Shown: positions 1 through 64,000 of the stretch, one piece after another
Numbering within the stretch: the stretch's first letter is position 1
Layout: every line of letters starts with the position of its first letter
Source of the DNA: an uncultured virus (IMG/VR IMGVR_UViG_3300042448_001291)
Taxonomy: Duplodnaviria; Heunggongvirae; Uroviricota; Caudoviricetes
IMG/VR virus record: IMGVR_UViG_3300042448_001291
Direction: 5' to 3' (one strand)
Length of the DNA stretch: 64,000 bases
Program-made: the position numbers and the translations under genes
Notes under the pieces: generated by a model
The model's input: the letters and a program-made list of their open reading frames with translations, nothing else
Told to the model about the DNA's origin: nothing
Database searches by the model: none

Positions 1-2
1 CA

Positions 3-284
3 CTTAAAAATGCGTTCAAACAAATCAGGGGTGCAATGAAAGCCAAAAAGAGTGAACAGAATGAACAAGCACTAGCAGCAGCATTAGCGGCCGAAACGGT
101 AACAGTATTGGGTATCCCAATTCTACCCTTTGCTTTTGGTCTTGTTGGTGGGTTGGCATTGTTAACAATTCTTGGACGATTGCTTAAAAGAATAAAAAAT
201 GGTCCAGAACCAGGCGAAAGAGGAAGAAATTGTAGACAGGAGGATAGACGATATAGAAGAATGATGAATAAAAAGTATTATTAA
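3..284 (+). CDS. 5'-truncated hypothetical membrane protein, paralog of 9937..10464
   Basis: Frame is open to the window edge; QNEQ followed by a hydrophobic stretch (LGIPILPFAFGLVGG) resembles QNEQ...LGVSMPPAFAMVIGG in 9937..10464. Confidence 0.7.
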   Translation, partial: LKNAFKQIRGAMKAKKSEQNEQALAAALAAETVTVLGIPILPFAFGLVGGLALLTILGRLLKRIKNGPEPGERGRNCRQEDRRYRRMMNKKYY

Positions 285-288
285 CATA

Positions 289-317
289 TAAACCCTCCAC
301 TATTGGAGGGTTTTTTA
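289..317 (+). terminator. Intrinsic terminator
   Basis: AAACCCTCCA-CTAT-TGGAGGGTTT followed by a T-run. Confidence 0.8.
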
Positions 318-345
318 TTATATTTAAACAGTACAAAACACATTT

Positions 346-1083
346 ATGAAAGAAACAACATATAAGACAATTAAACACTGGGACGATAATCTTATCGGTA
401 AACATGTATCAAAAGAGATAACTCAATTATTTGAACACTTTAATGAATATAATATCACTACCCTATCCTTTATAGACATTGGCGGGAATGTTGGGAAGTT
501 CTATGATGAAATCTCAAAGAACTATGAGGTGAAAAAATGTGAGATCGTTGAAGCGTCTAAAATACTATGTGAATATATGACCGACAAGTATAAGGACAAT
601 TCAAATATAACCATACATAACATAGGGTTATCTGATGAAGAGGGTGAATTTTACTTTGGGGATGAGAGTTTGCAGTACTATGAGGAAACCGGTATAGATG
701 GCTCCGATAGTCAAGACATCAATTTCGGACTATCTGCTGCGCATTTTGTGGAAAATCCACCTACACATGATTATCCAGGTAAAACTATGTTTTATAATTC
801 CACTAACTTTTTGGATAATCTAAATAAAATACCCGCTCAGGACATTAAGTTCATAAAAGTTGACACGGAAAGTCGCGATATACAAATCGTGTCGTCAATG
901 ACCGAATACTTGTCCAAGAACAATATATCCCCAATTATTTTGTTTGAAAACAACTTCCGTTATTTTCTGACATTGGAAGAAGGACAGAAATTAATTGATG
1001 ATCTATGTGATAAGGTGGGATACCACCCTGTTGACCTGGGTAAATTTGAAGATAACGTGTTTTTGCTGCCATTAGCAAAATAA
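346..1083 (+). CDS. FkbM-family SAM-dependent methyltransferase
   Basis: FIDIGGNVG SAM motif, IHNIGLSDEEG, IKFIKVDTE. Confidence 0.85.
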   Translation: MKETTYKTIKHWDDNLIGKHVSKEITQLFEHFNEYNITTLSFIDIGGNVGKFYDEISKNYEVKKCEIVEASKILCEYMTDKYKDNSNITIHNIGLSDEEGEFYFGDESLQYYEETGIDGSDSQDINFGLSAAHFVENPPTHDYPGKTMFYNSTNFLDNLNKIPAQDIKFIKVDTESRDIQIVSSMTEYLSKNNISPIILFENNFRYFLTLEEGQKLIDDLCDKVGYHPVDLGKFEDNVFLLPLAK

Positions 1084-1087
1084 TGCG

Positions 1088-1113
1088 AACCCTCCCTTAT
1101 GGGAGGGTTTTTT
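1088..1113 (+). terminator. Intrinsic terminator
   Basis: AACCCTCCC-TTAT-GGGAGGGTT followed by a T-run. Confidence 0.8.
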
Positions 1114-1129
1114 GTTATATTTATATACT

Positions 1130-1579
1130 ATGAAACTAATCATTACAGAATCCCAATTAAAACGTTTAATAAACGAGAACGAAGAGGACCCGTTCGACAT
1201 GAATACCTACAATAAAAGAATGCTTGGCGACAATATCATTAACATGTTCGTTGGCGCGCTAGAAGGTGGGTCCAATTACTGGTACCATCTTAGAAATGTT
1301 CCAACTGAAGTAAAACAAATAATGAAACAAGAGAACCTAGCATTCTCAGAAGCAATTGGACGTTATATACTAGATGGTGGACGTGTTACTTTCTATGATG
1401 CGGAAGATCGCGAAGAAGTGTTGGGTTATGTAGACATGGATAAAATAACAAAAGCATTAGATATTATCAAGAACGAATACCCAGACATATATGAGGCCAT
1501 TGTAGAAGAACAAGGAGATGCAGGTACAGATGATGTATTCTTGCAGATTGCGGTTATGGGAGACATCGTATTTGGGTAA
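1130..1579 (+). CDS. Hypothetical protein with MKLIITESQLKRLINE leader
   Basis: ORF; ATG just downstream of TATTTAT; shared N-terminal leader. Confidence 0.8.
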   Translation: MKLIITESQLKRLINENEEDPFDMNTYNKRMLGDNIINMFVGALEGGSNYWYHLRNVPTEVKQIMKQENLAFSEAIGRYILDGGRVTFYDAEDREEVLGYVDMDKITKALDIIKNEYPDIYEAIVEEQGDAGTDDVFLQIAVMGDIVFG

Positions 1580-1612
1580 TAATAGATATTTATAATAACA
1601 ATTAAAAGAAAG

Positions 1613-2425
1613 ATGATAAAAAAATTAATCCTTACAGAAGCAGAAAGAGAAGAAATCTTCAGTATGCACAAAAAACATGGTTATAGAAAACCATTAAAAG
1701 AAAATATAATGGTTAGCACAGTTCAAGAACCGTCAGCAGAAGTTACTGAAAACATGCCAATGGGTCAAGAAGATGTTGAAGCAACACCAGCAAGCAAGGT
1801 TGAAGACATTGTTAATAACGATCCTGGATTCCAAAATAAGATTGACGCTATTATTGGTGCATTATCTGATGAAGATATGGCGCAATTGCAAAGCGCATTA
1901 TCTGCCAATGGTATTGACGCAAATACTAGTGCAGAAGAAATTCATAGCGTAATCGAACACCCTCAAGAAGATGAACAAGATATGGGTGAGAACATGCACA
2001 ATGATCCAAAAAAACAAATTAAACATAAGGTTGCAAATATTCTTCACTCAGTTGGTGCTGGTAATATTGCAGCATGGGGTGGAGTTCCTGCTGCTATGGT
2101 AATCGGTTCTATGACGGGTATGCCAATTGGCTTCGCAGTAAGTTGGGGTGCAACAGCCGTTCTTATGGCCATTGCAAAGAAATTGAACCAAGGCGTTGAG
2201 AAGGAATCAATGTATGAGTCAAAGAAACCAATCAATGAAGGATTGGCTGATGAGGCGTATGAATTCACAGCGTCTTCAAAAAGAATCTCACAATCTTTAG
2301 AAATGTTGCATTCATTTGCCAAACAAGGTAACATGCGCGGAGCGAATGATGAGAAAGAAGTTCTTATGAAACATATTAGAAGAGCGGAGTATGCGTTGGA
2401 TGCAATAAAAAGAATGTTAAGATAA
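1613..2425 (+). CDS. Acidic hypothetical protein with leader and internal hydrophobic hairpin (putative virion protein)
   Basis: 270-aa ORF; MIKKLILTE leader; repeated LKE/INE sites; GXXXG-rich hydrophobic segment. Confidence 0.75.
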   Translation: MIKKLILTEAEREEIFSMHKKHGYRKPLKENIMVSTVQEPSAEVTENMPMGQEDVEATPASKVEDIVNNDPGFQNKIDAIIGALSDEDMAQLQSALSANGIDANTSAEEIHSVIEHPQEDEQDMGENMHNDPKKQIKHKVANILHSVGAGNIAAWGGVPAAMVIGSMTGMPIGFAVSWGATAVLMAIAKKLNQGVEKESMYESKKPINEGLADEAYEFTASSKRISQSLEMLHSFAKQGNMRGANDEKEVLMKHIRRAEYALDAIKRMLR

Positions 2426-2434
2426 TATTATCCC

Positions 2435-3136
2435 ATGAGCCAAAGAATTATAAAATTAAAAGAATCAGATATTCTTAAATTAGTTAAAAGAGTATTATCT
2501 GAAAATCAAAACAATAACACATCTCAAGCAAAGTTAGTTGCATTCAAATGTTATAAACCAGGTATTGTCCAAATTACTATTGGGCAGTGTGGTACAGTTG
2601 ATAGAGGTTGTTATACTTTTATCCATCCTAATACAACAAAATCATTGCGTGAGGATTTTGGTCAAGGTAAAAATGAAACTTGGGAAGTTAGTTGTGAAGA
2701 TTTAAAAAAGGGTATTGTGTACAATAAACAAGGGTACATCATAAGATGTCCTGAATTGGCAAAATATCTTGTATATAAATCTAATTGTTGTGGTACAAGC
2801 GGTGGTGACCAAGCCGGAGGAGGACAAACCGGAGGTGATCAAGCAGGATGTACAACTATTAGATGTAAAATTGAATCAGAAATAGATAAATGCACAAAGA
2901 AGAAATATACTTGGAAAGAAGTTAAGAAAGCATTTGAAGAGGAGTTCCCAGCAGGTGCGCCAAGCGGTTCTTCAGAAAGAAACCAACAACTATGGAAAGA
3001 GTGGAAGAAAGGTTGGAGACCAAAATGTAAAGACGGTTCAAGTGCTGGTGGTGATCAAACTGGAGATGGACAAACTGGTGGAAGAAATAAAGGCGGTAGC
3101 CAAACAGGTGGTGATCGACCAATATATGCTGGTTAG
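2435..3136 (+). CDS. Cys-rich hypothetical protein with GGDQ(A/T)GG repeats and leader
   Basis: IIKLKESDILKLVKRVLSE leader; two Gly/Gln-rich repeat blocks. Confidence 0.75.
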   Translation: MSQRIIKLKESDILKLVKRVLSENQNNNTSQAKLVAFKCYKPGIVQITIGQCGTVDRGCYTFIHPNTTKSLREDFGQGKNETWEVSCEDLKKGIVYNKQGYIIRCPELAKYLVYKSNCCGTSGGDQAGGGQTGGDQAGCTTIRCKIESEIDKCTKKKYTWKEVKKAFEEEFPAGAPSGSSERNQQLWKEWKKGWRPKCKDGSSAGGDQTGDGQTGGRNKGGSQTGGDRPIYAG

Positions 3137-3138
3137 TA

Positions 3139-4110
3139 ATGAAAGTAATAAAACTAAAAGAATCAGATTTAGTTAAACTTGTTAAAAGGGTTATTAAAGA
3201 ACAACAAACCCCTACTCAATATACGTGTCAAGTTGTTTCCGAGAAATCAACGAATATTAAAGATTTACCTGAATTGTTAAAGATATGGGGATCTTATGAA
3301 AAAATAAATCAAGAACTGAATACCAGGTCCCAACTATACATGTCTAAGTTGGGTGAACAATCTGTTCGTGCTGCTTGTGAAATTGCCCTAATACAAATTA
3401 GACCAAACTATAAAGGTAAAACCTTATTTGTAATAGATGGTAAAAACAATTTTATTTATCTGTTTGATCAAAATTCTAATTTTGTTACAAGCGGACCAAT
3501 AATAAAGGGTGAGAACAAACAATCATCTGACGCACAACAGATAGCGAAAGCACTTGTTTCTTCACAACAGATTGCCGATGCTTTAAAAGCAAAGGGTCTA
3601 CCTTTTACAACCGAAAATTTTTATGCTTACACAAAGAGCAATAAAATAGAATTTATTCCTAGTGGGATATATTATTCAGATAAAAACTTAATTGACCAAC
3701 CAGGAATGTTTGGTAAAACAAATAACTTACTACCACTTAAGACGCTTGATGGTAGTAGAATGATACAGGCGATTCATGGTTATGTAACTAGTAAGGAAAG
3801 AACACAAGCAATGTCCCTAGCAGAAAAACTTGTCACTAACCCGAAAAACCCTACATTAACAAAACAATTTATTGACGCAATTAATACTGATTTGAATTTG
3901 AACTTATCATATGGTTGTATTAATGTAAGCGCAAACTTTTTACCATACTTACAGAAGTATGGACCAAATTCATATGTGTTCGTGTTATCAGACACAGATG
4001 ATAATTATTTGGCAAACAACACAACAAATTATTTTAATAACTTATTAACTAACCCTAATTGTTTGTCTCCAGAAAAATTAGGCGCGGTGCCGGCATCAAA
4101 TATCGCTTAA
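3139..4110 (+). CDS. L,D-transpeptidase (YkuD)-like protein with leader
   Basis: AIHG...LSYGCINV matches the YkuD HG...SxGC catalytic motif; IPSGIY upstream motif. Confidence 0.7.
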   Translation: MKVIKLKESDLVKLVKRVIKEQQTPTQYTCQVVSEKSTNIKDLPELLKIWGSYEKINQELNTRSQLYMSKLGEQSVRAACEIALIQIRPNYKGKTLFVIDGKNNFIYLFDQNSNFVTSGPIIKGENKQSSDAQQIAKALVSSQQIADALKAKGLPFTTENFYAYTKSNKIEFIPSGIYYSDKNLIDQPGMFGKTNNLLPLKTLDGSRMIQAIHGYVTSKERTQAMSLAEKLVTNPKNPTLTKQFIDAINTDLNLNLSYGCINVSANFLPYLQKYGPNSYVFVLSDTDDNYLANNTTNYFNNLLTNPNCLSPEKLGAVPASNIA

Positions 4111-4658
4111 TGAATTTAAACGAACAAATATCTAGGATACAGTCGATGATGTATCTAAATGAGGATACTCTACCGCAAAGTTATGATAAGTTAATTAAAA
4201 CAATGCCGTTGGAATTAAAAGAGTTGTTATTTAAACAATGGAATGCAAAACAAAATCCAAAGTGGCATCCTGAAGGTAATAGTTTAAAACACATTATCGT
4301 TGTAATCCAAAGGGCTTATAGACATTATCCCGATGATCCCAATATGATCCTTGCAGCACTGTTCCATGACTTAGGTAAGTTGGACACTTATGCGCCACAT
4401 CCTAAGACGGGTGAACCTACTGCTTATGGTCACGAGTTTGAAGGTGAAAAATATGTGGACCAATTTAAAGATTGGATTCTTTCGTTTGATGGTACCGATA
4501 TTGACGAGATAAAGTATATCGTTAAGAACCATATGAAAATTAAGCCGCGTACTTGGGATACAATGAGGGATACCAAAAAGGAACCAATACAATCACACCC
4601 CTCCTTTGAGAAGTTAAAGGGGTTCACCGACAAGTTAGATGGTGGTGGATATTTATAA
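4110..4658 (+). CDS. HD-domain phosphohydrolase (similar to the HD domain of CCA-adding enzymes)
   Basis: WHPEGNSLKH...AALFHDLGK...AYGHE...VKNHM. Confidence 0.85.
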   Translation: MNLNEQISRIQSMMYLNEDTLPQSYDKLIKTMPLELKELLFKQWNAKQNPKWHPEGNSLKHIIVVIQRAYRHYPDDPNMILAALFHDLGKLDTYAPHPKTGEPTAYGHEFEGEKYVDQFKDWILSFDGTDIDEIKYIVKNHMKIKPRTWDTMRDTKKEPIQSHPSFEKLKGFTDKLDGGGYL

Positions 4659-4661
4659 TAC

Positions 4662-5219
4662 ATGAAACTCATTAACATATTAGAAGACGTTAACTCGAAA
4701 TGGGACGCTGTACTAGTTGCTGGGTTAAACTATCGAGAAGATGACAAGACCACTGAAGAACAGTTATCCTTATTTAAGAAGGGGTATGGTGGTAATGTTA
4801 AGGTGTTTAACTACAGCGATGCCACAAGTTCCGTTCTTAGTTTCATGAAGCAAAACCCTAAGATCCCGATATTCTTATTTAGTGCGGGTTGTAAAAATTC
4901 AGAAGATATTAGTATGAGCGAGTTTGTTGATGTTAAGAAACTATACATCATAGAACCATACGCCGCGGGTCCAAAGACCAAAACTAGTGTGCAGAACGCG
5001 GTTAGTAATGGTGTCCCAGCAAAGAATGTATTTGTGGGTCCACATGTTGGAAGAGGTTTGGGTGTTGTTGCTGGTGCCTCTAGTACAAATGCTAAGTCCC
5101 ATTGGGACGCTTTAACCATAGTCGGATCTAAGATTAAAGGTGGAAATGCAGGGAATGCAATACAAACACCTAGAGTGAAACGTAGTGCTAATTTCACTGT
5201 TGATGATTTGAATTTTTAA
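4662..5219 (+). CDS. Hypothetical protein, possible alpha/beta-hydrolase-like fold, C-terminal TVDDLNF
   Basis: LFSAG nucleophile-elbow-like motif, IIEP, late SHW. Confidence 0.6.
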   Translation: MKLINILEDVNSKWDAVLVAGLNYREDDKTTEEQLSLFKKGYGGNVKVFNYSDATSSVLSFMKQNPKIPIFLFSAGCKNSEDISMSEFVDVKKLYIIEPYAAGPKTKTSVQNAVSNGVPAKNVFVGPHVGRGLGVVAGASSTNAKSHWDALTIVGSKIKGGNAGNAIQTPRVKRSANFTVDDLNF

Positions 5220-5298
5220 CTTAATGACCGCCCGCCGCGCCTTCGGCGCAAAATGAGATGCTTGTATTGAAAGCACAATTTTAATGTATTTATAGGGT

Positions 5299-6264
5299 AT
5301 GAAACTTATTATAACGGAATCACAACTTAAGAACCTAATTAATGAAGGAAAGAAGTTAGATCAAAAAGATATTGAAACAAGATTAAAGAAAGCAAAAAGA
5401 TTGGCTCTTAAGTTTCCTAACCCTAGACAATTCGCATTAGAATACCCTAACCTATGGAATTTCCTTAGAGGACAGAAATTGGTTGACGAGGTATTTGTTG
5501 ATAGAAAAAAATATAATCCAGATGGTTATTGGACACCAGAAAAAGTTGGTGAGGAGGCGGCGAAATATAATTCCGCATCTGAATTACAAAAAAACAGTCA
5601 GGTTGCATATAGAAAAGCAACTGAGTATGGTATGTTAGGTGTTCTTTTTCCAATTAGATTAACAAAATGGAATTTGGATAATGCAACCGAGATTGCTAAA
5701 ACATTTGATACACCAACGGAATTATATAGAAATTATGCTAGAGCATATAACATATTAAGAGATGCTGGCCTTCTGAAAAACATCTACCCTAACTTTGTAT
5801 CCAAAAAAGGTGCTAAAGAAGGTGCTAGCAAATATAACAACAAAACAAAAGAAGAATTAACACAAATAGCAAAAAGTATTTTTGAAAAGAACGGATCGAT
5901 AAAAGGGAACGCCGGTTTATATAACGCATGTATTGAGAAAGGTGTTGATTTGGATGCGTTAAAAAAGAACACCAAATCAAAACAATATCGTTCAATGAGT
6001 GATGAAGAATTATTAGACCTCGCAAAAAAATATACCGACATTAGAGTTTTACAAAGAAAAGATGGTACGTTATATAATGAATTAAAAGTTAGAGGAATTT
6101 CTAAAAGAGCGGTTACCAAATTAAAAGGTGATATCAACACTGAAATACCAACAGACCAATTCATTAAATTGAAAAAGGATTATAACCATATCGATGATGA
6201 TAGGAGATATAATGATGAATTTATGTTTACACCTGTTACCGAAAATAGAATAGGCAAGCGATAA
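5299..6264 (+). CDS. Basic repeat protein (probable nucleic-acid binding) with leader
   Basis: Five ~45-50-aa repeats such as WTPEKVGEEAAKYNSASEL...AYRKA and WNLDNATEIAKTFDTPTEL...AYNIL. Confidence 0.7.
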   Translation: MKLIITESQLKNLINEGKKLDQKDIETRLKKAKRLALKFPNPRQFALEYPNLWNFLRGQKLVDEVFVDRKKYNPDGYWTPEKVGEEAAKYNSASELQKNSQVAYRKATEYGMLGVLFPIRLTKWNLDNATEIAKTFDTPTELYRNYARAYNILRDAGLLKNIYPNFVSKKGAKEGASKYNNKTKEELTQIAKSIFEKNGSIKGNAGLYNACIEKGVDLDALKKNTKSKQYRSMSDEELLDLAKKYTDIRVLQRKDGTLYNELKVRGISKRAVTKLKGDINTEIPTDQFIKLKKDYNHIDDDRRYNDEFMFTPVTENRIGKR

Positions 6265-6276
6265 TATTTATTAATT

Positions 6277-6801
6277 ATGAAATTAAAAAATGTGTTAGAG
6301 GAAATGCTTTTAGAATATAGAGACAAACTATACGCTTTTCTTAAAACAGATCTTCCTGGCGTTCCTGAATACATTATTCGTGATTTCTTTTATAAGGGGT
6401 TTAAACATAGCAAGAATTTTACTACACCAGGTACCGAAGATAACATTTACTACAATAGATATAAATCCATTGATTGGGACTATAAAAAAGATTTCCTTAT
6501 TCGTCTGGATATGTTTGACTCAATATCAAAAGAAAGGTTGGAAACACGTATTGGCGGAGATATGGGTAAACATCAAGCACCCAACGACGAACTAAGACAC
6601 GAGAAACAAAAAGAATTGTTACTAACAAAGGGTTTGACTGAACCTATTATTCTATTCATTTCTGCTGACGATCCGGACAAATATTCCTTAGGTGAAGGTT
6701 GGCATAGGGTTATTCAATTATTTAAAATGAACCCAAAAGGATTCAAATACCCCAACGTGTACATAGGTAGATATCCTGATCAGGATTTCATCGACTTTTA
6801 G
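6277..6801 (+). CDS. ParB/Srx-like domain protein with leader
   Basis: GLTEPIIL...YSLGEGWHRV resembles the ParB-N GxHR motif. Confidence 0.6.
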   Translation: MKLKNVLEEMLLEYRDKLYAFLKTDLPGVPEYIIRDFFYKGFKHSKNFTTPGTEDNIYYNRYKSIDWDYKKDFLIRLDMFDSISKERLETRIGGDMGKHQAPNDELRHEKQKELLLTKGLTEPIILFISADDPDKYSLGEGWHRVIQLFKMNPKGFKYPNVYIGRYPDQDFIDF

Positions 6802-6825
6802 TATTTATATTAAAATTAATTAAAA

Positions 6826-6945
6826 ATGGGAAGTAAAGCAAAAAAACCAAGAGCAATGCGCAGCAAGAAATCTGGTATTAAATCACAAATCAGAATTGAC
6901 GCAAACAATAAAATCCTATCTAAACTAGTAAAAGAGGCGAAATAA
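6826..6945 (+). CDS. 39-aa basic protein (not in ORF track)
   Basis: MGSKAKKPRAMRSKKSGIKSQIRIDANNKILSKLVKEAK, downstream of TATTTAT at ~6802. Confidence 0.6.
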   Translation: MGSKAKKPRAMRSKKSGIKSQIRIDANNKILSKLVKEAK

Positions 6946-7100
6946 GACACGATCTTTACTCTTCGTTATATTTTATATCATCCATACAAAATAGTTGAAC
7001 TATTGGTTTAATATTGCCAATAGGGTATGTTCCTTAATGATATCACTAATGGACAACAAATATCTCGATTTTGTTACTAAAAAACAGATATTTATTACTT

Positions 7101-7625
7101 ATGAAAGTTACAGTAATAAGCGAAAGCGAATATAAGCAACTTAAAGAGGGTTTTTTTAATAAAAAAGAAGACCCCTTTGACATTAACACATTCTTTAAGA
7201 ATATGTTTGGTGAGATGGTTATGAAAAAGGAAAGGGACGGAATTGTTTGGTATGGAAATGGTTATTTGAATCAAACTTCTTCTAGGGTTGTGGTATTCCC
7301 ACTTGAACCAGAAAAAGATGTACATATAAACACAAATGTAGTTGAGGGTATCGCTCTTTCATTGGGTGTTGATTTATTAAAAGCCAGAGACATGTTTATG
7401 AATTGGTTTGTAAAATACAATGTTAACAAAAGAGAAATGTTTGAAATATATAAAAAGATTTTTCCTGGAGATAGTTTGCATGGTGATAACCCAATAAGAA
7501 CGAAAGTGGCTTTTAATGTTTTATATAATGTTAGATTTTCTAAATTTATTGGTGGGTTAGTATACGGTAGAAAGAAAAAATTTAATAAAGATGATGCGCC
7601 ACCTTTAAGTACTGAACGATTTTAA
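7101..7625 (+). CDS. Hypothetical protein, paralog of 11805..12290
   Basis: Leader; EDPFDINTFFKNMFG vs EDMFSVDYFLKRMLG; shared ...IxxxLxx...NWF. Confidence 0.75.
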   Translation: MKVTVISESEYKQLKEGFFNKKEDPFDINTFFKNMFGEMVMKKERDGIVWYGNGYLNQTSSRVVVFPLEPEKDVHINTNVVEGIALSLGVDLLKARDMFMNWFVKYNVNKREMFEIYKKIFPGDSLHGDNPIRTKVAFNVLYNVRFSKFIGGLVYGRKKKFNKDDAPPLSTERF

Positions 7626-8729
7626 ATGAAGAAAATAATAATAACAGAATCTCAGTTAAAGAGAATTATTGAGGATAAAAAAATTAAAAAGGGTTCACCG
7701 GAAGAACTGGTGGATCTATTAAAGTTTTTACCTGTTAATGAGACGGCACAATATATTTCTGAGGAGGTATATTTGGATTTGGTAAATTATTATGAAAACG
7801 ATATTGAACCAAATAGCAGGGTGATAACATTTCATCCTGAAGAAGAATGCTTAAAACCATATGATTTGGAAATAAACTTTAAACCTTCAGGTAGTGGTAC
7901 TGGTATTGGATATTCGACCGATTCATATATTGATGTCAAATACCTTAGGAAAGAATCTATCGAATATAGAAATAACCCTCGAATGAGCAACACAATTAAA
8001 AAAGATATATTTCACATTGTTAAACATGAATGTAGTCATTTCTATTTGTCACAAAGAGGTGTTGAATCTTGTTTATATAATACACATCCTGATGGTATGA
8101 AGAAATATTATCAAGATAGACAGGAGATGGTGTTACATAGTAGAGAAATATTTGAACGCTTCGCCGAGGATTTCCCCAAGTGGCGAACTTACGATTTGGA
8201 AACGATAGCAAAAAGGTTACAACACAGGGTTAAACATTTACAATCTCATACGAGCATTTTTTATCCATTCAATGCGGGAACGCAGAAAAAGTATTTAAGT
8301 TTTATTATGAATCACTACGTTAAACCAGAGTTAGCAACATCTATTAATGAAGATTTTAAAGATGTTGAAAAAGAAGATAACACAGAATATTTTGATTGGG
8401 AATTAGAATTATGGGATTTTGGTAGCCGTTCAGGTACGTTTACTATTACTATGTTTGAGGGAGACGCTGAGGAGTATGATTATGATGCAGCAAAAATATT
8501 TGAGATAGATTTTAAATACTCAACAGCCCCTTATGAGGCACCAACAAGAGATTCTCCAGGATACGGCGGAGGTGTTGAAGAATGGTACGTAACTGGCATT
8601 AGATTGATTCAACCAGAAAAAAAAGAATTGGAGATATCATTTGCAGACCTGTTTACTAACAACACTAAAATAAATAATGCGATGAATGATGCGATTGTTG
8701 ATGCGTATAATAGTTATGACCCATGGTAA
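7626..8729 (+). CDS. Putative zincin-like (HExxH) protein with leader
   Basis: VKHECSHF...YYQDRQE. Confidence 0.6.
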   Translation: MKKIIITESQLKRIIEDKKIKKGSPEELVDLLKFLPVNETAQYISEEVYLDLVNYYENDIEPNSRVITFHPEEECLKPYDLEINFKPSGSGTGIGYSTDSYIDVKYLRKESIEYRNNPRMSNTIKKDIFHIVKHECSHFYLSQRGVESCLYNTHPDGMKKYYQDRQEMVLHSREIFERFAEDFPKWRTYDLETIAKRLQHRVKHLQSHTSIFYPFNAGTQKKYLSFIMNHYVKPELATSINEDFKDVEKEDNTEYFDWELELWDFGSRSGTFTITMFEGDAEEYDYDAAKIFEIDFKYSTAPYEAPTRDSPGYGGGVEEWYVTGIRLIQPEKKELEISFADLFTNNTKINNAMNDAIVDAYNSYDPW

Positions 8730-9403
8730 AAAAAATAATTATAACAGAGTCACAACTAAAGGTTTTATTAGAACAAATACCAGATAGTAGGTTTGGTAGA
8801 CCAGAAGATAATGCTATTTTGTATAAATCTAAGGCAAATGATTTAGGTTTTCTAGATTTTGATGATTTGGTAGATGTTGTATCAGCATCGATTGACGGCG
8901 TACCGGGTATCGGCACATTAGTGTCTGCGGGTATAGATATCGTTCATTCTATAACATATGCGGTAAGATTTTATTTTTCAAAAAATGATGACGAAAAATT
9001 TCTTAATGGTATGATGTGTATTGTAACCCTAGGTTCAACATTTATACCGGGATTGGGTAATTCATTAAATATTATTGCAAAAAATGGAATTAAAGGTACT
9101 ATTAAACATACGCCAGCAGAGGTTCTTCTTGTTGCTAAAAAAATAGGTTTATATAATAAAGCGGTATTTTTTTTATCAAAAACAAAATGGAAATACTCTA
9201 TTTTAATGGCTCTTGCAAGAATTTTACGTAATAAATTAGTTGATTTTTTAGTTCATATAAAGAAAAGTTTAACAAAACTTAAAAATAACGTACATAATAA
9301 ACAAATAGAAAAAGCAATTGATGAAATGTTAGCATTCATTAATGAAATGGAAACTGATGCAGTTGCTATGTTACAAATAATTAAAACCCTTGACAACGCT
9401 TAA
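8723..9403 (+). CDS. Hypothetical protein with leader and hydrophobic VPGIG/IPGLG hairpins
   Basis: MVKKIIITESQLKVLLE; amphipathic and hydrophobic segments. Confidence 0.75.
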   Translation: MVKKIIITESQLKVLLEQIPDSRFGRPEDNAILYKSKANDLGFLDFDDLVDVVSASIDGVPGIGTLVSAGIDIVHSITYAVRFYFSKNDDEKFLNGMMCIVTLGSTFIPGLGNSLNIIAKNGIKGTIKHTPAEVLLVAKKIGLYNKAVFFLSKTKWKYSILMALARILRNKLVDFLVHIKKSLTKLKNNVHNKQIEKAIDEMLAFINEMETDAVAMLQIIKTLDNA

Positions 9404-9953
9404 CGAACAAATATTGAGAATTAAAACAATGATGGGGTTAAATGAAAACCAAATCCTTAAATCCGCGTTAAAAAAAATGGATAAAGGGATATCTTATTCT
9501 GAATTAGATGCTAAAGAACGTATGAGTTTAGATATAATGGTAAACCATGCAGAAAATATTGATTTGCACAAATTTTATCGTGACAGAGGCAACACCTTTG
9601 GTCAAGTGGACACAAAAGTTAGAGTTAAATCAGTGGGTGACCAAATGATAAGTTCTGAAAGAGATAAAAAAAATGCCGGCAGAATTGGTTGGTTATTTCC
9701 GTACTACGAAATAGAAGATGACACTAATTATCCTTGGGTGACTCTTTGGACTGAAGATAAGATTGAAGATCCAAGAAATATAATGGGTTACTATTATGAG
9801 AGTATAAATGTATATTTAAATAATATTGAACTTATAGGGGTTGGCGATCAAAATATAAAATATTTTGAGTATAATCTAGATAAAAAAAGAAAAGAAGATC
9901 TTTGGATTAAAAATAAAATGAGTAAAAATAAAACAGATGAAACAAACACTTAA
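9390..9953 (+). CDS. Hypothetical protein with LNEQILRIKTMMGLNE leader
   Basis: ORF with TTG start; leader shared with 4110 and 9937. Confidence 0.7.
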   Translation: MTTLNEQILRIKTMMGLNENQILKSALKKMDKGISYSELDAKERMSLDIMVNHAENIDLHKFYRDRGNTFGQVDTKVRVKSVGDQMISSERDKKNAGRIGWLFPYYEIEDDTNYPWVTLWTEDKIEDPRNIMGYYYESINVYLNNIELIGVGDQNIKYFEYNLDKKRKEDLWIKNKMSKNKTDETNT

Positions 9954-10464
9954 CGAACAAGTTGCTAGAATTAAAACTATGATGAATCTAAATGAGGATG
10001 ATTCACAACATATGGCGGTGTTGCAACAAGTAACACAAGAATTTAATGAAAAAGCGGAAGAAGACCTTACACCCGAAGAGTTACAAGAGGTGGCGTGTAC
10101 TGACCCTGATACTATTGAAGCACCTCAAGACGCCACTAATGAGCAAAAACAAAAGTTGCAGGAATTTAAATCAAAGGTTAAAACCGCATCTATCGCTGAA
10201 TTAAAACAAGTAAAAAAACAACTTAAAGAATTAAGAATACAGTCAAAACAACAACAAAATGAACAAGTTGCTGAAACTGCCCTTATTAGTTTCTTAGGTG
10301 TTAGTATGCCCCCCGCTTTTGCAATGGTCATTGGCGGAATTATGTTGATTATTGTGTTGAACGTTTTACTTTCGCTATTCGGTATTGGTCTTGTTAAAAC
10401 CATAACTTATTGGTGTACTGGTAAACGAACAACAGGTTACGGATTAAGATTTGGTAGGAATTAA
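9937..10464 (+). CDS. Hypothetical protein with leader and C-terminal transmembrane segment
   Basis: MKQTLNEQVARIKTMMNLNE; hydrophobic C-terminus. Confidence 0.75.
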   Translation: MKQTLNEQVARIKTMMNLNEDDSQHMAVLQQVTQEFNEKAEEDLTPEELQEVACTDPDTIEAPQDATNEQKQKLQEFKSKVKTASIAELKQVKKQLKELRIQSKQQQNEQVAETALISFLGVSMPPAFAMVIGGIMLIIVLNVLLSLFGIGLVKTITYWCTGKRTTGYGLRFGRN

Positions 10465-10480
10465 ATAAAATATATAAAAT

Positions 10481-10897
10481 ATGAAATTATTTGAACTTAT
10501 AAACGAAGCAAAAGACCCAAAGATTAAATGTAATCATTGCGATTGGTCATGGAAGACATCTGAAGGTGGAAAGGATAAATATCTTTGCCATAAGTGTGGC
10601 CATGATAATACACCTAATTCATTTGATGAGTTTGCTGAAACAAGAATGAAGGGGGCGAACAAGATTGCTACTAGCGCAAAAGAGAAGGGTGGTGCAGCCA
10701 TGTTAACGTATCACCATTTTCATGTTAAAAATCCTTATTACAAGAAAGCAGCAGAGGGTAAATTTGATCTTTCTGCAGCCAAAAAAGAATTTAAAGAATG
10801 TGTTAAAGAATTATCTTCAGATATGGAACAAGTCGCTTTCCAAAAATTGGTGGGAAGGATTGAGGTTTTAGGTGAATTAATAATTAAACACAAGTAA
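10481..10897 (+). CDS. Zn-ribbon protein with short leader
   Basis: CNHCDWSW...YLCHKCGHDN. Confidence 0.75.
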   Translation: MKLFELINEAKDPKIKCNHCDWSWKTSEGGKDKYLCHKCGHDNTPNSFDEFAETRMKGANKIATSAKEKGGAAMLTYHHFHVKNPYYKKAAEGKFDLSAAKKEFKECVKELSSDMEQVAFQKLVGRIEVLGELIIKHK

Positions 10898-10904
10898 AGA
10901 TACC

Positions 10905-10987
10905 TCGGGTTTGAAGACCCGACTTAGGACCGGGACTAGTTACTAATCCCGCTGGGGTGTGAATTCGCTACTCACATCCCTTTTTTT
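10905..10987 (+). ncRNA. Three-hairpin structured element ending in a terminator
   Basis: TCGGGT-TTGAAG-ACCCGA; CGGGA-CTAGTTACTAA-TCCCG; GGGTGTGA...TCACATCC followed by a T-run. Confidence 0.45.
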
Positions 10988-11013
10988 GTATATTTATATA
11001 AAAAGATTTAGAA

Positions 11014-11406
11014 ATGAGAGTAGATAATCTAATAAAAAGGTTGGAATGGGCTCAAAGCATGAATATTCGATATGTTAATGTTACAACGCACCCAGTTACC
11101 GGACACCACATTCTCACAGGTGTAACTGCTGACGGAGAGATAAAACAAATTTACCCAATGTCTGATGAAGAAAAAGAACAGCAAAAAGCATTAAAACCTG
11201 TAAGCAACAAACCTAAAAAAGAAAACCCCCCAGTAAGAAGGTATCCAAGACCTAGTGATGGTGAAGATATGCCAGATGCAGCAAGTGACGCGTATGATTT
11301 ATATATGGGTTATGAAAGAGGTCGATCAGGTTCTTATGGCGAATATGATGATGAGTTATTTGAATCAGTTAAAAAAATTAAAGAACAATTTAAAAGATTC
11401 TTATAG
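11014..11406 (+). CDS. Hypothetical protein with C-terminal LFESVKKIKEQFKRFL motif
   Basis: ORF after TATTTATA; leader-like helix at the C-terminus. Confidence 0.75.
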   Translation: MRVDNLIKRLEWAQSMNIRYVNVTTHPVTGHHILTGVTADGEIKQIYPMSDEEKEQQKALKPVSNKPKKENPPVRRYPRPSDGEDMPDAASDAYDLYMGYERGRSGSYGEYDDELFESVKKIKEQFKRFL

Positions 11407-11449
11407 GGTGGTAAAATAACTAATGTAAAATATAACGCACAATATTAAA

Positions 11450-11818
11450 ATGATAATAAAATTAACAGAGAAAGAATTATTAAACATCGTAAAACGTGTC
11501 ATTAAAGAAAGAGTGATTGAAAAAGAGGGGGAAATGTTTGATGATGCTTATACTAGCGACGAAGATGCCGATCATGGTAATAAAGAAGAAGAAGTTATTG
11601 ATTATGATTCTGAAGAACATGAAGATGATTGGGAAAACATGCAAAAGCATGATAGATTAAAGTCAAGTCAAAAAAATAAAAACGCTGCAAATATTCAATA
11701 CGGTAGAATGGAATGGAGGAAAGAATATGAAAAACCCTGGTCTCCAATTAAATCAAGCGACATGTCATTAGAAAAATATCTTGCTACCAAAAAACAAAAG
11801 AGGGATGAAAACATCTAA
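11450..11818 (+). CDS. Acidic hypothetical protein with leader
   Basis: MIIKLTEKELLNIVKRVIKE. Confidence 0.75.
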   Translation: MIIKLTEKELLNIVKRVIKERVIEKEGEMFDDAYTSDEDADHGNKEEEVIDYDSEEHEDDWENMQKHDRLKSSQKNKNAANIQYGRMEWRKEYEKPWSPIKSSDMSLEKYLATKKQKRDENI

Positions 11819-12290
11819 ATTATCCGACTTGGATATTCTTAATACAGTAAGAAAAGTTATTAGAGAAAACGAAGACATGTTCTCAGTTGACTATTTTCTT
11901 AAAAGAATGTTGGGGGGATTAAATTATGTTGACTTTAATCAATCGACGTTATTTTGGGGGGAGTATATTGAAAAACCAAAATACACCATTGTAATTAATT
12001 TGGAACCTATTCATTTTTGGGTTCATCCAGATATATTAGACGCGATATCTGTAGGGTTAAATATAAATCATGGTCATGCAACCGATTTGATTAAAAATTG
12101 GTTTGGAAGAAATCATGTGTTTAATGAAAAAAGTTTAGAGGCATTAAGAAATAGATTTAACGACTCTTTATATAGAAGAATAAGAAGTGAGAAGAGAAAT
12201 ATCGATACTGATAGTGATGAATTTAAAAACATGTGTGAAGAATATTTTGAAGATGGGTTTGATAGATTAAAAAAAGCATTAGAGTCATGA
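11805..12290 (+). CDS. Hypothetical protein, paralog of 7101..7625
   Basis: KLSDLDILNTVRKVIRE leader; similarity to 7101. Confidence 0.75.
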   Translation: MKTSKLSDLDILNTVRKVIRENEDMFSVDYFLKRMLGGLNYVDFNQSTLFWGEYIEKPKYTIVINLEPIHFWVHPDILDAISVGLNINHGHATDLIKNWFGRNHVFNEKSLEALRNRFNDSLYRRIRSEKRNIDTDSDEFKNMCEEYFEDGFDRLKKALES

Positions 12291-12889
12291 AATTATTAAA
12301 AATATATGAATCAATAAATGGTGTTAGAGGCACAATAACTGGGTCCTATGATATACCGTTAGGTGATTGCGATTCCGCACATGATTTTTTAAAACATAAT
12401 ATGGGTGATATAGTTAGTAAGGGGCTTGAAGAGGTTTACAAAAGCGGAGGTAAACCAATTGTGACTGATGTCACTGTAACGGTTGATTATGACAAGGGTT
12501 CAACAAGTTTTAAAGTTAATTGGTCAGTATCTATTGGTGAAAGTAAAGATGGTAAAGCGTGGTTAGGTTTTACTACAAGAGGTTCTGGTTGTGGTGACGA
12601 AATAGAACTTAGAGCGGGCAACGATTCCGCACGATACAAAAATGGAATACAAAATGTTAAATCAAGAGTTATTGAAAAATATAACGAACCAAATACAGAA
12701 GTAAAACAATTAGAAAAACCATTTACATTTACTGATCCGATTAACCCAAAAAAAACAGATAAAGAAGATAGTTATTCCTTTAAACAATTTTGGTATGTTT
12801 ATACGAAACCAAATAGAGAAAAACAACTAGGTGGTGGGCCCGGTTTAAAAACTAGTTCAACTATTACAGTTGATGATCTAAATTTCTAA
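12287..12889 (+). CDS. Hypothetical protein, C-terminal TVDDLNF
   Basis: 200-aa ORF, MKLLKIYE start. Confidence 0.75.
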   Translation: MKLLKIYESINGVRGTITGSYDIPLGDCDSAHDFLKHNMGDIVSKGLEEVYKSGGKPIVTDVTVTVDYDKGSTSFKVNWSVSIGESKDGKAWLGFTTRGSGCGDEIELRAGNDSARYKNGIQNVKSRVIEKYNEPNTEVKQLEKPFTFTDPINPKKTDKEDSYSFKQFWYVYTKPNREKQLGGGPGLKTSSTITVDDLNF

Positions 12890-14751
12890 TCTAATAATTT
12901 TTTAATTTTAATTGCGTTTTCAAATAAAGGATAGTTAGTTGCATAACTCATTAAATTTTCAATTTTAACATAACCTGTATGCGTTTCGTTTTTATCTTTA
13001 TTGGTAAAGTTTACAGAAACACCTTTTTCACAGTCGAAATGTTTTATCCAGGGGTTACCAATTTTAAGTAACACATTCTCGTTTTCAAAAACCCACAAAC
13101 TGGTGAAAAATTTAAAGTTTTTTTCTAAAATATTTTTAAGTTCTATTTTTTTCTTTTGACATTCTGAACCATCATCACTATTTAAGTTTTCACTTAATTC
13201 ATCAAAGAAATTATCAATATGCGGTAACATTTGTTCGACACTTGGGTATACCCACTCATATTCAGGGTAATCCCATATTTCAGTTGGTATACGATAATGT
13301 TCAATGTAATTATCTATAACGGTGTTTAAATCAATACCTTCCTCGTCATTTATATTAGTTACATTTGTTTTTAACAAAAATAAAACAAAATCAAATTTAT
13401 TTAAATGCACATCTTTTGTGCCCCAATTGCCACCAAAACTAATATATCTTTTTATTTCGTCTATCTCAGATTGCATCGCCCCCTCGTAATTTGATGCCGT
13501 CGCATCGGTGTAAAATTCTGTATACTTATCTTTCACAGTATCATTTTCATAAAGTTGAAAACCATAACTTTCTTCAAATGTGTTGAAATTTGCAGCAGCA
13601 GAACCAAATTTTGATTTTAGATTATCGATATTTTTTGAATAATATTCTTCCAAATAACTATCTAATTCTTCGGCCCAATCAACACCGCTTAAATTTTCAT
13701 TAACGTACTCCCAAGATGATTCTTTACTATATTCAAATCCTCGAATCGTGTCATCAACACCATCCATACTGTTAGATGGTTTACGTACTTCAAATGTGAT
13801 TTCAGAATCACCAAAAACTAAATCAACTAAATTGTTAGAGTCAATATGTTTTAAATAATCTTCTTTTTCATTTCCAGAACTAGGGCTAGTTGATATTATA
13901 AATTTAGCCAAAGGGTTTGTTGAAATATCGTCAGAAAAATTAGTTGAAATATATTTTTCAAATAATATATCACTTTTCTCCTTTGATATAATTTTTGATC
14001 GAGTTAATTCTTTTTCAACATCATTGGTGCTCGCATCATTAGAAAACAATGAAGGGAAGAAATATTGTTCAAGTTCAGGGTTTTGTTCTAAAAAAATGAC
14101 AGTATTAATTCTTTTATCTGAAGGGTCCATATATTGATCGCTTTCAAAATGAAATTGATATTTGTTACTCTCATTTGATTTATTTATAATAATATAAAGA
14201 GGACCTCGGACATTATGAGTATTAAAATGGTTACTTCTATCTTTATGTGCTGGGTTTAACGAAAGATGTCCCCAGGTAGTGCACCAATCAGTATTCACAC
14301 CTAGATAAGATGCGGCTTTTTGATTTTTAGGAACAAATATTAACCAATTTTTTCCATCATGTACTTTTTTATATTCGTTGTCATTTAACATTGGTAATAT
14401 TACTGATAACGACTTTGTTGATTGAGCCATTTTACCTTTAACAATATCATATAAATCTGATAATTCGTTAACTCCTTCCGGCATTGGTATATTGTATGTA
14501 TACAAATAACCTAAATATTCTTTTGCTCTTGGTAGGTCCTCTAATTTTAAAGATCCTTTTCGAAACATATTTAAAAGAACTTTTGAGTATCTTCCAATTT
14601 TTAAAACTTTACCATTTGTTATTTTACTCTTTGGTTCTGCAGATACTATTCTAAGAAACACAGATGGTTCAATATCTGAATAATACTTTTTTTGAATTTC
14701 TTCTGGACTAATCTCATTTAAGAGTTCTTCTAATAGTATGTTAAATTTCAT
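12886..14751 (-). CDS. Large acidic protein with TDWCT domain (paralog of 16309..17493)
   Basis: ASYLGVNTDWCTT...GPLYIII...KYQFHFESDQYMD. Confidence 0.8.
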   Translation of the reverse strand: MKFNILLEELLNEISPEEIQKKYYSDIEPSVFLRIVSAEPKSKITNGKVLKIGRYSKVLLNMFRKGSLKLEDLPRAKEYLGYLYTYNIPMPEGVNELSDLYDIVKGKMAQSTKSLSVILPMLNDNEYKKVHDGKNWLIFVPKNQKAASYLGVNTDWCTTWGHLSLNPAHKDRSNHFNTHNVRGPLYIIINKSNESNKYQFHFESDQYMDPSDKRINTVIFLEQNPELEQYFFPSLFSNDASTNDVEKELTRSKIISKEKSDILFEKYISTNFSDDISTNPLAKFIISTSPSSGNEKEDYLKHIDSNNLVDLVFGDSEITFEVRKPSNSMDGVDDTIRGFEYSKESSWEYVNENLSGVDWAEELDSYLEEYYSKNIDNLKSKFGSAAANFNTFEESYGFQLYENDTVKDKYTEFYTDATASNYEGAMQSEIDEIKRYISFGGNWGTKDVHLNKFDFVLFLLKTNVTNINDEEGIDLNTVIDNYIEHYRIPTEIWDYPEYEWVYPSVEQMLPHIDNFFDELSENLNSDDGSECQKKKIELKNILEKNFKFFTSLWVFENENVLLKIGNPWIKHFDCEKGVSVNFTNKDKNETHTGYVKIENLMSYATNYPLFENAIKIKKLLD

Positions 14752-16315
14752 TTAAATTATCTTTTAAAATATCATTAAAATTAACACGATCGATATCTGG
14801 TGTCCATCTATCGTCTAAATCAAATTTTGGTTTATCTTCATAATAATATCCCATTATTTCACTAAACACACATGAGGGATCATCATCGCACGCCTCGTAA
14901 TAGTCATCAAGATTTTCGTCATCAACCTCAAACTCACTAATAATAGCATCTAAATTAATTTGTATTTCAACACCGTCGTCATTCATTGTTATAACTTCAC
15001 CATATTTTTCCAAACATTCTTTTAATGCGTCGTGTAAATAATCATAATAACTATTCGCTTCAGCATCTGATACTGATCTACGAAGCGTATCAATAATAAC
15101 TTCATTCGTATCATATTCTTCAATTGCAGAAGTTAATGATACGCTATCGTCAATAACATTGTCTCCAGCAAATTTTCTAACTAATTGCCAAATAAATTCA
15201 CTGTTTTCATCGTTAATATAATAATCAATAACATTGTGCCAGTCGTTATCATAAAAGTCGCTATTCCATAAATCCCAAATATCACCACTTAATATTGTTT
15301 CAAAAATATCAACACTAATAGTATTTCCTGCTGAATTTTTACGTTTACTAACTGTCCACCCTCCTTTAACATAATCTTCAATTTGATTAGGTTTAATAAA
15401 TAAAGTAAATTCAACATTTCTTGCCGGTGTTTCAATTAAACCTAACTGCTGTAAAAGTTTTTGTTCTTTTCTTCCGTGAAACAGATCTTTTCTTTTTTCG
15501 TATAAATCAGTTATTTGTTCTTTAGTTAAATCGCTTAATTTAAAATCATTTTTACTATCATACTCATAACCAAATTCTGTAATTAAAAAGTGTCCTTCTT
15601 CTTTGTTGTATAAAGAAAATAATGGTAAAATATAATCATGGAACTTATCATCTGGTTTTGAATTTTTTACGCCTTTTAGTTGTAATAATGAACCATCCTG
15701 AATTGATGCCGTTAAATAACTTCTATTTAACGTATGTTCTCCACCAGGTATTTTTTTATATTCTCTAAAAGAATATAGTTGACCACTAGATCTCGCGCAG
15801 TGCCCCATTCTTTCCGCTTCTTCAGAGCAGGTATTGGTCGCTAAATCAACCCAATAAAAAGTTGAATCACCTTTTTCAAACTTTAATAATATTTTATTTT
15901 TTTCATCGTAATCTATTTTTGAATCACCGATACTCAAAGAGTCGTGCCATTCTACTGATTTACGATATAATTCATAAAACGATAAATTTTCATATGTTTT
16001 TATATTACCATTTAAACCAACTCTAAACCAGTCCATAATACTTCTCACCTTATTTCTTTCGGTAACAAAACTATTTGACCCATTAACTAAAGCGAATCTA
16101 TCTTGTAAACTTCTATCTTTAGGGGGTACACCATTTTCATAATAATCCTTTTCGTAGTATTGTAATATTTTGTTTGCTAAAAATATTGTTAATGGTCCAG
16201 CAATCTCCGCTAACGCCTCAGCATTGTACGAGTTTACACCAAATTTATTTATTAAGATATCAACTTTACTTGCTTCTAATAATACTGACTCTAATATGTT
16301 TTTAAAATTTACCAT
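14741..16315 (-). CDS. PcfJ-like domain protein (paralog of 21394..22581)
   Basis: SVEWHDS...EEAERMGHC...LYSFR...QLKGVKNSKP. Confidence 0.7.
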   Translation of the reverse strand: MVNFKNILESVLLEASKVDILINKFGVNSYNAEALAEIAGPLTIFLANKILQYYEKDYYENGVPPKDRSLQDRFALVNGSNSFVTERNKVRSIMDWFRVGLNGNIKTYENLSFYELYRKSVEWHDSLSIGDSKIDYDEKNKILLKFEKGDSTFYWVDLATNTCSEEAERMGHCARSSGQLYSFREYKKIPGGEHTLNRSYLTASIQDGSLLQLKGVKNSKPDDKFHDYILPLFSLYNKEEGHFLITEFGYEYDSKNDFKLSDLTKEQITDLYEKRKDLFHGRKEQKLLQQLGLIETPARNVEFTLFIKPNQIEDYVKGGWTVSKRKNSAGNTISVDIFETILSGDIWDLWNSDFYDNDWHNVIDYYINDENSEFIWQLVRKFAGDNVIDDSVSLTSAIEEYDTNEVIIDTLRRSVSDAEANSYYDYLHDALKECLEKYGEVITMNDDGVEIQINLDAIISEFEVDDENLDDYYEACDDDPSCVFSEIMGYYYEDKPKFDLDDRWTPDIDRVNFNDILKDNLNEI

Positions 16316-17493
16316 AGAAAATCTGGGTTTGTCTTATTTATTTCTTTAACAACAACACCCATAAGAATACAATCTTCAATCCCTTTGTGTATTAGACCAC
16401 TGAAATGTTGATCGTTATATTCTTGCCACTCCCAAGTGTTAGTCATGTCTTCTGATTTTTCCATAAGATCATCCAAATTAACATTCAAAACATTTACACA
16501 ATAATTGTAAATTTCTGGTTCTCTTAACTGTATTAATGATTTGCTGGATTCTATAGTGAACTCTTTTTCGTAGTTAATAGTTACCTCATTAGAGATTGTA
16601 TCGAATGAATGGTCCTTAATGTGATCATAAAGATTATTTATTTCATTACGTAAATTATTAAACAAATCATCTCTACTTTGATCTTTTTTTAACACAACAG
16701 CAATGTCTTCCATGAAATTTCTAACTAATGTTTTAATTTCTGGTATTGAATGTATGATATTACATAAACCACTTATAGGTACAATCTCTTCATAATCAGG
16801 GACATTCCTAATTAACATTTGATCATCGAATCTATCTGCTAATTGCATCTCTTCAACATGTAATTGGTATTTTTCCGTCGGGTCAACTTTTGATACAAAA
16901 ATAAAAAGATCATCCATCTTTATATAGTTTTCAAACTGATCACTTCCTTTTGTACACCAATCTGTGCCGCTTGCAAAATACTTTGATGCTGGATATAAAT
17001 CAAATCTACCTTTTGGTAATCTATAAACATTAAAGGTTTTGGTTTCACCAATTTTAAACGTATCCTCATAAACAACCTTCTTTTCTTTTCCCTTGGTTAG
17101 TTCTAAGTAGTCGGTGTTGTCTTTAACGTGAGCACCATCACTGTTGAAATCCTCTGCACTAGGATATTTTAAAATGTCAACATGTCTAAATTTGTTAGGT
17201 ATCCTATTGTGTAACTCTAGGTTACTTTTAATTTTATATGGTAAATCCTCAAAAAACAATCTGTAATTTATTTCATTTCGTCTTTTGTCTATATCCCTAG
17301 TTACTGGTTTTTTATATTGTAAAACCCATTTAATTAATACTTGTAAATATTTTTTATTTTGTGTCGGGTCATTTTGTAAAAGTGAATCAAATTCCTTCTC
17401 TGTTAGTTTTTTTTGACCAACAGATTGATTTTTTAGGAATTCTATTCTACTTTCCTCTACTAGTAAACTTTCTAAAATATCTTTAAATATCAT
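16309..17493 (-). CDS. TDWCT-domain protein (paralog of 12886..14751)
   Basis: DPTQNKKYLQ, ASKYFASGTDWCT...KYQLHVEEMQLAD. Confidence 0.8.
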   Translation of the reverse strand: MIFKDILESLLVEESRIEFLKNQSVGQKKLTEKEFDSLLQNDPTQNKKYLQVLIKWVLQYKKPVTRDIDKRRNEINYRLFFEDLPYKIKSNLELHNRIPNKFRHVDILKYPSAEDFNSDGAHVKDNTDYLELTKGKEKKVVYEDTFKIGETKTFNVYRLPKGRFDLYPASKYFASGTDWCTKGSDQFENYIKMDDLFIFVSKVDPTEKYQLHVEEMQLADRFDDQMLIRNVPDYEEIVPISGLCNIIHSIPEIKTLVRNFMEDIAVVLKKDQSRDDLFNNLRNEINNLYDHIKDHSFDTISNEVTINYEKEFTIESSKSLIQLREPEIYNYCVNVLNVNLDDLMEKSEDMTNTWEWQEYNDQHFSGLIHKGIEDCILMGVVVKEINKTNPDFLW

Positions 17494-17971
17494 TTAAATA
17501 GTTGGTTAATATCGGCATCATTTTTTTTAGTGTTGGGGGAGATACCACCCAGTTTATGTTATTATTAACCTCATCTGGTAATTTATCAAGGATTTGATTC
17601 ACGTCAACATTTTTAAAATGTTTAACCCCACGAATAGCAAAATACACAATATCATCATAATTTAATTCACTAGCCATACCCATTATAACGTCTATTTTTG
17701 TTTCTATGTCCAAACTCTGAACCCCTTTATATGGGAAGATGGTATCATCTAGATTTTTAGCCAACTCCCCAATTTCGCCACATTCGTTATCCATAAAGCA
17801 TTTTTTCGCAATAACCCACACATCATCACTTGACATTCCGTTACCAAAGTCGTATGTTCTAGATAAGTTTGTGCCATATTTTTCGTCAAAATGTCTAGCA
17901 GGTTTAAAGTTTTCATTTGCCACATTTTCTAACAAAATTTGGTATTGTGACTCAGTTAAGAGAATATTCAT
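17483..17971 (-). CDS. Hypothetical protein with leader
   Basis: MNILLTESQYQILLE. Confidence 0.75.
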   Translation of the reverse strand: MNILLTESQYQILLENVANENFKPARHFDEKYGTNLSRTYDFGNGMSSDDVWVIAKKCFMDNECGEIGELAKNLDDTIFPYKGVQSLDIETKIDVIMGMASELNYDDIVYFAIRGVKHFKNVDVNQILDKLPDEVNNNINWVVSPPTLKKMMPILTNYLNDI

Positions 17972-17975
17972 AACT

Positions 17976-17989
17976 TATAAATATTTATA
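17976..17989. promoter_or_regulatory. Palindromic double TATTTAT(A) phage promoter motif between divergent genes
   Basis: TATAAATATTTATA lies between the minus-strand start at 17971 and the plus-strand start at 18011. Confidence 0.65.
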
Positions 17990-18010
17990 GAAACAATAGT
18001 ATATCAATAT

Positions 18011-19303
18011 ATGAAAAAAATAGTTATAACAGAAGCCCAAGCGAAGAAATTAGTGGATTCAATAATTAATGAACAAGGGGAACAACCACAGCAAGATCAA
18101 CAACCACAACAAGGTGAAATAAGATATCGTTTAGGTCCTTTAGATTTTATTGTAAAAGACGGAAACCCTTTTTATCTTGGAGAAGATGGTCAGAGAAACG
18201 ATTTACCGAAATTAAGCCAAATAGAGATTATTATACATCCCAAAAACCTAGAGCGTGACGATATGTCTGGTCAAATGAGTGCAGGTAATAATGTTTTTGG
18301 AATTTATGAGGGTGAAGCAACTCAATTAGCAAGGAATTTGGCAAGGAAAATGGTAGGGTCGTTTGCAAATCCTGATACGGAAAAACCGAGAGGCCCTGGA
18401 TTTGAGGTGATTGTTTTTGATGACCTTGTACGTAAAGTACCTATATGGGTTAAAGTAAACGTATTATCGGCTGTACCAGCGGGAGGAGACGTTCGTGAAC
18501 CAGAAGTTATAAAAGAAAAAGAAGGCGGTTCAATCATGTTTGCACAAACAAGAACAAAGAACTTTCTGTTAACAATTTCATCTCCTTTGGGTGTTGGTCG
18601 AGTATTTGGTGATGAACAACAAGTAGAAAAAGAAGTTGTATTTTTTTGTGTATCGTATAATGATGACACCAATGGAATTACAAAACTAACACAGAAAAAG
18701 GGTGCCACAAACGGAGCGGAATGGTTAAAAAATAAAGACAATACTATTGTGGGTGTTAAAGGGCCGTATAGGACCAGAGAAGAAGCACTTAAGGTGTGTC
18801 AACCAGAACTTCCAGAATTATTACCATTCGGTGATTTCTTCGCTAATAACGTGTCGAAAATTAAATTGTCGCCGTCAATGCCGTTTGTTAAGCAGTTGAA
18901 GGAATACTTCGATGCTGGTGGAAAACTATCTAAGATAACCATTAAAGCGTCAGCATCTAGCGTTCCTGCGGGACACATGGAGGCGGACCCTAATGCAGAT
19001 CTTTGGAAAGATGTAAAAACATATGATAACGCCGCAACAGGAACTAACGATGACAGAACGGGTAACTTACAATTAACAAAAGCAAGAGCATATAATCTAT
19101 ATGCAGCACTAATTCAAATGTTCCCACAACTTACTAATATTCCAAGAGAATTAATCGCATCAGGATCTATCGGTATTCCTTATAAAGGTAAACAAAAACC
19201 AAAACCGGGACAAAACCCTAACGACCCATCATTAAAAGGTGATGATCCAAATGATCCAAAATACGCTAATTTCAGAAGAGTTGATTTGATATTAAACAAA
19301 TAG
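18011..19303 (+). CDS. Leader-bearing protein with C-terminal OmpA-like (peptidoglycan-binding) domain
   Basis: ITIKASAS...GNLQLTKARAYNL...NFRRVDL. Confidence 0.6.
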   Translation: MKKIVITEAQAKKLVDSIINEQGEQPQQDQQPQQGEIRYRLGPLDFIVKDGNPFYLGEDGQRNDLPKLSQIEIIIHPKNLERDDMSGQMSAGNNVFGIYEGEATQLARNLARKMVGSFANPDTEKPRGPGFEVIVFDDLVRKVPIWVKVNVLSAVPAGGDVREPEVIKEKEGGSIMFAQTRTKNFLLTISSPLGVGRVFGDEQQVEKEVVFFCVSYNDDTNGITKLTQKKGATNGAEWLKNKDNTIVGVKGPYRTREEALKVCQPELPELLPFGDFFANNVSKIKLSPSMPFVKQLKEYFDAGGKLSKITIKASASSVPAGHMEADPNADLWKDVKTYDNAATGTNDDRTGNLQLTKARAYNLYAALIQMFPQLTNIPRELIASGSIGIPYKGKQKPKPGQNPNDPSLKGDDPNDPKYANFRRVDLILNK

Positions 19304-19304
19304 G

Positions 19305-19826
19305 TTATCTTTTCACAAAAACTCTAAAATTCATAAAATCTGAGTTTCTAACCTCGCTGAAATAATCGATAAAAACTTTTGGTTTTTTTCCTGTATAAGG
19401 TATTTTTTGTTCTTGATAAAATGGTTTTGGTTGCACTAATTCATTTTGCACGTATTCACCGTTTCGTTTTATTGTTTTAATATAAAACGCAGAAAACTCT
19501 TCTTTACCCATTGTACGGAAAAAAGTTTCATCTGTAATAACTTCACAATTAAGGGTGTCTACAGACATTTCAGAAAGACAACGACCTAGTAATTTTTTAC
19601 CAGAATCACCATTTAAATAGGCGTAAAATTCAGGTTTACCAAAGATTGTATTCTGAGCGCATTTTGTTGCTTCAACTACCGAACTGATTACAAAATACAT
19701 TGTATCCGATTTACCTGGTATTACCCACGTTTCTGGTTTTGTAATTTCAACATCGTCCCTAAGTTTTTGGGCATTACCAAATACAACGAAAAAAATCGTA
19801 CATGAGAGAATTAGTAACTTTTTCAT
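19305..19826 (-). CDS. Secreted hypothetical protein
   Basis: Signal peptide MKKLLILSCTIFFVVFGNAQ; upstream TATTTTTG promoter at 19847-19854. Confidence 0.75.
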   Translation of the reverse strand: MKKLLILSCTIFFVVFGNAQKLRDDVEITKPETWVIPGKSDTMYFVISSVVEATKCAQNTIFGKPEFYAYLNGDSGKKLLGRCLSEMSVDTLNCEVITDETFFRTMGKEEFSAFYIKTIKRNGEYVQNELVQPKPFYQEQKIPYTGKKPKVFIDYFSEVRNSDFMNFRVFVKR

Positions 19827-19899
19827 AGTTTTTTGTTTTTAGAGTGCAAAAATAGGTTTTTTTATTGAAACCACAAAATTTTTTTGAGTATTTATAAAA

Positions 19900-20454
19900 A
19901 TGAGATTAATGCTTGTTTTAGAGGCACTTATGAATGATTTTAGGTCTAAATTATATCACTTTACGACCGAAGATAATGCTTTACATATACTGGATAGTGA
20001 CACTTTGCTGGCCTCCAAACCAGACGAATATTACCTAGAACTAGATAAGAGATTAGGCGCATCTAAACATAGGTCGGCCATTTCTTTGACGAGAGATAGT
20101 AAATTAAATCCATCTGGTATGAATCTAGCAAATAAACCCCAAGATGAAGATCCTCAAGAGTGGTCTAATAAAGTTAATGTTAAGTTTATTTTAGATTCGG
20201 ACAAAATAAAACATAGGTATAAAATTGAACCGTTTAATTACGACGCTTTAGACAAATATCACGGAATTCCGGTTACTAAAAATAAGGAGGCCGAAGAAAG
20301 AGTTATGACAGATAAGATATCAAATTTACATAGGTACTTAATTAACATTGAATATCGAGGAGATAACCCAAAAATAAAACAAGCAATTGACCAATATGAA
20401 GAACGCATCAAAAGAAAAAAAGAAGAAAATCAAAAAAATATCCAACGCTTCTAG
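19900..20454 (+). CDS. Hypothetical protein (LYHFT...ISLTRD, possible ADP-ribosyltransferase-like fold)
   Basis: LYHFTT, AISLTRD and EAEER motifs. Confidence 0.55.
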   Translation: MRLMLVLEALMNDFRSKLYHFTTEDNALHILDSDTLLASKPDEYYLELDKRLGASKHRSAISLTRDSKLNPSGMNLANKPQDEDPQEWSNKVNVKFILDSDKIKHRYKIEPFNYDALDKYHGIPVTKNKEAEERVMTDKISNLHRYLINIEYRGDNPKIKQAIDQYEERIKRKKEENQKNIQRF

Positions 20455-20538
20455 GAGATTAAATCAAAAAAAAGGTCTTCATCAGAAAAAGACCTAATAT
20501 TTATTATTATATAAATTAACTAAACCAAAACTAAAATT

Positions 20539-21381
20539 ATGTTATTAAAACTAGGATCTACGGGCGACGATGTCGTAAAATTACAGAATAAATTAGGTGT
20601 TGACCCTATTGGTAAATTTGGACCAAAAACAGAAGCCGCGGTAAAAGCGTGGCAATCTGCCAATGGTATAACCGCCGATGGTATTGTTGGCGATGGTACT
20701 TGGGCAAAAATGTTTTCTGAAGGACAAGCGAGTTCTGCAACATTAATCACTGAACCGGCACCAGTTGCTAGCGTGGGTGGATTAAATTTAGAAAGATTAA
20801 AAGGACATATACCAGATGCTGTTATCAAACAAATACCAGATACCGCTGCAAAGTTCCAAATTAACACACCATTAAGATTGGCACATTTCTTAGCACAATG
20901 TGGGCACGAATCCGGTGGGTTTAGATTAACTAAGGAGAATTTAAATTATTCAGCAAAAGGGTTACAAGGTATATTCAAAAAATATTTCCCGACAGAAGCA
21001 GACGCTAAAGCGTATGAAAGACAACCAGCAAAGATTGCAAATAAAGTTTATGGAAACAGAATGGGTAATGGTCCAGAATCTTCAGGTGAAGGTGCAAAAT
21101 TTTGCGGAAGAGGTTATATCCAATTAACTGGAAAAGACAATTACACAGCATTTGGTAAATCCATAAACGAAGACATATGTTCTAACCCGGATAAAGTTTC
21201 GAGTGACTACGCATTACTTTCTGCTGCGTGGTTCTTTAGTAAAAATGGATTACATAAAATGGCGGATGAAGGTGCAACCGATACAGTTGTAACAAAAATC
21301 ACTAAAAGAGTTAATGGTGGAACAATAGGTCTTGCGGATCGTATTAAACATTTCAAAGAATATTATCATTTACTAGCATAA
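20539..21381 (+). CDS. Endolysin: peptidoglycan-binding domain + glycoside hydrolase family 19
   Basis: LKLGSTGDDVVKLQ...ADGIVGDGTW; LAHFLAQCGHESGG, ENLNYS, GRGYIQLTGKDNY, ITKRVNGG. Confidence 0.92.
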   Translation: MLLKLGSTGDDVVKLQNKLGVDPIGKFGPKTEAAVKAWQSANGITADGIVGDGTWAKMFSEGQASSATLITEPAPVASVGGLNLERLKGHIPDAVIKQIPDTAAKFQINTPLRLAHFLAQCGHESGGFRLTKENLNYSAKGLQGIFKKYFPTEADAKAYERQPAKIANKVYGNRMGNGPESSGEGAKFCGRGYIQLTGKDNYTAFGKSINEDICSNPDKVSSDYALLSAAWFFSKNGLHKMADEGATDTVVTKITKRVNGGTIGLADRIKHFKEYYHLLA

Positions 21382-21393
21382 AAAAAAGGGACT

Positions 21394-22581
21394 TTATTGT
21401 CCCTTTTTTATTATATCACTATCGTTAATTAGTTCCGAGGCCTTTTCTTTGGATATTAGTTTAAAACGACCAGAACCATTTTCATTTACATCTAATGTTG
21501 CCATTCTAAATTCTTGTAGTGTAAAAAAAGAGTCGGTATCGTCATTAAAATGTTTTACTAAATAAAAATCGTTTTTAATTTGAATAAAATCAGTTAAATC
21601 ATCGTCAGACAATAATTTATACTTTATTGGTTTAATTATATCAACAGTTTTTATATTTGCTAAACCATATAGTTTACCTTTTTTGATTAACCCTATTTCC
21701 GGATCACCAAGTTCTTTACCAAGAACTTTAACATCATCTCCAAAAACATAATTAAATTTGATGTCGCTATTATTATCAAAAAGATATTTTAGTTCTTTTT
21801 TATTTAAATCGTCTAATTGAAAGTTGTGGTCTGGTTTATAAACGTTCTTTAATGTTAATTTGGTGACCGGATACTTCTTATTTAATAAGAAATCAATAAT
21901 ATATTTTTGATATACGTTTTTCGGTTTACTATTTTTTTTGCCGTGGACCTCACTAACAACACCATCGGGGTCTTTTGCTAAAGTGATGAAGGATTGACCA
22001 GAACCATTTTCATCAATATTTCTTAATGAAAATAATGTGGTTCCGTGTTTATTACCACAATGACCCATTCTTTCGGCTTCTTCTTTGGAGTAACTAGTGT
22101 TCAAATTAGCCCAGTAAAACCCTACACCATTTTCTCTGTAATCAATAACAACCTCATTTTCTTCCACATAGTTAGCGGATATGTTCGACTGTCTACTGTC
22201 GTGCCATTCTTCAGAAGCATGTAACGCTTGTCTAAATGTGTAATTTTTTAGATTAAGATTACCACCGGTGTTTACGTTTATAAACCAGTCAAAAATATAA
22301 GCGTAGTTGGTTTTGTAATTCATATCCCAAAAAGAATGGTTTGGCCCCTTTTTGTTCAGATATTCAACAACTTCTTTAGGTTTTTTATCTAAACTGTTAA
22401 CAGCGTCTTTAATGAATGAATCAGCGATCCATATTGACATTTTTGGATTGATTCTATGAAATTCGTTAACCCACTCGTCTGTCAACCCAAAAACCTTCTT
22501 TATTTTATCTCTATTATCGTTTTCCACTAATAGTGTCGCATTTTCGGTTAATAATTCAGATAATACGTTTTTAAACCTCAT
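21394..22581 (-). CDS. PcfJ-like domain protein with leader
   Basis: ASEEWHDS...EEAERMGHCG...LFSLR...EVHGKKNSKP. Confidence 0.7.
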   Translation of the reverse strand: MRFKNVLSELLTENATLLVENDNRDKIKKVFGLTDEWVNEFHRINPKMSIWIADSFIKDAVNSLDKKPKEVVEYLNKKGPNHSFWDMNYKTNYAYIFDWFINVNTGGNLNLKNYTFRQALHASEEWHDSRQSNISANYVEENEVVIDYRENGVGFYWANLNTSYSKEEAERMGHCGNKHGTTLFSLRNIDENGSGQSFITLAKDPDGVVSEVHGKKNSKPKNVYQKYIIDFLLNKKYPVTKLTLKNVYKPDHNFQLDDLNKKELKYLFDNNSDIKFNYVFGDDVKVLGKELGDPEIGLIKKGKLYGLANIKTVDIIKPIKYKLLSDDDLTDFIQIKNDFYLVKHFNDDTDSFFTLQEFRMATLDVNENGSGRFKLISKEKASELINDSDIIKKGQ

Positions 22582-22646
22582 TTTGGTTTTTTATTATAAA
22601 TACCTTAAACAAAATAAAACCCCCGAATTTGGGGGTCTTATTGACT

Positions 22647-23003
22647 TTAAACTGATAGTTTGGTTTTGGTACCCGTAAAGAGTTCCTTTTCTTGTTTATA
22701 TTCTTGTAACAAGTTAACGCAAAGCATTAAATGTTTTTCAATCATTGCTAATTTTAGTGAATCCTCAATTCCGGAAGCACTTATAGATTTTTTTGTTTTT
22801 TTAATTTTACCAATTTTTCTTAGGATATTTTCCTTATTGGCTTCTTTTATCAATTTTTTCTGATAGTATTTCTTAGCATTCATTTTAGTACATTCCTTAC
22901 AATAAATGCTCAACCCATCCTCGTTCGTTTTATTTTTGTAAAATCTCTCCGCTGAAAAATGTTCTTTACAACCTGCACAATGTTTTTCCATTTTTTTCTC
23001 CAT
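22647..23003 (-). CDS. Zn-finger protein
   Basis: KHCAGCKE...FYKN...DGLSIYCKEC; TACATTTG promoter at ~23021-23028. Confidence 0.7.
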   Translation of the reverse strand: MEKKMEKHCAGCKEHFSAERFYKNKTNEDGLSIYCKECTKMNAKKYYQKKLIKEANKENILRKIGKIKKTKKSISASGIEDSLKLAMIEKHLMLCVNLLQEYKQEKELFTGTKTKLSV

Positions 23004-23096
23004 AGTTATTATTTTAGGATGCAAATGTAAATTAAAAAAAACCAAGAAAAAAAAGTTTTTTTAAAAAAGACATAAAAGATTGAATATCAACATTAT

Positions 23097-23669
23097 ATGG
23101 TAAAAAAAGAGTTAGTTCAAAAAATGGGTTATTATGAAATTAATAAAATAACCGATAAATCAATAATAAAATATGAAGTTGATAGTGGTCAGTATTTGTT
23201 TATTGCAAGGTTTAACAAATACATTGTAAACCCATATAGAGATAGAAAAACCTTTAAAACATTAGATAAAGCCAAAGATTATGTTGGTTTGAAATTGGTT
23301 AAACAGAAAAAGAAAAAGGTTGAGAAATTGAAAACCTTACCTAAATCCCTTTATCTTGTTTTGATAAAAGAAAAAGAAAGTGGTAAAACGTTTGTAAAGG
23401 TTGGATTCACATCTAAAAAATTCATAATGCGTAGATTTAGTAAAGCATATGGATATGAAGGGTACATTTTAGAGTCCATTTTAAGACGTATTGAAACGCC
23501 AGACGCCGAAAAGTTAGAAGAACAAATAAAAGATAAATTGAATAAAAAAAGGTCTGTAAAAAAATACAGACCACTTTTAGAGAGTTTCTCAGGATATTCC
23601 GAATGTTTTGATTTTAATTGTTTAGAGGATATTGTTAATATTTTTGATTCATTAACAAAAACCGCTTAA
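23097..23669 (+). CDS. GIY-YIG/T5orf172-like endonuclease
   Basis: LYLVLIKE...FVKVGFTS...RRF...AEKLEEQIK...GYSECF. Confidence 0.65.
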   Translation: MVKKELVQKMGYYEINKITDKSIIKYEVDSGQYLFIARFNKYIVNPYRDRKTFKTLDKAKDYVGLKLVKQKKKKVEKLKTLPKSLYLVLIKEKESGKTFVKVGFTSKKFIMRRFSKAYGYEGYILESILRRIETPDAEKLEEQIKDKLNKKRSVKKYRPLLESFSGYSECFDFNCLEDIVNIFDSLTKTA

Positions 23670-24055
23670 GCATGTTGTGAACCAAATGCTGGAGCGTCTT
23701 GACCCCATGTTACATATGCCTCAGGATAACCCATCCCACTTAACATAAGATAAGTGCTCATATTACATATTTCAATAGAGGTGTCAGGTGTAAGAATCAT
23801 CCCCTTTTGTGCCCATTTTCCATTTAATTTAATTCCGCCGTCAACACTCTTAACTTGAAATTTGCAATTCGGTGAATTTAATAATTTTTTAAATTTATTT
23901 TGGTCAACATCTTCTATTTCACAATTCTTAAATAACCCTTTTAGTGTTGGCATACCCGGACGACCACAATCACCTGCTTCAGATTCTTCTTCTTCTTTAA
24001 TTAAATGGTCAATAATTTTTTTTACTTGAGATTCTGTGAAAACGTATTTTTTCAT
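23666..24055 (-). CDS. Hypothetical protein with leader
   Basis: MKKYVFTESQVKKIIDHLIKE. Confidence 0.75.
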   Translation of the reverse strand: MKKYVFTESQVKKIIDHLIKEEEESEAGDCGRPGMPTLKGLFKNCEIEDVDQNKFKKLLNSPNCKFQVKSVDGGIKLNGKWAQKGMILTPDTSIEICNMSTYLMLSGMGYPEAYVTWGQDAPAFGSQHA

Positions 24056-24056
24056 A

Positions 24057-24386
24057 CTATTTTGTTTTTGTTGTTTTAGTTGTTGTTCTGGTTCTTTTTT
24101 TGTTTGCTAAGTCGTCATTTTCTTTTTGTAAAAACTCAACTTTAACCCTAAGTTCTGATACTTCGCCAGTAAGTTTTAGGATCTCACTTCTCATCTCGTC
24201 TTTTTCTTTAGAACTTCTTTCTAAAAGTACTTCTAGTTTTACGATTCTTTCACGACATTCGTCTTTCATAAAATTTTCAGATTTTTCTTTGGCATTTGCT
24301 CTTTTTTCATAGAACCTCCAAGCGCTTGCTGAACCTAAAACCGTTAATGCCGTTATTAAAACCGTATAAATTGATGCTGTATCCAT
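24057..24386 (-). CDS. Membrane-anchored coiled-coil protein (holin/spanin-like candidate)
   Basis: N-terminal transmembrane segment followed by heptad coiled coil. Confidence 0.6.
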   Translation of the reverse strand: MDTASIYTVLITALTVLGSASAWRFYEKRANAKEKSENFMKDECRERIVKLEVLLERSSKEKDEMRSEILKLTGEVSELRVKVEFLQKENDDLANKKRTRTTTKTTKTK

Positions 24387-24455
24387 AACTTTATATAAAT
24401 AGACATTTTATTAGAAAAATTTTAAAAAGTGTGTTTTTTTTCGTATATTAATCAA

Positions 24456-25007
24456 ATGAGCACAATAATTAATTTTTTTGGTGGCCCTGGTATAGGAAAA
24501 TCCACTCAGGCGTCAGGTTTGTTTACTGAAATGAAGAAATATCACATGAATGTGGAATACACCTACGAGTTCCCAAAAGAAGTTGCTTGGGAAGGTAATA
24601 TTAGCCAGTTAAAGGATCAGTTTTTTATAACCGCAAACCAACATAGAAATATTAGTCGTTTATATGGTAAAGTCGAATATATTATTGTTGATTCACCGAT
24701 AGTTTTAGGGTGTTTCTACGAAAACAGGTATGGTGAGAACTATCCGGCGTCATTTTACGGTATGACCGGATTAAGTAATTTCCTATGGAAGTTATTTAAA
24801 CAATATAACAATATAAACATTCTATTGACAAGAAATGAAGAAACTTATGACCCAAATGGTCGATTACAAAATTTACAAGAAGCCGTTGAGATTGATAATG
24901 ATATTAAAGAAACATTACTTATTAATAACATACCTTTTATTGAATTCTCTGTTAATAGTAATACTGCTATGGATATATTTAAGTATATAACAGATAACAA
25001 AATATGA
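24456..25007 (+). CDS. P-loop kinase/ATPase (AAA_28/NadR-like)
   Basis: IINFFGGPGIGKST, IIVDSP, YDPNGRLQ. Confidence 0.85.
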   Translation: MSTIINFFGGPGIGKSTQASGLFTEMKKYHMNVEYTYEFPKEVAWEGNISQLKDQFFITANQHRNISRLYGKVEYIIVDSPIVLGCFYENRYGENYPASFYGMTGLSNFLWKLFKQYNNINILLTRNEETYDPNGRLQNLQEAVEIDNDIKETLLINNIPFIEFSVNSNTAMDIFKYITDNKI

Positions 25008-25606
25008 AGAAATTATTAGCACTTGTTACCATTTTAATCTTTGCGGTAACAGTAAATGGTCAAGACACAGTAAGAGTTAAAAATAAGGTATTTGAGGTGC
25101 TCTATTCACAAAATTTAGAATCTCCTTTATGGTTAAAATATCACTCCACCAATAGACCAACGAACGTAAACAGAGGGGCCATGGATTTTTACGCCGAAAA
25201 AAATATCCGTACGTCGGACGCTGAAGATTATGTTAAAAACATATATGATAAAGGTCATTTGGCTCCAGCGGCATCTTTTTCAGATAACATGGAAAATCTT
25301 AAACAAACCTTTTCCTATTTGAATTGTATGTTACAGGATCAGTACATGAATAGAGGTGAATGGAGATTATTAGAAGAACAAGAAAGAAAATGGGATGATG
25401 TTGAAAATCTAACAGTTATCATCAAGGTGTTTTTTGATGTACCAGTAAAAAGATTACCCACAAACGCTGCAATCCCTTCTTATATACAAAAACACATTTA
25501 TTTTGAAAAACAAAAAAAGTGGAAATGTTATGTTTTCTTAAATGAAAAACCTAAATTTAAGTGGAGTGAACTTGAGATGGTGTGCCCACCAAGTGACCAC
25601 AAGTAA
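25004..25606 (+). CDS. Secreted DNA/RNA non-specific endonuclease
   Basis: Signal peptide; YDKGHLAPA, TFSYLN, NRGEWRLLE. Confidence 0.9.
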   Translation: MKKLLALVTILIFAVTVNGQDTVRVKNKVFEVLYSQNLESPLWLKYHSTNRPTNVNRGAMDFYAEKNIRTSDAEDYVKNIYDKGHLAPAASFSDNMENLKQTFSYLNCMLQDQYMNRGEWRLLEEQERKWDDVENLTVIIKVFFDVPVKRLPTNAAIPSYIQKHIYFEKQKKWKCYVFLNEKPKFKWSELEMVCPPSDHK

Positions 25607-25609
25607 GTT

Positions 25610-25813
25610 ATGATATTAAACAAAGAATTAGTTAGATACCAGGATCGTTTATTTTGGGTATACCGTAAATTAAATGTTGAGAAGATCAAAGAACATTACG
25701 TTCAAGATATTAAAACTCTTTGGGACTGCGACATTGTCTTAAAACAAAAAACCCCGCAAGGCGAGGTTTTTTTATTCATTCGGGAAATCCCTGATCTTGA
25801 GATTGTTACTTAA
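25610..25813 (+). CDS. Hypothetical protein
   Basis: 67-aa ORF in operon context. Confidence 0.6.
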   Translation: MILNKELVRYQDRLFWVYRKLNVEKIKEHYVQDIKTLWDCDIVLKQKTPQGEVFLFIREIPDLEIVT

Positions 25814-26324
25814 TTCTTGATTTTAATCTGTTCATTGCTGATCGTACAGATTTAATTGCTGACATTACACTAGATAACGAACCAGAACCACCTGCACTTT
25901 CCTTTACTTCTTTCTTTGTAACTTCAATACTAGGGGCTGTCTTTTTAGTTGACGTGTGTGTTGATTTTAAAGATTCATATACCTTTCTTAATTTGATTGA
26001 AACTTGAGGTAAAAATTCTTTTAAAATTTCAGCATATTTTGTTGATTCACTTTCAGAACCAGATCTTGTTATTGATACAACGTATTTCTTTGTTTCCATA
26101 ACTGTTTCACCAGTTGCTTTTAGTTCCTCCATTATTGCCCCAATTTTTTCTTTACCTTCTTTGTATTTTGGGTCGCTTTCTAATGATTTTAATTGTGATT
26201 TTAACTTAGTAATTTGTTCGTGAATTGTTGAAAATTCATCTAACTCCTTCGCCAGACCACCTTTTGCTTCTTTGGCTTCGTATAATTTTTTTAATTCTTT
26301 CTTAATAATCGACTCTAATAACAT
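25806..26324 (-). CDS. Hypothetical coiled-coil protein with leader
   Basis: MLLESIIKKELKKLYE. Confidence 0.75.
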   Translation of the reverse strand: MLLESIIKKELKKLYEAKEAKGGLAKELDEFSTIHEQITKLKSQLKSLESDPKYKEGKEKIGAIMEELKATGETVMETKKYVVSITRSGSESESTKYAEILKEFLPQVSIKLRKVYESLKSTHTSTKKTAPSIEVTKKEVKESAGGSGSLSSVMSAIKSVRSAMNRLKSRIK

Positions 26325-26334
26325 GGTATTAATT

Positions 26335-26733
26335 TTATAATAAATATCTCTTTATATATCTAACACATCTATTTGTATACAATTCTTCGTTTTTTCTCGC
26401 TTCAACCTCGAAAGGGTGTGAAAAATAATTATAATATTCAGTAAATTCGTAATATTGTTTGTTTGATTGTAAGTAATGTGTGTATTCGTGGATCACCGTG
26501 GATACAATCTCTTTTATAGTTGGACAATTTACGTAATAAATTATAATCCTATTTTCATGACTATGGTACGACCCACAATCATTCTTATCGTCTAAATTCT
26601 TTGGGTTTTTTAATACCGATAATTTGATGGGTTTTCGTTTTCTCAGGTTATGTCCCAAGTACTTCTTACACCATTTTAGTGTCTGCTGCGCGTAAAATTT
26701 TTGGACTTCGACGTCGATAACCCTGCGTCCCAT
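26335..26733 (-). CDS. HExxH metallopeptidase-like protein
   Basis: TVIHEYTHYLQ...HPFEVEAR. Confidence 0.7.
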   Translation of the reverse strand: MGRRVIDVEVQKFYAQQTLKWCKKYLGHNLRKRKPIKLSVLKNPKNLDDKNDCGSYHSHENRIIIYYVNCPTIKEIVSTVIHEYTHYLQSNKQYYEFTEYYNYFSHPFEVEARKNEELYTNRCVRYIKRYLL

Positions 26734-27092
26734 TATTCGTTCTTATGCTCTTTTTTATTTTCGCCTCTTTTTATTTTTTTGATTGGTTTGGTAACCTCAT
26801 TTATAGAATCGAAATTATTGCATATATCGTGTAAAATAGCCGCAAATTCGTAGTTTTCATTTTCCTCATTTTTCTTCCATAATGCGGTAATAAAAACTCG
26901 AAACTCTGAGTCCAATAGTTTCACATGGAACGTTGTTGTTGACCTAATAAGTTTAAAAACCACATACAAAAGCGCCATTTTCTTATCGCTAGGTAGATTA
27001 AAATAATGATCTACCGCAATATTAGATAAGACATGGTCACTTACCTCGGTTAAAAATTTAGTGATGGTTGGGTGGTTTATATTCATACTCAT
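26733..27092 (-). CDS. Hypothetical protein
   Basis: 119-aa ORF; ENYEFAA UVR-like motif. Confidence 0.7.
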   Translation of the reverse strand: MSMNINHPTITKFLTEVSDHVLSNIAVDHYFNLPSDKKMALLYVVFKLIRSTTTFHVKLLDSEFRVFITALWKKNEENENYEFAAILHDICNNFDSINEVTKPIKKIKRGENKKEHKNE

Positions 27093-27133
27093 GGGTGAAC
27101 CATTTTAAATAAATACTTTCACCCACTAAATGA

Positions 27134-27493
27134 TTACTTACCCCATTTACCATTTTTTACCAATTGAGCAATAATTGAATAAACTGATAGGTCTTGATAG
27201 GTATCATCCACTGCCTCACCTACGTTGTCCTGAGCCCCTAAAACGACAAGTTGTTTGATCCTTTGAATCTTATCATTCATACGGAACCAAAGCCCCATTT
27301 GGGATAATTTACGGTCTTCGTCCTTGCTTAGATCCTTACCTAGCGCGATGTTATCAGGACCATAATTGGATTGTTTCTTACAGAACGTCTCATATTGGTC
27401 TCTCATTATTCTTTTGAATTCTCTAGTCATTTCGGGGTATTTTTCCTCGATTTCTTTGATGACTGGGTTTGCTTGTACTTTCTCTTCTGACAT
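27134..27493 (-). CDS. DUF1599/nucleotide-modification-associated domain protein
   Basis: KKQSNYGPDNI...RMNDKIQRI...EAVDDTYQDLSVYSII. Confidence 0.75.
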   Translation of the reverse strand: MSEEKVQANPVIKEIEEKYPEMTREFKRIMRDQYETFCKKQSNYGPDNIALGKDLSKDEDRKLSQMGLWFRMNDKIQRIKQLVVLGAQDNVGEAVDDTYQDLSVYSIIAQLVKNGKWGK

Positions 27494-27562
27494 AAATTTG
27501 TGATTTTACATAAAATAACCAAAAAAATGAGGAAAACCAAATATTTATATAAAAAACACAAA

Positions 27563-27820
27563 ATGGCTTCAAAAAAATATCAAGAGATGCAAGCAAGCCG
27601 CGGTAAGGAAACTCCTAACCCGGATAACAAACCAAAATACAAACAATTAATCCAAATGTTGTCGTTTAGAGTGGTTCCGGCGTACTTCAAGGAGATTGAA
27701 AAGGTTGCTGACAAGAAAAAGATGACAGTATCTAAACTTATTAGAAGTTACATTAAAGAGGGTATGAAAAGAGATAAGGAGATTACTGGTTCAGAAGATA
27801 AAGATTTCAGAGTAGAATAA
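27563..27820 (+). CDS. Ribbon-helix-helix DNA-binding protein
   Basis: MLSFRV...IEKVADKKKMTVSKLIRSYIKEG. Confidence 0.7.
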   Translation: MASKKYQEMQASRGKETPNPDNKPKYKQLIQMLSFRVVPAYFKEIEKVADKKKMTVSKLIRSYIKEGMKRDKEITGSEDKDFRVE

Positions 27821-27900
27821 ACAAAAACTCTAAAAGGAGGCCCTGCTAGAAATAGTGGGGTTTTTTATTACTTTCAAAATAAAAAAGTATTTATAAGGAT

Positions 27901-28224
27901 ATGGAAAACAAGAATATAACCGAAGAACAAATAAAAGAGGTTTTAAGTAAAATCTTAAACGAAGAAAAGGTTAGTCGTGACCAGTACACCAAAGTTAGAT
28001 TCAAACTTGAAGATTTAAGTCAATCACTTAATGAGACGATTAAAGAACTTAGGAAAGTTCAAGATTCTCTACCTTTAAAATTAAAAGGTTCGATCGGCGG
28101 TAAATTATCCACATTGGACAGTTCTTTCAGTTCTGCGCAAAAAACAATTTCAATATTAAAAGAAAAAGTTAGACAGTTGAAGAGATCAGAGTACGCTCAA
28201 CAAGTTGTTGAAAAGAAAAAATAG
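27901..28224 (+). CDS. Coiled-coil protein with leader
   Basis: ITEEQIKEVLSKILNE; upstream TATTTAT. Confidence 0.75.
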   Translation: MENKNITEEQIKEVLSKILNEEKVSRDQYTKVRFKLEDLSQSLNETIKELRKVQDSLPLKLKGSIGGKLSTLDSSFSSAQKTISILKEKVRQLKRSEYAQQVVEKKK

Positions 28225-28228
28225 CACT

Positions 28229-28624
28229 TTATTTTAATGAACCGGAGGGATTTAAATCCTCGTAGATTATTTCATTTTTCATTACCTTACCCATTTCCGT
28301 TAAGAAAAACACCTCTTCTGTGTTTTCATCTTCGTAAGAACCAATAAGCCCCCTTTCCTGTAAAGATCTTAAAACACTTTCAGTTATAACCAGGTTTAGG
28401 TAATCTTCTGCCTCTTTTGCTGTTAATAATTCGGTATCAGATTCATTAAGTTCGCCGTTTATAAATTTATCTGTTAGAATTCTACATAGTTCATTCTTAG
28501 CAAAAGTCAAATCAGTGATTTCTAGTTCTTTAAAAAAACCATCATCAATTAACACGTCTATAAAGGCGTCCGCTTTCTTTATTATAGAAGGTTGGTAGAC
28601 AACTTTATCCATATTCAATCCCAT
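28229..28624 (-). CDS. Hypothetical protein with winged-helix-like C-terminus
   Basis: LRSLQERGLI...FFLTEMG. Confidence 0.65.
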   Translation of the reverse strand: MGLNMDKVVYQPSIIKKADAFIDVLIDDGFFKELEITDLTFAKNELCRILTDKFINGELNESDTELLTAKEAEDYLNLVITESVLRSLQERGLIGSYEDENTEEVFFLTEMGKVMKNEIIYEDLNPSGSLK

Positions 28625-28730
28625 TTTAATTAATATACGAAAAAATATCCAAAATAAAAACCCTGAACGAATATAGAATTAACATTTTAAAATGTCAAAA
28701 AAAATAATTATATTACCCAAAATATTAGAT

Positions 28731-29984
28731 ATGGGTAATGGTAAAATTTTCATTCAAATTGCGTCTTATAGGGACCCACAATTAATACTAACAATAGAGG
28801 ATTGTATTGCAAAAGCAAAGAATCCAAAAAAATTAGTTTTTTCAATCGCTTGGCAACATTCAAACGAAGATAAGTGGGATGATTTGTCTTTATACAAATC
28901 AGACAAAAGATTTAAGATAGTGGATATTGATTATAAGGATTCGAATGGTGCTTGTTGGGCTAGAAATAAATTACAACAAAATTATGATGGGGAGGAATAT
29001 ACATTGCAATTAGATTCTCACCATAGATTTATTCAAGATTGGGATGTCGAATTAATTAACATGTATAAGCAATTACAAAAAAAGGGTCATGAAAAACCAT
29101 TGTTAACTGGTTATGTTTCTTCATTTAACCCAGAGAGAGATCCAGAAGAAAGAAACATGGTCCCGTGGAAAATGAATTTTGATAGATTTATCCCAGAGGG
29201 TGCTGTTTTCTTTCTACCTGCGGCAATTGATAATTTTAAAGAATTAAACGAACCTATACCTGCAAGATTTTATTCTGCCCACTTTGCATTTACAACTGGG
29301 GATTTTGTAAAAGAGGTTCCACATGATCCTAATTATTATTTTCATGGTGAGGAAATCTCAATAGCCGTAAGAGCATATACCTGGGGATATGATTTATTCC
29401 ACCCACATAAGATAGTTGTGTGGCACGAGTATACTAGAAAAGGTAGAACAAAACAATGGGACGACGATAAAAATTGGGTTAGTAAGAATGTTGATTGCCA
29501 TAAAAGAAATAGGAAGTTATTTGAAATGGATGGTGAGGTAAAAGATATTGATTTTGGTGAGTTTGATTTCGGTAAAGAAAGAACTTTAAATGATTATGAA
29601 AAGTATTCAGGTTTATCGTTTAGTAAAAGAGGTGTGCAACAATATACGTTGGATAATAATTTGGCGCCTAACCCGGTTATTGAAGATCCTGAACAATATG
29701 AAGAATCGTTTTTAACTATTTTTAAACATTGTATTGATATAGTACCTGGCCAAGTACCATTGGATGATTATGATTTTTGGGTAGTGGCGTTTGAAAATGA
29801 TAAGGGTGATACAATTTTTAGGCAAGATGCTGACACTAGTGAAATACAAAGATTAAAAAATGATCCAGATGGTTATTATAAAATTTGGAGAACCTTTAAC
29901 ATAAAAGATAAACCACACAAATGGGTCGTATGGCCTCATTCAATATCTAAAGATTGGTGTGAAAGATTAACAGGAAACTTATAA
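28731..29984 (+). CDS. GlcNAc transferase (GT60-like glycosyltransferase)
   Basis: IFIQIASYRDP, GACWAR, LQLDSHHRF, FHGEEISIAVRAYTWGYD. Confidence 0.85.
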   Translation: MGNGKIFIQIASYRDPQLILTIEDCIAKAKNPKKLVFSIAWQHSNEDKWDDLSLYKSDKRFKIVDIDYKDSNGACWARNKLQQNYDGEEYTLQLDSHHRFIQDWDVELINMYKQLQKKGHEKPLLTGYVSSFNPERDPEERNMVPWKMNFDRFIPEGAVFFLPAAIDNFKELNEPIPARFYSAHFAFTTGDFVKEVPHDPNYYFHGEEISIAVRAYTWGYDLFHPHKIVVWHEYTRKGRTKQWDDDKNWVSKNVDCHKRNRKLFEMDGEVKDIDFGEFDFGKERTLNDYEKYSGLSFSKRGVQQYTLDNNLAPNPVIEDPEQYEESFLTIFKHCIDIVPGQVPLDDYDFWVVAFENDKGDTIFRQDADTSEIQRLKNDPDGYYKIWRTFNIKDKPHKWVVWPHSISKDWCERLTGNL

Positions 29985-29985
29985 G

Positions 29986-31716
29986 ATGGTAAAATATTGT
30001 TATTATTTAAACTTAGAAAGGCGTAAGGATAGAAAAGAACATATTGAGAGCGAACTAAACAAAAGTGAAATATTAAAATCAATCTATAAAAGATTTGATG
30101 CTGTTGATGGATTAACTGTTCACCCAAGATCAATTCCGACTGGATTAATAACACAGAATGCTTTAGAAGATGTTTTATCTGACACAATTAGCGCCTGGGG
30201 TTTATCTTTAACTCAAGGTGGTTTAGGTGTCCTATTGTCATATGTTAAATTATTTGAGGAGATAGCGACCTTGGATGATTTTGCAATTACATTCGAAGAC
30301 GACACTGTTTTAAATGAAAATTTTGATGATGAATTAAGAAAGGTGTTAAATGAATTACCAAAAGATTTTGATATTTGCTATTTGGGTTATGCTGACATGG
30401 ATGTGAAAAAAATCGAATATTCAAATAATTTATCTAGGCCTGACGGTATGGTTGTTTGTTTACCTGCATTAGTTATATCACCAGAAGGGGCTAAAAAAAT
30501 ATTAAGTAAATTAAAAAATATCGACCATCAAATTGATACCGCAATGTATCATATGATGAAGACGTTAAATTGTTTTATCATTAACCATAAATTAGTCAGC
30601 ATTAAAAATCATTTTAGTACTGATATACAAGGTAATAATAATTGTTTAAAAAAATATGAAAAACAAAATTACATTATAGCAACGTTGGCGTTTGGTGATG
30701 ATGCTAATAATAATGCTAGAAAACTAGCCAGGGATTTAAAACATTTTGGTCAAGACATATTAATTGTAACAAACAACAAGGGGTTTTTTAGTGATTTAAG
30801 TAACGTTAAAGAAATAGAATACGTTGGAGATAGATTTTCTTATAATAAAAAATATATTTGTTTTGAAGAAGGTTTTAAATTAAAAGACGCTGTAGTGTAT
30901 ATTGATTCAGATGCTAGAATTTATTACGAAAAATATAAAAACACCTATACTAACTTTTTTGTTAATATTTCTCCTGGTTTTCATTCATCATGGAATTGGG
31001 GTAAAATTGTTAGAGAAAACAGTAGATTTTTTAACAGCATTGATGTTGCAGGTAGGGTTGCTGGTTATGGTGAGTTAGCGTTAGAATTATGTAAAGAAAT
31101 GAATATTGATTATGAATCAGCATATCATTTCCAAGAAGGTATAATTGTTTTAAGTAAGGAAGACGGGAAAGAAAAAATATTGTTAGATACGTGGAAAAAA
31201 TTAGCGATTAAACTAGATCAATATGAAGAAGAAAAAGATGTAAAAAAATTGGGTGTGGGTGAAGGTAATTTAATTGGGTTATCCTTAGTTAATAGTCAAA
31301 TAACTATTAATGGAACGGAAATCTGCGATTTACTTGGTGAAAGTTTAAAGTATAATTTTTGGGGGATATATCGTGAAAAGTATATTAATAATTTCCCAAA
31401 TAGAAAATTAATAAGATCAACTGATAGTGAAATAATTAATGAAGAAACAATTAATGTTAAATTTAAAGATAAAGAAGTTGATTTAACATATTCAATTATG
31501 AAAGATGATGATGTGATGACCTTGATATTTAATTGGAACAGGAAAAACGTTGTTGAATTTTTAGATCACGAGTTTAGGATTGGTGAAACCGTTTATCACT
31601 TCAATAGCGATAAATCCAACGAAATGAATTTTCCGAATAAAAAAGGTTCTATAATAGAGCACACCTACGATTGGTTTGGGGAAAAAGAATGGAAAGAAAT
31701 ATATAGATATGAATAA
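29986..31716 (+). CDS. GT25 glycosyltransferase fused to a second GT-like domain and a C-terminal EHTYDW domain
   Basis: YYLNLERRKDR, RFDAVDG, FEDD; second YIDSD motif. Confidence 0.8.
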   Translation: MVKYCYYLNLERRKDRKEHIESELNKSEILKSIYKRFDAVDGLTVHPRSIPTGLITQNALEDVLSDTISAWGLSLTQGGLGVLLSYVKLFEEIATLDDFAITFEDDTVLNENFDDELRKVLNELPKDFDICYLGYADMDVKKIEYSNNLSRPDGMVVCLPALVISPEGAKKILSKLKNIDHQIDTAMYHMMKTLNCFIINHKLVSIKNHFSTDIQGNNNCLKKYEKQNYIIATLAFGDDANNNARKLARDLKHFGQDILIVTNNKGFFSDLSNVKEIEYVGDRFSYNKKYICFEEGFKLKDAVVYIDSDARIYYEKYKNTYTNFFVNISPGFHSSWNWGKIVRENSRFFNSIDVAGRVAGYGELALELCKEMNIDYESAYHFQEGIIVLSKEDGKEKILLDTWKKLAIKLDQYEEEKDVKKLGVGEGNLIGLSLVNSQITINGTEICDLLGESLKYNFWGIYREKYINNFPNRKLIRSTDSEIINEETINVKFKDKEVDLTYSIMKDDDVMTLIFNWNRKNVVEFLDHEFRIGETVYHFNSDKSNEMNFPNKKGSIIEHTYDWFGEKEWKEIYRYE

Positions 31717-32485
31717 TTTTGCATTTTGTACTTTGGTTTATGGTGAAAAGTATACGAAACTAAGTAAAACATTAATAAACCAAATAACTAACATGGGTTA
31801 TAAAATTTTCGTTTACACGAATAATGTAGAAGCGTTTGAACCAAATGATAACATTATTTTATTAGAATATACCAAATCATATTTTTCTTTTCATGAAAAA
31901 TTAACGGTGGTTAGAGAATGTTTAAAACAATTTGAAACCGCAATATTTTTAGATTCTGATGTTGTTTTAAAGGACATCGACAATCTGGATTTTTTTGAAA
32001 ATATTGATCCTGGATTACATATTTTTGCCACATTTGGGAACATTGGATCAACGTTTTTTTCTGATGATCATCCTAGGTGTGAAAATTTAAATCAAAGAAA
32101 TACAAAGTATGGTAATGCTGGTTTAGAATTGGTGAACACGTTAGGTTATAAATGTAAAAAAGAATACCACCCAGGTATTGAGGAAGAAGCGTACATTGAG
32201 CATTATTTAGAAGGTAGATGGATTGTCAAAAAAGACAATGGTAAAGAAGAAAAGTTTTTTCAAATCTGGGAAAGTATGGTTGATTTTTGTGAAACCTTTG
32301 ATATTAATTTAGGGTACTTAAACACAATTGGTGCAGGAGAGGGTTCGGTTATGTCAATAGCGTGCTATAATAGTGGAATATCTTATAAAGGTATTAGTCC
32401 ATTAGTAACAATAATGAATAGATATTTCATATCAAACTACCAAGAAAAATTGGATGGCACTAAGCCATGGAATATCGCAGGATAA
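31709..32485 (+). CDS. Putative glycosyltransferase (DxD)
   Basis: IFLDSDV; similar to the middle domain of the preceding gene. Confidence 0.65.
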   Translation: MNNFAFCTLVYGEKYTKLSKTLINQITNMGYKIFVYTNNVEAFEPNDNIILLEYTKSYFSFHEKLTVVRECLKQFETAIFLDSDVVLKDIDNLDFFENIDPGLHIFATFGNIGSTFFSDDHPRCENLNQRNTKYGNAGLELVNTLGYKCKKEYHPGIEEEAYIEHYLEGRWIVKKDNGKEEKFFQIWESMVDFCETFDINLGYLNTIGAGEGSVMSIACYNSGISYKGISPLVTIMNRYFISNYQEKLDGTKPWNIAG

Positions 32486-32495
32486 AATTAAAAAT

Positions 32496-33590
32496 ATGTT
32501 TAAAGATTTAGAAATTCACACATTAATATGTAATCGCGACTTAATGTTAGCAATAAACAACTTTAAGTCAATACAAAAATTTGAAGAATTTTCTGAAGTA
32601 CCAGTTATTTTGCATGATGACGGTTCGTTAACTGATTCAGATATTGAGATTCTACAAACAATAAAAAATGTAATTATTATCAGGCGCGCGCATGCTGACG
32701 AATTAATACGTGAATATGTGCAAGACCACCCAAATTGTTTAGAATACAGATTAGGTGATAACAAAATAAATTTATGGCATAAAATAAAATCATTTGATTA
32801 TTGGTTTTTCTCAAAAACAAAGAATGTATTGGGCATGGATACCGATCTTTTATTTTTAAGAAAACCAGAGAACGTTATTGAACTGATAAAAAGTAATACG
32901 CCGTTCTATTATCCAGATATCCAAAGTGCGTATTGTTTTAATGAGCCAAAATCTGAAATTCCGGTAATTGAGAAAGTGAACACTGGGTTAATTTACATTC
33001 CGTCAGAAGAATATTATAGCATTAACGATATTGAAAACGCTTTAAGTAACCTATTAAAAAATGGGATCAACTACTTTCCTTCTTGGATAGAACAGTCAGC
33101 ATATGCTCACATGTTTTATAAGAATGGCAAGTATGTTTCATTGTCTGATCAAAAATATAAAATACCATATTTTCAAAAAGTAGATATCGAAGTAACCGAA
33201 TGTTTACACTTTGTAAGTTATCCCGCAGTTAGGGAAACATATCAAACCTATTTAGAGTACCTTGAATTTGAAACCGGAGACCTAGTGTATGAAACCGAGT
33301 TCACCACAAAATATAAGGAAATTACAATCCCGTCAAATTTTAAAATACATAAAAGCAATGGGGTGTATAATATGACTTACTACTGGGGTTTAGAAGAAAC
33401 ATCACAACAATTTTTAGATCATATTTTTAAAATACATACTGAAGAGGGTGTAATTGAAAAAAAATTACAATCAGATAAAAATGGTTTTTTTATATTCACA
33501 ACAAAATCAAATGTGGTAAAAATAGAACACACATATGATTGGTATGGTGAAAACGAATGGGTTGAAATTGGAGAAATAACACTTTCTTGA
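32496..33590 (+). CDS. Putative glycosyltransferase with C-terminal EHTYDW domain
   Basis: HDDGSL, MDTDLLF, VNTGL, EQS. Confidence 0.7.
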   Translation: MFKDLEIHTLICNRDLMLAINNFKSIQKFEEFSEVPVILHDDGSLTDSDIEILQTIKNVIIIRRAHADELIREYVQDHPNCLEYRLGDNKINLWHKIKSFDYWFFSKTKNVLGMDTDLLFLRKPENVIELIKSNTPFYYPDIQSAYCFNEPKSEIPVIEKVNTGLIYIPSEEYYSINDIENALSNLLKNGINYFPSWIEQSAYAHMFYKNGKYVSLSDQKYKIPYFQKVDIEVTECLHFVSYPAVRETYQTYLEYLEFETGDLVYETEFTTKYKEITIPSNFKIHKSNGVYNMTYYWGLEETSQQFLDHIFKIHTEEGVIEKKLQSDKNGFFIFTTKSNVVKIEHTYDWYGENEWVEIGEITLS

Positions 33591-33609
33591 TATTTATATT
33601 AAAAAAACT

Positions 33610-33846
33610 ATGGCAAAATTTAAAATTATCGGTATTAACGCTTCAGAAGGCGGTTTAACCAAAGAAACAATAGACCAAACTTTTTCATCTAGAGAAGATG
33701 CTCATGCTTATGTAACAACAAATTTTACATGGGATATGTTTGACAATGAAGAAACTGACGAACATTATATGGCGTTAAGGTTTCATCACAATGAAGTTGC
33801 ATACGACTTCTTTCAAATTCATGAAGTTACTGAAGTGGTTGAATAA
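33610..33846 (+). CDS. Hypothetical protein
   Basis: ORF after TATTTATA. Confidence 0.7.
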   Translation: MAKFKIIGINASEGGLTKETIDQTFSSREDAHAYVTTNFTWDMFDNEETDEHYMALRFHHNEVAYDFFQIHEVTEVVE

Positions 33847-33895
33847 CCATTTTAAAAAAAACATAAATCGATAAACCCTACATACATGGACCCTG

Positions 33896-34138
33896 ATGGT
33901 GATAAAGAAAATCAACAAACTAAAAGACAAAACCAACCGTCTAACTTTTTACAAAGATACGTCTCTAATGTTAGCGATGTTCTTTCTCCCATTTGGCTAC
34001 GACGCATTATTCAAGTTAATAATGGATCTGAGTGGTTCATACTGGGTTGCAGATATCGTTTTCTACTCTATTTCAGGTTGTTTTTGGTTGTCTTATATAT
34101 TTCTTACGAAATCATTAAATAAAAAAGAAACCTCCTAA
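33896..34138 (+). CDS. Two-TM membrane protein
   Basis: Two hydrophobic segments; start uncertain. Confidence 0.6.
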   Translation: MVIKKINKLKDKTNRLTFYKDTSLMLAMFFLPFGYDALFKLIMDLSGSYWVADIVFYSISGCFWLSYIFLTKSLNKKETS

Positions 34139-34139
34139 A

Positions 34140-34292
34140 TCAGGAGGTTTTTTTATCTTGTTTCTTTTCTTCAGGTTTTTGTAAACCTTTCTTGGTTTCT
34201 TCTTTGTTAACATAATGGGTTTTTTTTGCCTCTTTATGTTTTTCCATTATTTTTTTCTTTTCTTCATCGGACATGCTAAAGATGCTACTCAT
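34140..34292 (-). CDS. 50-aa charged protein (not in ORF track)
   Basis: MSSIFSMSDEEKKKIMEKHKEAKK...; abuts the upstream gene stop. Confidence 0.5.
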   Translation of the reverse strand: MSSIFSMSDEEKKKIMEKHKEAKKTHYVNKEETKKGLQKPEEKKQDKKTS

Positions 34293-34293
34293 A

Positions 34294-34584
34294 TTATGTT
34301 GTTTTTTGTTTTGTTATTGCGTCGCATTCTAATTTTTTAAATTGCAACTCTTGACATTTTTCGTATTCTTCTTTTTCTTCTAATATTGTTATCATTTTAT
34401 TTAAAATCTCAACAAATAGTTCTAGATCGTTTTCATAACTCAAAACGCTACAAGTAGAAAAGTAATCAAAAATTCCGTCATTGTCAACGCTTTTTAAGTA
34501 GTCAAAAATCATATGTATTTCATTATCGTCATAATTTCCGTTATGTAATATTCTTGTGACTTGTAATAAAAAAGACATCGACAT
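34294..34584 (-). CDS. Hypothetical protein with UVR-like EEYEKC motif
   Basis: ORF after minus-strand TATTTAT. Confidence 0.65.
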   Translation of the reverse strand: MSMSFLLQVTRILHNGNYDDNEIHMIFDYLKSVDNDGIFDYFSTCSVLSYENDLELFVEILNKMITILEEKEEYEKCQELQFKKLECDAITKQKTT

Positions 34585-34601
34585 ATCTATAAATACTTTC
34601 G

Positions 34602-34958
34602 TTAGTGTTCGGTAATTTTTTTCTCTAAGAACCTGAAACATTCGAAAAATCCGTCACATTCAATTTCCTCTCTGGTTTTTTTGGTTTCCTTTGATGGACC
34701 AATGCTAATGCCGTTTGATAACGAAATACAAAAATCCCAATTACTCTTTGAGTACATTTCTATTGTTAAGTAAATTCCATCTCTGTCAAAAAACCAGTAC
34801 AATTTTTTCATATCATACAATTCAAGAGTAGATACGCTTTCGACACCAACATTTGGAAACATGACCTCCGTAAATTTTTTAAATGCCGAAGGATATAAAT
34901 ATTTTATAGAATACCAGTCCAACATATCAATAATATACTCATTTTCAATAAATAACAT
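34602..34958 (-). CDS. Hypothetical protein
   Basis: 118-aa ORF. Confidence 0.65.
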   Translation of the reverse strand: MLFIENEYIIDMLDWYSIKYLYPSAFKKFTEVMFPNVGVESVSTLELYDMKKLYWFFDRDGIYLTIEMYSKSNWDFCISLSNGISIGPSKETKKTREEIECDGFFECFRFLEKKITEH

Positions 34959-34989
34959 ATACTTTTCAAAAAAAACATAATACTTATAA

Positions 34990-35238
34990 ATGTTTATAAT
35001 GAAAATATTAGATTTTAATTACAACGAGGACTCTAGGACACTTTACGTAGAATTTTCTATGCCAGAGGATGGTGATGACTATTATAGAAGTATTTGGCTT
35101 TCGGTAGATGAGATTGAATATTACTCTCCAACAATTTTAAGTGAAAATGATCTATTCTCAATTGAACATGAGTTTATAATAGAGATTTTAACGGGATATT
35201 TTGGGGACAATGATTTACCCGAAGAAAGAACTTTGTGA
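34990..35238 (+). CDS. Acidic hypothetical protein
   Basis: 82-aa ORF. Confidence 0.65.
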   Translation: MFIMKILDFNYNEDSRTLYVEFSMPEDGDDYYRSIWLSVDEIEYYSPTILSENDLFSIEHEFIIEILTGYFGDNDLPEERTL

Positions 35239-35251
35239 TATTTATTAAATT

Positions 35252-35620
35252 ATGGCATTTCTAGAAGATAAACAAAAGGAAAAACTGGATAAGTTCGTTA
35301 AATTCGTTAAGGACCAACTTGAATTAAAGCAGGTACCTAAGATTGTTATCCAGAACGGGCGTAAGGACCTCAAAACAACCGCCAATTACAATTATAACCT
35401 AGATGATAAGGTAATCAAAGTAAACGCCAAAAACAGGATGCTTGTGGACGTAATGAGAAGTATTGCTCACGAAATGGTTCATCACAAGCAATATGAACAA
35501 GGTCGCTTAAAAGTTAAGCCACCAGATATTGGGGGTGAGATTGAGGATGAAGCAAATGCAAAAGCCGGTCAGTTCATCAAAATGTTCTCAAAAGAGGATG
35601 AAACTCTTTATGACGAATAG
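35252..35620 (+). CDS. HExxH metallopeptidase-like protein
   Basis: RSIAHEMVHHKQ...EDEANAKAG. Confidence 0.75.
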   Translation: MAFLEDKQKEKLDKFVKFVKDQLELKQVPKIVIQNGRKDLKTTANYNYNLDDKVIKVNAKNRMLVDVMRSIAHEMVHHKQYEQGRLKVKPPDIGGEIEDEANAKAGQFIKMFSKEDETLYDE

Positions 35621-36181
35621 TTAAAAAGTTAAAACGTAATCTTGTCGCACGATTAGTTTCTCACCACTTGTTATTGCAGGGAAATATGTTGGTAATTGTA
35701 TTTGAAGACCATTTGCGGGTTTCGCAACGTCTGGACCTATAATATTCTTAAAATAAAACCCATTTATTTGTCTTTGAGTGTCTTTATTTATTAAAGCAAA
35801 TTGGCCATAATTATCCGTTAAACAAACCTGATAACTACCTTTCATTCTACCACTTGCATCTTTGATATTAAGTGTTCTATTATTAAATTCCCAAACATAC
35901 CCTAAACCAAAAACAAAACATGGCTCTAGTTGTTTTTGAACTTCTGTCCTTAATATTAAAATACCTTCTGGTGTTTGCCCAATTACACGACAAGATGATA
36001 GTGCGTATAAATCAGGGTTAGTTTCTAATTTAACCGGAGGATTAGAGGTAAATGAAGTTATAACACCCGTAATAATCCTATCACCATCTACTTTAATCAT
36101 GATGTCGGTAGGTTGAGAATACTTCTCACATCCACAAAACAGGACAGGAAACAGTAAAATAACGATTCTTTTCATAAACAC
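35621..36181 (-). CDS. Lipoprotein
   Basis: MKRIVILLFPVLFCGC signal; TACATTTG promoter at ~36196-36203. Confidence 0.7.
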   Translation of the reverse strand: MFMKRIVILLFPVLFCGCEKYSQPTDIMIKVDGDRIITGVITSFTSNPPVKLETNPDLYALSSCRVIGQTPEGILILRTEVQKQLEPCFVFGLGYVWEFNNRTLNIKDASGRMKGSYQVCLTDNYGQFALINKDTQRQINGFYFKNIIGPDVAKPANGLQIQLPTYFPAITSGEKLIVRQDYVLTF

Positions 36182-36258
36182 TTTATTTTATCCCGCAAAT
36201 GTAGGATATTTTATTGATATCAAGTTAAAAATCTTGATTTTTTTTATATTTATAGGTT

Positions 36259-38508
36259 ATGCAGATTCTTATATCAGAGAAACAACTTAAGCACATAATT
36301 TCAAAAATGGCTCTTAATCAAGAGATTAGTGAAGAGGGTGAGGAAGGTGCTGGGGAACCAGAAGCGGGAACTTCCAGTGATGGAGACAAGAAAACAGGTG
36401 CAACAAAGTGGGAAAGTGGTGTAACTAGAGGACCTGCTAATCAAATCGGTGTTACTAAATGGTCTGATATTGTTGGTTCAACATTAAAGAGAGGTAAAGC
36501 GAATCCACTATCAGAACAAGGTGGTGCAACAGAAATCCCTCCGCTTACTGACACATACAAAACATTTTGGGGTGAAACCATTGAATTACCCCGTGACAAA
36601 TATGGTAATGAAGTATATAAAGTAGAGTTATGGAATGCTTCAACAAATAGAGTTAAAGCGTGGAATTTGAATCCGGAAGGGAAATATTATGTAACAAGAA
36701 AGATAAATGGCGAAGATAAACAGTTTACTTACGACGCTCCTTATGAAGGATATCTTAGGAAATTATTTCCAGATGGAACAATTAAGTCAATAACAGACAC
36801 TCGCACTGGTAAAAGGTATGGTACTACAATGTCTATAAATGATTTATCGGAAATAGTTAAAAAGAGAGGTGAAACTGAAAGTTCATTTCCTGCAATGATG
36901 AAAGCAGTTGATTTAAATGTACCAGCAACGTATCAATGGCTGCCAAGATATGGTTATTTTTATTATTCTGATCCGGTACATATGGAAGGTGAGGAATCGT
37001 TTCCTATGATTAAGAAAGCGAAAATTTCAAAAGATTATGATTATTTTAGTAAAACCCCATATACCAGACAAGATGAGGTTAATAGGTACATGAATAGAAA
37101 ATCATATAACGGTTTAGATGTACCGAAAGGTATGGACCCAAACAAGTATGATGAATATGTTTGGAGAAGAAATAAGATAACTGATAATGTTAGCGGTTTT
37201 GATAGTGACGGTAACAAATACTTTGGTTCGATAACTCCTGAACAAGAAAGGATGTTAGCCGATTTAGATAAAGAATATATGAGTCCGGAAGGTGAGGGCG
37301 GTGTTCCAGAATTTAGTTATGGTACCGATGATAAAACTAGAGAAAAATATTTTGAACTTAAGAAAAAATACGAAGATTTTTATAATCCAAAAATAGCGGA
37401 ATTAGAGAAGATAGTGGCTTTTACACCTTCAGAGATAGGTGGTAGTAAGGGTTCTTTTGGTGGCGATGGTTATGTTGAAGATGCTGAATCTAACCCAGCA
37501 TATTATACAGCACTTGGTCAATTGAATAAGTTAAAAAAAGAAAAAGATGAAAAATTAACCAAATTAAAATCAATTTTTGGTTATGATTATCAACATCCAA
37601 GTATATTTGGAAAAGGTTTTGATGAGTTCTGGGATACCTGGGGTACACCTATACAGATCCTTGGTAACATTGCAATTATTGTCGGTAGTGGTGGGCTCGC
37701 TTCGATATTCACTGGTAGTGCGGCGATAACTGCCAGATTATTAGCAGTACCTGTTGCCGATGCTGCGTTCAATGGACTAGTTGCTGCTTATCAAAAAAAT
37801 AGAGGTCAAGATACCGAAGCATTAATATCATTTGTTTGTGCGTTAGTACCAATTGGAAAGTATGGATTTGGTATTGCAAAAGTAAATAAAGAAGTATGTT
37901 TGGAATTAGCAGCAAAAATAAGAAATGAGGGGGCAGGATTGTTTAAGGATATGAACAGATTAGGGGATTTTGTTGCTTTATTAAGTGATGAAGAACGTTA
38001 TATTTTAAGAAATGTGGTGTCATTAGATAAAGAAGTTATTAAGAGTGGTACGGACGAATTTTTAAAAGATTTTAGAACATATGCCGATGTTATGGGTAAA
38101 AAAGTGGTTGCTGCAAGTGTAAAAACTTGGAGACCATATTTCATGAAAGAGTTTGGGTTTGAGGGTGGGTTACCATTAGCCGCAGGAATTTTAAATGGAA
38201 TTTTTAAATTTGTTGAGGATAAAAATAAACAATGGAACTATCCTCCGGAGCAATTAATGTCCATAAAGAAAGCGATAAAAGATGGTATGGACGGTTTAAA
38301 TAGTACAGAAGATTTAGAGAAATTATTATTTGCTAATGACATTGCCAATATGTTAGAAGACCAACAACAAAAAGGGTCAGTTAAAGAGTTGGCTAACGGA
38401 GTTTCTGGGATTTTTGCAAATAAAACATTTAAGAATATGACCGAAGAGGATGTTAAGAGGGTTGATGTAAATTTAAAATTGGTTGAAGATATTAAGGAGA
38501 AGCAATAA
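36259..38508 (+). CDS. Large putative virion protein with leader and hydrophobic C-terminal segments
   Basis: MQILISEKQLKHII; KWESGVTRGPANQI / KWSDIVGSTLKRGKANPL repeat; hydrophobic region at ~aa 460-530. Confidence 0.75.
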   Translation: MQILISEKQLKHIISKMALNQEISEEGEEGAGEPEAGTSSDGDKKTGATKWESGVTRGPANQIGVTKWSDIVGSTLKRGKANPLSEQGGATEIPPLTDTYKTFWGETIELPRDKYGNEVYKVELWNASTNRVKAWNLNPEGKYYVTRKINGEDKQFTYDAPYEGYLRKLFPDGTIKSITDTRTGKRYGTTMSINDLSEIVKKRGETESSFPAMMKAVDLNVPATYQWLPRYGYFYYSDPVHMEGEESFPMIKKAKISKDYDYFSKTPYTRQDEVNRYMNRKSYNGLDVPKGMDPNKYDEYVWRRNKITDNVSGFDSDGNKYFGSITPEQERMLADLDKEYMSPEGEGGVPEFSYGTDDKTREKYFELKKKYEDFYNPKIAELEKIVAFTPSEIGGSKGSFGGDGYVEDAESNPAYYTALGQLNKLKKEKDEKLTKLKSIFGYDYQHPSIFGKGFDEFWDTWGTPIQILGNIAIIVGSGGLASIFTGSAAITARLLAVPVADAAFNGLVAAYQKNRGQDTEALISFVCALVPIGKYGFGIAKVNKEVCLELAAKIRNEGAGLFKDMNRLGDFVALLSDEERYILRNVVSLDKEVIKSGTDEFLKDFRTYADVMGKKVVAASVKTWRPYFMKEFGFEGGLPLAAGILNGIFKFVEDKNKQWNYPPEQLMSIKKAIKDGMDGLNSTEDLEKLLFANDIANMLEDQQQKGSVKELANGVSGIFANKTFKNMTEEDVKRVDVNLKLVEDIKEKQ

Positions 38509-38534
38509 TATTTATATATTAATAAGAACACAAA

Positions 38535-40319
38535 ATGAATAGAAATTTAATTACGGAAATAAAAAACCAAAGAAAACTAATGGGTCTTCTAAATGAAGGT
38601 GTAACAACAAGATTTGTGGAAGGTTTAAAAAGCGTTTTTAGGTTTGGGGAGGCGGAAACCACTAACATATCACTTTTTAGATCTCTATTTAATTCAATGG
38701 ATAGTTCTGTTATTAGTGAATTAGAGCAATTAGGTATTAGAGATTTTGACGCAATGGCTAGAGACATTAAATTACCATATAGAACCGGCGGTCAAATAAA
38801 TCCCGCAAAAAAAATATCGGACGCCATGGCTGAAAAAATTGTGAACGCAATGGAGGGGGTGATATTCAAAGATAAAAAATTTGGTACTTTGGGTGACGCG
38901 GTTGTTGATGCGTTTTTTGATTTAAAGGGCGCTAACGCACTAACAAAACAAAAATATTACCAATTAGTTGGTTATGCGACAAATGGTCAACAAGAAATGA
39001 TGTTGGCATTAAGAAAAGAATTAGAACCCTTTATTGATAAGACATTTTTAGATTTTGCAACTAGTAAATATGTTGCACAAGTTGTTAACAATGTTGCTGA
39101 CGAACCTAGTTTTTGGAAAAAGTTTGTAGGTGGTTTGAGTTCTGGTAATAGTTTATCAAGCCCATTTGCTTTATTCAAAAGGAGTTATGTTACATCATTA
39201 CCATCAAAAGAAACAGACGAATTATTTACTGAATTTTTTGCTTTAGCAAAATCAATTGAAAACAAAATGGCAACAAATAGTGGTGATTATGTTTTTGATC
39301 AAGAGATTCAAAAAATGAATGAAATTTTGGCTAAGATTGCTAGAATTAGACAACAAAACCTTAAGAATCTTTGGGAAAAATGGAGAGACAATGTACCTGC
39401 TTTTATGAAAACAGAAATTGAAAAAACAGGTGGAGCAGAAAGTGAATTATATATAAAATATGTAAAATATTTTGAATCTGTTACTGGACGCGAAACAGGT
39501 AGTAATAAAGTAGGTGAAGTATTAGCAAGACCAGATTATCTTATGTCCAGAATAAAGGCGTTTAAAAAAATATTTATTGCGCCAGCAAAAGGTGAAAAGT
39601 CAGTGGGCCAAAGAATGGGTACAGTATTACAAAGAGTATTTAATGGCGCATTTCTAGGTGATTTTAGAACATATAAAGAAATTGGTGAGGCATATAAAAT
39701 ATTAGGTAGAAGTAATGCGAGAATTGCTGGTCTTATGGTTGCTGAAAGAGCATGGTCTTATTTCTTATATTTTCCAATATTTTACGGATTTCTTCAAACG
39801 TGGCTGGATCTATGGGAAAAAGATGGTGGATATAAAATGAGTCCAGATGGTAAAACACCGGTTCTCGATAAAAATGGTAATCCAATACCAAATAGAAATA
39901 TTTGGGGTGGTGATGGAAAAAAATTCATAAGAGAAAACGAGGAAGGAATAAAAGCGTTTATGGAGGTTTGGGGACAAAATATTTGGGCTGAATACCAATT
40001 TTCTAGTGAAAGCGTGGTGAGAGGTAGATTTATTTCACCAGTAGGTTCAGAAATAATATCACACTTTTTAACCAGACCAGATTACGGTAGTAAAGCGGTC
40101 AATATTACAAAAGAAAAAACTTTTGTTGAGAAGCGACTTGATTCTGCAACCAAGAAATATAATGAGGACGTTGCTAGATTACGAAAACAAATAAGTGATC
40201 TTGATAGCGCGTCAAAAGCAGCAGCAGATAACTTAATTCAAAAAGCAGATAGTATTAAAAGTAGTGTTACTGGTAAAACTGATAAAATAGTTAGTACAAT
40301 TGATAGTGTGGAATTTTAA
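38535..40319 (+). CDS. Large putative virion protein with leader
   Basis: LITEIKNQRKLMGLLNE; one transmembrane-like segment. Confidence 0.75.
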   Translation: MNRNLITEIKNQRKLMGLLNEGVTTRFVEGLKSVFRFGEAETTNISLFRSLFNSMDSSVISELEQLGIRDFDAMARDIKLPYRTGGQINPAKKISDAMAEKIVNAMEGVIFKDKKFGTLGDAVVDAFFDLKGANALTKQKYYQLVGYATNGQQEMMLALRKELEPFIDKTFLDFATSKYVAQVVNNVADEPSFWKKFVGGLSSGNSLSSPFALFKRSYVTSLPSKETDELFTEFFALAKSIENKMATNSGDYVFDQEIQKMNEILAKIARIRQQNLKNLWEKWRDNVPAFMKTEIEKTGGAESELYIKYVKYFESVTGRETGSNKVGEVLARPDYLMSRIKAFKKIFIAPAKGEKSVGQRMGTVLQRVFNGAFLGDFRTYKEIGEAYKILGRSNARIAGLMVAERAWSYFLYFPIFYGFLQTWLDLWEKDGGYKMSPDGKTPVLDKNGNPIPNRNIWGGDGKKFIRENEEGIKAFMEVWGQNIWAEYQFSSESVVRGRFISPVGSEIISHFLTRPDYGSKAVNITKEKTFVEKRLDSATKKYNEDVARLRKQISDLDSASKAAADNLIQKADSIKSSVTGKTDKIVSTIDSVEF

Positions 40320-40337
40320 CAAAAATAGATAAATAAC

Positions 40338-41516
40338 ATGGGAACATATCAAGAAAACAATAGAAATAGTTTTTATTCTAAAATAGATAAACAAGAGGAT
40401 GTAGTAGGTAGTGGAAAATATCTATTTTCATTATCTGGACAACCAAAAGTTCAACTAAGTTATACTACTTGGGTAAGCACATTATTTAAAGATTTAGAAA
40501 CAACTAAAAAAACATTAGCAAAGTTACAGGCGGCCGGTGCTAAAGAAGGTAACTGGGTTGACAGATTAATACCAACACATAAAGCGTTTTTTGGTGACGA
40601 GCAAAAGTTTATTAAAACATATGCCTGTGATTTAGAATGGGCGAAAACATTAGAGTATTGTAAAACTAGTGCCGATAGCGGTAATCAACAACAAGGAACT
40701 TTAGATGAATATGTGGGATTTTACACAGGTAAAGACGATGAAGGTAAGGATCATAGACAAGAGATAAAAATAAGTGGAACTAATTTAGTTACAAGCACAA
40801 AACATAAAGTTGCTGGTGATCTTACGATAATATTAACACCAACAGGAACTAAAGATATTTTTAGTGTTGACATACAAAATACTTATGTAAAAAGTTCAAG
40901 TGGAACTGCGACATTCACAAGAAATAAAGATGGTAAAGTTTGTAGTATTACGTCTAGTGCAAAAGTAAAACCAGTTATAGGTAAGGAACAATCAATTGAC
41001 GCGACAGCAACAAAAGAAGGTGTTAGTTGTGATGGAGCAACTCCGTCACCAGTGACACAAAATGGCGGACAACAAGGTGGTAACCAAATACAAACACAAT
41101 ATGGTGGAGATTTTCCACCATGCATAGCCAATTATGGTGGAGCAAAAGCATTTTATATTTTAACTGACAATTCAAATAAAAAAGTGTTTGGATTCTCACT
41201 AGATGAAGCCGGAGCAAATAAAATTAAAACAGATAATCCAAACAAACAGTTAGACATCTCTTTAGAAGATTGTAGATTTATGCGTGTTACCGAGGATTAT
41301 GAAGAAATGTTTAATAGAAATTCAGAAGCCCCGAGAAACAAATATTTAATTTTTAGAAAAGACGGATCTTTTATTTCTAATTCATCAGTAAAAAGAGGAA
41401 AATACATATGTACTGAGAATGGTACTAGAACTAGATTAATTGATAGAGAATCAGTTATTAACGAACAAACATTAAGGAAAAAAATTAGGGCAAAACTCTT
41501 AAAACTTATAAAATAA
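40338..41516 (+). CDS. Hypothetical protein with C-terminal INEQTLRKKIRAKLLKLIK motif
   Basis: 392-aa ORF. Confidence 0.75.
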   Translation: MGTYQENNRNSFYSKIDKQEDVVGSGKYLFSLSGQPKVQLSYTTWVSTLFKDLETTKKTLAKLQAAGAKEGNWVDRLIPTHKAFFGDEQKFIKTYACDLEWAKTLEYCKTSADSGNQQQGTLDEYVGFYTGKDDEGKDHRQEIKISGTNLVTSTKHKVAGDLTIILTPTGTKDIFSVDIQNTYVKSSSGTATFTRNKDGKVCSITSSAKVKPVIGKEQSIDATATKEGVSCDGATPSPVTQNGGQQGGNQIQTQYGGDFPPCIANYGGAKAFYILTDNSNKKVFGFSLDEAGANKIKTDNPNKQLDISLEDCRFMRVTEDYEEMFNRNSEAPRNKYLIFRKDGSFISNSSVKRGKYICTENGTRTRLIDRESVINEQTLRKKIRAKLLKLIK

Positions 41517-41530
41517 AGATATTTATTCAT

Positions 41531-41631
41531 AGAGTTTAGATGGTTTGGTCGCCGCTAAACGATAATATGATAAACGAAAAGGAGGTATTCTTAATCTCGG
41601 CAAAGGGGTCCTAAAGACCTCTTTGTTCGTT
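41531..41631 (+). ncRNA. Putative small structured RNA
   Basis: Follows TATTTAT (41520-41526) with no ORF; GTTTAG...CTAAAC hairpin and an AACGAA/TTCGTT multiloop enclosing CAAAGGGGTC/GACCTCTTTG. Confidence 0.45.
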
Positions 41632-41647
41632 AATATAGGCGCCAAAC

Positions 41648-41671
41648 AAAAAACCCATCCGAAGATGGGTT
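41648..41671 (-). terminator. Terminator downstream of tmRNA
   Basis: AACCCATC-TTCG-GATGGGTT followed by a T-run on the minus strand. Confidence 0.8.
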
Positions 41672-41675
41672 AAAG

Positions 41676-42067
41676 TGGAGATGACGGGACTCGAACCCGT
41701 GTCTTTCCTGTTCAACAATAAATGACTACACGTTTATTACAACATTGTTTCTCAATGTTCCGAAATATCAGGTTTGATGTATGTGAGAAACCTACCTGCA
41801 AACAACTTGGTCTCAGAGTTATTTTAAGAGGGCTCTGACCTGTGACCCTCATAACGGACTTCTGTTCCCAGGTTATATGTCCACCGACCCGAGGGTGGCA
41901 CCCAACTTAGTTAGGCAGCCACTTTAGAAGTTGCAAGTAAACCTGCAATTTCCATGTTGTTGTAAACGTTGCCGTTTGAATTTTTTCACCGTAGATTAAA
42001 GTCATAGATGAATTCTGACTACGTGCCATTTATCCCTGATACCTGAAATCAATTCCGTGGCATCCCC
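41676..42067 (-). ncRNA. ssrA: tmRNA; predicted tag (A)GNVYNNMEIAGLLATSKVAA
   Basis: 5' GGGGATG...GGAATTGA; 3' T-arm ACGGGTTCGAGTCCCGT and CATCTCCA with G3:U70; tag frame 41911-41973 ends in AA-stop. Confidence 0.92.
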
Positions 42068-42140
42068 AGATATGTAAATATAGATAAAAAAAGTGAGAAA
42101 TTCTCACTTTTGTTACCCCGCCTATCATTTTTAATTAAAA

Positions 42141-42320
42141 TTACTTACTCTTCTTTGCTGCTGGTTTCTTTGCTGCTGGTTTCTTTGCTTTTTTAGGTTT
42201 TTTAACTTCTTCTACCTTTGCAACTTCAACCGCTTCTTGTACTAAAACAACAGGACTTTCCTGTACCGGAGTACTTGGAGCAAATAATGACTTAACTAGA
42301 TCAATTAACTTCTTTAACAT
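42141..42320 (-). CDS. 59-aa protein with histone-H1-like KKPAAKK tail (not in ORF track)
   Basis: MLKKLIDLVKSLF...KKPKKAKKPAAKKPAAKKSK; upstream TATTTAT. Confidence 0.7.
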   Translation of the reverse strand: MLKKLIDLVKSLFAPSTPVQESPVVLVQEAVEVAKVEEVKKPKKAKKPAAKKPAAKKSK

Positions 42321-42363
42321 AATTTTGTAGATTTATATATAAATATCTTTTGATTTGCGAAAA

Positions 42364-43047
42364 TCAGCGGTCTATCCTTAGGGGTAATAAATGCCCATAT
42401 TTCGCCTCAAAAAACAGTTTATTCTTTTCCCATTGTTTATTAACCATACCAACAGATTTGTGGATCACAAGTACCTTGGTGGTTACCCCCACCTTGACTC
42501 CACTTACATAATTCGATACACAGAACGGAATATCATAAAAGTGAAAACCAGGAAATTCCTCGTCAAACCCGTTCGCAATTCGCGATTTGCAAACTGCGAA
42601 AAATAAGCCATCAACCGCAATAACTTCTTTCATATTTTCACCGTAGGTCCCTGAATAGTTATTTCTATGTACCTTACCTTGATGTTCATGTTTAACTTGA
42701 CCAAACATTGATGCTCTATCTGTCCACCACATACCATTAATTAAATTATCAGTGCCAGCAATTCCAATTATTCCAAATTCTGGATTTTTCTCAAATAATT
42801 TAATAATCTTATTAGTGACATTTGTGGTCTCAATAATAAGATCGTCGTGCATAAAAACAACAATATCATTACTACTTTCATTTAATCCTCTATTGTATAA
42901 TTGAGGTAATGAAAATTCGCCATTATTCTCATAAATTATAATCTCAGTTTTTGGATGAGAAAACATCTTACTAACATGTTTAAGGTAGTCATCATCAATT
43001 TTACGTGTTGATATGACAACACTTATAGGGTAATTATTCTTCGACAT
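42364..43047 (-). CDS. GT2-like glycosyltransferase
   Basis: YNRGLNES, VFMHDDL, VDGLFFA, FHFYD. Confidence 0.85.
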   Translation of the reverse strand: MSKNNYPISVVISTRKIDDDYLKHVSKMFSHPKTEIIIYENNGEFSLPQLYNRGLNESSNDIVVFMHDDLIIETTNVTNKIIKLFEKNPEFGIIGIAGTDNLINGMWWTDRASMFGQVKHEHQGKVHRNNYSGTYGENMKEVIAVDGLFFAVCKSRIANGFDEEFPGFHFYDIPFCVSNYVSGVKVGVTTKVLVIHKSVGMVNKQWEKNKLFFEAKYGHLLPLRIDR

Positions 43048-43783
43048 AGGTTGCTATAATTTGTCCGTCGTATTCGTTTAGATCAACAACGATTGGTTTA
43101 TTTGATGGGTTATAACCTGCGGTACAAGTTGACGCATTAACATATAATGTATCATCTAAATAAGTTACACCGTATCCTTCATGTATATGTCCAAATACGT
43201 TTAATGCTGGTTTAATACGTTCCATGTGAAACCTAAGTGATTCACAGCCAACATTTCTATTGGGTTGTCTAAAATTATTAACTAAATCTAAGACCCCATT
43301 TGGGGGGCTGTGTGTAATTAATACGTCAGTATCGTCAGGGACCATACTCCACTTTTTATCTAGTTCATCACCTAATCTTGGTAAGTTAAATGCCCAATCG
43401 TAGAACCAAGGTTGCCAAGGACTACCGTAAAATTTGATAGGTCTTGAGAACTCAGGAGTTTCAATTGTAATAAAACTATCCTCCAAATAAGTCACGTCAG
43501 ATTGTGATAAATTCTCCGGTGACATTAAATGATTTAACCAATCATAATCTCCTTTATGATGTGGTAAATTAACTCTTTCAAAACAATGGTCGTGATTACC
43601 GGCGATGAATATTTTAGAATCAAATCCTTTTATGTTTTGAAACCAATGTATAAATTCAGTAACGTCTCGTTCACCACCTCTATTCGATATATCACCAGCA
43701 TGTACTAATACGTCACCATCAGGTATTTGGTGCATCATATTGTTTTGCAAACTATGTGTATCTGATATACAAACTATTCTCAT
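43034..43783 (-). CDS. Calcineurin-like metallophosphoesterase
   Basis: ISDTH, HAGD, IAGNHD, LITHSPP, FGHIHE. Confidence 0.92.
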   Translation of the reverse strand: MRIVCISDTHSLQNNMMHQIPDGDVLVHAGDISNRGGERDVTEFIHWFQNIKGFDSKIFIAGNHDHCFERVNLPHHKGDYDWLNHLMSPENLSQSDVTYLEDSFITIETPEFSRPIKFYGSPWQPWFYDWAFNLPRLGDELDKKWSMVPDDTDVLITHSPPNGVLDLVNNFRQPNRNVGCESLRFHMERIKPALNVFGHIHEGYGVTYLDDTLYVNASTCTAGYNPSNKPIVVDLNEYDGQIIATYVEE

Positions 43784-43815
43784 AGTATTAATATAAACAT
43801 TTTATTTTAAAAGGC

Positions 43816-43844
43816 AAAAAAAAAGTCAGAATTTCTTCTGACTT
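43816..43844 (-). terminator. Terminator closing the large ncRNA
   Basis: AAGTCAGAA-GAAA-TTCTGACTT followed by a long T-run. Confidence 0.8.
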
Positions 43845-43854
43845 AATTTTTTTG

Positions 43855-44730
43855 TATAGGCCGTATGGTTTTACATACATTCACCACCACTTTGTTTTTC
43901 TAAACAAAGAAAATAAAACTCTGAGAATACAAGTTTTAACGAAACTCTTTAAAAGGATTATTTGATTCCCCTTATTTCCACTAACTTTTGATTAGTAAGT
44001 TTCAGCCACGGTCAATTAGATTAACCAATCCTTTCGTAACACCCTACTCTATTAGTACTCATCACTCATCAAATCTGCCGACCTGATTCAACCTTGCGGG
44101 TTTAGAGAACTTTCTTAAAAATCATATTGGGCTTGAGACCCTTTATGGCTGTGAACCCCTCACAACTATGTAGTGACCTATCGGACATTACGCACGAACA
44201 CTTTTTCTTTTTATGTATGATTTTTATACCAAAATAAAAATTTAGTTTCCGAATTATTCAGGTAGCGGTTCGTGACCAGCCAAATCACCTTTTGAGCGAC
44301 TCGATACTAAACTACCCGATATGACATCCCTGTCATCATATTTTTGGTTTCCTTCGAGATTAAACCCTTGGTAGGATTTATTCAAGGACACTAACAGCAC
44401 CACCTGTTTTTTGTCATACCTTCCGTCTTACGACGCTACGGTTTTAAGACCACCATTGTATTGAATTACGCAATGATATAGTCGGATAACTATACTTCTT
44501 ACATGAACTCTATGGATTATTCTTATTGATGTTCCCATCTCAACCAAACAACTCGGATTGCTTGGTCATCCAACCCTTTCGCTACGGAGTTACCCTCACT
44601 ACTTCAGGTTAAATGATATTCCACTTGTCTACTCGAGATCCATTTCTGAATCCGCAACTTATCCTAACCAAGGACTTGTCACTTTATCCCACTTTCATGG
44701 TTTATTTTGTTGACCATAGACGGCCAATAT
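43855..44730 (-). ncRNA. Large (~870 nt) structured ncRNA, GOLLD/ROOL-class candidate
   Basis: No convincing ORF; TATATTTG promoter at 44767-44774; terminator below; 5' GGCCGT(CT)ATGGT pairs with 3' ACCATACGGCC; many hairpins. Confidence 0.7.
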
Positions 44731-44809
44731 TTTTAAATCAAAGATCTATTATTGTTACTTGTTATGCAAATATAGAGAAAAGAATTGAAATAAAAAACTT
44801 TTTTTAAAA

Positions 44810-45004
44810 TTATTTCTTTTTATTTTTTTTAACTTCATAACTTCCACCCATATCATGGGTGACTTCTGGGGCCGCTTCAACTTTTTTAACACCTCTCCAC
44901 TCTTCTTTGGATACGTATTTCCATTGATTACCAACCATTTGGTTCGCTTGTTTATCATCAACTCTGATAATGCTACCCGTTTTTACATTTTTTAAACATT
45001 TCAT
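44810..45004 (-). CDS. Small basic hypothetical protein
   Basis: 64-aa ORF. Confidence 0.65.
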   Translation of the reverse strand: MKCLKNVKTGSIIRVDDKQANQMVGNQWKYVSKEEWRGVKKVEAAPEVTHDMGGSYEVKKNKKK

Positions 45005-45033
45005 TTTACAAATTTTAACTAATATAAATAAAA

Positions 45034-45495
45034 TTAAATTCTAACTAAATGGTTTGCTGCATAAGTTGTTAAAGCACCTAAATGTTTATATCTAACTTTA
45101 TACCCCATACCTTCTACTAAACCAACTGCTTGTCTTAAAACACTATTTGATTTAAATTTAGGATCTGGATTCAAATCAATATCAATCCATTTAGGTTTTG
45201 GTAAACCATTTTCTTTTAGATATTCCGCCATTTCAATAGATTTCCAAACCTCATTTAACAACCTAGATGGTGTGTTATATTCCATACCTACTGATTCGCG
45301 AGTGCACAATACATGGGCACCTTTACCTTGTGTGTACAACGCAATAACAACTCCGTAAATTGTTTTTTTGTTACCATAACATTGTGAATCAGACCCTATG
45401 AGAATCTCAACGTTCTCTCTAGTCGAGATGTATTCTCTAACATACTCAATTAAATTTGGAACCGGTGTTCCATAGAGAGTTCTAAATTGTTTCAT
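45034..45495 (-). CDS. RNase H-like YkuK/DUF458 family protein
   Basis: ILIGSDSQ, RLLNEVWKSIE, IDIDLN, AANH. Confidence 0.8.
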   Translation of the reverse strand: MKQFRTLYGTPVPNLIEYVREYISTRENVEILIGSDSQCYGNKKTIYGVVIALYTQGKGAHVLCTRESVGMEYNTPSRLLNEVWKSIEMAEYLKENGLPKPKWIDIDLNPDPKFKSNSVLRQAVGLVEGMGYKVRYKHLGALTTYAANHLVRI

Positions 45496-45522
45496 TTTAT
45501 TTCATTTAATATAGTTATTTTG

Positions 45523-45612
45523 CGGAAAGTGAGGGACTTGAACCCTCGCGCCAGTTTGACCCGACCTAGCAGTTTAGCAAACTGCCCCCTTCACCAACTT
45601 GGGTAACTTTCC
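45523..45612 (-). tRNA. tRNA-Ser(GCT), array 1
   Basis: Cloverleaf; GCAGT-TTGCTAA-ACTGC; long variable arm. Confidence 0.95.
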
Positions 45613-45613
45613 G

Positions 45614-45844
45614 TTAGAAGATTTGTTTTTCTTGTCTTCTTTTTGCTTCTTCGGCCTCCTTTACCATTCTTATCCAAGTAATAGAGACATCAATGGGCGC
45701 TAAAACCCAAGCCATCATTAATACCATAATAGAATCTAGTTCTGGTGATGTTCCGTAATCAACACCTCTGTTTCTATACTTTTTATTTAATTGATAGAAA
45801 CAATAAACAACACATAATACATAATACCCAATTAGTATACTCAT
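45614..45844 (-). CDS. Small membrane protein within tRNA array 1
   Basis: MSILIGYYVLCVV..., two hydrophobic segments. Confidence 0.65.
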   Translation of the reverse strand: MSILIGYYVLCVVYCFYQLNKKYRNRGVDYGTSPELDSIMVLMMAWVLAPIDVSITWIRMVKEAEEAKRRQEKQIF

Positions 45845-45856
45845 AATTAAAAATTT

Positions 45857-45931
45857 TGGTTGTCCCCCAGGGAATCGAACCCCACTTATCTGGACCAAAA
45901 CCAGATGTAATAACCGATATACGAGAGGACA
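45857..45931 (-). tRNA. tRNA-Gln(TTG), array 1
   Basis: TCTGG-TTTTGGT-CCAGA; encoded CCA. Confidence 0.95.
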
Positions 45932-45992
45932 AAATAATCATCATTGAGAATGTAGATTTTCACTAACTCGATTTAGCGGTCTCTTTGATGAT

Positions 45993-46067
45993 TGGAGCAG
46001 ATGAAAGGAATCGAACCTTCGTCTCCAACTTGGAAGGATGGAGTAATAACCATTATACGACATCTGC
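45993..46067 (-). tRNA. tRNA-Gly(TCC), array 1
   Basis: CCATC-CTTCCAA-GTTGG; encoded CCA. Confidence 0.95.
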
Positions 46068-46124
46068 ATTTGGTGACTGAAAAACATCTATCTTTCTTTT
46101 TGGTATTGTCACCGGATACCCATG

Positions 46125-46196
46125 AGCCCCCGCCCGGAATCGAACCGAGTTATCATGATTACAAGTCATGCGCATCGCCTGCAATGCTTAAAGGGC
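46125..46196 (-). tRNA. tRNA-Thr(TGT), array 1
   Basis: CATGA-CTTGTAA-TCATG. Confidence 0.92.
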
Positions 46197-46201
46197 TGTT
46201 G

Positions 46202-46273
46202 AGCAGTAGAGAGGAATCGAACCTCCGTCTCCACCTTGGCAAGGTGGAGTAATGACCATTATACGACTACTGC
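46202..46273 (-). tRNA. tRNA-Gly(GCC), array 1
   Basis: CCACC-TTGCCAA-GGTGG. Confidence 0.95.
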
Positions 46274-46277
46274 ATTG

Positions 46278-46350
46278 TAGAAGATGAGGGAATTGAACCC
46301 CCGACTTTTTGCATGTAAGACAAACACTCTACCAACTGAGTTAATCTTCT
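46278..46350 (-). tRNA. tRNA-Val(TAC), array 1
   Basis: TTTGT-CTTACAT-GCAAA. Confidence 0.95.
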
Positions 46351-46355
46351 ATTTG

Positions 46356-46429
46356 TGGACCAGGATGGACTCGAACCATCGACTTTCACATTATGAGTGT
46401 GCTACTCTAACCAACTGAGTTACAAGTCC
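46356..46429 (-). tRNA. tRNA-Ile2(CAT) (lysidine type; elongator Met not excluded), array 1
   Basis: CACA-CTCATAA-TGTG; G1:C72, A73; not initiator-like; two other CAT tRNAs are in array 2. Confidence 0.8.
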
Positions 46430-46432
46430 AGG

Positions 46433-46538
46433 TGCCGGAGGAAGGATTGATTACCTACACGGTGTCCATTTCGGATACACCACCCACCTAGGAAGGGAAC
46501 GTCTCAAGGTTGTACACACCTCTTTTCGCCACTCCGGC
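46433..46538 (-). ncRNA. Aberrant tRNA-Leu-like RNA (expanded D region, degenerate T loop)
   Basis: Perfect acceptor stem GCCGGAG/CTCCGGC-A; extra AGGT/ACCT hairpin; long variable arm; no TTC in the T loop. Confidence 0.55.
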
Positions 46539-46543
46539 ATGTG

Positions 46544-46700
46544 TGAGTTACGGGGGATTCGAACCCAAGAATATAATTTGTAATCTACTACGTACTCGAT
46601 TAACAACATTCTTTTTACCATAGTCATCTCCGCGGCCACAGAGTTTATAGACACCTTCAATTACTAGGAAGGTCCGGATCGCCACTCCGGAAGGTAACTC
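46544..46700 (-). ncRNA. 157-nt tRNA-like RNA with ~85-nt insertion
   Basis: Acceptor GAGTTAC/GTAACTC-A; GGGTTCGAATCCC T loop; TCCGGA/TCCGGA and CCTTC/GAAGG arms. Confidence 0.55.
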
Positions 46701-46706
46701 ATTTTG

Positions 46707-46787
46707 TGGGAGTAAGTGGACTCGAACCACTGAACTCGATGAGGGGGGATTTACAGTCCCCTGCAATTGCCGCTATGCGATACTCCC
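46707..46787 (-). tRNA. tRNA-Tyr(GTA), array 1
   Basis: GGGGA-CTGTAAA-TCCCC. Confidence 0.95.
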
Positions 46788-46833
46788 ATTCTGTACATTC
46801 CTAACCTGACGTATACATACAAACCGTTTTCCG

Positions 46834-46914
46834 TGACCAAGGAGAGATTCGAACTCTCACGTCTTTCGACATTGGTTCCTAAGACCAACGTGTCTACCAT
46901 TCCACCACTCGGCC
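46834..46914 (-). tRNA. tRNA-Leu(TAG), array 1
   Basis: TTGGT-CTTAGGA-ACCAA; long variable arm. Confidence 0.95.
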
Positions 46915-46919
46915 ATTTG

Positions 46920-46991
46920 CGTCCCTACCTGGATTCGAACCAAGAATAATTGATTAACAGTCAAACGTGATCACCATTTCACCATAGAGAC
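46920..46991 (-). tRNA. tRNA-Asn(GTT), array 1
   Basis: TTGA-CTGTTAA-TCAA. Confidence 0.92.
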
Positions 46992-46998
46992 ATTTTTG

Positions 46999-47072
46999 TC
47001 GAGATAGCAGGATTCGAACCTACGGCCTCTTGCTCCCAAAGCAAGCGCGATACCGGACTACGCTATATCTCG
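46999..47072 (-). tRNA. tRNA-Pro(TGG), array 1
   Basis: CTTGC-TTTGGGA-GCAAG. Confidence 0.95.
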
Positions 47073-47079
47073 ATGATTG

Positions 47080-47151
47080 TAGACCCACGTGGACTCGAAC
47101 CACGAATATCTCATTAGAAGTGAGAAGTTATATCCCTTTAACTATGGATCC
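47080..47151 (-). tRNA. tRNA-Arg(TCT), array 1
   Basis: TCTCA-CTTCTAA-TGAGA. Confidence 0.95.
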
Positions 47152-47159
47152 AATTGCTG

Positions 47160-47246
47160 TGCCCCAGGCGGGAATCGAACCCGCACGAACATTTACGGTT
47201 CACGGGATTTTAAGTCCCGCGCGTCTACCAGTTCCGCCACCAGGGC
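47160..47246 (-). tRNA. tRNA-Leu(TAA), first gene of array 1
   Basis: CGGGA-CTTAAAA-TCCCG; long variable arm. Confidence 0.95.
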
Positions 47247-47302
47247 AATTTTACACAATATGTCAAAGATCTAACTAATATAGGAAATAAACCCAAGAAA
47301 AC

Positions 47303-47335
47303 AAAAAACCCGAACTTTTTTTAAGGTTCGGGTTT
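47303..47335 (-). terminator. Attenuator terminator upstream of tRNA array 1
   Basis: AAACCCGAAC-CTTAAAAAAA-GTTCGGGTTT followed by TTTGTTTT. Confidence 0.85.
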
Positions 47336-47365
47336 CGATATTTTGATGTTTTAAATCCTAATTTC

Positions 47366-47464
47366 TCACAACTCCGAACTTGATACACATAACTGCACAC
47401 CATACCCGTTACCATTGTTACCCGGTCTACTCGTAAGCGTCAATATGTTATTTAAATTCTTCAT
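47366..47464 (-). CDS. 32-aa leader peptide of tRNA array 1: MKNLNNILTLTSRPGNNGNGYGVQLCVSSSEL
   Basis: ATG..TGA between promoter and terminator; codons 3-25 all match array-1 anticodons. Confidence 0.85.
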   Translation of the reverse strand: MKNLNNILTLTSRPGNNGNGYGVQLCVSSSEL

Positions 47465-47482
47465 CGTTATTATAAGTATATG

Positions 47483-47513
47483 CAAATATATAAAAGTTTT
47501 TTGAAAAAACAAC
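47483..47513 (-). promoter_or_regulatory. Bacteroidetes-type sigma promoter for leader 1
   Basis: GTTG-19 nt-TATATTTG (consensus TTTG-19..21-TAnnTTTG). Confidence 0.7.
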
Positions 47514-47578
47514 TATATTGAAAAAATTTGTTTAATAATTAAGAAATATTCTTTATATTGCATTATAAAATCTTAATT

Positions 47579-48100
47579 ATGAATCTAAGAGAAGCCACTG
47601 CGGAATTACATAGTAAAGCAGAAAAAATGGAATTTAACCAAAAAATGTTTAGAGGTGAATTGAGTAAGAAAGAGTACTTACATTACCTTATCCAACAATC
47701 AGTAATATTTCAATGTATTGAGGAACACACATTACCACAAATAACACCTGAATTAAAAAGATTAAAAAATGTCTTTGAGGATATTCAAGAGTTACAAAAA
47801 GATGTAAGAGATAAATTGCCAGGATTAGAATCAACAAAAAAATATGGTATCTATTTGGAATCATTAAAAGGAGAAAAAGTTCTTGCTCATGTTTATTTAA
47901 ATTACTTAGCGTTGGTTTTTGGTGGCCAAATGATGAAATCTAAAGTTCCTGGTAATGGTAAAATGTATATGTTTGAGAATGTTCAAGAAGTAATTCAAAA
48001 TGTGAGAGGATTTCAAACTGATGACATGGCTGAAGAAGTAAATAAAGGTTTTAATTTTATAATTGATATATTAGATGAATTACAAAAAAACGCTGGATAG
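47579..48100 (+). CDS. Heme oxygenase (HemO/Ho1-like)
   Basis: LREATAELHSKAE proximal His; LAHVYLNYLALVFGGQMMK distal helix. Confidence 0.88.
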   Translation: MNLREATAELHSKAEKMEFNQKMFRGELSKKEYLHYLIQQSVIFQCIEEHTLPQITPELKRLKNVFEDIQELQKDVRDKLPGLESTKKYGIYLESLKGEKVLAHVYLNYLALVFGGQMMKSKVPGNGKMYMFENVQEVIQNVRGFQTDDMAEEVNKGFNFIIDILDELQKNAG

Positions 48101-48710
48101 TATTGCAAATCGAATACAAGATTTAATAACAATTACCGCTAACGGTGTTGAAATTCCTACTGAAGATTTTGGTTGGAAAAATAAAAGATATGTTGGTAGT
48201 AAGTTTCGTATCGCACATATAGAAAGATACTCCGATAAAAATCTAGAAGTATTACACTTTACGTGTTTTCCAGATTCAACATATCAACACCCAATTTTTG
48301 GTTTTGATATTATTACAACAGATAAGAAACCACTTGCAGCATTTTTAGATTGGTCTCCGGTTGATAATGTTTTAAGTTATATATGTCTTGAAGAATTTAA
48401 AAAACTATACCCATTACCTGAATGGGCTAAAATTATTTTTTCACAAACACCAATAGCAATTATTCCAGATGATTCTGAAATGGAAAAATTAGGAGAAGTT
48501 GTAATTCAAAGTTTTGAAGATTATTTAACTATTTTAAATAATTCGACCCCATCAATTAAAAGATCGAATTACATTATTGCAGCACAAAATAGATATTGTG
48601 AACAACAGCAAAAAAACGAAAGGACATATAATGTGTTAAAAGCAAAACTTGGCGAAGAAAAGGCCAAGTTCTTTATGTCAGAAATTTTATTCCCAAGAAT
48701 CGCAAATTAA
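48075..48710 (+). CDS. Ferredoxin-dependent bilin reductase (PcyA/PcyX-like)
   Basis: FRIAHIE, EVLHFTCFP, PIFGFDI, FLDWSP, LPEWA..IFS, QNRYCEQQQKNERT...LFP. Confidence 0.85.
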   Translation: MNYKKTLDSIANRIQDLITITANGVEIPTEDFGWKNKRYVGSKFRIAHIERYSDKNLEVLHFTCFPDSTYQHPIFGFDIITTDKKPLAAFLDWSPVDNVLSYICLEEFKKLYPLPEWAKIIFSQTPIAIIPDDSEMEKLGEVVIQSFEDYLTILNNSTPSIKRSNYIIAAQNRYCEQQQKNERTYNVLKAKLGEEKAKFFMSEILFPRIAN

Positions 48711-48883
48711 AATCCTCTCCTTTTGTAAACACGGCTAGGTGCACGATACAAAATATTTGGTTGATATTTTCCTATCGTTGCTTTTCTTTTAAAATGATTA
48801 TGATATCTGTGATGATGTGGTTTAATTATTACACAGCCACTTAACGTAGCAATAATCAGTATAAAAAATATTATCTTTTTCAT
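48707..48883 (-). CDS. 58-aa His/Arg-rich lipoprotein (not in ORF track)
   Basis: MKKIIFFILIIATLSGC lipobox, then HHHRYHNH; upstream TATTTAT. Confidence 0.6.
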   Translation of the reverse strand: MKKIIFFILIIATLSGCVIIKPHHHRYHNHFKRKATIGKYQPNILYRAPSRVYKRRGF

Positions 48884-48899
48884 ACTAATAAATATCCAG

Positions 48900-48971
48900 T
48901 ACTCGGTACGGGATTCGAACCCGTGCTACGTCCGTGAAAGGGACGCGACCTAACCACTAGTCGAACCGAGC
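48900..48971 (-). tRNA. tRNA-Glu(TTC), array 2
   Basis: CGTCC-CTTTCAC-GGACG. Confidence 0.95.
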
Positions 48972-48976
48972 AAGTG

Positions 48977-49062
48977 CGGAGAGAGTAGGATTCGAACCCA
49001 CGGTACCTTTCAGTACTTCGGTTTTCAAGACCGACGCGATAGACCAACTCTGCCATCTCTCC
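48977..49062 (-). tRNA. tRNA-Ser(TGA), array 2
   Basis: TCGGT-CTTGAAA-ACCGA; long variable arm. Confidence 0.95.
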
Positions 49063-49064
49063 GT

Positions 49065-49250
49065 TGACACCTTCATTTATCCAACTCACAGGTGTCTTAG
49101 ATGTCCCCTTTCGGGTTAGGAATAATCATTTCGTCCTCACGAGGTCGGGGTGATGTCCCCTGACGTTCTCCCTATACGTCAATGTACGTTTCCATATGGT
49201 GGTCAAACCATTTCTTTTCATATTGGATATACTATTCAGTGACTAACCGA
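49065..49250 (-). ncRNA. Putative structured RNA between tRNA-Asp and tRNA-Ser
   Basis: Hairpins TGACGT/ACGTCA, GGGG/CCCC, CCT-CGTG-AGG, CCC-GAAA-GGG, GACACCT/AGGTGTC. Confidence 0.5.
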
Positions 49251-49256
49251 ATCGTG

Positions 49257-49330
49257 CGGACTGTACGGGACTCGAACCCGTGAACTCTACCGTGACAGGG
49301 TAGCATGATAACCAACTTCACCAACAATCC
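49257..49330 (-). tRNA. tRNA-Asp(GTC), array 2
   Basis: CTACC-CTGTCAC-GGTAG. Confidence 0.95.
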
Positions 49331-49414
49331 GTGTTTGATACTAACTCACCTTAAATTGCACCTACTGGTCATGCCATGGTTAACAAAGTCCTCGTTGAGT
49401 TAGATCAAAAAAGG

Positions 49415-49601
49415 TTACAGGTTTTTCGTACCCATTCGTACATCATAACAAATACATTTCTATATCTGTGGTTACATTTTCGTCATTGGGTTAATTACAC
49501 CCGACTTGTAGCAACTCTACTTTCACCGCTATGATACCGCGAATCAAGACGGGTGTTAAGATTTATAGACAGTGGGTTTCCACCACCGTCGTCACCTGTA
49601 A
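49415..49601 (-). ncRNA. Putative ~190-nt multibranch RNA
   Basis: Closing stem TTACAGGT/ACCTGTAA around arms GACGGTGG/CCACTGTC, ACACCCG/CGGGTGT, ACCCA/TGGGT. Confidence 0.55.
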
Positions 49602-49606
49602 TTTCT

Positions 49607-49726
49607 TTACTTTCTTCTACGCTGACGTAAAGCGCAGCCAGCAACAGATTTATATGCTTTTGTAGTTCTTTTACTTCTTAAAGCACTACTTGCTTTTCTT
49701 GCCACTCTTCTTGACGTTCTAGCCAT
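49607..49726 (-). CDS. 39-aa Arg/Lys-rich protein
   Basis: MARTSRRVARKASSALRSKRTTKAYKSVAGCALRQRRRK. Confidence 0.65.
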   Translation of the reverse strand: MARTSRRVARKASSALRSKRTTKAYKSVAGCALRQRRRK

Positions 49727-49741
49727 AGTTAAAAGTTTTTG

Positions 49742-49813
49742 TTGCGAGGGAAGGGATCGAACCTCCGACCTTTGGGTTATGAGCCCAACGAGCCACCGCT
49801 GCTCTACCTCGCG
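49742..49813 (-). tRNA. tRNA-fMet(CAT), array 2
   Basis: C1:A72 mismatch; TTGGG-CTCATAA-CCCAA with three G:C pairs. Confidence 0.95.
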
Positions 49814-49870
49814 ATGTTTTGCAAATATAGAAAATATTTTTAAAATAAAAAAATATTCCAAATATTTTTG

Positions 49871-49939
49871 TTGCGGGGCCAGGAATCGAACCTGAATATC
49901 TGGCTTATGAGACCAAACGGATTACCTAATCTCCCCACA
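49871..49939 (-). tRNA. tRNA-Met(CAT) with short D arm, array 2
   Basis: TTGGT-CTCATAA-GCCAG; acceptor TGTGGGG/CCCCGCA. Confidence 0.8.
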
Positions 49940-49940
49940 A

Positions 49941-50017
49941 TGGGGTGATCGACGGGATTCGAACCCGCTTTATTCTAGTGCCACAAACTAGTGCTCCACC
50001 GTACGAGCATCGATCAC
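49941..50017 (-). tRNA. tRNA-His(GTG), array 2
   Basis: CTAGT-TTGTGGC-ACTAG; C73 and encoded CCA. Confidence 0.92.
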
Positions 50018-50019
50018 AG

Positions 50020-50090
50020 AGTCACGTGCAGGAATCGAACCTGCGTAGAAGGTTTTGCAGACCTCCGCCTAACCACTCGGCCAACCTGAC
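50020..50090 (-). tRNA. tRNA-Cys(GCA), array 2
   Basis: GAGGT-CTGCAAA-ACCTT; U73. Confidence 0.95.
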
Positions 50091-50097
50091 TTATTTG

Positions 50098-50168
50098 AGG
50101 TCTCACAGGGATTCGAACCCCAATCATCTCGTCCGTAGCGAGACGTTTTTCCATTAAACTATGAAACC
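50098..50168 (-). tRNA. tRNA-Arg(ACG), array 2
   Basis: TCTCG-CTACGGA-CGAGA. Confidence 0.95.
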
Positions 50169-50172
50169 ATTT

Positions 50173-50592
50173 TTATAGGCAATTTTGCTTATATTTTTCC
50201 TCAGTACCAATTCCAATTGGGACAAACAACGCAAAACCATCGTCATCTTCAAAATGGTTACAAGTATCCTCAAATACATTTTGAAATTTTGTTCTCATAT
50301 AAACAAATTCCTTTCCATTCCATTTGGCCACTTGTGCGTTCCTGTGTTCACCAATATAATATTGACCCTCAACTAAATCTTTTTTAGGGATTGCACCTGC
50401 CTCAATTAATTTTGGGACATAATAATCCTTCCATTCCTGAATGTCTACTTTTGGTAAATCAGGTACGTCCCTTGGAGTATTAATTTTTGGGAGATTTTCC
50501 CAATACTCTTTTATTCTTTGTTTTCTTTCCTCTCTTATTTGGATAAGTTGTGCTTTCGCTTTTAACTTAAATCCTTCTACGTTGTTTTCCAT
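50173..50592 (-). CDS. Hypothetical protein within tRNA array 2
   Basis: 139-aa ORF. Confidence 0.75.
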   Translation of the reverse strand: MENNVEGFKLKAKAQLIQIREERKQRIKEYWENLPKINTPRDVPDLPKVDIQEWKDYYVPKLIEAGAIPKKDLVEGQYYIGEHRNAQVAKWNGKEFVYMRTKFQNVFEDTCNHFEDDDGFALFVPIGIGTEEKYKQNCL

Positions 50593-50632
50593 ATTTTACA
50601 AATTGTAAGTGTTTTACTTTACATATTATTAG

Positions 50633-50703
50633 CACGGGTAGAGAGATTCGAACTCCCATCGAGGGTTTTGGAGACCCGTATGCTGCCGTTGCACCATACC
50701 CGC
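50633..50703 (-). tRNA. tRNA-Trp(CCA), array 2
   Basis: GGGT-CTCCAAA-ACCC; G73. Confidence 0.95.
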
Positions 50704-50708
50704 GTGTG

Positions 50709-50782
50709 TGACCCCTTTAGGACTCGAACCTAAAACCCCTACATTAAAAGTGTAGTGCGCTAACCAATTGTGCCAAGAGATC
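50709..50782 (-). tRNA. tRNA-Lys(TTT), array 2
   Basis: CTACA-CTTTTAA-TGTAG. Confidence 0.95.
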
Positions 50783-50842
50783 ATACTAACATTTTTTTGC
50801 ACACTAACATAAATTATGTTATCGTACAAATTTTTGTTATTG

Positions 50843-50915
50843 TGGAACCTCGGAGAGTCGAACTCCATCCTCTGGATTTTCAGTCCAGCGTACGCACCGG
50901 CTATACAAAAGTTCC
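50843..50915 (-). tRNA. tRNA-Phe(GAA), array 2
   Basis: CTGGA-CTGAAAA-TCCAG. Confidence 0.95.
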
Positions 50916-50920
50916 TTCAG

Positions 50921-50993
50921 TTCTTAGGGGTAGATTCGAACTACCAACCTCCTCGGTATCAGCGAGGTACTCTCACCATTGAGTTACCTAAGA
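50921..50993 (-). tRNA. tRNA-Ile(GAT), array 2
   Basis: CCTCG-CTGATAC-CGAGG. Confidence 0.92.
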
Positions 50994-50998
50994 ATTTG

Positions 50999-51068
50999 TG
51001 GACACGTTGGGAATCGAACCCATTCACTCTGATTGCAAATCAGGTGGTCTGCCATTGACATCCGGCCC
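50999..51068 (-). tRNA. tRNA-Ala(TGC), first gene of array 2 (irregular acceptor stem)
   Basis: CTGA-TTTGCAA-TCAG; G3:U70. Confidence 0.8.
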
Positions 51069-51151
51069 ATTTATATTGTGCCAAAACTAACTTTTTTTAT
51101 GAGATTTGGCCACTTATAGAAAATCATAACCGGCCAAAACCCACATAAAAC

Positions 51152-51186
51152 AAAAAAACCTCGAGATTTTTAAGTCCCGAGGTTTT
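51152..51186 (-). terminator. Attenuator terminator upstream of tRNA array 2
   Basis: AAAACCTCGGGA-CTTAAAAA-TCTCGAGGTTTT followed by TTTGTTTT. Confidence 0.85.
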
Positions 51187-51209
51187 CTAATATTTTAAGT
51201 TAAACTAGT

Positions 51210-51308
51210 TTAACCAACATCAGTGTCATCGAGACATATGGACATAGAACGCTCATCCGCCCATTTTGAACAGATTGTAAACGACATTGTATGTTTTGTT
51301 TGTCTCAT
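51210..51308 (-). CDS. 32-aa leader peptide of tRNA array 2: MRQTKHTMSFTICSKWADERSMSICLDDTDVG
   Basis: ATG..TAA between promoter and terminator; 17 of codons 5-23 match array-2 anticodons. Confidence 0.85.
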   Translation of the reverse strand: MRQTKHTMSFTICSKWADERSMSICLDDTDVG

Positions 51309-51338
51309 TGAATTTTGTTTTGTTTTAATCTTCTTTTG

Positions 51339-51370
51339 CAAAGATAATAATAAATACTCTTAAAAACAAG
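51339..51370 (-). promoter_or_regulatory. Bacteroidetes-type promoter for leader 2 with embedded TATTTAT
   Basis: CTTG-20 nt-TATCTTTG; TATTTAT at 51350-51356. Confidence 0.7.
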
Positions 51371-51384
51371 AAAAGTTTAAAAAT

Positions 51385-52173
51385 TTATTTACCCCAGTGC
51401 TTTATTCTTAATTCATCCATATCAATTGGTTCACGTTTCATATGATTACCCCTTGAGAAATTTGCACCTTTTTTAAGATACCCACCCAAAAAGTTTCTTC
51501 GCATTCTATTTGAATTATTTGGTTCAGACCCATGAACGCAATGTGAGTGTAATAGCACAACCTGACCTTTTCGAAGATATCCCTCTACCTTACGAAAATC
51601 ATGACCTTCTGGCATCACACATGGTTTACCTCTTTCATTACTCCAAAATGCTGGGTTTGTTTTAGTTCTTTCTTCATCCACCTCAATTGGTAATACTGGA
51701 AGACGATGCGAACCCTCATAATTCCAAACTGCACCATTTTCAGGGTCATGATTATCTAACGCTAATGCGGTGTTAATAATCTCGTTATGACCACATTTGG
51801 TATAAAAGGCGTTCTGATGTTGGTCGCGACCTAATTGTCCTGGCGGTTTAAAATAACACCAACTTTGCATTCCCTGGATTTCACCCTCCATTAAAAATTC
51901 AACCGCTTCTAGAATTTTTGGGTGAGCGAATAATTTTTCTAATTTATCAGAAAGTTTATGTGGGTAAGCAAACGGATCCCATTCACACCATATTTTACCG
52001 TCTGGGGCTTCGGTCCCGGTTCTTTCGTTTCTTAACCTATCTAATTCATCGTTTATCTCATCACATTCTTCTTCAGTTAATAGTTCCAAGGTGGTAAACC
52101 CCCTATATCTCCAATCAAATGTTATTTGTTGAACCTCAAGGTCACTAAGATGTTTAAAATTACTCATATACAT
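51385..52173 (-). CDS. Phytanoyl-CoA dioxygenase (PhyH)-family 2OG-Fe(II) oxygenase
   Basis: FKPPG...HQNAFY, ALDNHDPENG...GSH, HGSEPNNSNRMRR. Confidence 0.85.
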   Translation of the reverse strand: MYMSNFKHLSDLEVQQITFDWRYRGFTTLELLTEEECDEINDELDRLRNERTGTEAPDGKIWCEWDPFAYPHKLSDKLEKLFAHPKILEAVEFLMEGEIQGMQSWCYFKPPGQLGRDQHQNAFYTKCGHNEIINTALALDNHDPENGAVWNYEGSHRLPVLPIEVDEERTKTNPAFWSNERGKPCVMPEGHDFRKVEGYLRKGQVVLLHSHCVHGSEPNNSNRMRRNFLGGYLKKGANFSRGNHMKREPIDMDELRIKHWGK

Positions 52174-52221
52174 GTTTTAATACCCTAAATTAAATAAAAA
52201 AATACTTATTGTAAAGAAAAC

Positions 52222-52587
52222 ATGGGCATAATTCCGATTACTTGGTATATAGAAACACCTATAGATTTTGAACACAAGCAGTATATCCTATTGTCTTATC
52301 TGCAACATGTTGACGCTAGTTTTATTGAAAAACGACTATCACCGCATCTTTTACATATGGAGAATATGCTCAAAGAACTCAATATGTTTGATGAAAGGTT
52401 CTTAACTATACTAAAGGATTTCGATAAAAATAGATACAAATTCTTCGAAAATCCAAAATTAGACGGAGAAGATAATGAGTTGGTTTATGAAATAAAAGAT
52501 GTTGTTGATTTTTCAATTCCTCAGGTAAAAACCAGATTAGCGCTGGGATATAAGATACTAGAAAGACACTCCCAAATTTTGTTCTAA
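52222..52587 (+). CDS. Hypothetical protein
   Basis: 121-aa ORF, PIDFEHKQYILL. Confidence 0.7.
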   Translation: MGIIPITWYIETPIDFEHKQYILLSYLQHVDASFIEKRLSPHLLHMENMLKELNMFDERFLTILKDFDKNRYKFFENPKLDGEDNELVYEIKDVVDFSIPQVKTRLALGYKILERHSQILF

Positions 52588-52725
52588 TAATTTTTCCGGC
52601 AATATATATGCCCTATTTGCCTTGCCCGATATTTATTTATGGCAAGAAGATACTAAATGTGTCTCTACTTTTAACATGGTGGAGCATATGTTGAGTTAAC
52701 CCTTCTTTATTTAAAACTTAATTTT

Positions 52726-53370
52726 ATGCAGAAAATCAAAACAATTTCAAGGAATCTAGGCGATTACATCGTTTATGCCTTTTTATCATTAGCAATACTA
52801 TTCGTTGTATTTGCACTTATCGCTCAACTATTCTTTGTATTTTTAGAGTTTAGCGGTAGAAGTGAAACTGCAGCACAAATAGCAAGAGAATTTACTTGGA
52901 AGTTTGATGGCACGTTTAAAAACGACCCTAACAACATATTCTATAATGCCGACGAACATGTGTACGTTGAAAGTGTTGTTAATAATGTTAAAATAGGAAA
53001 ATTAGCCGGAAATAGAAACTTAGAATTTGGGGTAAAAAACATACTGGAGGAGTTCTTACAAGATAAGGGGTATGATTTGACGCCAAGTGCACAAAATAAA
53101 TTAAAAGTAGAAATAGTGTATCTAGATGTTTTAACCACAAAAAAGAATGTGTCGGTATTTCATAAAAACGAAGAAGAAGTGGTTATAAGAATGAAAGGTG
53201 TCTTATATAAAGATGGTAAAAAAGAAAAGGAGATTATTGTTGAAGAAGGTTCTTCAGAAATATCAATGTCTAGTTTAATTGTTGATGAAGGTGGTCAATT
53301 TAACCAAACATCATTAAGTAACGCAATAAAGAAAACTTGCGATAAATTGGTTCAAAAATTATTTAATTAA
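52726..53370 (+). CDS. Membrane-anchored protein, possible CsgG/TolB-N-like fold
   Basis: N-terminal TM; FGVKNILEEFL; FNQTSLSNAIKK resembles FNQSTISIATKK in 59715. Confidence 0.55.
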   Translation: MQKIKTISRNLGDYIVYAFLSLAILFVVFALIAQLFFVFLEFSGRSETAAQIAREFTWKFDGTFKNDPNNIFYNADEHVYVESVVNNVKIGKLAGNRNLEFGVKNILEEFLQDKGYDLTPSAQNKLKVEIVYLDVLTTKKNVSVFHKNEEEVVIRMKGVLYKDGKKEKEIIVEEGSSEISMSSLIVDEGGQFNQTSLSNAIKKTCDKLVQKLFN

Positions 53371-53372
53371 AA

Positions 53373-55025
53373 ATGAAAAAATTAATTTTATTTTTAGGGG
53401 TATTTTTAACATCTCTTTCGGCTTTTAGTCAGTTAACCATTAGTCAATCGTTAACACCCACAACTGGTTTAAGGGTTGGAGATACTATTACTGTTCAGTA
53501 TAATTTAACAAAGGGACAAGTGATAAAAAACCCTAGATACCTTTGGTTTAGATACCAATATAATAATAAGGCCTTGAACTACTTGTCAACTACATTTAAC
53601 CAAGGGTCATCTTCTCAAACATTCTACACTGGATGGAGTAACTATAAGTTTACGCCAAATGGTGGCGCAAGTGATAATGATTTAAATGTTCAATATGGTT
53701 TATCTCCATGGAATTACACAGTCAACGCTGATTGGAATGTTGGACAATTAACTGTTCAAAGAGCCGACGCTTCAATTAGCGGTCTAATTGCCACACAAAA
53801 ATATATATTGAAAGACCAAAATACGTACAACAATATATTCAAATTAGATTTAGCAACGGGTACTGACACAACCGGTGCTAATGTTGGGACAATCTATGGT
53901 GGTGGTTGGTCTTCTTTAAGTAACGTAGTAGGTAACACATCCCAATTTAAAGTAAAAGTTTTATATCCACAAGGATATGCTATTTCTGACCATAATGTTC
54001 AGTTAATGAAATTAAAAACAGACGGTAGTGGTACTATCGATTGGAATCAACAACCAATTGCAATATTACCATTAGATGCAACTGGAGAGGCGTTATTTAC
54101 AACACAAGTTAAAGTTGGTGATAGTGTTGGTGTTTTTGTTTCGCCGGCTACACAAAAAAGTTGGATGAATAACATATTAACGGTATCAGACGCATACAAA
54201 GCGTTTTTAGGTCACTCGCAAACTAATATTGGAGGAACACCAAACTTTTTCACATATCCTAATTTAGAACAACAAATTGGTAATATATCTAAGAATGATG
54301 GTACTTTTAATGAGACGGATTCTTATTATTTATTTGCACATGTAATGGGTCAAGACGTGTCGTCAGTTGCATTCATACCATCAAACACAGCAACAACATT
54401 TAGATGGAATAGCGGACTGTTGAATCAGAATTGGTTGGATGGCGCACCGAAAAATAAAGTATTGATAGATACCCCAATTAAGGAGGTTTATGCCGTATAT
54501 GCTTGGGGTGGTGATTTAAACTGGTCACACTCATCAGACCCAGCGGTAATTGCAAGTAGAATAAGTGCTGGACAATATACAAACTCAATAAACTCTATTC
54601 AAACAAACTCAACTAAATCAACAAGTTCAATTTCAATGTCATATAAAACTGAAGCACTAGAAACTGCTAAATTGAGTGTGACATCAACATTAGAAGGTGG
54701 TAAGGTTATTCTATCAACCACATTAACTAAAGAAGGTTTGGCAGGTTTGGAAGTAATAATGAATTATGATACTACTAAATTATCTTTAGATAATGTAATA
54801 TTTGACGCTGGGAGCACAATTACTAACTTCTCTACACATGATAACGGTAGATTAACATTTGGATCAATGGACCAAATAAAGGTTGCTAGAATTAAAACTG
54901 GTGCACCTTATAAATTAATATTTACACCAAAAGTACCATTAACAAATACTTCGGGTTTATTCTTCTTTGTGTTGGCAGATGCTGTTGATGCTGGGGGTAA
55001 TAAAGTCAATTTAGTTGTTGAATAA
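53373..55025 (+). CDS. Secreted beta-rich protein with C-terminal cohesin-like domain
   Basis: Signal peptide ...SAFSQ; LTVSDAYKAF...GDLNWSHS shared with the next gene; LAGLEVIMNYD. Confidence 0.65.
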   Translation: MKKLILFLGVFLTSLSAFSQLTISQSLTPTTGLRVGDTITVQYNLTKGQVIKNPRYLWFRYQYNNKALNYLSTTFNQGSSSQTFYTGWSNYKFTPNGGASDNDLNVQYGLSPWNYTVNADWNVGQLTVQRADASISGLIATQKYILKDQNTYNNIFKLDLATGTDTTGANVGTIYGGGWSSLSNVVGNTSQFKVKVLYPQGYAISDHNVQLMKLKTDGSGTIDWNQQPIAILPLDATGEALFTTQVKVGDSVGVFVSPATQKSWMNNILTVSDAYKAFLGHSQTNIGGTPNFFTYPNLEQQIGNISKNDGTFNETDSYYLFAHVMGQDVSSVAFIPSNTATTFRWNSGLLNQNWLDGAPKNKVLIDTPIKEVYAVYAWGGDLNWSHSSDPAVIASRISAGQYTNSINSIQTNSTKSTSSISMSYKTEALETAKLSVTSTLEGGKVILSTTLTKEGLAGLEVIMNYDTTKLSLDNVIFDAGSTITNFSTHDNGRLTFGSMDQIKVARIKTGAPYKLIFTPKVPLTNTSGLFFFVLADAVDAGGNKVNLVVE

Positions 55026-57628
55026 TGAGAAATTTTTTATTAATATTTTTACTGGTTTGCTCGTTCATAACGAACGGGCAAACTGTTTATTCACCTGACC
55101 CTAAATCATTCGTGGTGAGTACAACAGGGCAAGATGCTAGTGGATTTGAATTAACTGGATTTAGTACAACATCTACTTTACTTGCCTCAATCAGTTTAGT
55201 TAACCCTCCGGCCGGGACAACATTTTATTTATCAACAACAACAGGTCTAACCGCAGCAAGTGGATTTACTTTAAGTGGTAATAAAACCAGGTTGGTTATA
55301 ACAGGAACAATGGGTAGTATTAATGCGGCATTAGAATCATTAAAAATAAACACCGGAGCAGTTAGAGGTGATGTTAATATTTCAGTAGCGGCAACCGTTA
55401 ATCCAACGGGATATTTCTACAATGGTGTAAACGGACACTTTTACAGGCCAATAGCAACAGGAAACACATATACAGGTGCAAGAGCGGCAGCATTAAACAC
55501 AACATTTAAAGGACAGACGGGATATTTGGTAACAATAACATCGGCTGATGAAGATGCTTTTGTTTTCAATAATGTTCCACAAACTAGCATTTGGTTCGCA
55601 CTAACGGATGAAGTAGTTGAGGGACAGTGGAGAATCGATGCTGGACCTGAAAAGGGGGTTTTAATTAAAACGTCAAACGGACAAACTGCAGGAAACATAC
55701 AAGGACAATATAACAACTGGGCAGGTGGTGAACCAAACAATTCTGGTAACGAAGATTATGCGGTAACTAAATGGGGTGGCGGGTCTCAATGGAATGATTT
55801 ACCAAATAACTTTAGTTGTCCATATGTGATTGAATATGGGACTTGGACTAATCCTGATGATGCAACATTTACAGAGTTCTACACAAATAGTGTTACTCAC
55901 TCAAATGGTGAAACTATTAAAACTTTATTTGGTTTTAAATTTGGTAATGTAATAGATAAAACAAAATTTTCGGTTCAAATTTTCAAAAGAAATGATGAGT
56001 ATTCTACTTGGGCAGCGTCTGATGGGTATAAACCATTAAGTGGTTTAGGTAAAGTATATCTTTCAAACCAAATAGATACAGCAAAAGTTTATTCCGCTGG
56101 TATTCCTTTAAGTGGTGTAACTAATATGACACAATTTACTACCGCTGATATTGGTAAGATATATAAAATTACAATTACAGGTGGTGCTGGCGGGGGTTGG
56201 GGAACCGATATCTATACAGATGATTCTCACATTCCGGCTATGGCGGTGCATGCTGGAGTAATAGCAATCGGAGAAACAAAAGAAGTTTATATTAAAATAG
56301 TTGAAGGAAAAAATAGTTACCCTGGTTCTACACGTAATGGAATAACAACTTCTGAGTGGGGCTCATGGGGGTTGAGTTATCAATTTGTATCGGCACCCAT
56401 GTCTTATAAAGCGACAATATCCCCCGGAGGTGTAGAATGGGCTTATACAAACCCAAACGCAACTTGGTTGAATGGTAATAGTAGATTATTGATTGATATG
56501 AGACAAGTTGGTAATTTGGACCCAACTAAAATAACAAATGTAAAAATATTAGACGCATATGACGGACCTATCACATATACATCACATGACGCTAATGGTT
56601 GGGCCATATATACTGTTCCATCACCTTTAACAAAAATAACTAACGGAACTTCCGCATATAATCAATATATTAGAAATGTGAACGGATGGAACACTGATTA
56701 TGCATTCCAATGCGGTATTGGGTTTACTCAGCAGGGCGCCTTTAAACAACATAGAATGGAAATGCAAGAATATGACAGTACTCAGTTAAGATCCTTATAT
56801 AACAGTGTTTTAACAGTTACAGATGTTTATTTAGCGTTTAAAGAAGTTGCTAACGGGGGTTTATTTGGTAACCAAACAGGTAACGAGTTTACTTATGGTA
56901 TTCAATATAAAAATGCGGATGTTGATGATAATGGTGTTTTTAATGAAGCCGATTGTTTTAAATTATTACAACATTTAACTGGTAAGAAAAATTTAATTGA
57001 AAATTATACTTTAGATAATACAATAAGATTGATACCAGATTCAGTATATAATTTAATTGGTAAATCAAACTGGGCGTCATTCCCAACATATTTAGGAAAA
57101 ACATACCCATTTAGTTTACTAGATAATGTAATAAGTTACAATTACGATTTGGCAGTTACTTGGAAAGGAGATGTTAATTTATCGCATTCACCAACCCCGC
57201 CTTCAAATGGAATCACTACTATGTCCACAATTTCGTCTAGAACAATGAGCATTAGTAATGAAATTAATGCGTCAATATTAACTGAAATGGTTGATGGTAT
57301 AGTTTACGCCTACATCACATTAGACCCATTACAACAAAATGTTGTAGGCACTCAATTCAAATTAGATTACGATAATTCTGTATTAAAATTTGAAAATGTG
57401 GACTTTAAAACAAAAGGTGATCCTATGAACTATGGTTCAAATAATGGCACATTCATAAATCTCGGATCTTTAATTACTGATGGAAGCACCGCCTTAGACA
57501 ATACTACAACATATAAAATCACGTTTACGCCTATAAAAAAGATTGATAATGTGTTAGGTTTAATTTCAATTTCTAATACCGATGCTGTAAATAAAAATGG
57601 CACACAATTAACTATTAAAATCATATAA
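55025..57628 (+). CDS. Secreted adhesin-like protein: C-type lectin + LCCL + dockerin-like + cohesin-like
   Basis: YLVTITSADE...YNNWAGGEPNN...WNDL; GTDIYTDDS..AAVHAG-like...YPGSTRNG; ADVDDNGVFNEAD; VVGTQFKLDYD. Confidence 0.75.
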   Translation: MRNFLLIFLLVCSFITNGQTVYSPDPKSFVVSTTGQDASGFELTGFSTTSTLLASISLVNPPAGTTFYLSTTTGLTAASGFTLSGNKTRLVITGTMGSINAALESLKINTGAVRGDVNISVAATVNPTGYFYNGVNGHFYRPIATGNTYTGARAAALNTTFKGQTGYLVTITSADEDAFVFNNVPQTSIWFALTDEVVEGQWRIDAGPEKGVLIKTSNGQTAGNIQGQYNNWAGGEPNNSGNEDYAVTKWGGGSQWNDLPNNFSCPYVIEYGTWTNPDDATFTEFYTNSVTHSNGETIKTLFGFKFGNVIDKTKFSVQIFKRNDEYSTWAASDGYKPLSGLGKVYLSNQIDTAKVYSAGIPLSGVTNMTQFTTADIGKIYKITITGGAGGGWGTDIYTDDSHIPAMAVHAGVIAIGETKEVYIKIVEGKNSYPGSTRNGITTSEWGSWGLSYQFVSAPMSYKATISPGGVEWAYTNPNATWLNGNSRLLIDMRQVGNLDPTKITNVKILDAYDGPITYTSHDANGWAIYTVPSPLTKITNGTSAYNQYIRNVNGWNTDYAFQCGIGFTQQGAFKQHRMEMQEYDSTQLRSLYNSVLTVTDVYLAFKEVANGGLFGNQTGNEFTYGIQYKNADVDDNGVFNEADCFKLLQHLTGKKNLIENYTLDNTIRLIPDSVYNLIGKSNWASFPTYLGKTYPFSLLDNVISYNYDLAVTWKGDVNLSHSPTPPSNGITTMSTISSRTMSISNEINASILTEMVDGIVYAYITLDPLQQNVVGTQFKLDYDNSVLKFENVDFKTKGDPMNYGSNNGTFINLGSLITDGSTALDNTTTYKITFTPIKKIDNVLGLISISNTDAVNKNGTQLTIKII

Positions 57629-57972
57629 TGAAAAGAATATTACTTTTGGTGTTTTTATCTTTTATGTCTTGTAAAAAGACAACACTTCTTCCGCCAGAAC
57701 CACAAAACATAGTTAATTTTTTTGATAATGAACAAAACACAATAAATGATGGTTCACAAATAACATTTGACTTAAAAAACGCCGGCACATATACCATGAC
57801 AATATTAGATTCAAGTAGGAATCAGGTTGTAACTAGGGAAAAAATATCCGGCAAAATTGGGGCAAATGCCTTAAAAATATATACCAAATCCTTGAATTCA
57901 AAGTATTTATATTTATTACTAAAGGATAGTGTAGGTAATCAAATAGGTAAAACACTATTAATTATAAAATAA
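57628..57972 (+). CDS. Lipoprotein with T9SS-CTD/Ig-like domain
   Basis: MKRILLLVFLSFMSC; GNQIGKTLLIIK. Confidence 0.65.
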   Translation: MKRILLLVFLSFMSCKKTTLLPPEPQNIVNFFDNEQNTINDGSQITFDLKNAGTYTMTILDSSRNQVVTREKISGKIGANALKIYTKSLNSKYLYLLLKDSVGNQIGKTLLIIK

Positions 57973-57978
57973 AAGAAA

Positions 57979-58353
57979 ATGAAAAAACTATTTTTATTAT
58001 TATTTGGCACAATAGCCCTGTTTAGTTGTACTAAGCACGATTTACCGTCTATACCACCGCCCGTTTCGGTTAATAATGAATTGGTGATAGCAAATTCAGT
58101 GGGCATTAAATTACAAACAGCATTTGTTACCTCTGAAGTTTCAATGAACGTTAAAACGGAAACATCTCAAAAAGTAACAATAAAGATATTTGACATCGGT
58201 AATAGAGTGGTGTCTAAAGAAACAGTAAACGTTAATTCTGGTGATAACATACTTAAGGTTTATACATCAGCATTACCATCTTCGGCATATAGAATCGCGT
58301 TGTTTGACTCCGCAGGAAATATGTTGGGGATCACAGATTTTAATAAAATGTAA
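57979..58353 (+). CDS. Lipoprotein with T9SS-CTD/Ig-like domain
   Basis: LFSC lipobox; IKIFDIGNRVV...TSALPSSAY. Confidence 0.65.
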   Translation: MKKLFLLLFGTIALFSCTKHDLPSIPPPVSVNNELVIANSVGIKLQTAFVTSEVSMNVKTETSQKVTIKIFDIGNRVVSKETVNVNSGDNILKVYTSALPSSAYRIALFDSAGNMLGITDFNKM

Positions 58354-58372
58354 AAAATATAAAACAAAAACT

Positions 58373-58684
58373 ATGTCAGAAGAAGAACAAAACGACGGAA
58401 CCTGGTCAGGTTTAAAAAAGACCATTGTTGGGGTAATTGGTACAGTAGTTACTGCTGGAGGTGTTTTTATAACAACTCTTTTTGGTGGAGGAGATAAAGA
58501 AGCGGCACCAGCGCCTGCGGCTCCAGTAATTAATATTACGAATTCAAATGCTCAACAACAAGCAGCAGGAAAAACCGTAATCATCAACAAAGGTGGAAAT
58601 GGTGGAACGGCACAACCAGCACCAGCACCAAAGGTTAAAAAGAAAGAAGGTGATGAATTTAAGGAAGAAGCACCAAAATGGTAA
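58373..58684 (+). CDS. Membrane protein with Pro/Ala linker
   Basis: One TM; APAPAAP. Confidence 0.65.
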   Translation: MSEEEQNDGTWSGLKKTIVGVIGTVVTAGGVFITTLFGGGDKEAAPAPAAPVINITNSNAQQQAAGKTVIINKGGNGGTAQPAPAPKVKKKEGDEFKEEAPKW

Positions 58685-58775
58685 TAAATGGATTGGTATA
58701 AATTTGGAGTAGTTTCATTTTTTATACTTTTCTTAGGGTGGGCAATGGCACACGCAACAAAACAAAGCGAGAAAA

Positions 58776-59366
58776 ATGGCAGAAAATAATCAACCGCCAA
58801 GTGGTTTTAAAGAATTGTTAAACTCAATGATGCAACGCAGATGGTTTATATCTGCAATGGTATTGGGTGGTTTTATGATAATAATTGCTGGTATGTTTAC
58901 TGCGATCGGGTTAAAAACACCTATGGCGGCTGAATGGAAAGAATTGTTATTATTGTTATTAGGTGCGTTTATCGGTAGTTATGGTAAAATCATAGATTAC
59001 TGGTTTAGCGATACCGATAAGGATAAGATGTTAGTTCAGAAGATGGACGAAGAAGATGGTGTTACTCTTTCACACACAAATGACATGAAAGAAACCAATA
59101 AAACACCAACACCAATTATCCCAGATGCGTTTGCTGCAGGTGCACAAGCGGCTAGGGAATTGGCTGTTACTGAAAATAAACAAAACTTTGAATTAGCAAA
59201 AGACGAACAGGAACATCGTCAAGAAATGGAAAAGTTAGAGTTTTTACATCATGAACACAGACAATGTGAGCACGTATGGGGGGATTCTGATAACGACGGC
59301 GAGGAAGAATGTCAAAAATGTGGAAAAATTAAGGACACACATCCTGATGATCACATTGAAGGATAA
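58776..59366 (+). CDS. Two-TM membrane protein with C-terminal Cys/His motif
   Basis: LLLLLLGAFIGSYGKIIDYWF; CEHVW...CQKCGK. Confidence 0.7.
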   Translation: MAENNQPPSGFKELLNSMMQRRWFISAMVLGGFMIIIAGMFTAIGLKTPMAAEWKELLLLLLGAFIGSYGKIIDYWFSDTDKDKMLVQKMDEEDGVTLSHTNDMKETNKTPTPIIPDAFAAGAQAARELAVTENKQNFELAKDEQEHRQEMEKLEFLHHEHRQCEHVWGDSDNDGEEECQKCGKIKDTHPDDHIEG

Positions 59367-59396
59367 TAAACAATAAACTAAACTAAAACAAAAAAC

Positions 59397-59657
59397 ATGG
59401 GATTTATTAAAGATTTATTTAACGACAATAACACGATTAATGAAAAATCGGTAGTTGGGTTTCTATCATTTGTAATGATGGTTATCGCCCTATTTGTTGA
59501 TCTTATCACTGGTTGGATGGGTAGACCACTAGTTATTAATGAGTTCATTTTTGACGGGTTTCTAGTCATTACATTGGGTGCTTTTGGTATTGCATCGGTT
59601 GATAAGTGGATAAACAACAAAGGGAAGAAAAAAGAAGAAGAAACAACGGAAGGATAA
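59397..59657 (+). CDS. Small two-TM protein (holin-like)
   Basis: INEKSVVGFLSF...GAFGIASVDKW. Confidence 0.6.
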   Translation: MGFIKDLFNDNNTINEKSVVGFLSFVMMVIALFVDLITGWMGRPLVINEFIFDGFLVITLGAFGIASVDKWINNKGKKKEEETTEG

Positions 59658-59714
59658 GTAAAAGGGAGTTTTTAACTCCCTTTTTTTATATTTATATATT
59701 ATCAATTGAAGTGT

Positions 59715-60437
59715 ATGAAAAAAATATTAACATTAGTAATTATTTGTTTATTAACTAGCATGGTTGCCAGTTCTCAAACAATCGGATCAACAAAGACCGA
59801 ACAATATAAGGCGTCATTTGAAACTGCGATAGACATATCACAGTTTATGGATTATGATGGCCCACAAATACCTATCCAAATTCTTAAATGTGGTATTTCG
59901 GATGAAATGTATGAGATGTACCCTGAATTAAAAGAAAAACGTGTTGGTTTAGGTGTTGCAAATATTTCCATGGAATATCTTGAAAACCTTAATCGTTTTA
60001 AATTCACAGAAGATAAAACAGAGATTAAGAATCGTATGGTAAAACAATTCCAGGCATCCCAAGCGGGTATTTCTGAAAATAAATTAGATGGTAGAGGTAA
60101 AATTAATTTAGCAAAATATTTTGTAACAATAGAATGTTACGATTATTCTGTTTCTGAGGATGAAACGGTAAACCTAAAGGACGGGGTTAAAAATTTAATG
60201 GTCACAAGAATAGGTTTACAGGTTAGATTTACTGATGCGGAAACCGGAGTAGTATTCGGAGCGTCAGGTTTAGGTGAAGCAAAAACAGTTAGAGAATTGA
60301 CATTACTTTCTGATGCTACTGTTGACCCTGTTAAATTTAATCAATCAACAATATCTATTGCAACTAAAAAGGCGTTGGATATTGCATGCGCAAGAATTCT
60401 TGATAGAATGATCAAGAAGGGGATCTACACAAAATAA
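59715..60437 (+). CDS. CsgG-like (curli transport) family protein
   Basis: Signal peptide; GLGVANI...LENLNRF, AKYFVT, RIGLQVRFTDAETG. Confidence 0.6.
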   Translation: MKKILTLVIICLLTSMVASSQTIGSTKTEQYKASFETAIDISQFMDYDGPQIPIQILKCGISDEMYEMYPELKEKRVGLGVANISMEYLENLNRFKFTEDKTEIKNRMVKQFQASQAGISENKLDGRGKINLAKYFVTIECYDYSVSEDETVNLKDGVKNLMVTRIGLQVRFTDAETGVVFGASGLGEAKTVRELTLLSDATVDPVKFNQSTISIATKKALDIACARILDRMIKKGIYTK

Positions 60438-60474
60438 CAGGTTATTCATTAACCACAATTTTAACTGAAACGGT

Positions 60475-61305
60475 ATGAAAAAAGTTTTATTAGTTGTTGG
60501 ATTGACATTATTGTTAATACTAATCTGTGCTATTATGTTGAATGCTCAGGTTAGTAATTGGAGAAGTAATCCTCCACAACCACAAACAAAGGTTGAAACA
60601 CCAAGAATAACACCGAGTGTTCCTCAACGAAATGATGTAAGTAGATGGAGAAACGACCCACCTAGACAATCACAACCAGATCCTCGTGGAAGGGTTAGAA
60701 TTCAAAATTGGGGTAGACCTAATCAATTTGGGTATTATTGGGGGAACTGGGGTTGGTATCAACCATTTCCATATATCTGGTATGATGATTTTGGTTGGAG
60801 ACAAAGGAGTATAATACATGTATACGAAAATGGTAGAAGAGATACTATTAGAAAAGAATCACCTTACACCTCTTTTGGTGTTGGTCATACCAATAATAAA
60901 CAACTGTCTTTTTGGGGTGCGGTAGGAAGAAAGAAAGGTTATTTTATTTTAGATTATACAATGTCTTATGATATTGATCAAAATCAATATTACCCATATG
61001 GTAGAATTGATTTGGTTGATTTTCCACTTAGTAAGAATGATTTTATTAAACAAGGTACCTTATATCTAGGTGGTGGTAAAAGATTTGGCAAGTTAGGTGT
61101 TCATGGAATGATTGGGTTTGGTAATGAGAATATTAGATACCAAGGTAGAGATGCTCTTGGGGGTATATCATTCCCTAAATCAAACTCAAATTTTACAACA
61201 TTTAAATTCGGTATAATAAGAGATATTAAATTCATCACATTAAAAATAGAAAGAGACCCAATAAGAAATTTTAATCAAATATCGATTGGTCTGAATAACA
61301 AATAA
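60475..61305 (+). CDS. Secreted/outer-membrane protein with Pro/Arg and Trp-rich N-region
   Basis: Signal peptide; alternating beta-strand C-terminus. Confidence 0.6.
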   Translation: MKKVLLVVGLTLLLILICAIMLNAQVSNWRSNPPQPQTKVETPRITPSVPQRNDVSRWRNDPPRQSQPDPRGRVRIQNWGRPNQFGYYWGNWGWYQPFPYIWYDDFGWRQRSIIHVYENGRRDTIRKESPYTSFGVGHTNNKQLSFWGAVGRKKGYFILDYTMSYDIDQNQYYPYGRIDLVDFPLSKNDFIKQGTLYLGGGKRFGKLGVHGMIGFGNENIRYQGRDALGGISFPKSNSNFTTFKFGIIRDIKFITLKIERDPIRNFNQISIGLNNK

Positions 61306-62675
61306 TGAAAAAATATATTATATTTTTATTAATATTTTGTTTCATTGGTTTTAAATCATCTGGTCAAATTTATACACAAACATTTATTGATAAATGTACT
61401 GGCGAAACAAAAATAGCAACGACAACATATGTTAATGGCAATGCTGTTGTTTCTTTTTACAACCAAATAAAAACATTTACACCAATTCAGGTACAAACTG
61501 GTCAATTACAAACTTGGCTACAAACAACATACAATGAATATAGTACAAGGGCATGCCCGACCAGTCAAGTTGTTCAACAAACTGTAACTGCGGCGGTATC
61601 ACAAGCAGCGTCGACTGCAGCAAGTTCAGCGGCGTCAGCGGCAGCGAGTAGTGCTGCAAGTTCTTCGGCTAGTTCAGCAGCAAGTTCTTCCGCTAGTAGC
61701 GCTGCAAGTTCGTCATCTAGCGCCGCTTCTTCTACTGGATCATCGGCCGCTAGTTCATCATCAAGTCAAGGTAGTTCATCTGGGTCGTCTAGTTCGTCAT
61801 CAGAAAGTAAATCAGAAGGTAGTTCGTCTAGTTCATCTAAATCTGAGGAGTCAAAATCTGAATCTAAATCCGAAAGTAAGAGCGAAGAAAAGAAAGAAGA
61901 AACTAAATCTGAAGAAAAGAAAGAGGAGAGTAAGGAAGAGAAAAAAGAGGAAAGTAAGGAAGAGAAAAAAGAGGAGAAAAAGGAAGAAAAGAAAAAAGAA
62001 GAAAAGAAAAAACAACTTTCAACAAATCCAATGTTATTCGCGTCAGATTTAACTGGAGCGCAAGATGCGGATAGAAAATATAACGTTATTATATCTTTGG
62101 GTATTAGTAAATCATCAATGGCTGGAGATGAGAGTTTTAGTGGGACGGCATTAATTTGGAGTAATCTAAGACAGTTTGCTTTTAGCGGTGGCTATACTAA
62201 AATGAAATTTAAAAACGGTTCTTTAAATAGCATACATTCTTATTCCACAACAGCGGCGTATCTTGATGGTAATTTTATGGGATTACTTGGTTACACCTGT
62301 ATTAAACCAAATCCAAAATTTGGTACATATGGGTACAATATTGGTATGGTAAACCTAATGACTAAAAGTGTGGTTCAGAAATATGATTACAGTTTAATCA
62401 CTTCAGCGGTTGTTTTTTGGACAAAACCATATCAGTACTCAAAAAAAATAACATTATCCCCTCAGGTTTTTATAATGACTTCTCCGTTATCGTATAACAC
62501 CTTTACCGGTAATACATTGGTTAACAGACATGCTGGGTTTTTATTAGGTACTTCTATAGATTACAAAATAAGTAAAAGATTTGGTTTTGGTTTAAATTAT
62601 AAATTTAGTGGATCAACAGCAAAAGAAACCCCAATTTTACATAACTTTTTGATCGGTTCTAGGTTGATTTTGTAA
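61305..62675 (+). CDS. Outer-membrane beta-barrel with Ser/Ala and Glu/Lys low-complexity stalk
   Basis: Signal peptide; (AASS)n then (KEEKKEE)n; amphipathic strands ending HNFLIGSRLIL. Confidence 0.7.
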   Translation: MKKYIIFLLIFCFIGFKSSGQIYTQTFIDKCTGETKIATTTYVNGNAVVSFYNQIKTFTPIQVQTGQLQTWLQTTYNEYSTRACPTSQVVQQTVTAAVSQAASTAASSAASAAASSAASSSASSAASSSASSAASSSSSAASSTGSSAASSSSSQGSSSGSSSSSSESKSEGSSSSSSKSEESKSESKSESKSEEKKEETKSEEKKEESKEEKKEESKEEKKEEKKEEKKKEEKKKQLSTNPMLFASDLTGAQDADRKYNVIISLGISKSSMAGDESFSGTALIWSNLRQFAFSGGYTKMKFKNGSLNSIHSYSTTAAYLDGNFMGLLGYTCIKPNPKFGTYGYNIGMVNLMTKSVVQKYDYSLITSAVVFWTKPYQYSKKITLSPQVFIMTSPLSYNTFTGNTLVNRHAGFLLGTSIDYKISKRFGFGLNYKFSGSTAKETPILHNFLIGSRLIL

Positions 62676-62698
62676 GAAAAATATGGTATATTAATACC

Positions 62699-63436
62699 AT
62701 GAATATTTTAGTAATCGGAGATACTTGTACCGATGTTTTTATTTATGGTACCTGTGACAGAATTTGTCCAGAGGGTCCTGTACCAATTTTTAAACCAATT
62801 AACAAGGTTGAAAATAAGGGTATGGCAGGAAATGTTTATCAGAATTTATTATCTTTGAACATTGACAATGTTGATATTATAACAAATCATGAAACAATAA
62901 CTAAAACAAGATATGTTGAAGAAAAATCAAATCATCTAATTGTTAGGGTTGATGAGAACGATATTGTCGAAAACAGTTTTAACATACATAATGTTGATTT
63001 TGAAAAATATGATGCGGTTGTTGTTGCTGATTACGATAAAGGTTTTTTAACTGTTAACGATCTAATGAACATATCTAGATCACACGATTTAACATTCTTA
63101 GACACTAAGAAAATTTTGGGTAAATGGGCAGATAATTTCACATTTATTAAGATAAATGAATTAGAATGGACTAATTGTGAAAAAGCGGGACTTGATTACT
63201 CTTATTGGAAAGAAAAACTAATAATCACAAAATCTAGTAAAGGGTGTTTATATAATGGATTTATTTATCCTGTTGAAAGTAATTTAGATGTCAGGGATAT
63301 AAGTGGTGCTGGCGATACGTTTATGGCTGCATTTGCATGCTCATATGTAAAGACGTTAGATATGTCTGTTTCTTTAAGATTTGCAAATAAATGTGCTAGC
63401 ACTGTTATACAAAAAAGAGGGGTTAGTACTCTATGA
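62699..63436 (+). CDS. PfkB sugar kinase, HldE/RfaE domain I-like
   Basis: GMAGNV, TITKTR, DYDKG, DISGAGDTF. Confidence 0.85.
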   Translation: MNILVIGDTCTDVFIYGTCDRICPEGPVPIFKPINKVENKGMAGNVYQNLLSLNIDNVDIITNHETITKTRYVEEKSNHLIVRVDENDIVENSFNIHNVDFEKYDAVVVADYDKGFLTVNDLMNISRSHDLTFLDTKKILGKWADNFTFIKINELEWTNCEKAGLDYSYWKEKLIITKSSKGCLYNGFIYPVESNLDVRDISGAGDTFMAAFACSYVKTLDMSVSLRFANKCASTVIQKRGVSTL

Positions 63437-63849
63437 AAAAAGTTTGGATAAATGGATCATTTGATATTTTACATATTGGCCATGTACGGCTTATCAATTT
63501 TGCTAAATCCTATGGTACTATTCGAGTGGGATTGGACTCGGATGAAAGAATTCGTGAGAAAAAAGGAATATCTAGACCGCTCAATGGGTTACATGATCGC
63601 ATGGAGTTTATATCATCTATCTCTGGTGTTGATTCTGTTGTATCTTTTAATTCAGATTTGGAACTTGCTAGTTTAATTAAAGAATATAACCCAGATTATT
63701 TTGTCATTGGTGATGATTATATGGATAAACAAATAATAGGTTCAGAATATGCTAAAGAAATTGTATATTTTAATAAAATAAATGGTTATTCAACTACCGA
63801 GTTAATTCATAAATGTAAAAATGATGTTACAAAAACCAGTCGTTACTGA
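63433..63849 (+). CDS. Cytidylyltransferase-family nucleotidyltransferase, HldE/RfaE domain II-like
   Basis: NGSFDILHIGH, GLDSD, RP, GDDY, YSTT. Confidence 0.88.
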   Translation: MKKVWINGSFDILHIGHVRLINFAKSYGTIRVGLDSDERIREKKGISRPLNGLHDRMEFISSISGVDSVVSFNSDLELASLIKEYNPDYFVIGDDYMDKQIIGSEYAKEIVYFNKINGYSTTELIHKCKNDVTKTSRY

Positions 63850-64000
63850 ATGTTGCAAAATCCCAAAAGGGTGGGGTCACGAATTAATTATTGAAAATAA
63901 CGAAATGTATTGTGGGAAGGTTTTAGTTTTTAAATCGGGTTGTAAATTTTCAATGCATTATCATTTATTAAAAGATGAAACATGGTATGTTAATAAAGGT
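63821..64000 (+). CDS. Cupin (sugar isomerase-like), 3'-truncated
   Basis: IPKGWGHELII...YCGK...FSMHYHLLKDETWYV; runs off the window. Confidence 0.75.
   Translation, partial: MMLQKPVVTECCKIPKGWGHELIIENNEMYCGKVLVFKSGCKFSMHYHLLKDETWYVNKG

Follow-up and report, generated by a model that had tools for sequence, protein, structure and literature searches.

GOLLD RNAs build hollow RNA cages, and the representative env-38 is described as a 14-mer by cryo-EM in a study that counts 806 non-redundant sequences in the family (PMC12286853). The stoichiometry of the cages varies, with 10-, 12- and 14-mers described, and the GOLLD RNA of Streptococcus agalactiae (700 nt) is one of the 12-mers (PMC12990946). 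ROOL is likewise a large, cage-forming phage RNA found near tRNAs. In this study, we focus on 64,000 nucleotides of DNA from an uncultured virus (IMG/VR record IMGVR_UViG_3300042448_001291), the whole of which is hereafter called the window. A first-pass annotation had pointed here to an RNA of ~870 nt beside a tRNA cluster, with its own promoter and terminator and with complementary ends, which could be GOLLD-like or of a new class. The features of the locus are collected in Table 1.

Table 1. Coordinates of the GOLLD gene, its signals and its neighbours in the window
Feature	Position	Strand	Evidence and remarks
tmRNA	41673-42067	-	Rfam, 84.8 bits; without tail unit
Metallophosphoesterase gene	43034-43783	-	Pfam PF00149, E 1.7e-15; downstream of GOLLD
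Intrinsic terminator	43816-43844	-	9-bp stem 43844-43823, U tract to 43816
Tail hairpin 2 and closing GCC	43859-43883	-	stem 43879-43874 with 43867-43862; contains 3' arm (43869-43859) of end-to-end helix
Tail core UGGUGG, complement of CCACCA 3' end	43884-43889	-	invariant in alignments A1 and A3, partly through pattern selection
Tail hairpin 1, first half of wcaG-like unit	43890-43909	-	8 bp; compensated variants in L008, L014, L228, L275
GOLLD conserved 3' domain and A/U-rich linker	43918-44319	-	RF02032 match over this interval; bridge loops B6-B10 located
GOLLD 5' domain, long env-38 type	44320-44726	-	env-38 comparison, alignment A2, covariation; bridge loops B1-B5 located
P1-loop pseudoknot	44721-44717 with 44631-44627	-	paired in 56/56; two-sided changes in 3/5 pairs; four pair types at one position
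GOLLD helix P1	44726-44722 with 44715-44711	-	93.9% of cells paired; two-sided changes in 3/5 pairs
boxA-like antitermination signal, leader	44738-44745	-	[TA]TCTTT[GA]A upstream of P1
Promoter -7 element TAnnTTTG, TATATTTG	44774-44767	-	sequence; enrichment upstream of P1 in GOLLD loci
tRNA cluster, 25-26 genes	45522-51068	-	Rfam, ARAGORN

Identity of the RNA and its phage neighbourhood

The Rfam scan that the first-pass annotation had proposed gave 28 matches in the window, namely GOLLD, one tmRNA and 26 tRNA matches, and no match to ROOL, RNase P or group I/II introns at the gathering score. The GOLLD match (RF02032) reaches 304.8 bits (E 2.9e-86; cut-off 150) over model positions 1-416, which is the whole model. 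The expectation of a large, structured, GOLLD-like RNA with its own transcription signals beside a phage tRNA cluster was right. The RF02032 model covers the GOLLD 3' domain only; the remaining, upstream part of the RNA is the GOLLD 5' domain of the long env-38 type with its stems P1-P12, according to a match by eye to the env-38 sequence and the bridge table in supplement 1 of PMC12286853. Both RNAs start with P1, an A-rich joint and a GAAA-capped P3, the residue numbers of the bridge table fit by eye, and the A/U-rich variable linker between the two GOLLD domains is present in the window RNA. The likeness to env-38 extends to the 3' domain, the 5' start (P1, L3), the order of the helices, counterparts of B1-B10 and the tRNA neighbourhood, at a length of ~810 nt as against 833 nt in env-38. 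Nevertheless, one GAAA loop in the 5' domain of the window lineage has received an extra hairpin (alignment A2 columns 343-357), the L10-L12 kiss shows one pair fewer, and a wcaG-like tail follows the RNA, whereas the cryo-EM construct stopped at the Rfam end (PMC12286853). The conserved 3' domain is also common to the S. agalactiae RNA, which is, however, described in PMC12990946 without P9, P11a-c and P21b, all of which the window RNA has.

The 5' 400 nt and the tail of the window RNA match no Rfam family at the cut-off, which could speak for a new class of large RNA. However, the Rfam model spans the 3' domain only and the 5' half corresponds to that of env-38, a published GOLLD, so that a new class has practically no chance of being the right reading; the first-pass annotation had itself stated that a strong GOLLD match would remove the novelty, and such a match is what was found. 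The gene-free stretch is very probably the minus-strand gene for a long, env-38-type GOLLD RNA of a freshwater huge phage of Bacteroidetes. The gene itself is one further sequence of a known family, and alone it changes nothing. The ~870 nt originally proposed divide into a structured RNA of ~810 nt (44726-43918) and a separate tail element in the remaining ~60 nt. With ORFs of at least 90 aa counted, the GOLLD stretch (1250 nt) exceeds every other gap except the two tRNA blocks, which measure 1659 and 1462 nt, and hence it is not the longest ORF-free stretch of the window, as had been stated. Small ORFs over the RNA (49, 51 and 64 aa) were set aside as genes because the GOLLD alignment has many frame-breaking gaps.

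The GOLLD relatives are viral contigs of 219-385 kb, those that are complete being 296-321 kb, and bS21 is encoded in four of the five related contigs searched. Both the protein and the sizes fit with the freshwater Bacteroidetes phages of 293-331 kb that are described as encoding bS21 in PMC9723584, the main text of which mentions neither GOLLD nor tmRNA. Dozens of ORFs in two regions of the window (1112-26324 and 36259-40319) share an N-terminal motif like MKKIIITESQLKRL, and glycosyltransferases, a PhyH dioxygenase, a PfkB kinase and a cytidylyltransferase are spread over 28692-33590, 42364-43047, 51385-52173 and 62699-63849. A heme oxygenase gene (PF01126) and a gene for a ferredoxin-dependent bilin reductase (PF05996) are embedded in the tRNA cluster but lie on the other strand (47558-48710, +). 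This pair is familiar from cyanophages, and is found here in a phage that looks Bacteroidetes-type. The tmRNA was missed by ARAGORN; its tag would be unusually long, comprising ~20 aa and ending in VAA, judging by its likeness to L329, and the tags of related phage tmRNAs have 20-24 aa vs 9-11 in hosts. Downstream of a tmRNA and a small gene, three loci (L123 1660-2200, L145 1640-2200, L074 1660-2100) have gene-free, structured-looking stretches of repeated units, in which no Rfam match was found at the cut-off. In L212, L264 and L266, GOLLD is closely followed by a candidate permuted tmRNA, according to ARAGORN.

Fold, bridge loops and complementarity of the two ends

The minus strand of 43850-44760 folds better than its shuffles (z = -4.69, with 0 of 20 shuffles as good). 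All three hairpins that had been noticed earlier (AACAG-GTGGTG-CTGTT, CC-GCAA-GG and TTTGTTT-AGAA-AAACAAA) are present in the sequence; the GUGGUG hairpin is the L11b kissing loop of bridge B5, and the GCAA hairpin is L21a of bridge B8. To collect homologs, viral and metagenome contigs as well as two huge-phage records were scanned with patterns. The 3'-domain pattern was found at 143 loci, of which 13 were dropped; the other 130 have an end that could be recognised, and 97 of these ends are distinct. Among these sequences were 61 different long GOLLDs of full length that are followed by 100 nt or more of DNA; 56 were aligned, five near-duplicates being left out, and their identity to the window RNA ranges from 55 to 97% (n = 56). 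In the 5' domain, 95.7% of the cells pair over 35 pairs in nine helices, and 23 pairs change on both sides (n = 56). The covariation amounts to 0.501 vs 0.189 when shuffled, exceeding 500 of 500 shuffles in a test that kinship among the sequences inflates, while controls with slid pairing reach at most 0.112. All ten bridge loops, B1-B10, were located in the window RNA, by eye from the published table, and are conserved or covarying. In particular, L3, L14 and L24 are invariant in 56/56 homologs, and the partners of B7 change together, from GA/CUCAA in the window to GC/CGCAA, GG/CCCAA and UC/CGAAA elsewhere. The alignment and covariation supplements published with PMC12286853 may already contain the P1 pseudoknot or the tails.

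As for the helix that had been proposed to join the two ends of the RNA, the complementarity is indeed present in the sequence, as 5' GGCCGT-CT-ATGGT (44725-44713) is complementary to ACCATACGGCC (43869-43859), but comparison does not support it as a conserved structural feature. The helix has 11 pairs and a 2-nt bulge, with shuffle p values of 0.03 and 0.003 in the window. In the ViennaRNA model, which leaves out pseudoknots and tertiary contacts, it dominates the partition function of the window sequence with a probability of 0.97-0.99 vs 0.01 for P1; taken in isolation, the competing pieces come out even in energy (-14.9 vs -5.0, -3.4 and -6.5 kcal/mol). A helix of this kind could work as a lineage-specific switch, the tail holding P1 in the precursor and blocking cage assembly until it is cut off. 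The relative L004 retains the helix through a G-U change, and L494 and L495 retain part of it (-14.6 and -15.0 kcal/mol; p 0.09 and 0.10). Such a switch is highly improbable, however, as the duplex of P1 and tail is better than shuffles at p < 0.05 in two of 13 tail carriers, the window and L004. The 96% identical relatives L003 and L005, as well as L024, have an uncompensated A-C mismatch, no two-sided changes were seen in this duplex, and in L008 and L014 the GGCC end is broken and P1 unchanged. Nor is there an advantage of the cognate partner, since the window tail pairs equally well or better with P1 of 33 other GOLLDs, related or unrelated and many of them tail-less, and units far from any GOLLD likewise end in GGCC or GACC.

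The 5' arm of the end-to-end helix consists of P1 and the P1 loop, both of which covary across the 56 homologs, and the 3' arm is found in tail-bearing loci only. As a conserved feature, the helix was rejected on the grounds that P1 and its pseudoknot occupy the same bases and that changes in the tail are uncompensated. Thus, as far as the compared sequences tell, the complementarity is probably not a conserved helix, and we take it to have arisen incidentally, since P1 holds a palindromic GGCC and the tail ends in G(A/G)CC.

The tail unit, its likeness to wcaG and its other locations

The tail between the GOLLD end and the terminator comprises ~50-60 nt, in the order hairpin 1, UGGUGG, hairpin 2 and CC (unit 43909-43859), and a descriptor of it has one match in the window vs a shuffled mean of 0.11. 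It is present in three of 85 GOLLD ends found irrespective of the tail. In a tree of 63 rows, which left out three further tail carriers and L499, ten tail carriers stand on one side of a branch with support 96/71, unstarred. The tail marks one GOLLD sub-lineage. Its closest described counterpart is wcaG (RF01761; PMC2864571), which has in common with it a U-run, a hairpin ending in AAG, UGGUG, a second hairpin and CC; the seed rows given there include the form GUGGUGGAGUC...GACCC and carry UGGU or UGGC at the core position. Nevertheless, wcaG consists of two tandem units, is placed in potential 5' UTRs and comes from cyanophage, whereas the window tail is a single unit at a 3' end, with the terminator directly after it, in a Bacteroidetes-type phage. 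Against RF01761, the window tail scores 14.6 and 11.9 bits, far from the cut-off of 42, and in the 11.9-bit match hairpin 1 aligns to the second hairpin of the model. The tail therefore resembles one wcaG unit at best and does not count as a wcaG member.

Single units are not confined to GOLLD. A pattern of hairpin 1 and core had at least 120 matches in viral contigs, and the matches listed comprise 102 distinct loci, of which 100 have enough flank and six are followed by a metallophosphoesterase gene (6/102). Among the 100 listed matches with enough flank, 27 units follow the stop codon of a protein gene (22 with terminator), 18 stand in arrays, nine follow GOLLD, eight precede a terminator only, six lie inside tmRNAs, three adjoin a tRNA or tmRNA, and 29 fall into no class. 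The GG...CC closure of hairpin 2 with an inner stem is found in 82 of these 100 listed units vs a shuffled mean of 37.9 and a maximum of 49. Of 20 listed unit loci that were scanned, six hold a wcaG RNA above the cut-off (46-99 bits), which in L435 covers the pattern-matched unit, and seven hold a tmRNA. A profile of the GOLLD tails finds the tmRNA copies at 33-42 bits vs 16.4 bits for the best chance pattern match.

The T-box antiterminator bulge is known to pair with the free ACCA end of uncharged tRNA. In a similar manner, the tail could be a cargo hook: the UGGU held between its hairpins would pair with the ACCA that is free in uncharged tRNAs or tmRNA, so that the cages of this lineage would display or load tRNA-like RNAs. 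Among the matches listed, UGGUGG is followed by A in 83/100 units and by AG in 62/100, and with AG the complementarity reaches CUCCACCA, the sequence at the tmRNA 3' end; this would suit a hook, as would the UGGU or UGGC of the wcaG seed rows (PMC2864571), the units in, after or before tmRNA and tRNA genes, and one RNA-library contig that joins GOLLD and tail. However, AG could simply be part of hairpin 2, and the window copy reads UGGUGGUG, not UGGUGGAG (2/100 units among the matches listed), with UG after the core. Minimum-energy folds leave UGGU open in 24/100 of the listed units. A hook on the cage is also difficult to reconcile with the rarity of the tail on unselected GOLLD ends, with the 27/100 listed units behind stop codons of protein genes, and with the L375/L499 relative, which has a unit before the phosphoesterase gene and none behind its GOLLD. 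We thus consider the hook quite improbable. A more general proposal, by analogy with the T-box, is that the wcaG unit would be a portable trap for CCA ends, with UGGN stacked between the hairpins to catch uncharged tRNA or tmRNA, and that freshwater huge phages would have added single units to mRNA 3' ends, to tmRNA and to one GOLLD lineage; this we regard as very unlikely.

Several other interpretations of the tail were set aside. A tmRNA remnant does not agree with the units after stop codons and in arrays; a single pseudoknot, suggested by the window, L014 and the tmRNA copies, was not kept by the wider set; and for a self-cleaving ribozyme or other Rfam family there was no match near the cut-off. 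Three matches in bacterial genomes looked like chance in coding DNA, and no tail-unit match exceeded 7.7 bits in the 31 tmRNA loci of hosts that belong to the phylum of G002. Two earlier pattern scans (119 and 59 matches) yielded mostly chance matches. In the literature covered, consisting of titles, abstract openings and few subscription papers, no link of wcaG units to GOLLD or CCA ends was found.

Variants of these arrangements occur in the collected loci. In 11 of them (L074, L123, L130, L145, L169, L374, L385, L432, L445, L455, L460), a wcaG-like unit lies inside a phage tmRNA, where the pk3-pk4 region would be. Single units between a stop codon and a terminator are found in L224 (1894-1960), L241, L253, L204 and ~20 more loci; in many of them the gene ahead of the unit is one and the same small homolog, which lies downstream of GOLLD. 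In L029 (locus 664 downward, -), L192, L233 and L298, tRNA-like elements stand at the tail position after the GOLLD end, and the one in L029, which was checked, is uncalled by ARAGORN or Rfam.

Transcription signals and the possible role of the cage

The promoter and the strong terminator that had been read from the window were both recovered (Table 1). The octamer TAnnTTTG, which we take to be the Bacteroidetes-type -7 consensus, is common on its own, with ~95 matches in the window, and is enriched upstream of P1, where it lies within 122 nt in 35 of 62 GOLLD loci vs 14 of 244 control windows. A -33 TTTG box is not evident at the window promoter, and a sigma-70 promoter scan stayed at chance level (18 vs 18.4). 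A second leader octamer, [TA]TCTTT[GA]A, presumably a boxA in view of its likeness to that of rRNA operons, precedes P1 in 59 of the 62 loci vs 5 of 244 control windows. Judged by these sequence motifs, the promoter, the boxA-like signal and the terminator of the GOLLD gene are real. Many GOLLD leaders (e.g. L199, L202, L207, L232, L263) have an additional conserved leader segment after boxA and before P1, composed of UUAUCC, a variable long hairpin with UUCG loop and AAA(G/C)GAUAAU, which is absent from the lineage of the window.

Contigs from RNA libraries lie on the GOLLD gene in four runs from four studies; such contigs carry no RNA ends, strand or level, and the libraries can contain DNA. 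In run X1, a difference-free contig of 232 nt (43868-44099) bridges the GOLLD end into the tail, and a second difference-free contig covers 44235-44715. The flanking protein genes have 0 contigs, in runs that were picked by the GOLLD stretch, so that these gaps prove nothing.

In the mechanism we propose, the host polymerase would make a transcript of ~945 nt, starting near 44761, under rRNA-style antitermination. P1 and its pseudoknot would fold first, cotranscriptionally, and the end-to-end helix would be absent from the working RNA. The 810-nt body may then assemble into a dihedral cage like the env-38 14-mer, with the wcaG-like tail folding separately outside the cage, as a part of the transcript 3' end and not of GOLLD. 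During infection, the cage may hold or protect the RNAs of translation (tRNAs, tmRNA, ribosomes) as their scaffold or shelter, a role that is among the cargo hypotheses put forward in PMC12286853 and PMC12990946. We favour it, speculatively and with less than even confidence, because GOLLD is transcribed like and beside translation RNAs. Alternatively, the cage could act as a decoy or sink that draws off RNA-binding proteins or the defence nucleases of the host, the tRNA neighbourhood reflecting shared high-level transcription only. This would agree with the own promoter and terminator, which set GOLLD apart from the tRNA blocks, and with the description of a cage that is empty in vitro and of GOLLD rising during lysis (PMC12286853). 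However, no conserved protein partner or neighbour was found among the GOLLD loci collected, and we consider a decoy unlikely compared with the scaffold or shelter.

The boxA-like signal in 59/62 leaders suggests that these phages transcribe GOLLD like ribosomal RNA. In non-cyanobacterial phages, single wcaG-like units occur frequently at 3' ends and within tmRNAs; this speaks against wcaG being a metabolite switch of 5' UTRs, as it has been interpreted in the literature. If the trap for CCA ends were true, up to 14 copies per cage would be the first hint of the cargo of GOLLD cages, and the ~50-nt tail offers a cheaply testable handle on the putative tRNA binding by a GOLLD transcript.

What the first reader, a model, noticed from the sequence alone, without database searches (positions are those of the whole stretch)
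45523..51370. Codon-inventory attenuators: leader peptides that list the tRNAs of their own downstream array
Seen in sequence: both minus-strand tRNA arrays share one layout: promoter, 32-codon ORF, intrinsic terminator, then 13 tRNAs. Each leader's codons match the tRNAs of its own array, down to the isoacceptor. Array 1 carries Ile2(CAT), Arg(TCT) and Ser(GCT), and leader 1 uses ATA, AGA and AGT. Array 2 carries Ile(GAT), Arg(ACG) and Ser(TGA), and the core of leader 2 uses ATC, CGT and TCN. Every tRNA species in each array has a cognate codon in its leader, and the 3' end of each leader can pair with the 5' arm of its terminator. Established: this is the layout of ribosome-mediated attenuation (trp/his/thr leaders), which normally uses runs of one or two codon types to control biosynthetic genes; host anticodon nucleases such as PrrC and PARIS/AriB deplete tRNAs during infection. 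Inference: a ribosome stalling at ANY listed codon frees the antiterminator and switches on the array that restores that tRNA, forming an OR-gate sensor of tRNA depletion and a plausible inducible counter-defence. I know of no description of such a system, but I cannot search the literature.
Basis: partly seen in the sequence, partly recalled or inferred. Interest (0 to 1): 0.97.

Follow-up and report, generated by a model that had tools for sequence, protein, structure and literature searches.

The report
Leader-peptide attenuators gating phage tRNA arrays
Each of this lake phage's two tRNA gene arrays sits behind a tiny translated test gene, spelled in the codons those tRNAs read, and a switchable transcription stop, so the phage probably makes tRNAs only when ribosomes read those codons slowly.

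Summary
The minus strand carries two arrays of 13 tRNAs. Each is preceded by a conserved promoter-like box, a 32-codon ORF and an intrinsic terminator. Each leader has a cognate codon for 13 of 13 tRNAs of its own array, under relaxed wobble. Other small ORFs in the window do this about 1% of the time.

The strong evidence is comparative. In 54 distinct leader/array units from related lake-phage contigs, 519 of 528 tRNAs have a cognate codon in their own leader. Permuting the codon/tRNA labels gives 77% (p=5e-5). Homologous leaders change their core (Ala/Ile/Phe/Lys/Cys/Arg versus Pro/Asn/Gln) in step with the array.

Three mutually exclusive helices (1:2, 2:3 antiterminator, 3:4 terminator) are supported by compensatory changes.

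The same design appears in Cellulophaga phage phi4:1, Salicola phage SCTP-2 and huge phage LR745206.

Best reading: ribosome-mediated attenuation that senses decoding capacity and feeds back on tRNA transcription. There is no expression data, and the counter-defence role is untested.

Eight literature searches found no description. Earlier notes of this scan report the same idea on other genomes.

The parts
51339..51346 (-). Promoter-like -7 box TATCTTTG of leader 2 (Bacteroidota-type TAnnTTTG; the consensus is recalled, not from a call)
   Evidence: The box is nearly invariant in 40 aligned homologues. The motif is not enriched in the window as a whole.
51210..51308 (-). Leader ORF 2, 32 codons plus stop: MRQTKHTMSFTICSKWADERSMSICLDDTDVG
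   Evidence: It is kept as a 31- or 32-codon ORF in 39 distinct homologues, with indels in multiples of 3.
51301..51307 (-). Region 1 of attenuator 2 (UGAGACA, overlapping the start codon). It pairs with region 2.
   Evidence: RNAalifold consensus helix. It is invariant, so there is no covariation to test.
51229..51235 (-). Region 2 of attenuator 2 (GUCUCGA, codons 25-27). It pairs either with region 1 or with the terminator's 5' arm (antiterminator).
   Evidence: 99.4% of 343 cells paired, 2 pairs with changes on both sides, 0/500 shuffles as high.
51187..51223 (-). Conserved hairpin B, which holds the last four codons and the stop codon and lies between region 2 and the terminator
   Evidence: consensus structure; near-invariant
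51146..51188 (-). Intrinsic terminator 2: 5' arm CCUCGGGA(C) at 51174-51182, 3' arm UCUCGAGG plus U tract from 51166 down
   Evidence: 100% of 490 cells paired, 2 pairs with changes on both sides.
48899..51068 (-). tRNA array 2 (13 tRNAs): Ala Ile Phe Lys Trp / Arg Cys His Met fMet / Asp / Ser(tga) Glu. A 139-aa ORF lies inside it (50173-50592).
47483..47490 (-). Promoter-like -7 box TATATTTG of leader 1
   Evidence: the region is conserved in 16 homologues.
47366..47464 (-). Leader ORF 1, 32 codons plus stop: MKNLNNILTLTSRPGNNGNGYGVQLCVSSSEL. 11 of 31 codons end in G, against 10% in genes.
   Evidence: It is kept as a 32-36-codon ORF in 15 distinct homologues.
47453..47459 (-). Region 1 of attenuator 1 (GAAUUUA, codons 2-4)
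   Evidence: the 1:2 helix is 97.3% paired and 3 of 7 pairs carry compensatory changes.
47374..47381 (-). Region 2 of attenuator 1 (AAGUUCGG, codons 28-31). It mimics the terminator's 3' arm.
47299..47335 (-). Intrinsic terminator 1 (AAACCCGAACC ... GUUCGGG plus U tract)
47256..47284 (-). Conserved element (TATATTAG ... TCTTTGACATATTG) between terminator 1 and tRNA-Leu(taa). It may be a second promoter that bypasses the attenuator.
   Evidence: The same element is the only promoter-like sequence before the leaderless mini-arrays of relatives. By my reading its first box matches TAnnTTTG in 10 of the 15 loci printed, and not in the window.
45522..47246 (-). tRNA array 1 (13 tRNAs): Leu(taa) Arg(tct) Pro Asn Leu(tag) Tyr / CAT (probably Ile2) Val Gly(gcc) Thr Gly(tcc) Gln / Ser(gct)

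Best explanation
Both units are ribosome-mediated (leader-peptide) transcription attenuators that control tRNA genes instead of amino-acid biosynthesis genes. Transcription starts at the promoter and a ribosome translates the roughly 32-codon leader. The middle of the leader holds at least one codon for every tRNA encoded downstream. If all of these codons are decoded quickly, the ribosome reaches the 3' end of the ORF. There it covers region 2 and melts the hairpin that holds the stop codon. The terminator's 5' arm is then free to pair with its 3' arm, and transcription stops before the array. If decoding of any listed codon is slow, the ribosome stalls upstream. Region 2 then pairs with the terminator's 5' arm (antiterminator) and RNA polymerase reads into the tRNA genes. 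New tRNAs speed up decoding and close the loop, giving a demand-driven, self-limiting supply of phage tRNAs, block by block. Without translation, region 1 (at the start codon) pairs with region 2 and the default is termination. Shown here: the parts, the conservation of the ORF, the co-variation of codons with array content, and the alternative helices with compensatory changes. Inferred: translation itself, stalling as the signal, the kinetics, and that a stall at every position in the core works.
For: Window: both leaders cover 13/13 tRNAs of their own array but only 6/13 and 8/13 of the other array. 26/31 and 21/31 leader codons are cognate to the own array, against 52% and 48% expected (binomial P=0.0002 and 0.024). 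Relatives: across 54 distinct leader/array units, 519/528 tRNAs have a cognate codon in their own leader. Permuting codon/tRNA labels, which keeps the relatedness of the sequences, gives 76.6% +- 5.1 (p=5e-5). Using core codons only gives 501/528 against 54%. In 25 non-truncated units the count is 281/281. The homologous leader 2 has two forms. One reads ...SF.ICSKWADER., before Ala Ile Phe Lys Trp Arg Cys His. The other reads ...SPMNQQNWNEQP, before Pro Asn Trp Gln. Within the second form, CTA/CTG is present in 9/9 leaders whose array has Leu(tag) and in 1/11 without it (p=1e-4), at four different codon positions. Core Cys codons are present in 2/2 against 0/18. The ORF is kept at 31-32 codons (39 variants) or 32-36 codons (15 variants) with in-frame indels. 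Structure: the 1:2 helix of leader 1 is 97.3% paired, with 3 pairs compensatory and 0/500 shuffles as high. The antiterminator of leader 2 is 99.4% paired, with 7 cells changed on both sides and 0/500 shuffles as high. The terminator is 100% paired with 12 such cells, and the same two columns of the 5' arm co-vary with both partners. Masked folds switch as the model predicts. Replication: phi4:1 has three units covering 7/7, 10/10 and 6/6 tRNAs. LR745206 has two units. SCTP-2 has three units with binomial P of 5e-5, 1e-5 and 2e-5. In 5 of 10 units the ORF's 3' end is complementary to the terminator's 5' arm beyond shuffled sequence.
Against: There is no expression evidence. Metatranscriptome contigs laid on the region covered only tRNA parts at low identity. 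In the window alone the antiterminator duplex is no stronger than shuffled sequence (P=0.45 and 0.11). In the first 40-sequence alignment no pair co-varied. The compensatory changes come mainly from one variant group and may be only one or two events. Leaders are not purged of codons when tRNAs are absent. Leader variants L220, L238, L244/L248 and L253 keep Ala/Ile/Phe/Lys codons without those tRNAs, and the L253 leader 1 stands before only three tRNAs. Overall 63% of non-array codon families are also present (28% in the core). True misses: Arg(acg) has no CGN codon in L230 and L251, and His has none in L251. The His, Tyr and Arg associations within type B are not significant. 13/13 coverage arises in about 1% of random small ORFs. 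A conserved promoter-like element lies downstream of terminator 1, and TAnnTTTG boxes lie before tRNA-Ala and before the initiator tRNA, so parts of the arrays may be transcribed regardless of the attenuator. A stall late in the core leaves region 1 free unless a trailing ribosome covers it. The design was not found in T5, in the LR756501 region, or in cr272_1.
Confidence: 0.78

Rival explanations
1. It is the same attenuator, but the sensed quantity is aminoacylation (amino-acid supply) or general translation speed, not the abundance of particular tRNAs. The leader would report starvation or ribosome trouble, and the tRNA genes would simply be its cargo.
For: Classical attenuators sense charged tRNA (established knowledge, recalled). 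The leaders are rich in many amino acids, and some earlier notes of this scan describe leaders holding all 20 amino acids (unchecked). Leaders keep codons for tRNAs that the array lacks.
Against: A general sensor has no need to track array content. Yet codon families follow the tRNAs of the own block (p=5e-5 by label permutation; CTA with Leu(tag) 9/9 against 1/11). The match reaches isoacceptor level: AGA against CGT, AGT against TCN, ATA against ATC. Making more tRNA does not relieve amino-acid starvation.
Confidence: 0.08
2. The small ORFs encode peptides with a function of their own, or are merely adapted to phage tRNAs for efficient translation. The terminators would be ordinary ends of these small genes, and the tRNA arrays would be driven by promoters further downstream.
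For: The C-terminal residues ...LDDTDVG are conserved. A promoter-like element lies after terminator 1. phi4:1 and SCTP-2 annotate some of these ORFs as hypothetical proteins.
Against: The conserved C-terminal codons coincide with hairpin B and region 2. The one freely varying position (GTN) sits at a bulge, so RNA structure explains the conservation. The middle of the peptide is rebuilt between relatives while its match to the array is kept. In the type-B relatives the terminator is about 20 nt from the first tRNA, with no room for a promoter. Compensatory changes maintain an antiterminator that has no role in a plain gene end.
Confidence: 0.05
3. Chance, or an artefact of choosing the ORF and start codon after the fact. 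The leaders are ordinary spurious ORFs in AT-rich spacers.
For: 13/13 coverage occurs in about 1% of small ORFs. Both leaders start at an internal ATG of a longer listed ORF. TAnnTTTG is not enriched in the window.
Against: The joint chance for both units is about 1e-4 to 1e-5. The ORFs are conserved with in-frame indels in 54 variants. Label-permutation gives p=5e-5. The design is replicated independently in three other phage lineages.
Confidence: 0.02
4. The leader RNA binds tRNAs directly through codon-anticodon pairing, as a T-box does, without a ribosome.
For: The leader carries triplets complementary to every downstream anticodon.
Against: No T-box or other Rfam family matched the leaders (E up to 1). 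The triplets are all in one frame between an ATG and a stop, the ORF length is conserved and indels come in threes. No T-box-like tRNA 3'-end-binding bulge was sought or seen.
Confidence: 0.03

Closest known systems
Leader-peptide transcription attenuators of amino-acid operons (trpL, hisL, leuL, thrL, pheL; the multivalent ilvGMEDA leader, which is also 32 codons). Recalled from established knowledge; general descriptions were seen only in search listings and abstracts.
   Same: Both have a promoter, a short translated ORF with regulatory codons, an intrinsic terminator, an antiterminator that overlaps the ORF's 3' end, and a 1:2 helix that gives termination by default. Both place the decision in how fast a ribosome decodes the leader.
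   Different: The regulated genes here are tRNAs, not biosynthetic enzymes, so the product feeds back directly on the sensed step. The regulatory codons are not runs of one to three amino acids but a list of up to 13 codon families, mostly one or two codons each, spread over about 20 codons. The elements are phage-encoded and repeated once per tRNA block.
Attenuators of aminoacyl-tRNA synthetase genes (for example pheST) and T-box riboswitches (recalled)
   Same: They adjust the supply of a component of the decoding apparatus in response to how well a codon or tRNA is served.
   Different: pheST uses a run of Phe codons and controls a protein. T-boxes bind one uncharged tRNA directly, without a ribosome. 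No T-box match was found here.
Phage tRNA gene clusters as described so far (for example Morgado and Vicente 2019, PMC6409571, passages read by term search)
   Same: The same objects are concerned: blocks of tRNA genes in large phages, including the Cellulophaga phages, whose clusters that paper describes as a conserved central block with differing side blocks.
   Different: That paper contains no occurrence of promoter, terminator, attenuat- or leader. The regulatory units described here are not part of that picture.

Membership tests
Ribosome-mediated (leader-peptide) transcription attenuator | Short ORF with start and stop codon between the promoter and the regulated genes, conserved as an ORF | tested here: met
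   There are 39 + 15 distinct homologous ORFs of 31-36 codons with in-frame indels.
Ribosome-mediated (leader-peptide) transcription attenuator | Regulatory codons in the leader that correspond to what is regulated | tested here: met
   13/13 in both units; 519/528 in relatives, p=5e-5. The form is unusual: a list, not a run.
Ribosome-mediated (leader-peptide) transcription attenuator | Intrinsic terminator between the leader and the regulated genes | tested here: met
   The helix is 100% paired in 49 homologues with compensatory changes.
Ribosome-mediated (leader-peptide) transcription attenuator | Antiterminator mutually exclusive with the terminator and overlapping the 3' part of the ORF | tested here: met
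   (99.4% paired, changes on both sides in 7 cells). It is weak in the window taken alone.
Ribosome-mediated (leader-peptide) transcription attenuator | Upstream helix (1:2) that sequesters the antiterminator when the leader is not translated | tested here: met
   For leader 1 there is covariation. For leader 2 the helix is predicted and invariant only.
Ribosome-mediated (leader-peptide) transcription attenuator | Read-through rises when the cognate charged tRNA is scarce and depends on translation of the leader | not testable with these tools
   RNA runs were uninformative. This needs reporter, Term-seq and Ribo-seq experiments.
Ribosome-mediated (leader-peptide) transcription attenuator | Regulated genes are amino-acid biosynthesis, transport or synthetase genes (the classical scope) | tested here: not met
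   The genes downstream are tRNAs. This is why I file it as a new variant and not as a member of a described attenuator family.
T-box riboswitch | Match to the T-box RNA family (specifier loop, T-box sequence) | tested here: not met
   No T-box hit in 44500-52000 at E up to 1

The most novel reading that the evidence does not exclude
Codon-inventory attenuators would be a general device of tRNA-bearing phages, in hosts as far apart as Bacteroidota and Gammaproteobacteria. Each tRNA block would be an autonomous sense-and-respond cassette. One major trigger would be host immunity or phage-induced shut-off that cuts or depletes specific tRNAs (anticodon nucleases such as PrrC, or PARIS; names recalled). 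The leader would then act as an inducible counter-defence switch that replaces exactly the tRNA that was hit.
Probability: 0.25. Interest if true: 0.97.

Novelty: new variant of a known kind. Interest (0 to 1): 0.9.

Why it matters
Why phages carry tRNAs, and how they use them, is an open question. How these genes are regulated has barely been considered. If the reading is right, phages measure decoding capacity codon by codon and make tRNAs on demand, using the oldest known RNA switch in a new role, with the product feeding back directly on the sensor.

It would give a sequence-only way to read which tRNAs belong to one regulatory block. It would explain the block structure and the modular exchange of phage tRNA clusters. 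It would also provide natural parts for sensing single-tRNA availability.

It is testable now, because the same design occurs in cultured phage-host pairs: Cellulophaga baltica with phi4:1, and Salicola with SCTP-2.

Tried and rejected
1. Whole genome: none is held for this window.
2. Close relatives among deposited phages: none. Only tRNA-level hits were found.
3. An exact 38-base leader pattern in viral contigs gave 0 hits.
4. The 14-base pattern was too unspecific; most of its 119 loci were chance hits.
5. Of the 80 loci found through the neighbouring PhyH-like gene, 8 had any tRNA beside it.
6. Sequencing runs: the stretch is held by many lake-water DNA runs. The six RNA runs held only small shares. 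The four RNA runs that I laid gave contigs over tRNA parts only, mostly below 95% identity, and nothing over the leader. This says nothing about transcription, starts or ends.
7. Full-length MFE folds always keep the terminator, as expected for a kinetic switch, so I used truncated and masked folds instead.
8. RNAalifold on the first 40 leader-2 units found no covarying pair, because my search patterns had fixed those bases. A pattern anchored at the start codon removed that bias.
9. Rare-codon bias is significant for leader 1 (P=0.017) but not for leader 2 (P=0.096).
10. The motif TTCTTTGAMAT is not enriched in the window (15 found, 11 expected).
11. Other phages examined without finding such units: the LR756501.1 region (16 tRNAs), cr272_1 (2 tRNAs) and T5, whose small ORFs abut tRNAs without terminators. 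One ORF reported by my scan in SCTP-2 (at L264 19808) covers 2/4 tRNAs and is probably spurious.
12. A search for relatives of the SCTP-2 unit gave only tRNA hits.
13. No colinearity between codon order and tRNA order was seen by eye.

Full report
**What is there.** The window (33% G+C) carries 26 tRNA genes on the minus strand. ARAGORN finds 25. Rfam's tRNA model adds one at 50999-51068 (30.1 bits, gathering score 29), and ARAGORN at a lowered threshold reads it as tRNA-Ala(tgc) without adding false calls. The tRNAs form two arrays of 13, at 45522-47246 and 48899-51068. Two plus-strand genes separate them: a heme oxygenase and a ferredoxin-dependent bilin reductase. Under the wobble rules I used, the 26 tRNAs read every sense codon except CGG, and the codon sets of the two arrays do not overlap.

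Upstream of each array lie three elements:
- a TAnnTTTG box;
- a 32-codon ORF, 47366-47464 and 51210-51308;
- a hairpin followed by a T run.

**Does the leader list its array?** With four-way reading by U34 tRNAs, each leader has a cognate codon for 13 of 13 tRNAs of its own array. With strict wobble the counts are 12/13 (Leu-TAG against CTT) and 13/13. Cross-coverage is only 6/13 and 8/13. In leader 1, 23 consecutive codons are cognate to array 1.

Chance is not negligible for a single ORF:
- Random 32-codon strings drawn from the window's gene codon usage reach 13/13 at 0.0057 (array 1) and 0.0009 (array 2).
- Drawn from raw trinucleotide frequencies, the rates are 0.0072 and 0.0040.
- Among 195 real ATG-ORFs of 25-45 codons in the six frames, three reach 13/13 for each set. 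One of the three is the leader itself and the other two are 41-44 codons long.

The window alone therefore gives a joint chance of roughly 1e-4 to 1e-5. That is suggestive but not overwhelming. Both leaders also start at an internal ATG of a longer listed ORF.

**Relatives.** No deposited phage is close. Related lake-phage contigs were found in three ways:
- through the neighbouring PhyH-like gene (231 matches, 80 kept, 8 of them with tRNAs beside the gene);
- through conserved leader and terminator words in IMG/VR;
- through the same words in metagenome contigs.

These gave 98 units and 68 distinct leader/array pairs, 54 of them with five or more tRNAs. Leader 2 occurs in two forms:
- Before arrays that start Ala Ile Phe Lys Trp / Arg Cys His Met, the core reads K H T M S F T I C S K W A D E R.
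- Before arrays that start Pro Asn Trp (Leu) Gln, the homologous core reads S P M N Q Q N W N E Q P.

The start (MRQ) and the last eleven codons stay the same in both forms.

Over the 54 units, 519 of 528 tRNAs have a cognate codon in their own leader. I then permuted which codon family belongs to which tRNA. This test leaves the relatedness of the sequences untouched. It gives 76.6% +- 5.1, and none of 20,000 permutations reached the observed value (p=5e-5). Other versions of the count:
- core codons only: 501/528, against 54% expected;
- strict wobble: 493/528;
- the 25 units whose arrays are not cut by a contig end: 281/281.

Five of the nine misses come from one locus where my script merged two arrays. 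One more miss is a Leu(taa) that belongs to a neighbouring mini-array.

Fine-scale results within the second form (20 distinct units):
- CTA/CTG is present in 9 of 9 leaders whose array holds Leu(tag) and in 1 of 11 without it (Fisher p=1e-4). It sits at four different codon positions, which argues for repeated gain.
- Core Cys codons: 2/2 against 0/18.
- Arg(acg): 2/4 against 1/16, not significant.
- His: 4/5 against 5/15, not significant.
- Tyr: not significant.

**The rule is one-sided.** Leaders also hold codons that the array does not serve: 63% of absent families overall and 28% in the core. Four leader variants (L220, L238, L244/L248, L253) keep Ala, Ile, Phe and Lys codons although their arrays begin at Trp. 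The L253 leader 1 stands before only three tRNAs. I read it as 'every tRNA needs its codon, extra codons are tolerated', but it is also what recent deletions would leave behind.

**RNA switch.** Leader 2 has four interacting segments:
- region 1 (UGAGACA, at the start codon);
- region 2 (GUCUCGA, codons 25-27);
- the terminator's 5' arm (UCGGGAC);
- the terminator's 3' arm (UCUCGAGG plus U tract).

A conserved hairpin that contains the stop codon lies between region 2 and the terminator.

I folded the transcript up to the terminator loop under different ribosome masks:
- with no ribosome, 1:2 forms and the 5' arm is free;
- with a ribosome on the start or stalled in the core, 2:3 (the antiterminator) forms;
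- with a ribosome at the stop codon, the 5' arm is free again.

In my first alignment of 40 units all these bases were invariant, partly because my search words had fixed them. A search anchored only at the start codon gave 49 distinct units. In these:
- the antiterminator is paired in 99.4% of 343 cells, with two pairs changed on both sides (7 cells); 0 of 500 shuffles reach the observed pairing or covariation score, though 40/500 reach the count of pairs;
- the terminator is paired in 100% of 490 cells, with 12 cells changed on both sides;
- the same two columns of the 5' arm change together with both partners, which is what mutually exclusive helices predict.

These changes come mostly from one variant group, so they may represent few events.

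For leader 1 (16 distinct units), the 1:2 helix (GAAUAUA with UAUGUUC) is paired in 97.3% of 112 cells. Three of its seven pairs carry compensatory changes (0/500 shuffles). In the window by itself, the duplex between the leader and the 5' arm is no better than shuffled sequence (P=0.45 and 0.11).

**Replication elsewhere.**

*Cellulophaga phage phi4:1* (NC_021788.1, cultured, host in the Bacteroidota) has three units made of a TAnnTTTG box, a small ORF, a terminator and a tRNA block:
- MKIQRLHLQELEQPIISGGTGV before Pro Glu Gln His Leu Leu Arg: 7/7 covered, with 11 consecutive cognate codons.
- An ORF inside the annotated gp075, (V/M)QLTKTGITVIDKTKGARAYLGDTVIG, before Ala Lys Ile Gly Met Asp Thr Val Arg Met: 10/10 covered. 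It has no in-frame ATG, so GTG is assumed as the start.
- MKTNYCTYNNSNWSFSYDTGSVCTLGSDGLIG before Tyr Ser Ser Asn Trp Phe: 6/6 covered.

*Huge phage LR745206.1* has two units. One begins MKNLNNIS, like leader 1 of the window, but has an Ile/Gly/Ala core before Ile Gly Met Gly Gly Ala.

*Salicola phage SCTP-2* (gammaproteobacterial host) has three units. Two are annotated as hypothetical genes 351 and 364. Their cores are built from Lys/Phe/Trp/Val/Ser/Gly, Thr/Ser/Glu and Gln/Tyr/Leu/Pro, matching the blocks behind them (binomial P=4.8e-5, 9.5e-6 and 2e-5).

In 5 of the 10 units tested, the 3' end of the ORF is complementary to the terminator's 5' arm beyond shuffled sequence.

I found no such units in the LR756501.1 region, in cr272_1 or in T5. 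My scan accepts only ATG starts and clear hairpins, so absences are weak.

**Caveats on control.** Between terminator 1 and tRNA-Leu(taa) lies a conserved element (TATATTWG ... GTTCTTTGACAT). In relatives whose three-tRNA mini-array has no leader, it is the only promoter-like sequence. It may be a second promoter that bypasses attenuator 1, although in the window its first box is degenerate. TAnnTTTG boxes also lie just before tRNA-Ala and before the initiator tRNA. Whether each 13-tRNA array is one transcription unit is unknown. No RNA data bear on any of this.

**Mechanism and odds.** I put 0.78 on ribosome-mediated attenuation that senses how fast the listed codons are decoded and feeds back on transcription of the tRNAs that read them. 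The parts, the ORF conservation, the codon/array co-variation and the alternative helices are shown. Translation, stalling, timing and the OR-gate property are inferred. For stalls late in the core, region 1 must be covered by a trailing or initiating ribosome. Whether the natural trigger is a mismatch in codon usage, decay of host tRNAs during infection, or tRNA-cleaving defence systems is open. I give the counter-defence reading 0.25.

**Known or new.** The mechanism is that of the trp/his/leu/thr/ilv leaders (recalled). The differences are the target (tRNA genes), the form of the signal (a list of up to 13 codon families) and the phage setting. Eight full-text searches of the held library found nothing on leader peptides or attenuators before tRNA genes (listings and abstracts seen). 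The survey of viral tRNA clusters, PMC6409571, has no occurrence of promoter, terminator, attenuat- or leader (passages seen by term search). Subscription journals and supplements were not searched.

Earlier notes of this scan report the same idea on at least 54 other genomes, including close relatives of this phage. They are not independent evidence. I tested one of their claims here, covariation of the antiterminator, and it holds.

Noticed in passing
window 47558-48710 (+): A heme oxygenase (PF01126) and a ferredoxin-dependent bilin reductase (PF05996) overlap head to tail. They sit between the two tRNA arrays on the opposite strand, in a lake phage with Bacteroidota-type promoter boxes. 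In the nearest relative (L002) this gap instead holds a porin-like gene.
   Followed up: partly
window 47256-47284 (-); L262 about 11150-11184: A conserved element ...GTTCTTTGA(C/A)AT... lies directly upstream of tRNA-Leu(taa) in all relatives, with or without a leader. A near-identical GTTCTTTGAAGTATTG lies just before tRNA-Cys in the unrelated 735-kb phage LR756501.1. It is not enriched in the window. Its role (promoter, processing site or protein binding) is unknown.
   Followed up: partly
L239, L247, L221, L253, L084, L087: gap between tRNA-Leu(taa) and tRNA-Arg(tct): An 82-aa ORF with a hydrophobic N-terminus (MDILSFILGMSIVVVIAVAVVAVIAF...) is flanked by an inverted repeat (AACACTATCGTTCTTTGAAA ... 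TTTCAAAGACGATAGTGTT). It is inserted in some relatives and absent from the window, and looks like a small mobile cassette.
   Followed up: no
L245, L248 (gap after Leu(taa)); L062: HNH-endonuclease-like ORFs are inserted between tRNAs of the arrays in several relatives, as in phage T5. Array content (Thr, Asn, Gly-gcc, the Ala-Ile-Phe-Lys block) varies between close relatives.
   Followed up: no
L261 (NC_021788.1) 5055-5174 and 7183-7284: Two annotation problems in Cellulophaga phage phi4:1. The annotated TTG start of gp075 lies inside the promoter-like box of a leader unit. gp076 overlaps a tRNA-Ser(tga) that ARAGORN finds at lowered threshold, so it is probably not a gene.
   Followed up: partly
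window 49822-49829 (-) and 51082-51089 (-): TAnnTTTG boxes lie directly upstream of the initiator tRNA (49741-49813) and of tRNA-Ala (50999-51068). They may be internal promoters. The second is not conserved in L082.
   Followed up: partly
window 45613-45856, 46430-46705, 49063-49255, 49331-49740, 50173-50592 (-): The arrays contain gaps of 190-460 nt. One holds a 139-aa ORF with no Pfam match. The others hold nothing that ARAGORN or Rfam recognised at E up to 1. An RNase H-like protein (PF04308) follows array 1 at 45034-45495.
   Followed up: no
window 45522-51068: The 26 phage tRNAs read all sense codons except CGG under the wobble rules used. The two arrays split the code into two non-overlapping sets of 33 and 27 codons.
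   Followed up: yes
L264 (MF360958.1) 11735-11805 and 19191-19261: Two SCTP-2 leader units share an almost identical 70-nt upstream cassette (TTGAGC ... TATAAAT ... TAAGGT, then ATG) but have different leader ORFs. It looks as if a promoter/ribosome-site module is reused before each tRNA block.
   Followed up: no

What the first reader, a model, noticed from the sequence alone, without database searches (positions are those of the whole stretch)
47303..47513. Leader 1: 23 consecutive codons decodable by array-1 tRNAs, plus an antiterminator
Codons 3-25 are AAT TTA AAT AAC ATA TTG ACG CTT ACG AGT AGA CCG GGT AAC AAT GGT AAC GGG TAT GGT GTG CAG TTA. They map to Asn(GTT), Leu(TAA), Ile2(CAT), Thr(TGT), Leu(TAG), Ser(GCT), Arg(TCT), Pro(TGG), Gly(GCC), Gly(TCC), Tyr(GTA), Val(TAC) and Gln(TTG), which is all 13 array-1 tRNAs and nothing else (allowing U34 wobble). 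G-ending codons (ACG, CCG, GGG, GTG, CAG) stand out in an AT-rich genome and may increase stalling sensitivity (inference). Codons 29-32 contain GTTCGGAGTT (47370-47379), a near copy of the terminator 3' arm GTTCGGGTT; it can pair with the 5' arm AACCCGAAC (9 bp, one bulge). A ribosome at the TGA stop would cover this segment and let the terminator form. The ATA codon independently supports calling the array-1 CAT tRNA Ile2.
Basis: partly seen in the sequence, partly recalled or inferred. Interest (0 to 1): 0.9.

Follow-up and report, generated by a model that had tools for sequence, protein, structure and literature searches.

The report
Leader-peptide attenuator gating phage tRNAs
A giant freshwater phage puts a tiny translated test gene, spelled in the codons its own spare tRNAs read, and a switchable transcription stop in front of each block of tRNA genes, so it probably makes a set of tRNAs only when ribosomes run short of them.

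Summary
Confirmed. Codons 3-25 of a 32-codon ORF (47464-47366, minus strand) are all read by the 13 array-1 tRNAs and cover every one; 3 of 2,000,000 simulated ORFs hold such a run. A second leader (51308-51210) covers all 12 array-2 kinds, and the two arrays split the 61 sense codons without overlap. In relatives, 544 of 595 sensor codons match the leader's own array, against 154 of 296 tail codons. Leader content changes when tRNAs move between arrays. The antiterminator changes with the terminator (47 of 48 leaders, 6 of 85 control terminators). The run ends where a ribosome would begin to cover the antiterminator. A boxA-like motif follows terminator 1. Best reading: ribosome-mediated attenuation that senses shortage of particular tRNAs. 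Against: the terminator wins at equilibrium, no protector hairpin is predicted, most tRNAs have one codon, no expression data. Similar leaders head tRNA arrays in bacterial genomes. Ten paper searches found no description; this scan noted the same kind of element before on other DNA (59 findings).

The parts
47483..47512 (-). Bacteroidota sigma-A-type promoter (TTG, 19 nt, TAnnTTTG -7 box at 47490-47483); start of transcription about 47478
   Evidence: one of only two full TTG-N17-23-TAnnTTTG matches on the minus strand in 41000-53000, the other heads leader 2; consensus from PMC6847099
47366..47464 (-). Leader ORF 1, 32 codons; A at -3 and -6 of the ATG
   Evidence: frame kept in relatives, indels in the sensor part are multiples of 3; no Pfam match
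47390..47458 (-). Sensor, codons 3-25: Asn x6, Gly x4, Leu x4, Thr x2, and one each for Ile2, Ser(GCT), Arg(TCT), Pro, Tyr, Val, Gln
47402..47413 (-). Second segment (codons 18-21) predicted to pair with the terminator 5' arm when the ribosome is at codons 11-14
   Evidence: folding prediction only
47370..47379 (-). Antiterminator segment (copy of the terminator 3' arm)
47300..47335 (-). Intrinsic terminator hairpin and U-tract, 33 nt after the leader stop to the G+C core
   Evidence: -13.9 kcal/mol; the scan listed this hairpin only on the + strand
47256..47271 (-). boxA-like motif between terminator and first tRNA
45522..47246 (-). tRNA array 1: Leu(TAA) Arg(TCT) Pro(TGG) Asn(GTT) Leu(TAG) Tyr(GTA) CAT(Ile2) Val(TAC) Gly(GCC) Thr(TGT) Gly(TCC) Gln(TTG) Ser(GCT)
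51339..51369 (-). Promoter of leader 2 (-7 box 51346-51339)
51210..51308 (-). Leader ORF 2, 32 codons; codons 3-21 cover 12 of 12 array-2 kinds (15 own, 4 other-array codons)
51227..51235 (-). Antiterminator segment of leader 2
51150..51188 (-). Terminator 2
48899..51068 (-). tRNA array 2: Ala(TGC) Ile(GAT) Phe Lys Trp Arg(ACG) Cys His Met fMet Asp Ser(TGA) Glu
   Evidence: (Ala at 50999-51068 found by Rfam, missed by ARAGORN)

Best explanation
A ribosome-controlled transcription attenuator that meters the phage's supply of its own tRNAs. Host RNA polymerase starts at a Bacteroidota-type promoter (inferred from motif). A ribosome translates the leader, whose codons 3-25 sample every tRNA of the downstream array (shown). 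If these tRNAs are plentiful the ribosome passes codon 25, covers the antiterminator segment, the terminator folds and transcription stops before tRNA-Leu (predicted by folding). If one is cut, depleted or unmodified, the ribosome lags at or before codon 25, the antiterminator pairs with the terminator 5' arm before the 3' arm emerges, and polymerase reads on (inferred; must be kinetic), probably loading Nus factors at the boxA-like motif (inferred). New tRNAs restore leader translation, closing a negative feedback loop (inferred). Leader 2 does the same for the complementary array.
For: Run statistics. 15 distinct two-leader loci, 30 leaders: 544 own against 51 other-array codons in the sensor, 154 against 142 in the tail; all 30 above expectation; 23 of 30 cover every own tRNA kind. 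Isoacceptor split: AGR 20/CGN 0 in leader-1 sensors, 0/17 in leader-2; ATA 31/ATY 3 against 0/29; AGY 17/TCN 9 against 0/37. Natural experiments: in L028 Asp and Glu tRNAs sit in array 1 and their codons moved to leader 1 (1 and 2) and left leader 2 (0), the reverse of the other 14 loci; in L035-L038 Thr and Val sit in array 2, leader 1 has no Thr codon and leader 2 has a Val codon; L048 has a differently composed array and a matching leader (9 of 9 kinds, 22 of 26 codons against 0.37 expected); 6 of 11 single-array leaders hold all 20 amino acids in the sensor and 9 of 11 at least 19. These fall in about four separate parts of the tree. Antiterminator: own pairing -11.5 against -5.0 for swapped arms, best match in the last 45 nt in 48 of 48, 10 arm variants, two reading frames in each family; -9 or better in 47 of 48 leaders against 6 of 85 other terminators. 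Geometry: arm sequestered 0.85-0.99 for A-site codons 2-25, 0.56 at 26, 0.34 at the stop; sensor above stop in 47 of 48 leaders. No TAnnTTTG between terminator 1 and tRNA-Leu. Leader-peptide attenuation is reported as likely for amino-acid operons of a flavobacterium (PMC9723704, passage).
Against: No expression or ribosome data. With the whole terminator present it wins at every ribosome position (-13.9 against -12.0). No 1:2 protector: without a ribosome the arm is sequestered (0.91 here; above 0.5 in 38 of 48), so general failure of translation would also open it. 8 of 13 tRNAs have a single sensor codon, a weak signal by the standard of the 7-Phe run of pheL (PMC3082878). Tracking is imperfect: leader 2 has Thr codons in 15 of 15 loci wherever Thr sits; L021 and L028 keep one Thr in leader 1; L035-L038 keep one Val in leader 1; Lys codons stay where no Lys tRNA was found (L012, L013, L028); L030 and L039 keep full leaders over 4-5 tRNA kinds. 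Relatives are homologous, so pooled counts are not independent. The sensor boundary rests on an assumed footprint. For leader 2 of the window sequestration dips to 0.29 at codon 15 and stays near 0.6 at codons 23-29. Uncoupled transcription-translation is widespread in some bacteria (PMC7858274) and was not checked for this host.
Confidence: 0.8

Rival explanations
1. Same RNA switch, but it reports general translation failure (ribosome damage, initiation block, antibiotics, infection stage); codon matching only adds to this.
For: No protector hairpin, so an untranslated leader is predicted to read through; single codons per tRNA; single-array phages and bacterial arrays use pan-amino-acid leaders; one bacterial array lies behind rtcB and a release-factor homologue, and rtcB has its own leader and terminator.
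Against: A general sensor has no reason to exclude other-array codons from 23 consecutive positions, to split Ser, Arg and Ile isoacceptors between leaders, or to follow Asp/Glu/Thr moves. Not exclusive with the best explanation.
Confidence: 0.12
2. The leader senses amino-acid starvation (uncharged tRNA), as in trp or his, rather than loss of tRNA molecules.
For: Mechanically identical at the ribosome; six Asn and four Gly codons could respond to starvation.
Against: More tRNA does not cure lack of an amino acid (reasoning); matching is by anticodon, not amino acid.
Confidence: 0.05
3. A small-peptide gene with its own terminator; the arrays are transcribed from separate promoters and the codon match is chance or history.
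For: Peptide sequence is partly conserved; a TAnnTTTG-like octamer lies between terminator 2 and tRNA-Ala, and the fMet tRNA has its own -7 box; the window's antiterminator alone is not significant.
Against: Run probability 1.5e-6; codons follow tRNA moves; antiterminator conserved as nucleotides in different frames and co-varying with the arm; no such octamer after terminator 1; the one after terminator 2 has G at a position where PMC6847099 says G is nearly absent; phages with reduced arrays that I inspected (L016, L031, L034, L045) show no leader.
Confidence: 0.03

Closest known systems
Leader-peptide transcription attenuators of amino-acid operons (pheL-pheA, read in PMC3082878; trpL, hisL, multivalent thrL and ilvL, and pheM-pheST recalled)
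   Same: Promoter, short translated leader, regulatory codons matched to the downstream product, antiterminator in the 3' part of the leader exclusive with an intrinsic terminator.
   Different: Controls tRNA genes, not enzymes; samples 12-13 tRNA species mostly once each instead of runs; matched by anticodon; no predicted 1:2 protector; two complementary copies; in a phage.
Cyanobacterial L-array trn operon of Anabaena PCC 7120 (PMC8421152, passages)
   Same: Long spare tRNA array induced when translation is impaired; linked to rtcB.
   Different: Regulated through direct repeats at the promoter; the words attenuation, leader peptide and terminator do not occur in that paper.
Phage tRNAs as a counter to tRNA-cutting defences (PMC10264068 passages; PMC11464382 and PMC11555353 listings only)
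   Same: Supplies the likely purpose: replacing depleted host tRNAs.
   Different: No sensing or regulation of the phage tRNA genes described in the passages seen.
T-box riboswitch (Rfam; T-boxes before some clostridial tRNA genes are recalled, not checked)
   Same: Terminator/antiterminator switch responding to tRNA status.
   Different: T-box binds one tRNA directly without translation; no T-box match in the window.
rRNA operon boxA antitermination (PMC10931766, passages)
   Same: The motif after terminator 1 matches a 16-mer found in Bacteroidota rRNA spacers.
   Different: Here it follows an attenuator and precedes phage tRNAs; Nus binding untested; absent from most leader-2 loci.

Membership tests
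Leader-peptide transcription attenuator (trp/phe/his type) | Promoter directly upstream of a short leader ORF | tested here: met
   Motif match at both leaders only; motif, not activity
Leader-peptide transcription attenuator (trp/phe/his type) | Regulatory codons related to the downstream product, placed where a stalled ribosome leaves the antiterminator free | tested here: met
Leader-peptide transcription attenuator (trp/phe/his type) | Intrinsic terminator between leader and regulated genes | tested here: met
   stop-to-arm 24-35 nt, median 27
Leader-peptide transcription attenuator (trp/phe/his type) | Mutually exclusive antiterminator (2:3) overlapping the leader's 3' part | tested here: met
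   predicted only before the 3' arm emerges
Leader-peptide transcription attenuator (trp/phe/his type) | 1:2 pause/protector hairpin that sequesters the antiterminator segment | tested here: not met
   Without a ribosome the arm stays sequestered: 0.91 here, above 0.5 in 38 of 48
Leader-peptide transcription attenuator (trp/phe/his type) | Tandem runs of the sensed codon; downstream genes make or charge that amino acid | tested here: not met
   8 of 13 tRNAs have one codon; downstream genes are tRNAs
Leader-peptide transcription attenuator (trp/phe/his type) | Leader is translated and stalling raises read-through | not testable with these tools
   Needs ribosome profiling and reporters
T-box riboswitch | Stem I with specifier loop and T-box antiterminator bulge | tested here: not met
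   No Rfam T-box match at gathering score in the window
Anabaena-type L-array regulation | Direct repeats over the promoter controlling induction | not tested
   Not searched; described in PMC8421152
rrn boxA element | Same sequence and position class as the host rRNA spacer motif | tested here: met
   88 of 122 genome matches lie in rRNA spacers or before 16S, 3 before tRNA operons; 14 of 20 checked by Rfam have 23S just downstream
rrn boxA element | Binds NusB-NusE and causes antitermination | not testable with these tools
   -
bS21-encoding huge Bacteroidetes phages (PMC9723584) | Phage bS21 gene, 290-330 kb genome, up to 25 tRNAs | tested here: inconclusive
   2 of 2 near-complete relatives (G001, G002; 324 and 311 kb) carry bS21; the window's own genome is not held

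The most novel reading that the evidence does not exclude
A general, anticodon-resolved homeostat for tRNA supply: phages and their Bacteroidota hosts place leader attenuators before spare tRNA arrays (and RNA-repair genes), rewrite the leader when tRNAs move between arrays, and so let a phage detect which tRNAs a host defence nuclease has cut and switch on only the array that replaces them.
Probability: 0.55. Interest if true: 0.92.

Novelty: new variant of a known kind. Interest (0 to 1): 0.82.

Why it matters
Why phages carry tRNAs is a long-standing question, with codon compensation and countering host tRNA depletion as the main answers (PMC10264068). A switch that opens the array only when those very tRNAs are short would be direct evidence for on-demand replacement, and it is testable with a 200-nt reporter. 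It extends attenuation from enzymes to tRNA genes, gives a way to read from sequence which tRNAs a phage monitors (and to assign CAT tRNAs to Ile2), and offers natural multiplexed sensors for tRNA-cutting defences.

Tried and rejected
No whole genome is held for the window. No RNA holder was listed; no evidence either way. No cultured close relative: best phage records under 60% identity for the neighbouring RNase H-like protein, no match for the leader peptide, only tRNA-level DNA matches. The sigma-70 scan was at chance level (43 against 42.9) and is the wrong promoter type. RNAalifold-style covariation within the leader-1 family was not run because the paired core is invariant; covariation was tested across families instead. 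The apparent loss of antitermination at codons 11-14 proved to be a second pairing that also sequesters the arm. G-ending codons as a sensitivity device: not supported. The degenerate boxA pattern is not rare in the window (3 found, 4.0 expected), and the pattern was drawn from these loci; only its position and the genome search count. Phage TilS: 0 of 2 relatives. Leader finder: 49 distinct ORFs in 50 of 79 tRNA-bearing loci, window included; L080 was dropped as weak, and four starts (L012, L013, L051, L062) were set by hand. Of the 29 loci without a call I inspected only some: L016, L031, L034, L045 show no leader, L067 and L049 have one that the finder missed, L024 and array 1 of L044 stayed unresolved. 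The Fisher p-value is not used, since rows are homologous. Look-up of earlier findings by sequence and for the bacterial version returned nothing.

Full report
Context. The window holds 26 tRNA genes in two minus-strand arrays, a GOLLD RNA and a tmRNA. Its RNase H-like gene beside array 1 retrieved 80 viral loci at 52-93% identity. Two near-complete relatives of 311 and 324 kb carry a bS21 gene (2 of 2), which points to the freshwater Bacteroidetes-infecting huge phages of PMC9723584 (passages seen; the words leader and terminator do not occur there). The window's own genome is not held.

Observation. The 32-codon ORF 47464-47366 has codons 3-25 all in the set read by array 1, covering 13 of 13 tRNAs; one codon needs four-way wobble. 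Background is 51.7%; 3 of 2,000,000 simulated ORFs hold such a run, and it is the longest in the window's six frames. With the array-1 CAT read as Ile2, arrays 1 and 2 read 33 and 28 codons, no overlap and none missing. A second 32-codon ORF, 51308-51210, covers 12 of 12 array-2 kinds (simulated chance 4e-4). Each ORF lies between a Bacteroidota-type promoter, the only two full matches on that strand in 41000-53000 (consensus from PMC6847099, passages), and an intrinsic terminator.

Relatives. One finder (terminator, upstream ORF, downstream tRNA) gave 49 distinct leaders in 50 of 79 tRNA-bearing loci; I dropped L080 and set four starts by hand. tRNAs missed by ARAGORN were rescued by BLAST and nhmmer. 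In 15 distinct loci with both leaders, the part upstream of the antiterminator has 544 own-array and 51 other-array codons, the tail 154 and 142; 23 of 30 sensors cover every own tRNA kind. The split is by anticodon for Arg, Ile and largely Ser. These rows are homologous, so the rearrangements carry the weight: Asp and Glu codons swap leaders in L028, where those tRNAs sit in array 1; Thr codons vanish from leader 1 and a Val codon appears in leader 2 in L035-L038, where both tRNAs sit in array 2; L048 has a different array and a leader matching it 9 of 9; single-array phages have longer leaders, 6 of 11 with all 20 amino acids. On a tree of 42 RNase H-like proteins these are about four separate groups, though many inner branches are weak. 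Exceptions: Thr codons are in all 15 leader-2 sensors, including the window's, some stray Val, Thr and Lys codons persist, and L030 and L039 keep full leaders over shrunken arrays. Four reduced arrays that I inspected have no leader.

RNA switch. The segment 47379-47370 pairs with the terminator 5' arm (9 bp, one bulge). Alone this could be chance (236 of 2000 shuffles). Across relatives the six-base core is invariant in 19 of 19 leader-1 sequences while its flanks vary, it occurs in two reading frames in each family, ten arm variants are each matched by their own segment (-11.5 against -5.0 swapped; own best in 31 of 41), and the best match is in the last 45 nt in 48 of 48. 47 of 48 leader terminators have such a segment against 6 of 85 others. 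Folding the transcript up to the terminator loop with an assumed ribosome footprint, the arm is sequestered for A-site codons 2-25 and released from 26 on, where the run ends; 47 of 48 leaders show the same direction. Against: once the 3' arm is out the terminator wins everywhere, so the switch must act by folding order, and no protector hairpin is predicted, so an untranslated leader should read through.

boxA. 19 of 20 leader-1 loci, 1 of 15 leader-2 loci and 2 of 9 others have a G[AT]TCTTTGA-type motif between terminator and first tRNA. That is the position of rrn boxA (PMC10931766, passages). Function is inferred.

Bacterial counterpart. Two of those three tRNA-operon matches have a leader ORF and terminator upstream (L110, L175). 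L175 lies in G004 after nitrate-reductase-like genes, rtcB, an RF-1-domain gene and a TPR gene; rtcB has its own short leader and terminator. In 301 genomes of the family of G004, 19 matched; of 19 loci examined (six overlapping ones left out), 12 hold 10 or more tRNAs and 8 of these have a terminator with a 38-44 codon ORF of 16-19 amino-acid kinds ending 27-30 nt before it; 6 of 8 have a pairing of -8 or better in the last 45 nt. This is suggestive and less tested than the phage case.

Mechanism. Shown: codon matching, its tracking of array content, and a conserved, co-varying alternative pairing. Predicted: switch point at codon 25/26. Inferred: translation of the leader, coupling to host polymerase, response to tRNA loss, feedback, Nus loading. 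Anticodon-level matching and single codons favour sensing of tRNA loss over amino-acid starvation; general stalling probably opens it too.

Comparison and novelty. It works like pheL-type attenuation (PMC3082878, passages), and such attenuation is thought to exist in flavobacteria (PMC9723704, passage), but it lacks the predicted protector, the codon runs and the biosynthetic target, so I file it as a variant, not a member. The Anabaena trn array is the closest in purpose but is controlled at the promoter (PMC8421152, passages). Ten searches (listings and abstract starts seen) and passages of PMC6409571, PMC10264068 and PMC7858274 showed no leader-peptide control of tRNA genes; the library lacks most subscription papers and I saw no supplements. 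This scan has noted the same kind of element on other DNA (59 findings in at least 54 genomes; boxA in one); those are unchecked notes and are not counted as support.

Verdict. Real, non-random and conserved; most likely a tRNA-sensing attenuator (0.8). New variant of a known kind; interest 0.82.

Noticed in passing
window 43918-44319 (-), with 44767-44774 and 44735-44746: GOLLD RNA downstream of array 1; an upstream -7 box and a boxA-like motif suggest its own untranslated transcript.
   Followed up: partly
window 41673-42067 (-): Phage tmRNA (Rfam), followed by a terminator at 41671-41652; another translation-rescue part.
   Followed up: no
window 47558-48710 (+): Heme oxygenase and ferredoxin-dependent bilin reductase genes inserted between the two arrays on the opposite strand: a bilin pathway in a phage with Bacteroidota-type signals.
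   Followed up: no
window 49822-49829 (-): Separate -7 box directly before the initiator tRNA, so the distal part of array 2 (fMet, Asp, Ser, Glu) may also be transcribed independently of leader 2.
   Followed up: partly
window 46430-46700 (-): Gap in array 1 with tRNA-like T-arm fragments not called by ARAGORN or Rfam; relatives show similar repeated T-arm-like ends.
   Followed up: no
window 49607-49724 (-): Short, very basic ORF (39 codons, Arg/Lys/Ala/Ser-rich) after the initiator tRNA.
   Followed up: no
window 50999-51068 (-): Divergent tRNA-Ala(TGC) missed by ARAGORN here and in several relatives.
   Followed up: yes
L119:380-780: Host-type operon Arg(TCT), boxA-like motif, Leu(TAA), Pro(TGG), CAT with a promoter and no leader: the same tRNAs that open phage array 1.
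   Followed up: partly
L209:4900-9545 (G004:C150): rtcB, RF-1-domain and TPR genes behind a short leader and terminator, then a leader-headed array of at least 10 tRNAs in a bacterial genome.
   Followed up: partly
L208:1214-2236 (G003:C176): WYL/WCX-domain gene divergent from a leader, terminator, boxA-like motif and tRNA-Ser.
   Followed up: partly
L067:7952-8134: 31-codon leader holding all 20 amino acids before the Phe-led array, missed by the finder because its U-tract is interrupted.
   Followed up: partly
L036, L038, L044 array 1: tRNA-Ile(TAT) sits next to the CAT tRNA, consistent with both serving AUA.
   Followed up: no

What the first reader, a model, noticed from the sequence alone, without database searches (positions are those of the whole stretch)
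51152..51370. Leader 2: lists the complementary tRNA set of array 2
Codons 5-23 are AAA CAT ACA ATG TCG TTT ACA ATC TGT TCA AAA TGG GCG GAT GAG CGT TCT ATG TCC (K H T M S F T I C S K W A D E R S M S). Seventeen of 19 are read by array-2 tRNAs (Lys, His, Met, Ser-TGA, Phe, Ile-GAT, Cys, Trp, Ala, Asp, Glu, Arg-ACG), so every elongator species is represented, including rare W, C and H; the two exceptions are Thr ACA. GTCTCGA (51229-51235, codons 25-27) can pair with the terminator 5' arm TCGGGAC (7 bp including one G:U). Leader length (32 aa) and terminator loop (CTTAAAAA) match leader 1 while the peptide sequences are unrelated, suggesting one ancestral device re-coded for each array. Caveat: a TATATTTG element at 49822-49829 could separately drive the fMet/Asp/Ser/Glu end of the array.
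Basis: partly seen in the sequence, partly recalled or inferred. Interest (0 to 1): 0.88.

Follow-up and report, generated by a model that had tools for sequence, protein, structure and literature searches.

The report
Re-codable attenuator gating phage tRNA genes
A giant phage places a tiny test gene, holding a codon for each tRNA encoded just downstream, in front of a switchable transcription stop; relatives keep the switch but rewrite the codons when their tRNA set changes, so the phage probably makes these tRNAs mainly when ribosomes run short of them.

Summary
Observation confirmed. A 32-codon ORF (51308-51210, minus) follows a Bacteroidota-type promoter and precedes an intrinsic terminator and 13 tRNA genes. 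Codons 5-23 are 17/19 array-2 type, and all 12 elongator species are listed (0 of 14,048 control windows do so). The 7-nt antiterminator pairing shows compensatory changes in 17 relatives and survives a change of reading frame. Codon bias is at isoacceptor level and stops where a ribosome would cover the antiterminator (259/286 vs 69/147). Best evidence: a search on the switch alone gave 48 loci. All 16 with Pro/Asn/Gln-headed arrays carry a re-coded P/N/Q sensor; all 23 Ala-headed ones carry the window's sensor. Best reading: a ribosome-coupled transcription attenuator that senses shortage of the tRNAs it controls; untested. Limits: Thr codons are unmatched here, 7 loci lack tRNAs but keep their codons, initiator tRNA has its own promoter, no expression data. 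The mechanism is classical (trp/whiB7-like); tRNA genes as target were not found in seven literature searches. This scan noted the same device earlier on other phage DNA.

The parts
51339..51346 (-). Promoter -7 element TATCTTTG; predicted start about 51334, giving a 26-nt A-rich 5' UTR
   Evidence: motif within 70 nt of 15 of 17 orthologous leaders vs 3 of 73 window ORFs; consensus and -12 to -5 position from PMC6847099 and PMC9723704. Function inferred.
51210..51308 (-). Leader ORF 2, 32 codons
   Evidence: conserved in length (29-34 aa) and position in 17 distinct leaders.
51246..51296 (-). Sensor zone, codons 5-21: at least one codon for each of the 12 elongator tRNA species of array 2, plus 2 Thr codons
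   Evidence: modelled stalls at codons 2-21 mostly leave the antiterminator free.
51229..51235 (-). Antiterminator strand GTCTCGA (codons 25-27)
   Evidence: kept in DNA although read in another frame in 8 of 17 relatives.
51187..51223 (-). Linker hairpin over the stop codon, nested inside the antiterminator helix; possible pause hairpin
   Evidence: fold. Linkers of relatives fold at -2 to -9 kcal/mol with different sequences. Role inferred.
51152..51186 (-). Intrinsic terminator: 5' arm 51175-51182, loop 51167-51174, 3' arm 51159-51166, U7 tract 51152-51158
   Evidence: -17.2 kcal/mol, z -4.2; 170 of 170 cells paired in 17 relatives.
48899..51068 (-). tRNA array 2: Ala-TGC, Ile-GAT, Phe, Lys-TTT, Trp, Arg-ACG, Cys, His, Met, initiator Met, Asp, Ser-TGA, Glu
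   Evidence: CAT tRNAs sorted into three sequence classes (labels inferred from recalled identity features).
49822..49829 (-). Internal promoter-like TATATTTG, 4 nt of leader before the initiator tRNA (49741-49813)
   Evidence: motif within 40 nt of 9 of 22 initiator-type genes vs 1 of 82 other CAT and 30 of 958 non-CAT tRNA genes.
47366..47464 (-). Leader ORF 1, sister device, MKNLNNILTLTSRPGNNGNGYGVQLCVSSSEL
   Evidence: codons 3-25 are 23 of 23 array-1 type.
47300..47335 (-). Terminator of leader 1
45522..47246 (-). tRNA array 1 (13 genes), including tRNA-Thr(TGT) at 46124-46196 that reads the two unmatched ACA codons

Best explanation
A ribosome-coupled transcription attenuator that gates a phage tRNA operon and monitors the tRNAs it encodes. 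Host RNA polymerase starts at the -7 promoter (inferred). A host ribosome translates the leader. If every listed codon is decoded quickly, the ribosome reaches codons 22-33 and covers the antiterminator strand and linker; the terminator forms and transcription stops near 51152 (inferred from geometry and folding). If one listed tRNA is scarce, cut or uncharged, the ribosome stalls at codons 5-21; GTCTCGA pairs with the terminator's 5' arm and transcription runs into the tRNA genes, whose products relieve the stall (inferred negative feedback). Shown: anatomy, exclusive folds, covariation, codon match and re-coding with array content. Not shown: transcription, translation, termination, the in vivo signal. 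Initiator tRNA, which an elongation stall cannot report, has its own promoter, so Asp, Ser and Glu behind it probably get basal expression too.
For: Coverage of 12 of 12 species. Own-array codons 259/286 in the sensor vs 69/147 in the tail for 17 leader-2 orthologues; 354/407 vs 52/135 for 18 leader-1 orthologues. Isoacceptor split: leader 2 Ser 37 TCN/0 AGY, Ile 29 ATY/1 ATA, Arg 17 CGN with all 10 AGA at codon 2; leader 1 Ile 30 ATA/3 ATT, Arg 20 AGA/0 CGN, Ser 16 AGT/9 TCN; genome background 663:356, 670:424, 92:423. Antiterminator: 90.7% of cells paired, 3 of 9 pairs with changes on both sides; slid controls 19-48%. Different arm/antiterminator sequence pairs recur at the same place in other leader families. 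Same switch with re-coded sensor: 139 of 163 codons fit the new Pro/Asn/Trp/Leu/Gln/Met/Thr/Asp/Ser/Glu set, 65 of 163 the window's set. Sensor-blind search: 16 of 16 Pro-headed and 23 of 23 Ala-headed arrays have the matching sensor type. L028 moves Glu and Asp to array 1 and both leaders follow; Val enters leader 2 in 5 of 5 loci with Val-TAC in array 2; 9 of 21 other-layout leaders hold all 20 amino acids before a merged array. Terminator abuts the first tRNA (14 nt or less) in 11 of 17. No RNA polymerase beta subunit in 2 of 2 near-complete relatives. Precedent: one Trp codon suffices in the whiB7 uORF (PMC10274678, passages).
Against: No expression data. Thr codons (3 in codons 4-11) are unmatched in the window and in 7 other orthologues lacking tRNA-Thr in array 2. 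7 of 48 loci (3 distinct leaders) start with Trp, lack Ala/Ile/Phe/Lys tRNAs at the array head, yet keep those codons. Leader 1 of L039 (6/22) and L030 (11/24) no longer fits its reduced array, and leader 1 keeps a Val codon in 4 of 4 loci where Val moved away. The equilibrium model lets the antiterminator re-form with the ribosome at the stop codon in 9 of 17 orthologues (P 0.65 or more) and dips at codons 14-15 in the window; it ignores sterics and kinetics and assumes a footprint. No conserved 1:2 hairpin. Relatives are not independent: about five separate re-coding events, not dozens. Mixed codons with few regulatory ones lower sensitivity in theory (PMC1183508, passages).
Confidence: 0.8

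Rival explanations
1. Same attenuator, but in practice a general translation-stress or timing switch (any slowdown, antibiotics, late-infection ribosome shortage); the codon list only biases it.
For: Without a ribosome the antiterminator is predicted in 13 of 17 orthologues (P 0.86 or more), so failed initiation also gives read-through. Merged-array leaders list all 20 amino acids. whiB7 works as a general sensor (PMC10274678). Mismatches are tolerated (Thr, L039, Trp-headed loci).
Against: A general sensor does not need two disjoint codon lists, isoacceptor choice, or re-coding when the tRNA set changes.
Confidence: 0.3
2. The signal is amino-acid starvation (uncharged tRNA) rather than loss of tRNA molecules.
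For: A ribosome cannot tell the two apart; classical attenuators sense charging, and isoacceptors lose charge selectively (PMC1183508). Leader-peptide attenuators are predicted before amino-acid operons in Flavobacterium (PMC9723704).
Against: The output is tRNA, which does not cure amino-acid shortage (inference). The list follows anticodons, not amino acids. One codon per species suits severe loss (inference).
Confidence: 0.2
3. The ORF makes a small peptide with its own function, the hairpin simply ends its transcript, and the tRNAs are driven by other promoters.
For: Peptide core FTICSKWADER is well conserved; C-terminal tails recur across families. Internal promoters exist before initiator tRNA and, for array 1, after terminator 1 in most relatives. 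A TAGTTTTG lies 21 nt before tRNA-Ala in the window.
Against: Synonymous codons follow the array; the core is wholly replaced when the array changes; the antiterminator is kept across frames; 11 of 17 orthologues leave no room for a promoter. TAGTTTTG has G at -10, which PMC6847099 finds virtually absent, and it is missing at that place in L006 and L026.
Confidence: 0.06
4. Chance ORF and codon match; nothing regulatory.
For: The 5-23 span was picked after the fact; whole-ORF enrichment is modest (p 0.019).
Against: All 48 switch-anchored loci carry an intact leader; covariation and re-coding as above.
Confidence: 0.01

Closest known systems
Leader-peptide transcription attenuators of amino-acid operons (trpL, hisL; multivalent thrL and ilvL recalled, not from a call)
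   Same: Short translated leader, exclusive 2:3 antiterminator and 3:4 terminator, stall gives read-through, basal level set by release at the stop codon (PMC1183508, passages).
   Different: Targets are tRNA genes of a phage, not enzymes; one codon per species for 12 species instead of runs for one to three amino acids; list follows anticodons; no conserved 1:2 hairpin found.
whiB7 uORF attenuator of mycobacteria (PMC10274678, passages)
   Same: uORF with many amino acids; composition sets what is sensed; a single codon suffices; loss of the start codon raises read-through.
   Different: Controls a transcription factor; uORF is alanine-enriched, not matched item by item to downstream products; no direct feedback on the sensed tRNA.
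Anabaena trn operon, a 26-gene tRNA L-array induced by translational stress (PMC8421152 passages; PMC10272220 listing)
   Same: A silent back-up tRNA array switched on when translation is impaired.
   Different: Controlled by a repressor (TrcR); 'attenuat' and 'leader' occur 0 times in PMC8421152; the response is not codon-specific.
T-box riboswitches
   Same: tRNA status decides termination.
   Different: They bind tRNA directly without a ribosome; no T-box Rfam match in 41000-54000.
Phage tRNAs as counter-defence against host tRNA nucleases, e.g. T5 tRNAs vs PARIS AriB (PMC12409363, passages)
   Same: Gives a plausible signal: loss of specific host tRNAs in infection.
   Different: No sensing or inducible control of phage tRNA genes appeared in the passages read; no such defence was tested for this phage's host.

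Membership tests
Ribosome-mediated (leader-peptide) transcription attenuator | Short ORF between promoter and regulated genes | tested here: met
   intact in 48 of 48 switch-anchored loci.
Ribosome-mediated (leader-peptide) transcription attenuator | Intrinsic terminator (hairpin plus U tract) before the first regulated gene | tested here: met
Ribosome-mediated (leader-peptide) transcription attenuator | Antiterminator exclusive with the terminator, inside ribosome reach | tested here: met
Ribosome-mediated (leader-peptide) transcription attenuator | Control codons tied to the downstream products and placed upstream of the antiterminator | tested here: met
   exceptions listed in the Against line.
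Ribosome-mediated (leader-peptide) transcription attenuator | 1:2 pause / anti-antiterminator hairpin | tested here: inconclusive
   Window folds start-codon region onto the antiterminator, but this is not conserved; the linker hairpin may serve as pause site.
Ribosome-mediated (leader-peptide) transcription attenuator | Translation-dependent termination in vivo, coupled transcription and translation | not testable with these tools
   No RNA holder listed; contigs cannot show ends.
Amino-acid biosynthetic operon attenuators (trpL/hisL type) | Tandem or clustered codons for the end-product amino acid | tested here: not met
   No runs; 14 different amino acids in codons 2-21.
Amino-acid biosynthetic operon attenuators (trpL/hisL type) | Downstream biosynthetic or synthetase genes | tested here: not met
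   Downstream are 13 tRNA genes and one unknown ORF.
T-box riboswitch | Stem I with specifier loop and T-box antiterminator bulge | tested here: not met
   No Rfam match at E up to 1 in 41000-54000.

The most novel reading that the evidence does not exclude
A modular 'tRNA census' switch: a fixed RNA chassis with a freely rewritable codon list lets the phage detect loss of any host tRNA species it can replace, for instance by anticodon-nuclease immunity, and turn on only the matching back-up array. Leader sequences would then be a readable record of which tRNAs become limiting in infection.
Probability: 0.45. Interest if true: 0.9.

Novelty: new variant of a known kind. Interest (0 to 1): 0.8.

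Why it matters
Why phages carry tRNA arrays is a long-standing question (codon bias versus replacing destroyed host tRNAs). A switch that turns the genes on when those same tRNAs fail would show they are an inducible reserve and makes the question testable with a 200-nt reporter and single-codon swaps. It would extend attenuation to tRNA genes with direct negative feedback, and offers a programmable sensor for shortage of chosen tRNA species.

Tried and rejected
No whole genome is held for the window. Expression: no RNA holder listed; three runs with small shares laid as contigs of relatives or other organisms show no ends or strand, so nothing is concluded. Two exact patterns found 0 matches in genome contigs; this excludes only near-identical copies. 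No close cultured relative by the neighbouring RNase H-like protein: 31 records, all under 60%. No PF01171 (TilS) match in 2 of 2 held relatives, 3 of 5 handles not held, so the Ile2 label rests on sequence class and ATA use. Sigma-70 scan at background, 36 vs 34.9. The random-subset control was set at 18 of 22 while 17 was observed; not used. Direction of the Thr move: the tree (56 rows) has Thr next to Asp in one outer clade and next to Gly in another, so 'ancestral in array 2' is not claimed. A conserved anti-antiterminator was sought and not found. RNAalifold hairpin over codons 12-17 has no change on both sides and may reflect codon conservation. Curation: 56 leaders were picked by hand (deduplicated by peptide); other-frame ORFs and five rows (L048 before Asp, L057, L058, L061 before Met, L080) were dropped; four starts were reset to the nearer ATG; five antiterminator positions were corrected and three set by analogy. 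In one search the units of L012, L013 and L044 ran into array 1 by error; cuts them correctly. mis-scored four rows, recounted.

Full report
Setting. The window looks like part of a jumbo phage. The neighbouring RNase H-like protein finds 80 loci in IMG/VR contigs of up to 334 kb. Two near-complete relatives encode a terminase, no RNA polymerase beta subunit and no TilS match (2 of 5 handles held). In one (G001) all 26 tRNA matches lie in one 5-kb stretch, so the two arrays are its whole set. Host signals point to Bacteroidota: a Shine-Dalgarno-like motif before 1 of 50 ORFs, A at -3 in 22 of 50, and TAnnTTTG elements, matching PMC6847099 (passages) and PMC9723704 (passages). The host is inferred, not shown. 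The region also holds a GOLLD RNA and a tmRNA.

Observation. The ORF, codons, terminator, 7-bp alternative pairing and internal TATATTTG are all present. tRNA-Ala(TGC) is missed by default ARAGORN but found by Rfam. Under my wobble rules arrays 1 and 2 read disjoint codon sets, 52.4% and 47.6% of 15,148 codons. Codons 5-23 are 17/19 array-2 type; with codons 2-4 included, 17/22 (p 0.004). The stronger statistic is coverage of all 12 elongator species: 0 of 14,048 real windows, 8 of 1,000,000 simulated.

Conservation of the switch. From I curated 56 distinct leaders: 17 of leader-2 type, 18 of leader-1 type, 21 of other layouts. Each ends about 23-35 nt before the G/C-rich 5' arm of a terminator. 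In the 17 leader-2 sequences the terminator is paired in 170 of 170 cells. The antiterminator helix is paired in 90.7% of 151 cells, with 3 of 9 pairs changed on both sides; slid controls give 19-48%. Relatedness inflates the shuffle control, so I rely on the pair types (C:G/U:A/U:G, G:C/A:U, A:U/G:C). A 2-nt deletion puts the antiterminator in another reading frame in 8 of 17 without changing it, so it is conserved as RNA. Other families use other arm and antiterminator sequences at the same place.

The codon list. Own-array codons make up 259/286 of the sensor and 69/147 of the tail in leader 2, and 354/407 vs 52/135 in leader 1. The bias ends one to three codons before the antiterminator, about where a stalled ribosome would begin to cover it. 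A masking model with an assumed footprint (-15 to +10 around the A site) gives antiterminator probability 0.94-1.0 for stalls at codons 2-13 and 16-21, 0.54 and 0.19 at 14-15, at most 0.001 at 22-32, 0.2 at the stop and 0.58 with no ribosome. The last unique array-2 codon is Arg20. Synonymous choice follows the anticodons in each array, which a functional peptide would not require.

Natural experiments. A search on the tail codons returned 17 loci: 4 window-like, 1 chance hit and 12 with the window's switch (82-88 of 93 bases identical in 11; one has an insertion) but sensors such as MRQLTNMTSFSNQLNWNEQPM, ahead of Pro, Asn, Trp, Leu-TAG, Gln, Met, Thr, Asp, Ser, Glu. In the DNA fetched (up to 10 kb each side) these phages lack Ala, Ile-GAT, Phe, Lys, Arg-ACG and Cys tRNAs; 139 of 163 sensor codons fit the new set, 65 the old. 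A sensor-blind search on linker plus terminator arm gave 48 metagenome loci (32 distinct ORFs). 16 Pro-headed arrays have 6-9 Pro/Asn/Gln/Leu codons and 0-3 window-specific ones; 23 Ala-headed have 0 and 7-10; 7 are Trp-headed and keep the window sensor despite lacking four tRNAs at the head; 2 have no downstream DNA. In L028 Glu and Asp moved to array 1 and the codons moved with them. Val appears in leader 2 in 5 of 5 loci with Val-TAC in array 2. Nine of 21 other-layout leaders contain all 20 amino acids before a merged array (chance 0.003 for 41 codons). These amount to about five independent events.

Exceptions. tRNA-Thr lies in array 2 in 9 of 17 orthologues, so the Thr codons are cognate there; the direction of the move is unresolved. 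L039 and L030 keep leaders that no longer fit. The first codons of both leaders are of the other array's type. The model does not by itself explain termination with the ribosome at the stop codon in 9 of 17 orthologues; steric exclusion and slow release would be needed (inference; PMC1183508 describes release at the stop as setting basal read-through). The internal promoter is real enough to matter: 9 of 22 initiator-type genes carry the motif against 31 of 1,040 others, and in several merged-array phages that gene stands 1.1-2 kb upstream of the leader. So control is likely tight for Ala to Met and partial for Asp, Ser and Glu.

Mechanism and rivals. The best reading is a ribosome-coupled attenuator with negative feedback on the tRNAs it encodes (0.8). 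General-stress and amino-acid-starvation readings share the hardware and differ in the signal; a peptide function or chance are unlikely.

Prior art. It works like trp/his and whiB7 attenuators and meets the testable features of ribosome-mediated attenuators. It is not a member of the biosynthetic-operon subclass or of T-boxes. Seven full-text searches (0 papers; 17: 30 of 104 listed; 30: 30 of 669; 33: 17 of 23; 46: 2 of 2; 51: 14 of 14; 68: 25 of 83) showed no title or abstract start describing attenuation of tRNA genes. The library lacks most subscription papers, so absence is not proven. I read passages only of PMC2965389 (0 hits for 'tRNA gene' or 'phage'), PMC1183508, PMC8421152, PMC6847099, PMC9723704, PMC10274678 and PMC12409363; no supplements were read, and candidate lists in the supplements of PMC2965389 or PMC9723704 could bear on prior predictions. 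This scan had noted the same kind of element in at least 27 other genomes and on close relatives; these are unchecked AI notes, consulted after my own, and not counted as support.

Verdict. Real and very probably functional; a new variant of a known mechanism with an apparently undescribed target and logic; interest 0.8.

Noticed in passing
window 47260-47271 (-) and relatives: G(A/T)TCTTTGACA between terminator 1 and tRNA-Leu in 17 of 18 leader-1 loci, 11 of 21 others, 0 of 17 leader-2 loci. Resembles the rRNA antitermination boxA (label recalled).
   Followed up: partly
window about 47275-47282 (-); L005, L006, L018-L021, L030, L035-L038: A second promoter-like TATATT(T/A)G lies downstream of terminator 1 in about 14 of 18 loci. 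In reduced phages (L016, L138, L140, L142, L144, L148) leader 1 is gone while terminator and this element remain before Leu-TAA, Arg-TCT and the CAT tRNA. Array 1 may have basal, unattenuated expression.
   Followed up: partly
leader tails, e.g. window 51210-51227, L001, L005, L050, L053, L076: C-terminal tails recur across unrelated leader families: DTDVG, EASGW, DINKG. DINKG in leader 2 of L001 and leader 1 of L026 differs at synonymous positions. Cassette exchange, RNA constraint or slow release at the stop are all possible.
   Followed up: partly
window ORFs of 150 aa or more: CGG, the only sense codon that no array tRNA reads under my rules, appears absent from 15,148 codons (one search lists no unread codon and the two fractions sum to 1).
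   Followed up: no
window 49607-49726 (-): 39-codon Arg/Lys/Ser/Ala-rich ORF (MARTSRRVARKASSALRSK...) right after the initiator tRNA; the 49331-49740 interval has blastn matches in 90 of 197 loci.
   Followed up: partly
window 46430-46705 (-): Two tRNA-like remnants between Tyr and the CAT tRNA; the distal one is conserved in 24 of 197 loci; folds are not better than shuffles.
   Followed up: partly
window 43918-44319 (-), 41673-42067 (-), 44320-44800: GOLLD RNA (304.8 bits) and tmRNA downstream of array 1; the stretch upstream of GOLLD, without long ORF or Rfam hit, is conserved in 54 of 197 loci.
   Followed up: partly
window 47558-48710 (+): Heme oxygenase and ferredoxin-dependent bilin reductase genes inserted between the two arrays on the opposite strand, in a phage with Bacteroidota-type signals.
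   Followed up: no
window 51069-51151 (-): 83-nt spacer with inverted repeats between terminator 2 and tRNA-Ala, shared by 13 of 197 loci; most orthologues have 14 nt or less.
   Followed up: partly
L048 4611-4694 and 6427-6546; L049 6020-6139: A different partition of tRNAs with different leaders; the Ser/Gln/Pro/Phe/Asn/Val/Ile/His unit matches 26 of 28 codons, the Leu/Arg/Cys unit only 9 of 19.
   Followed up: partly
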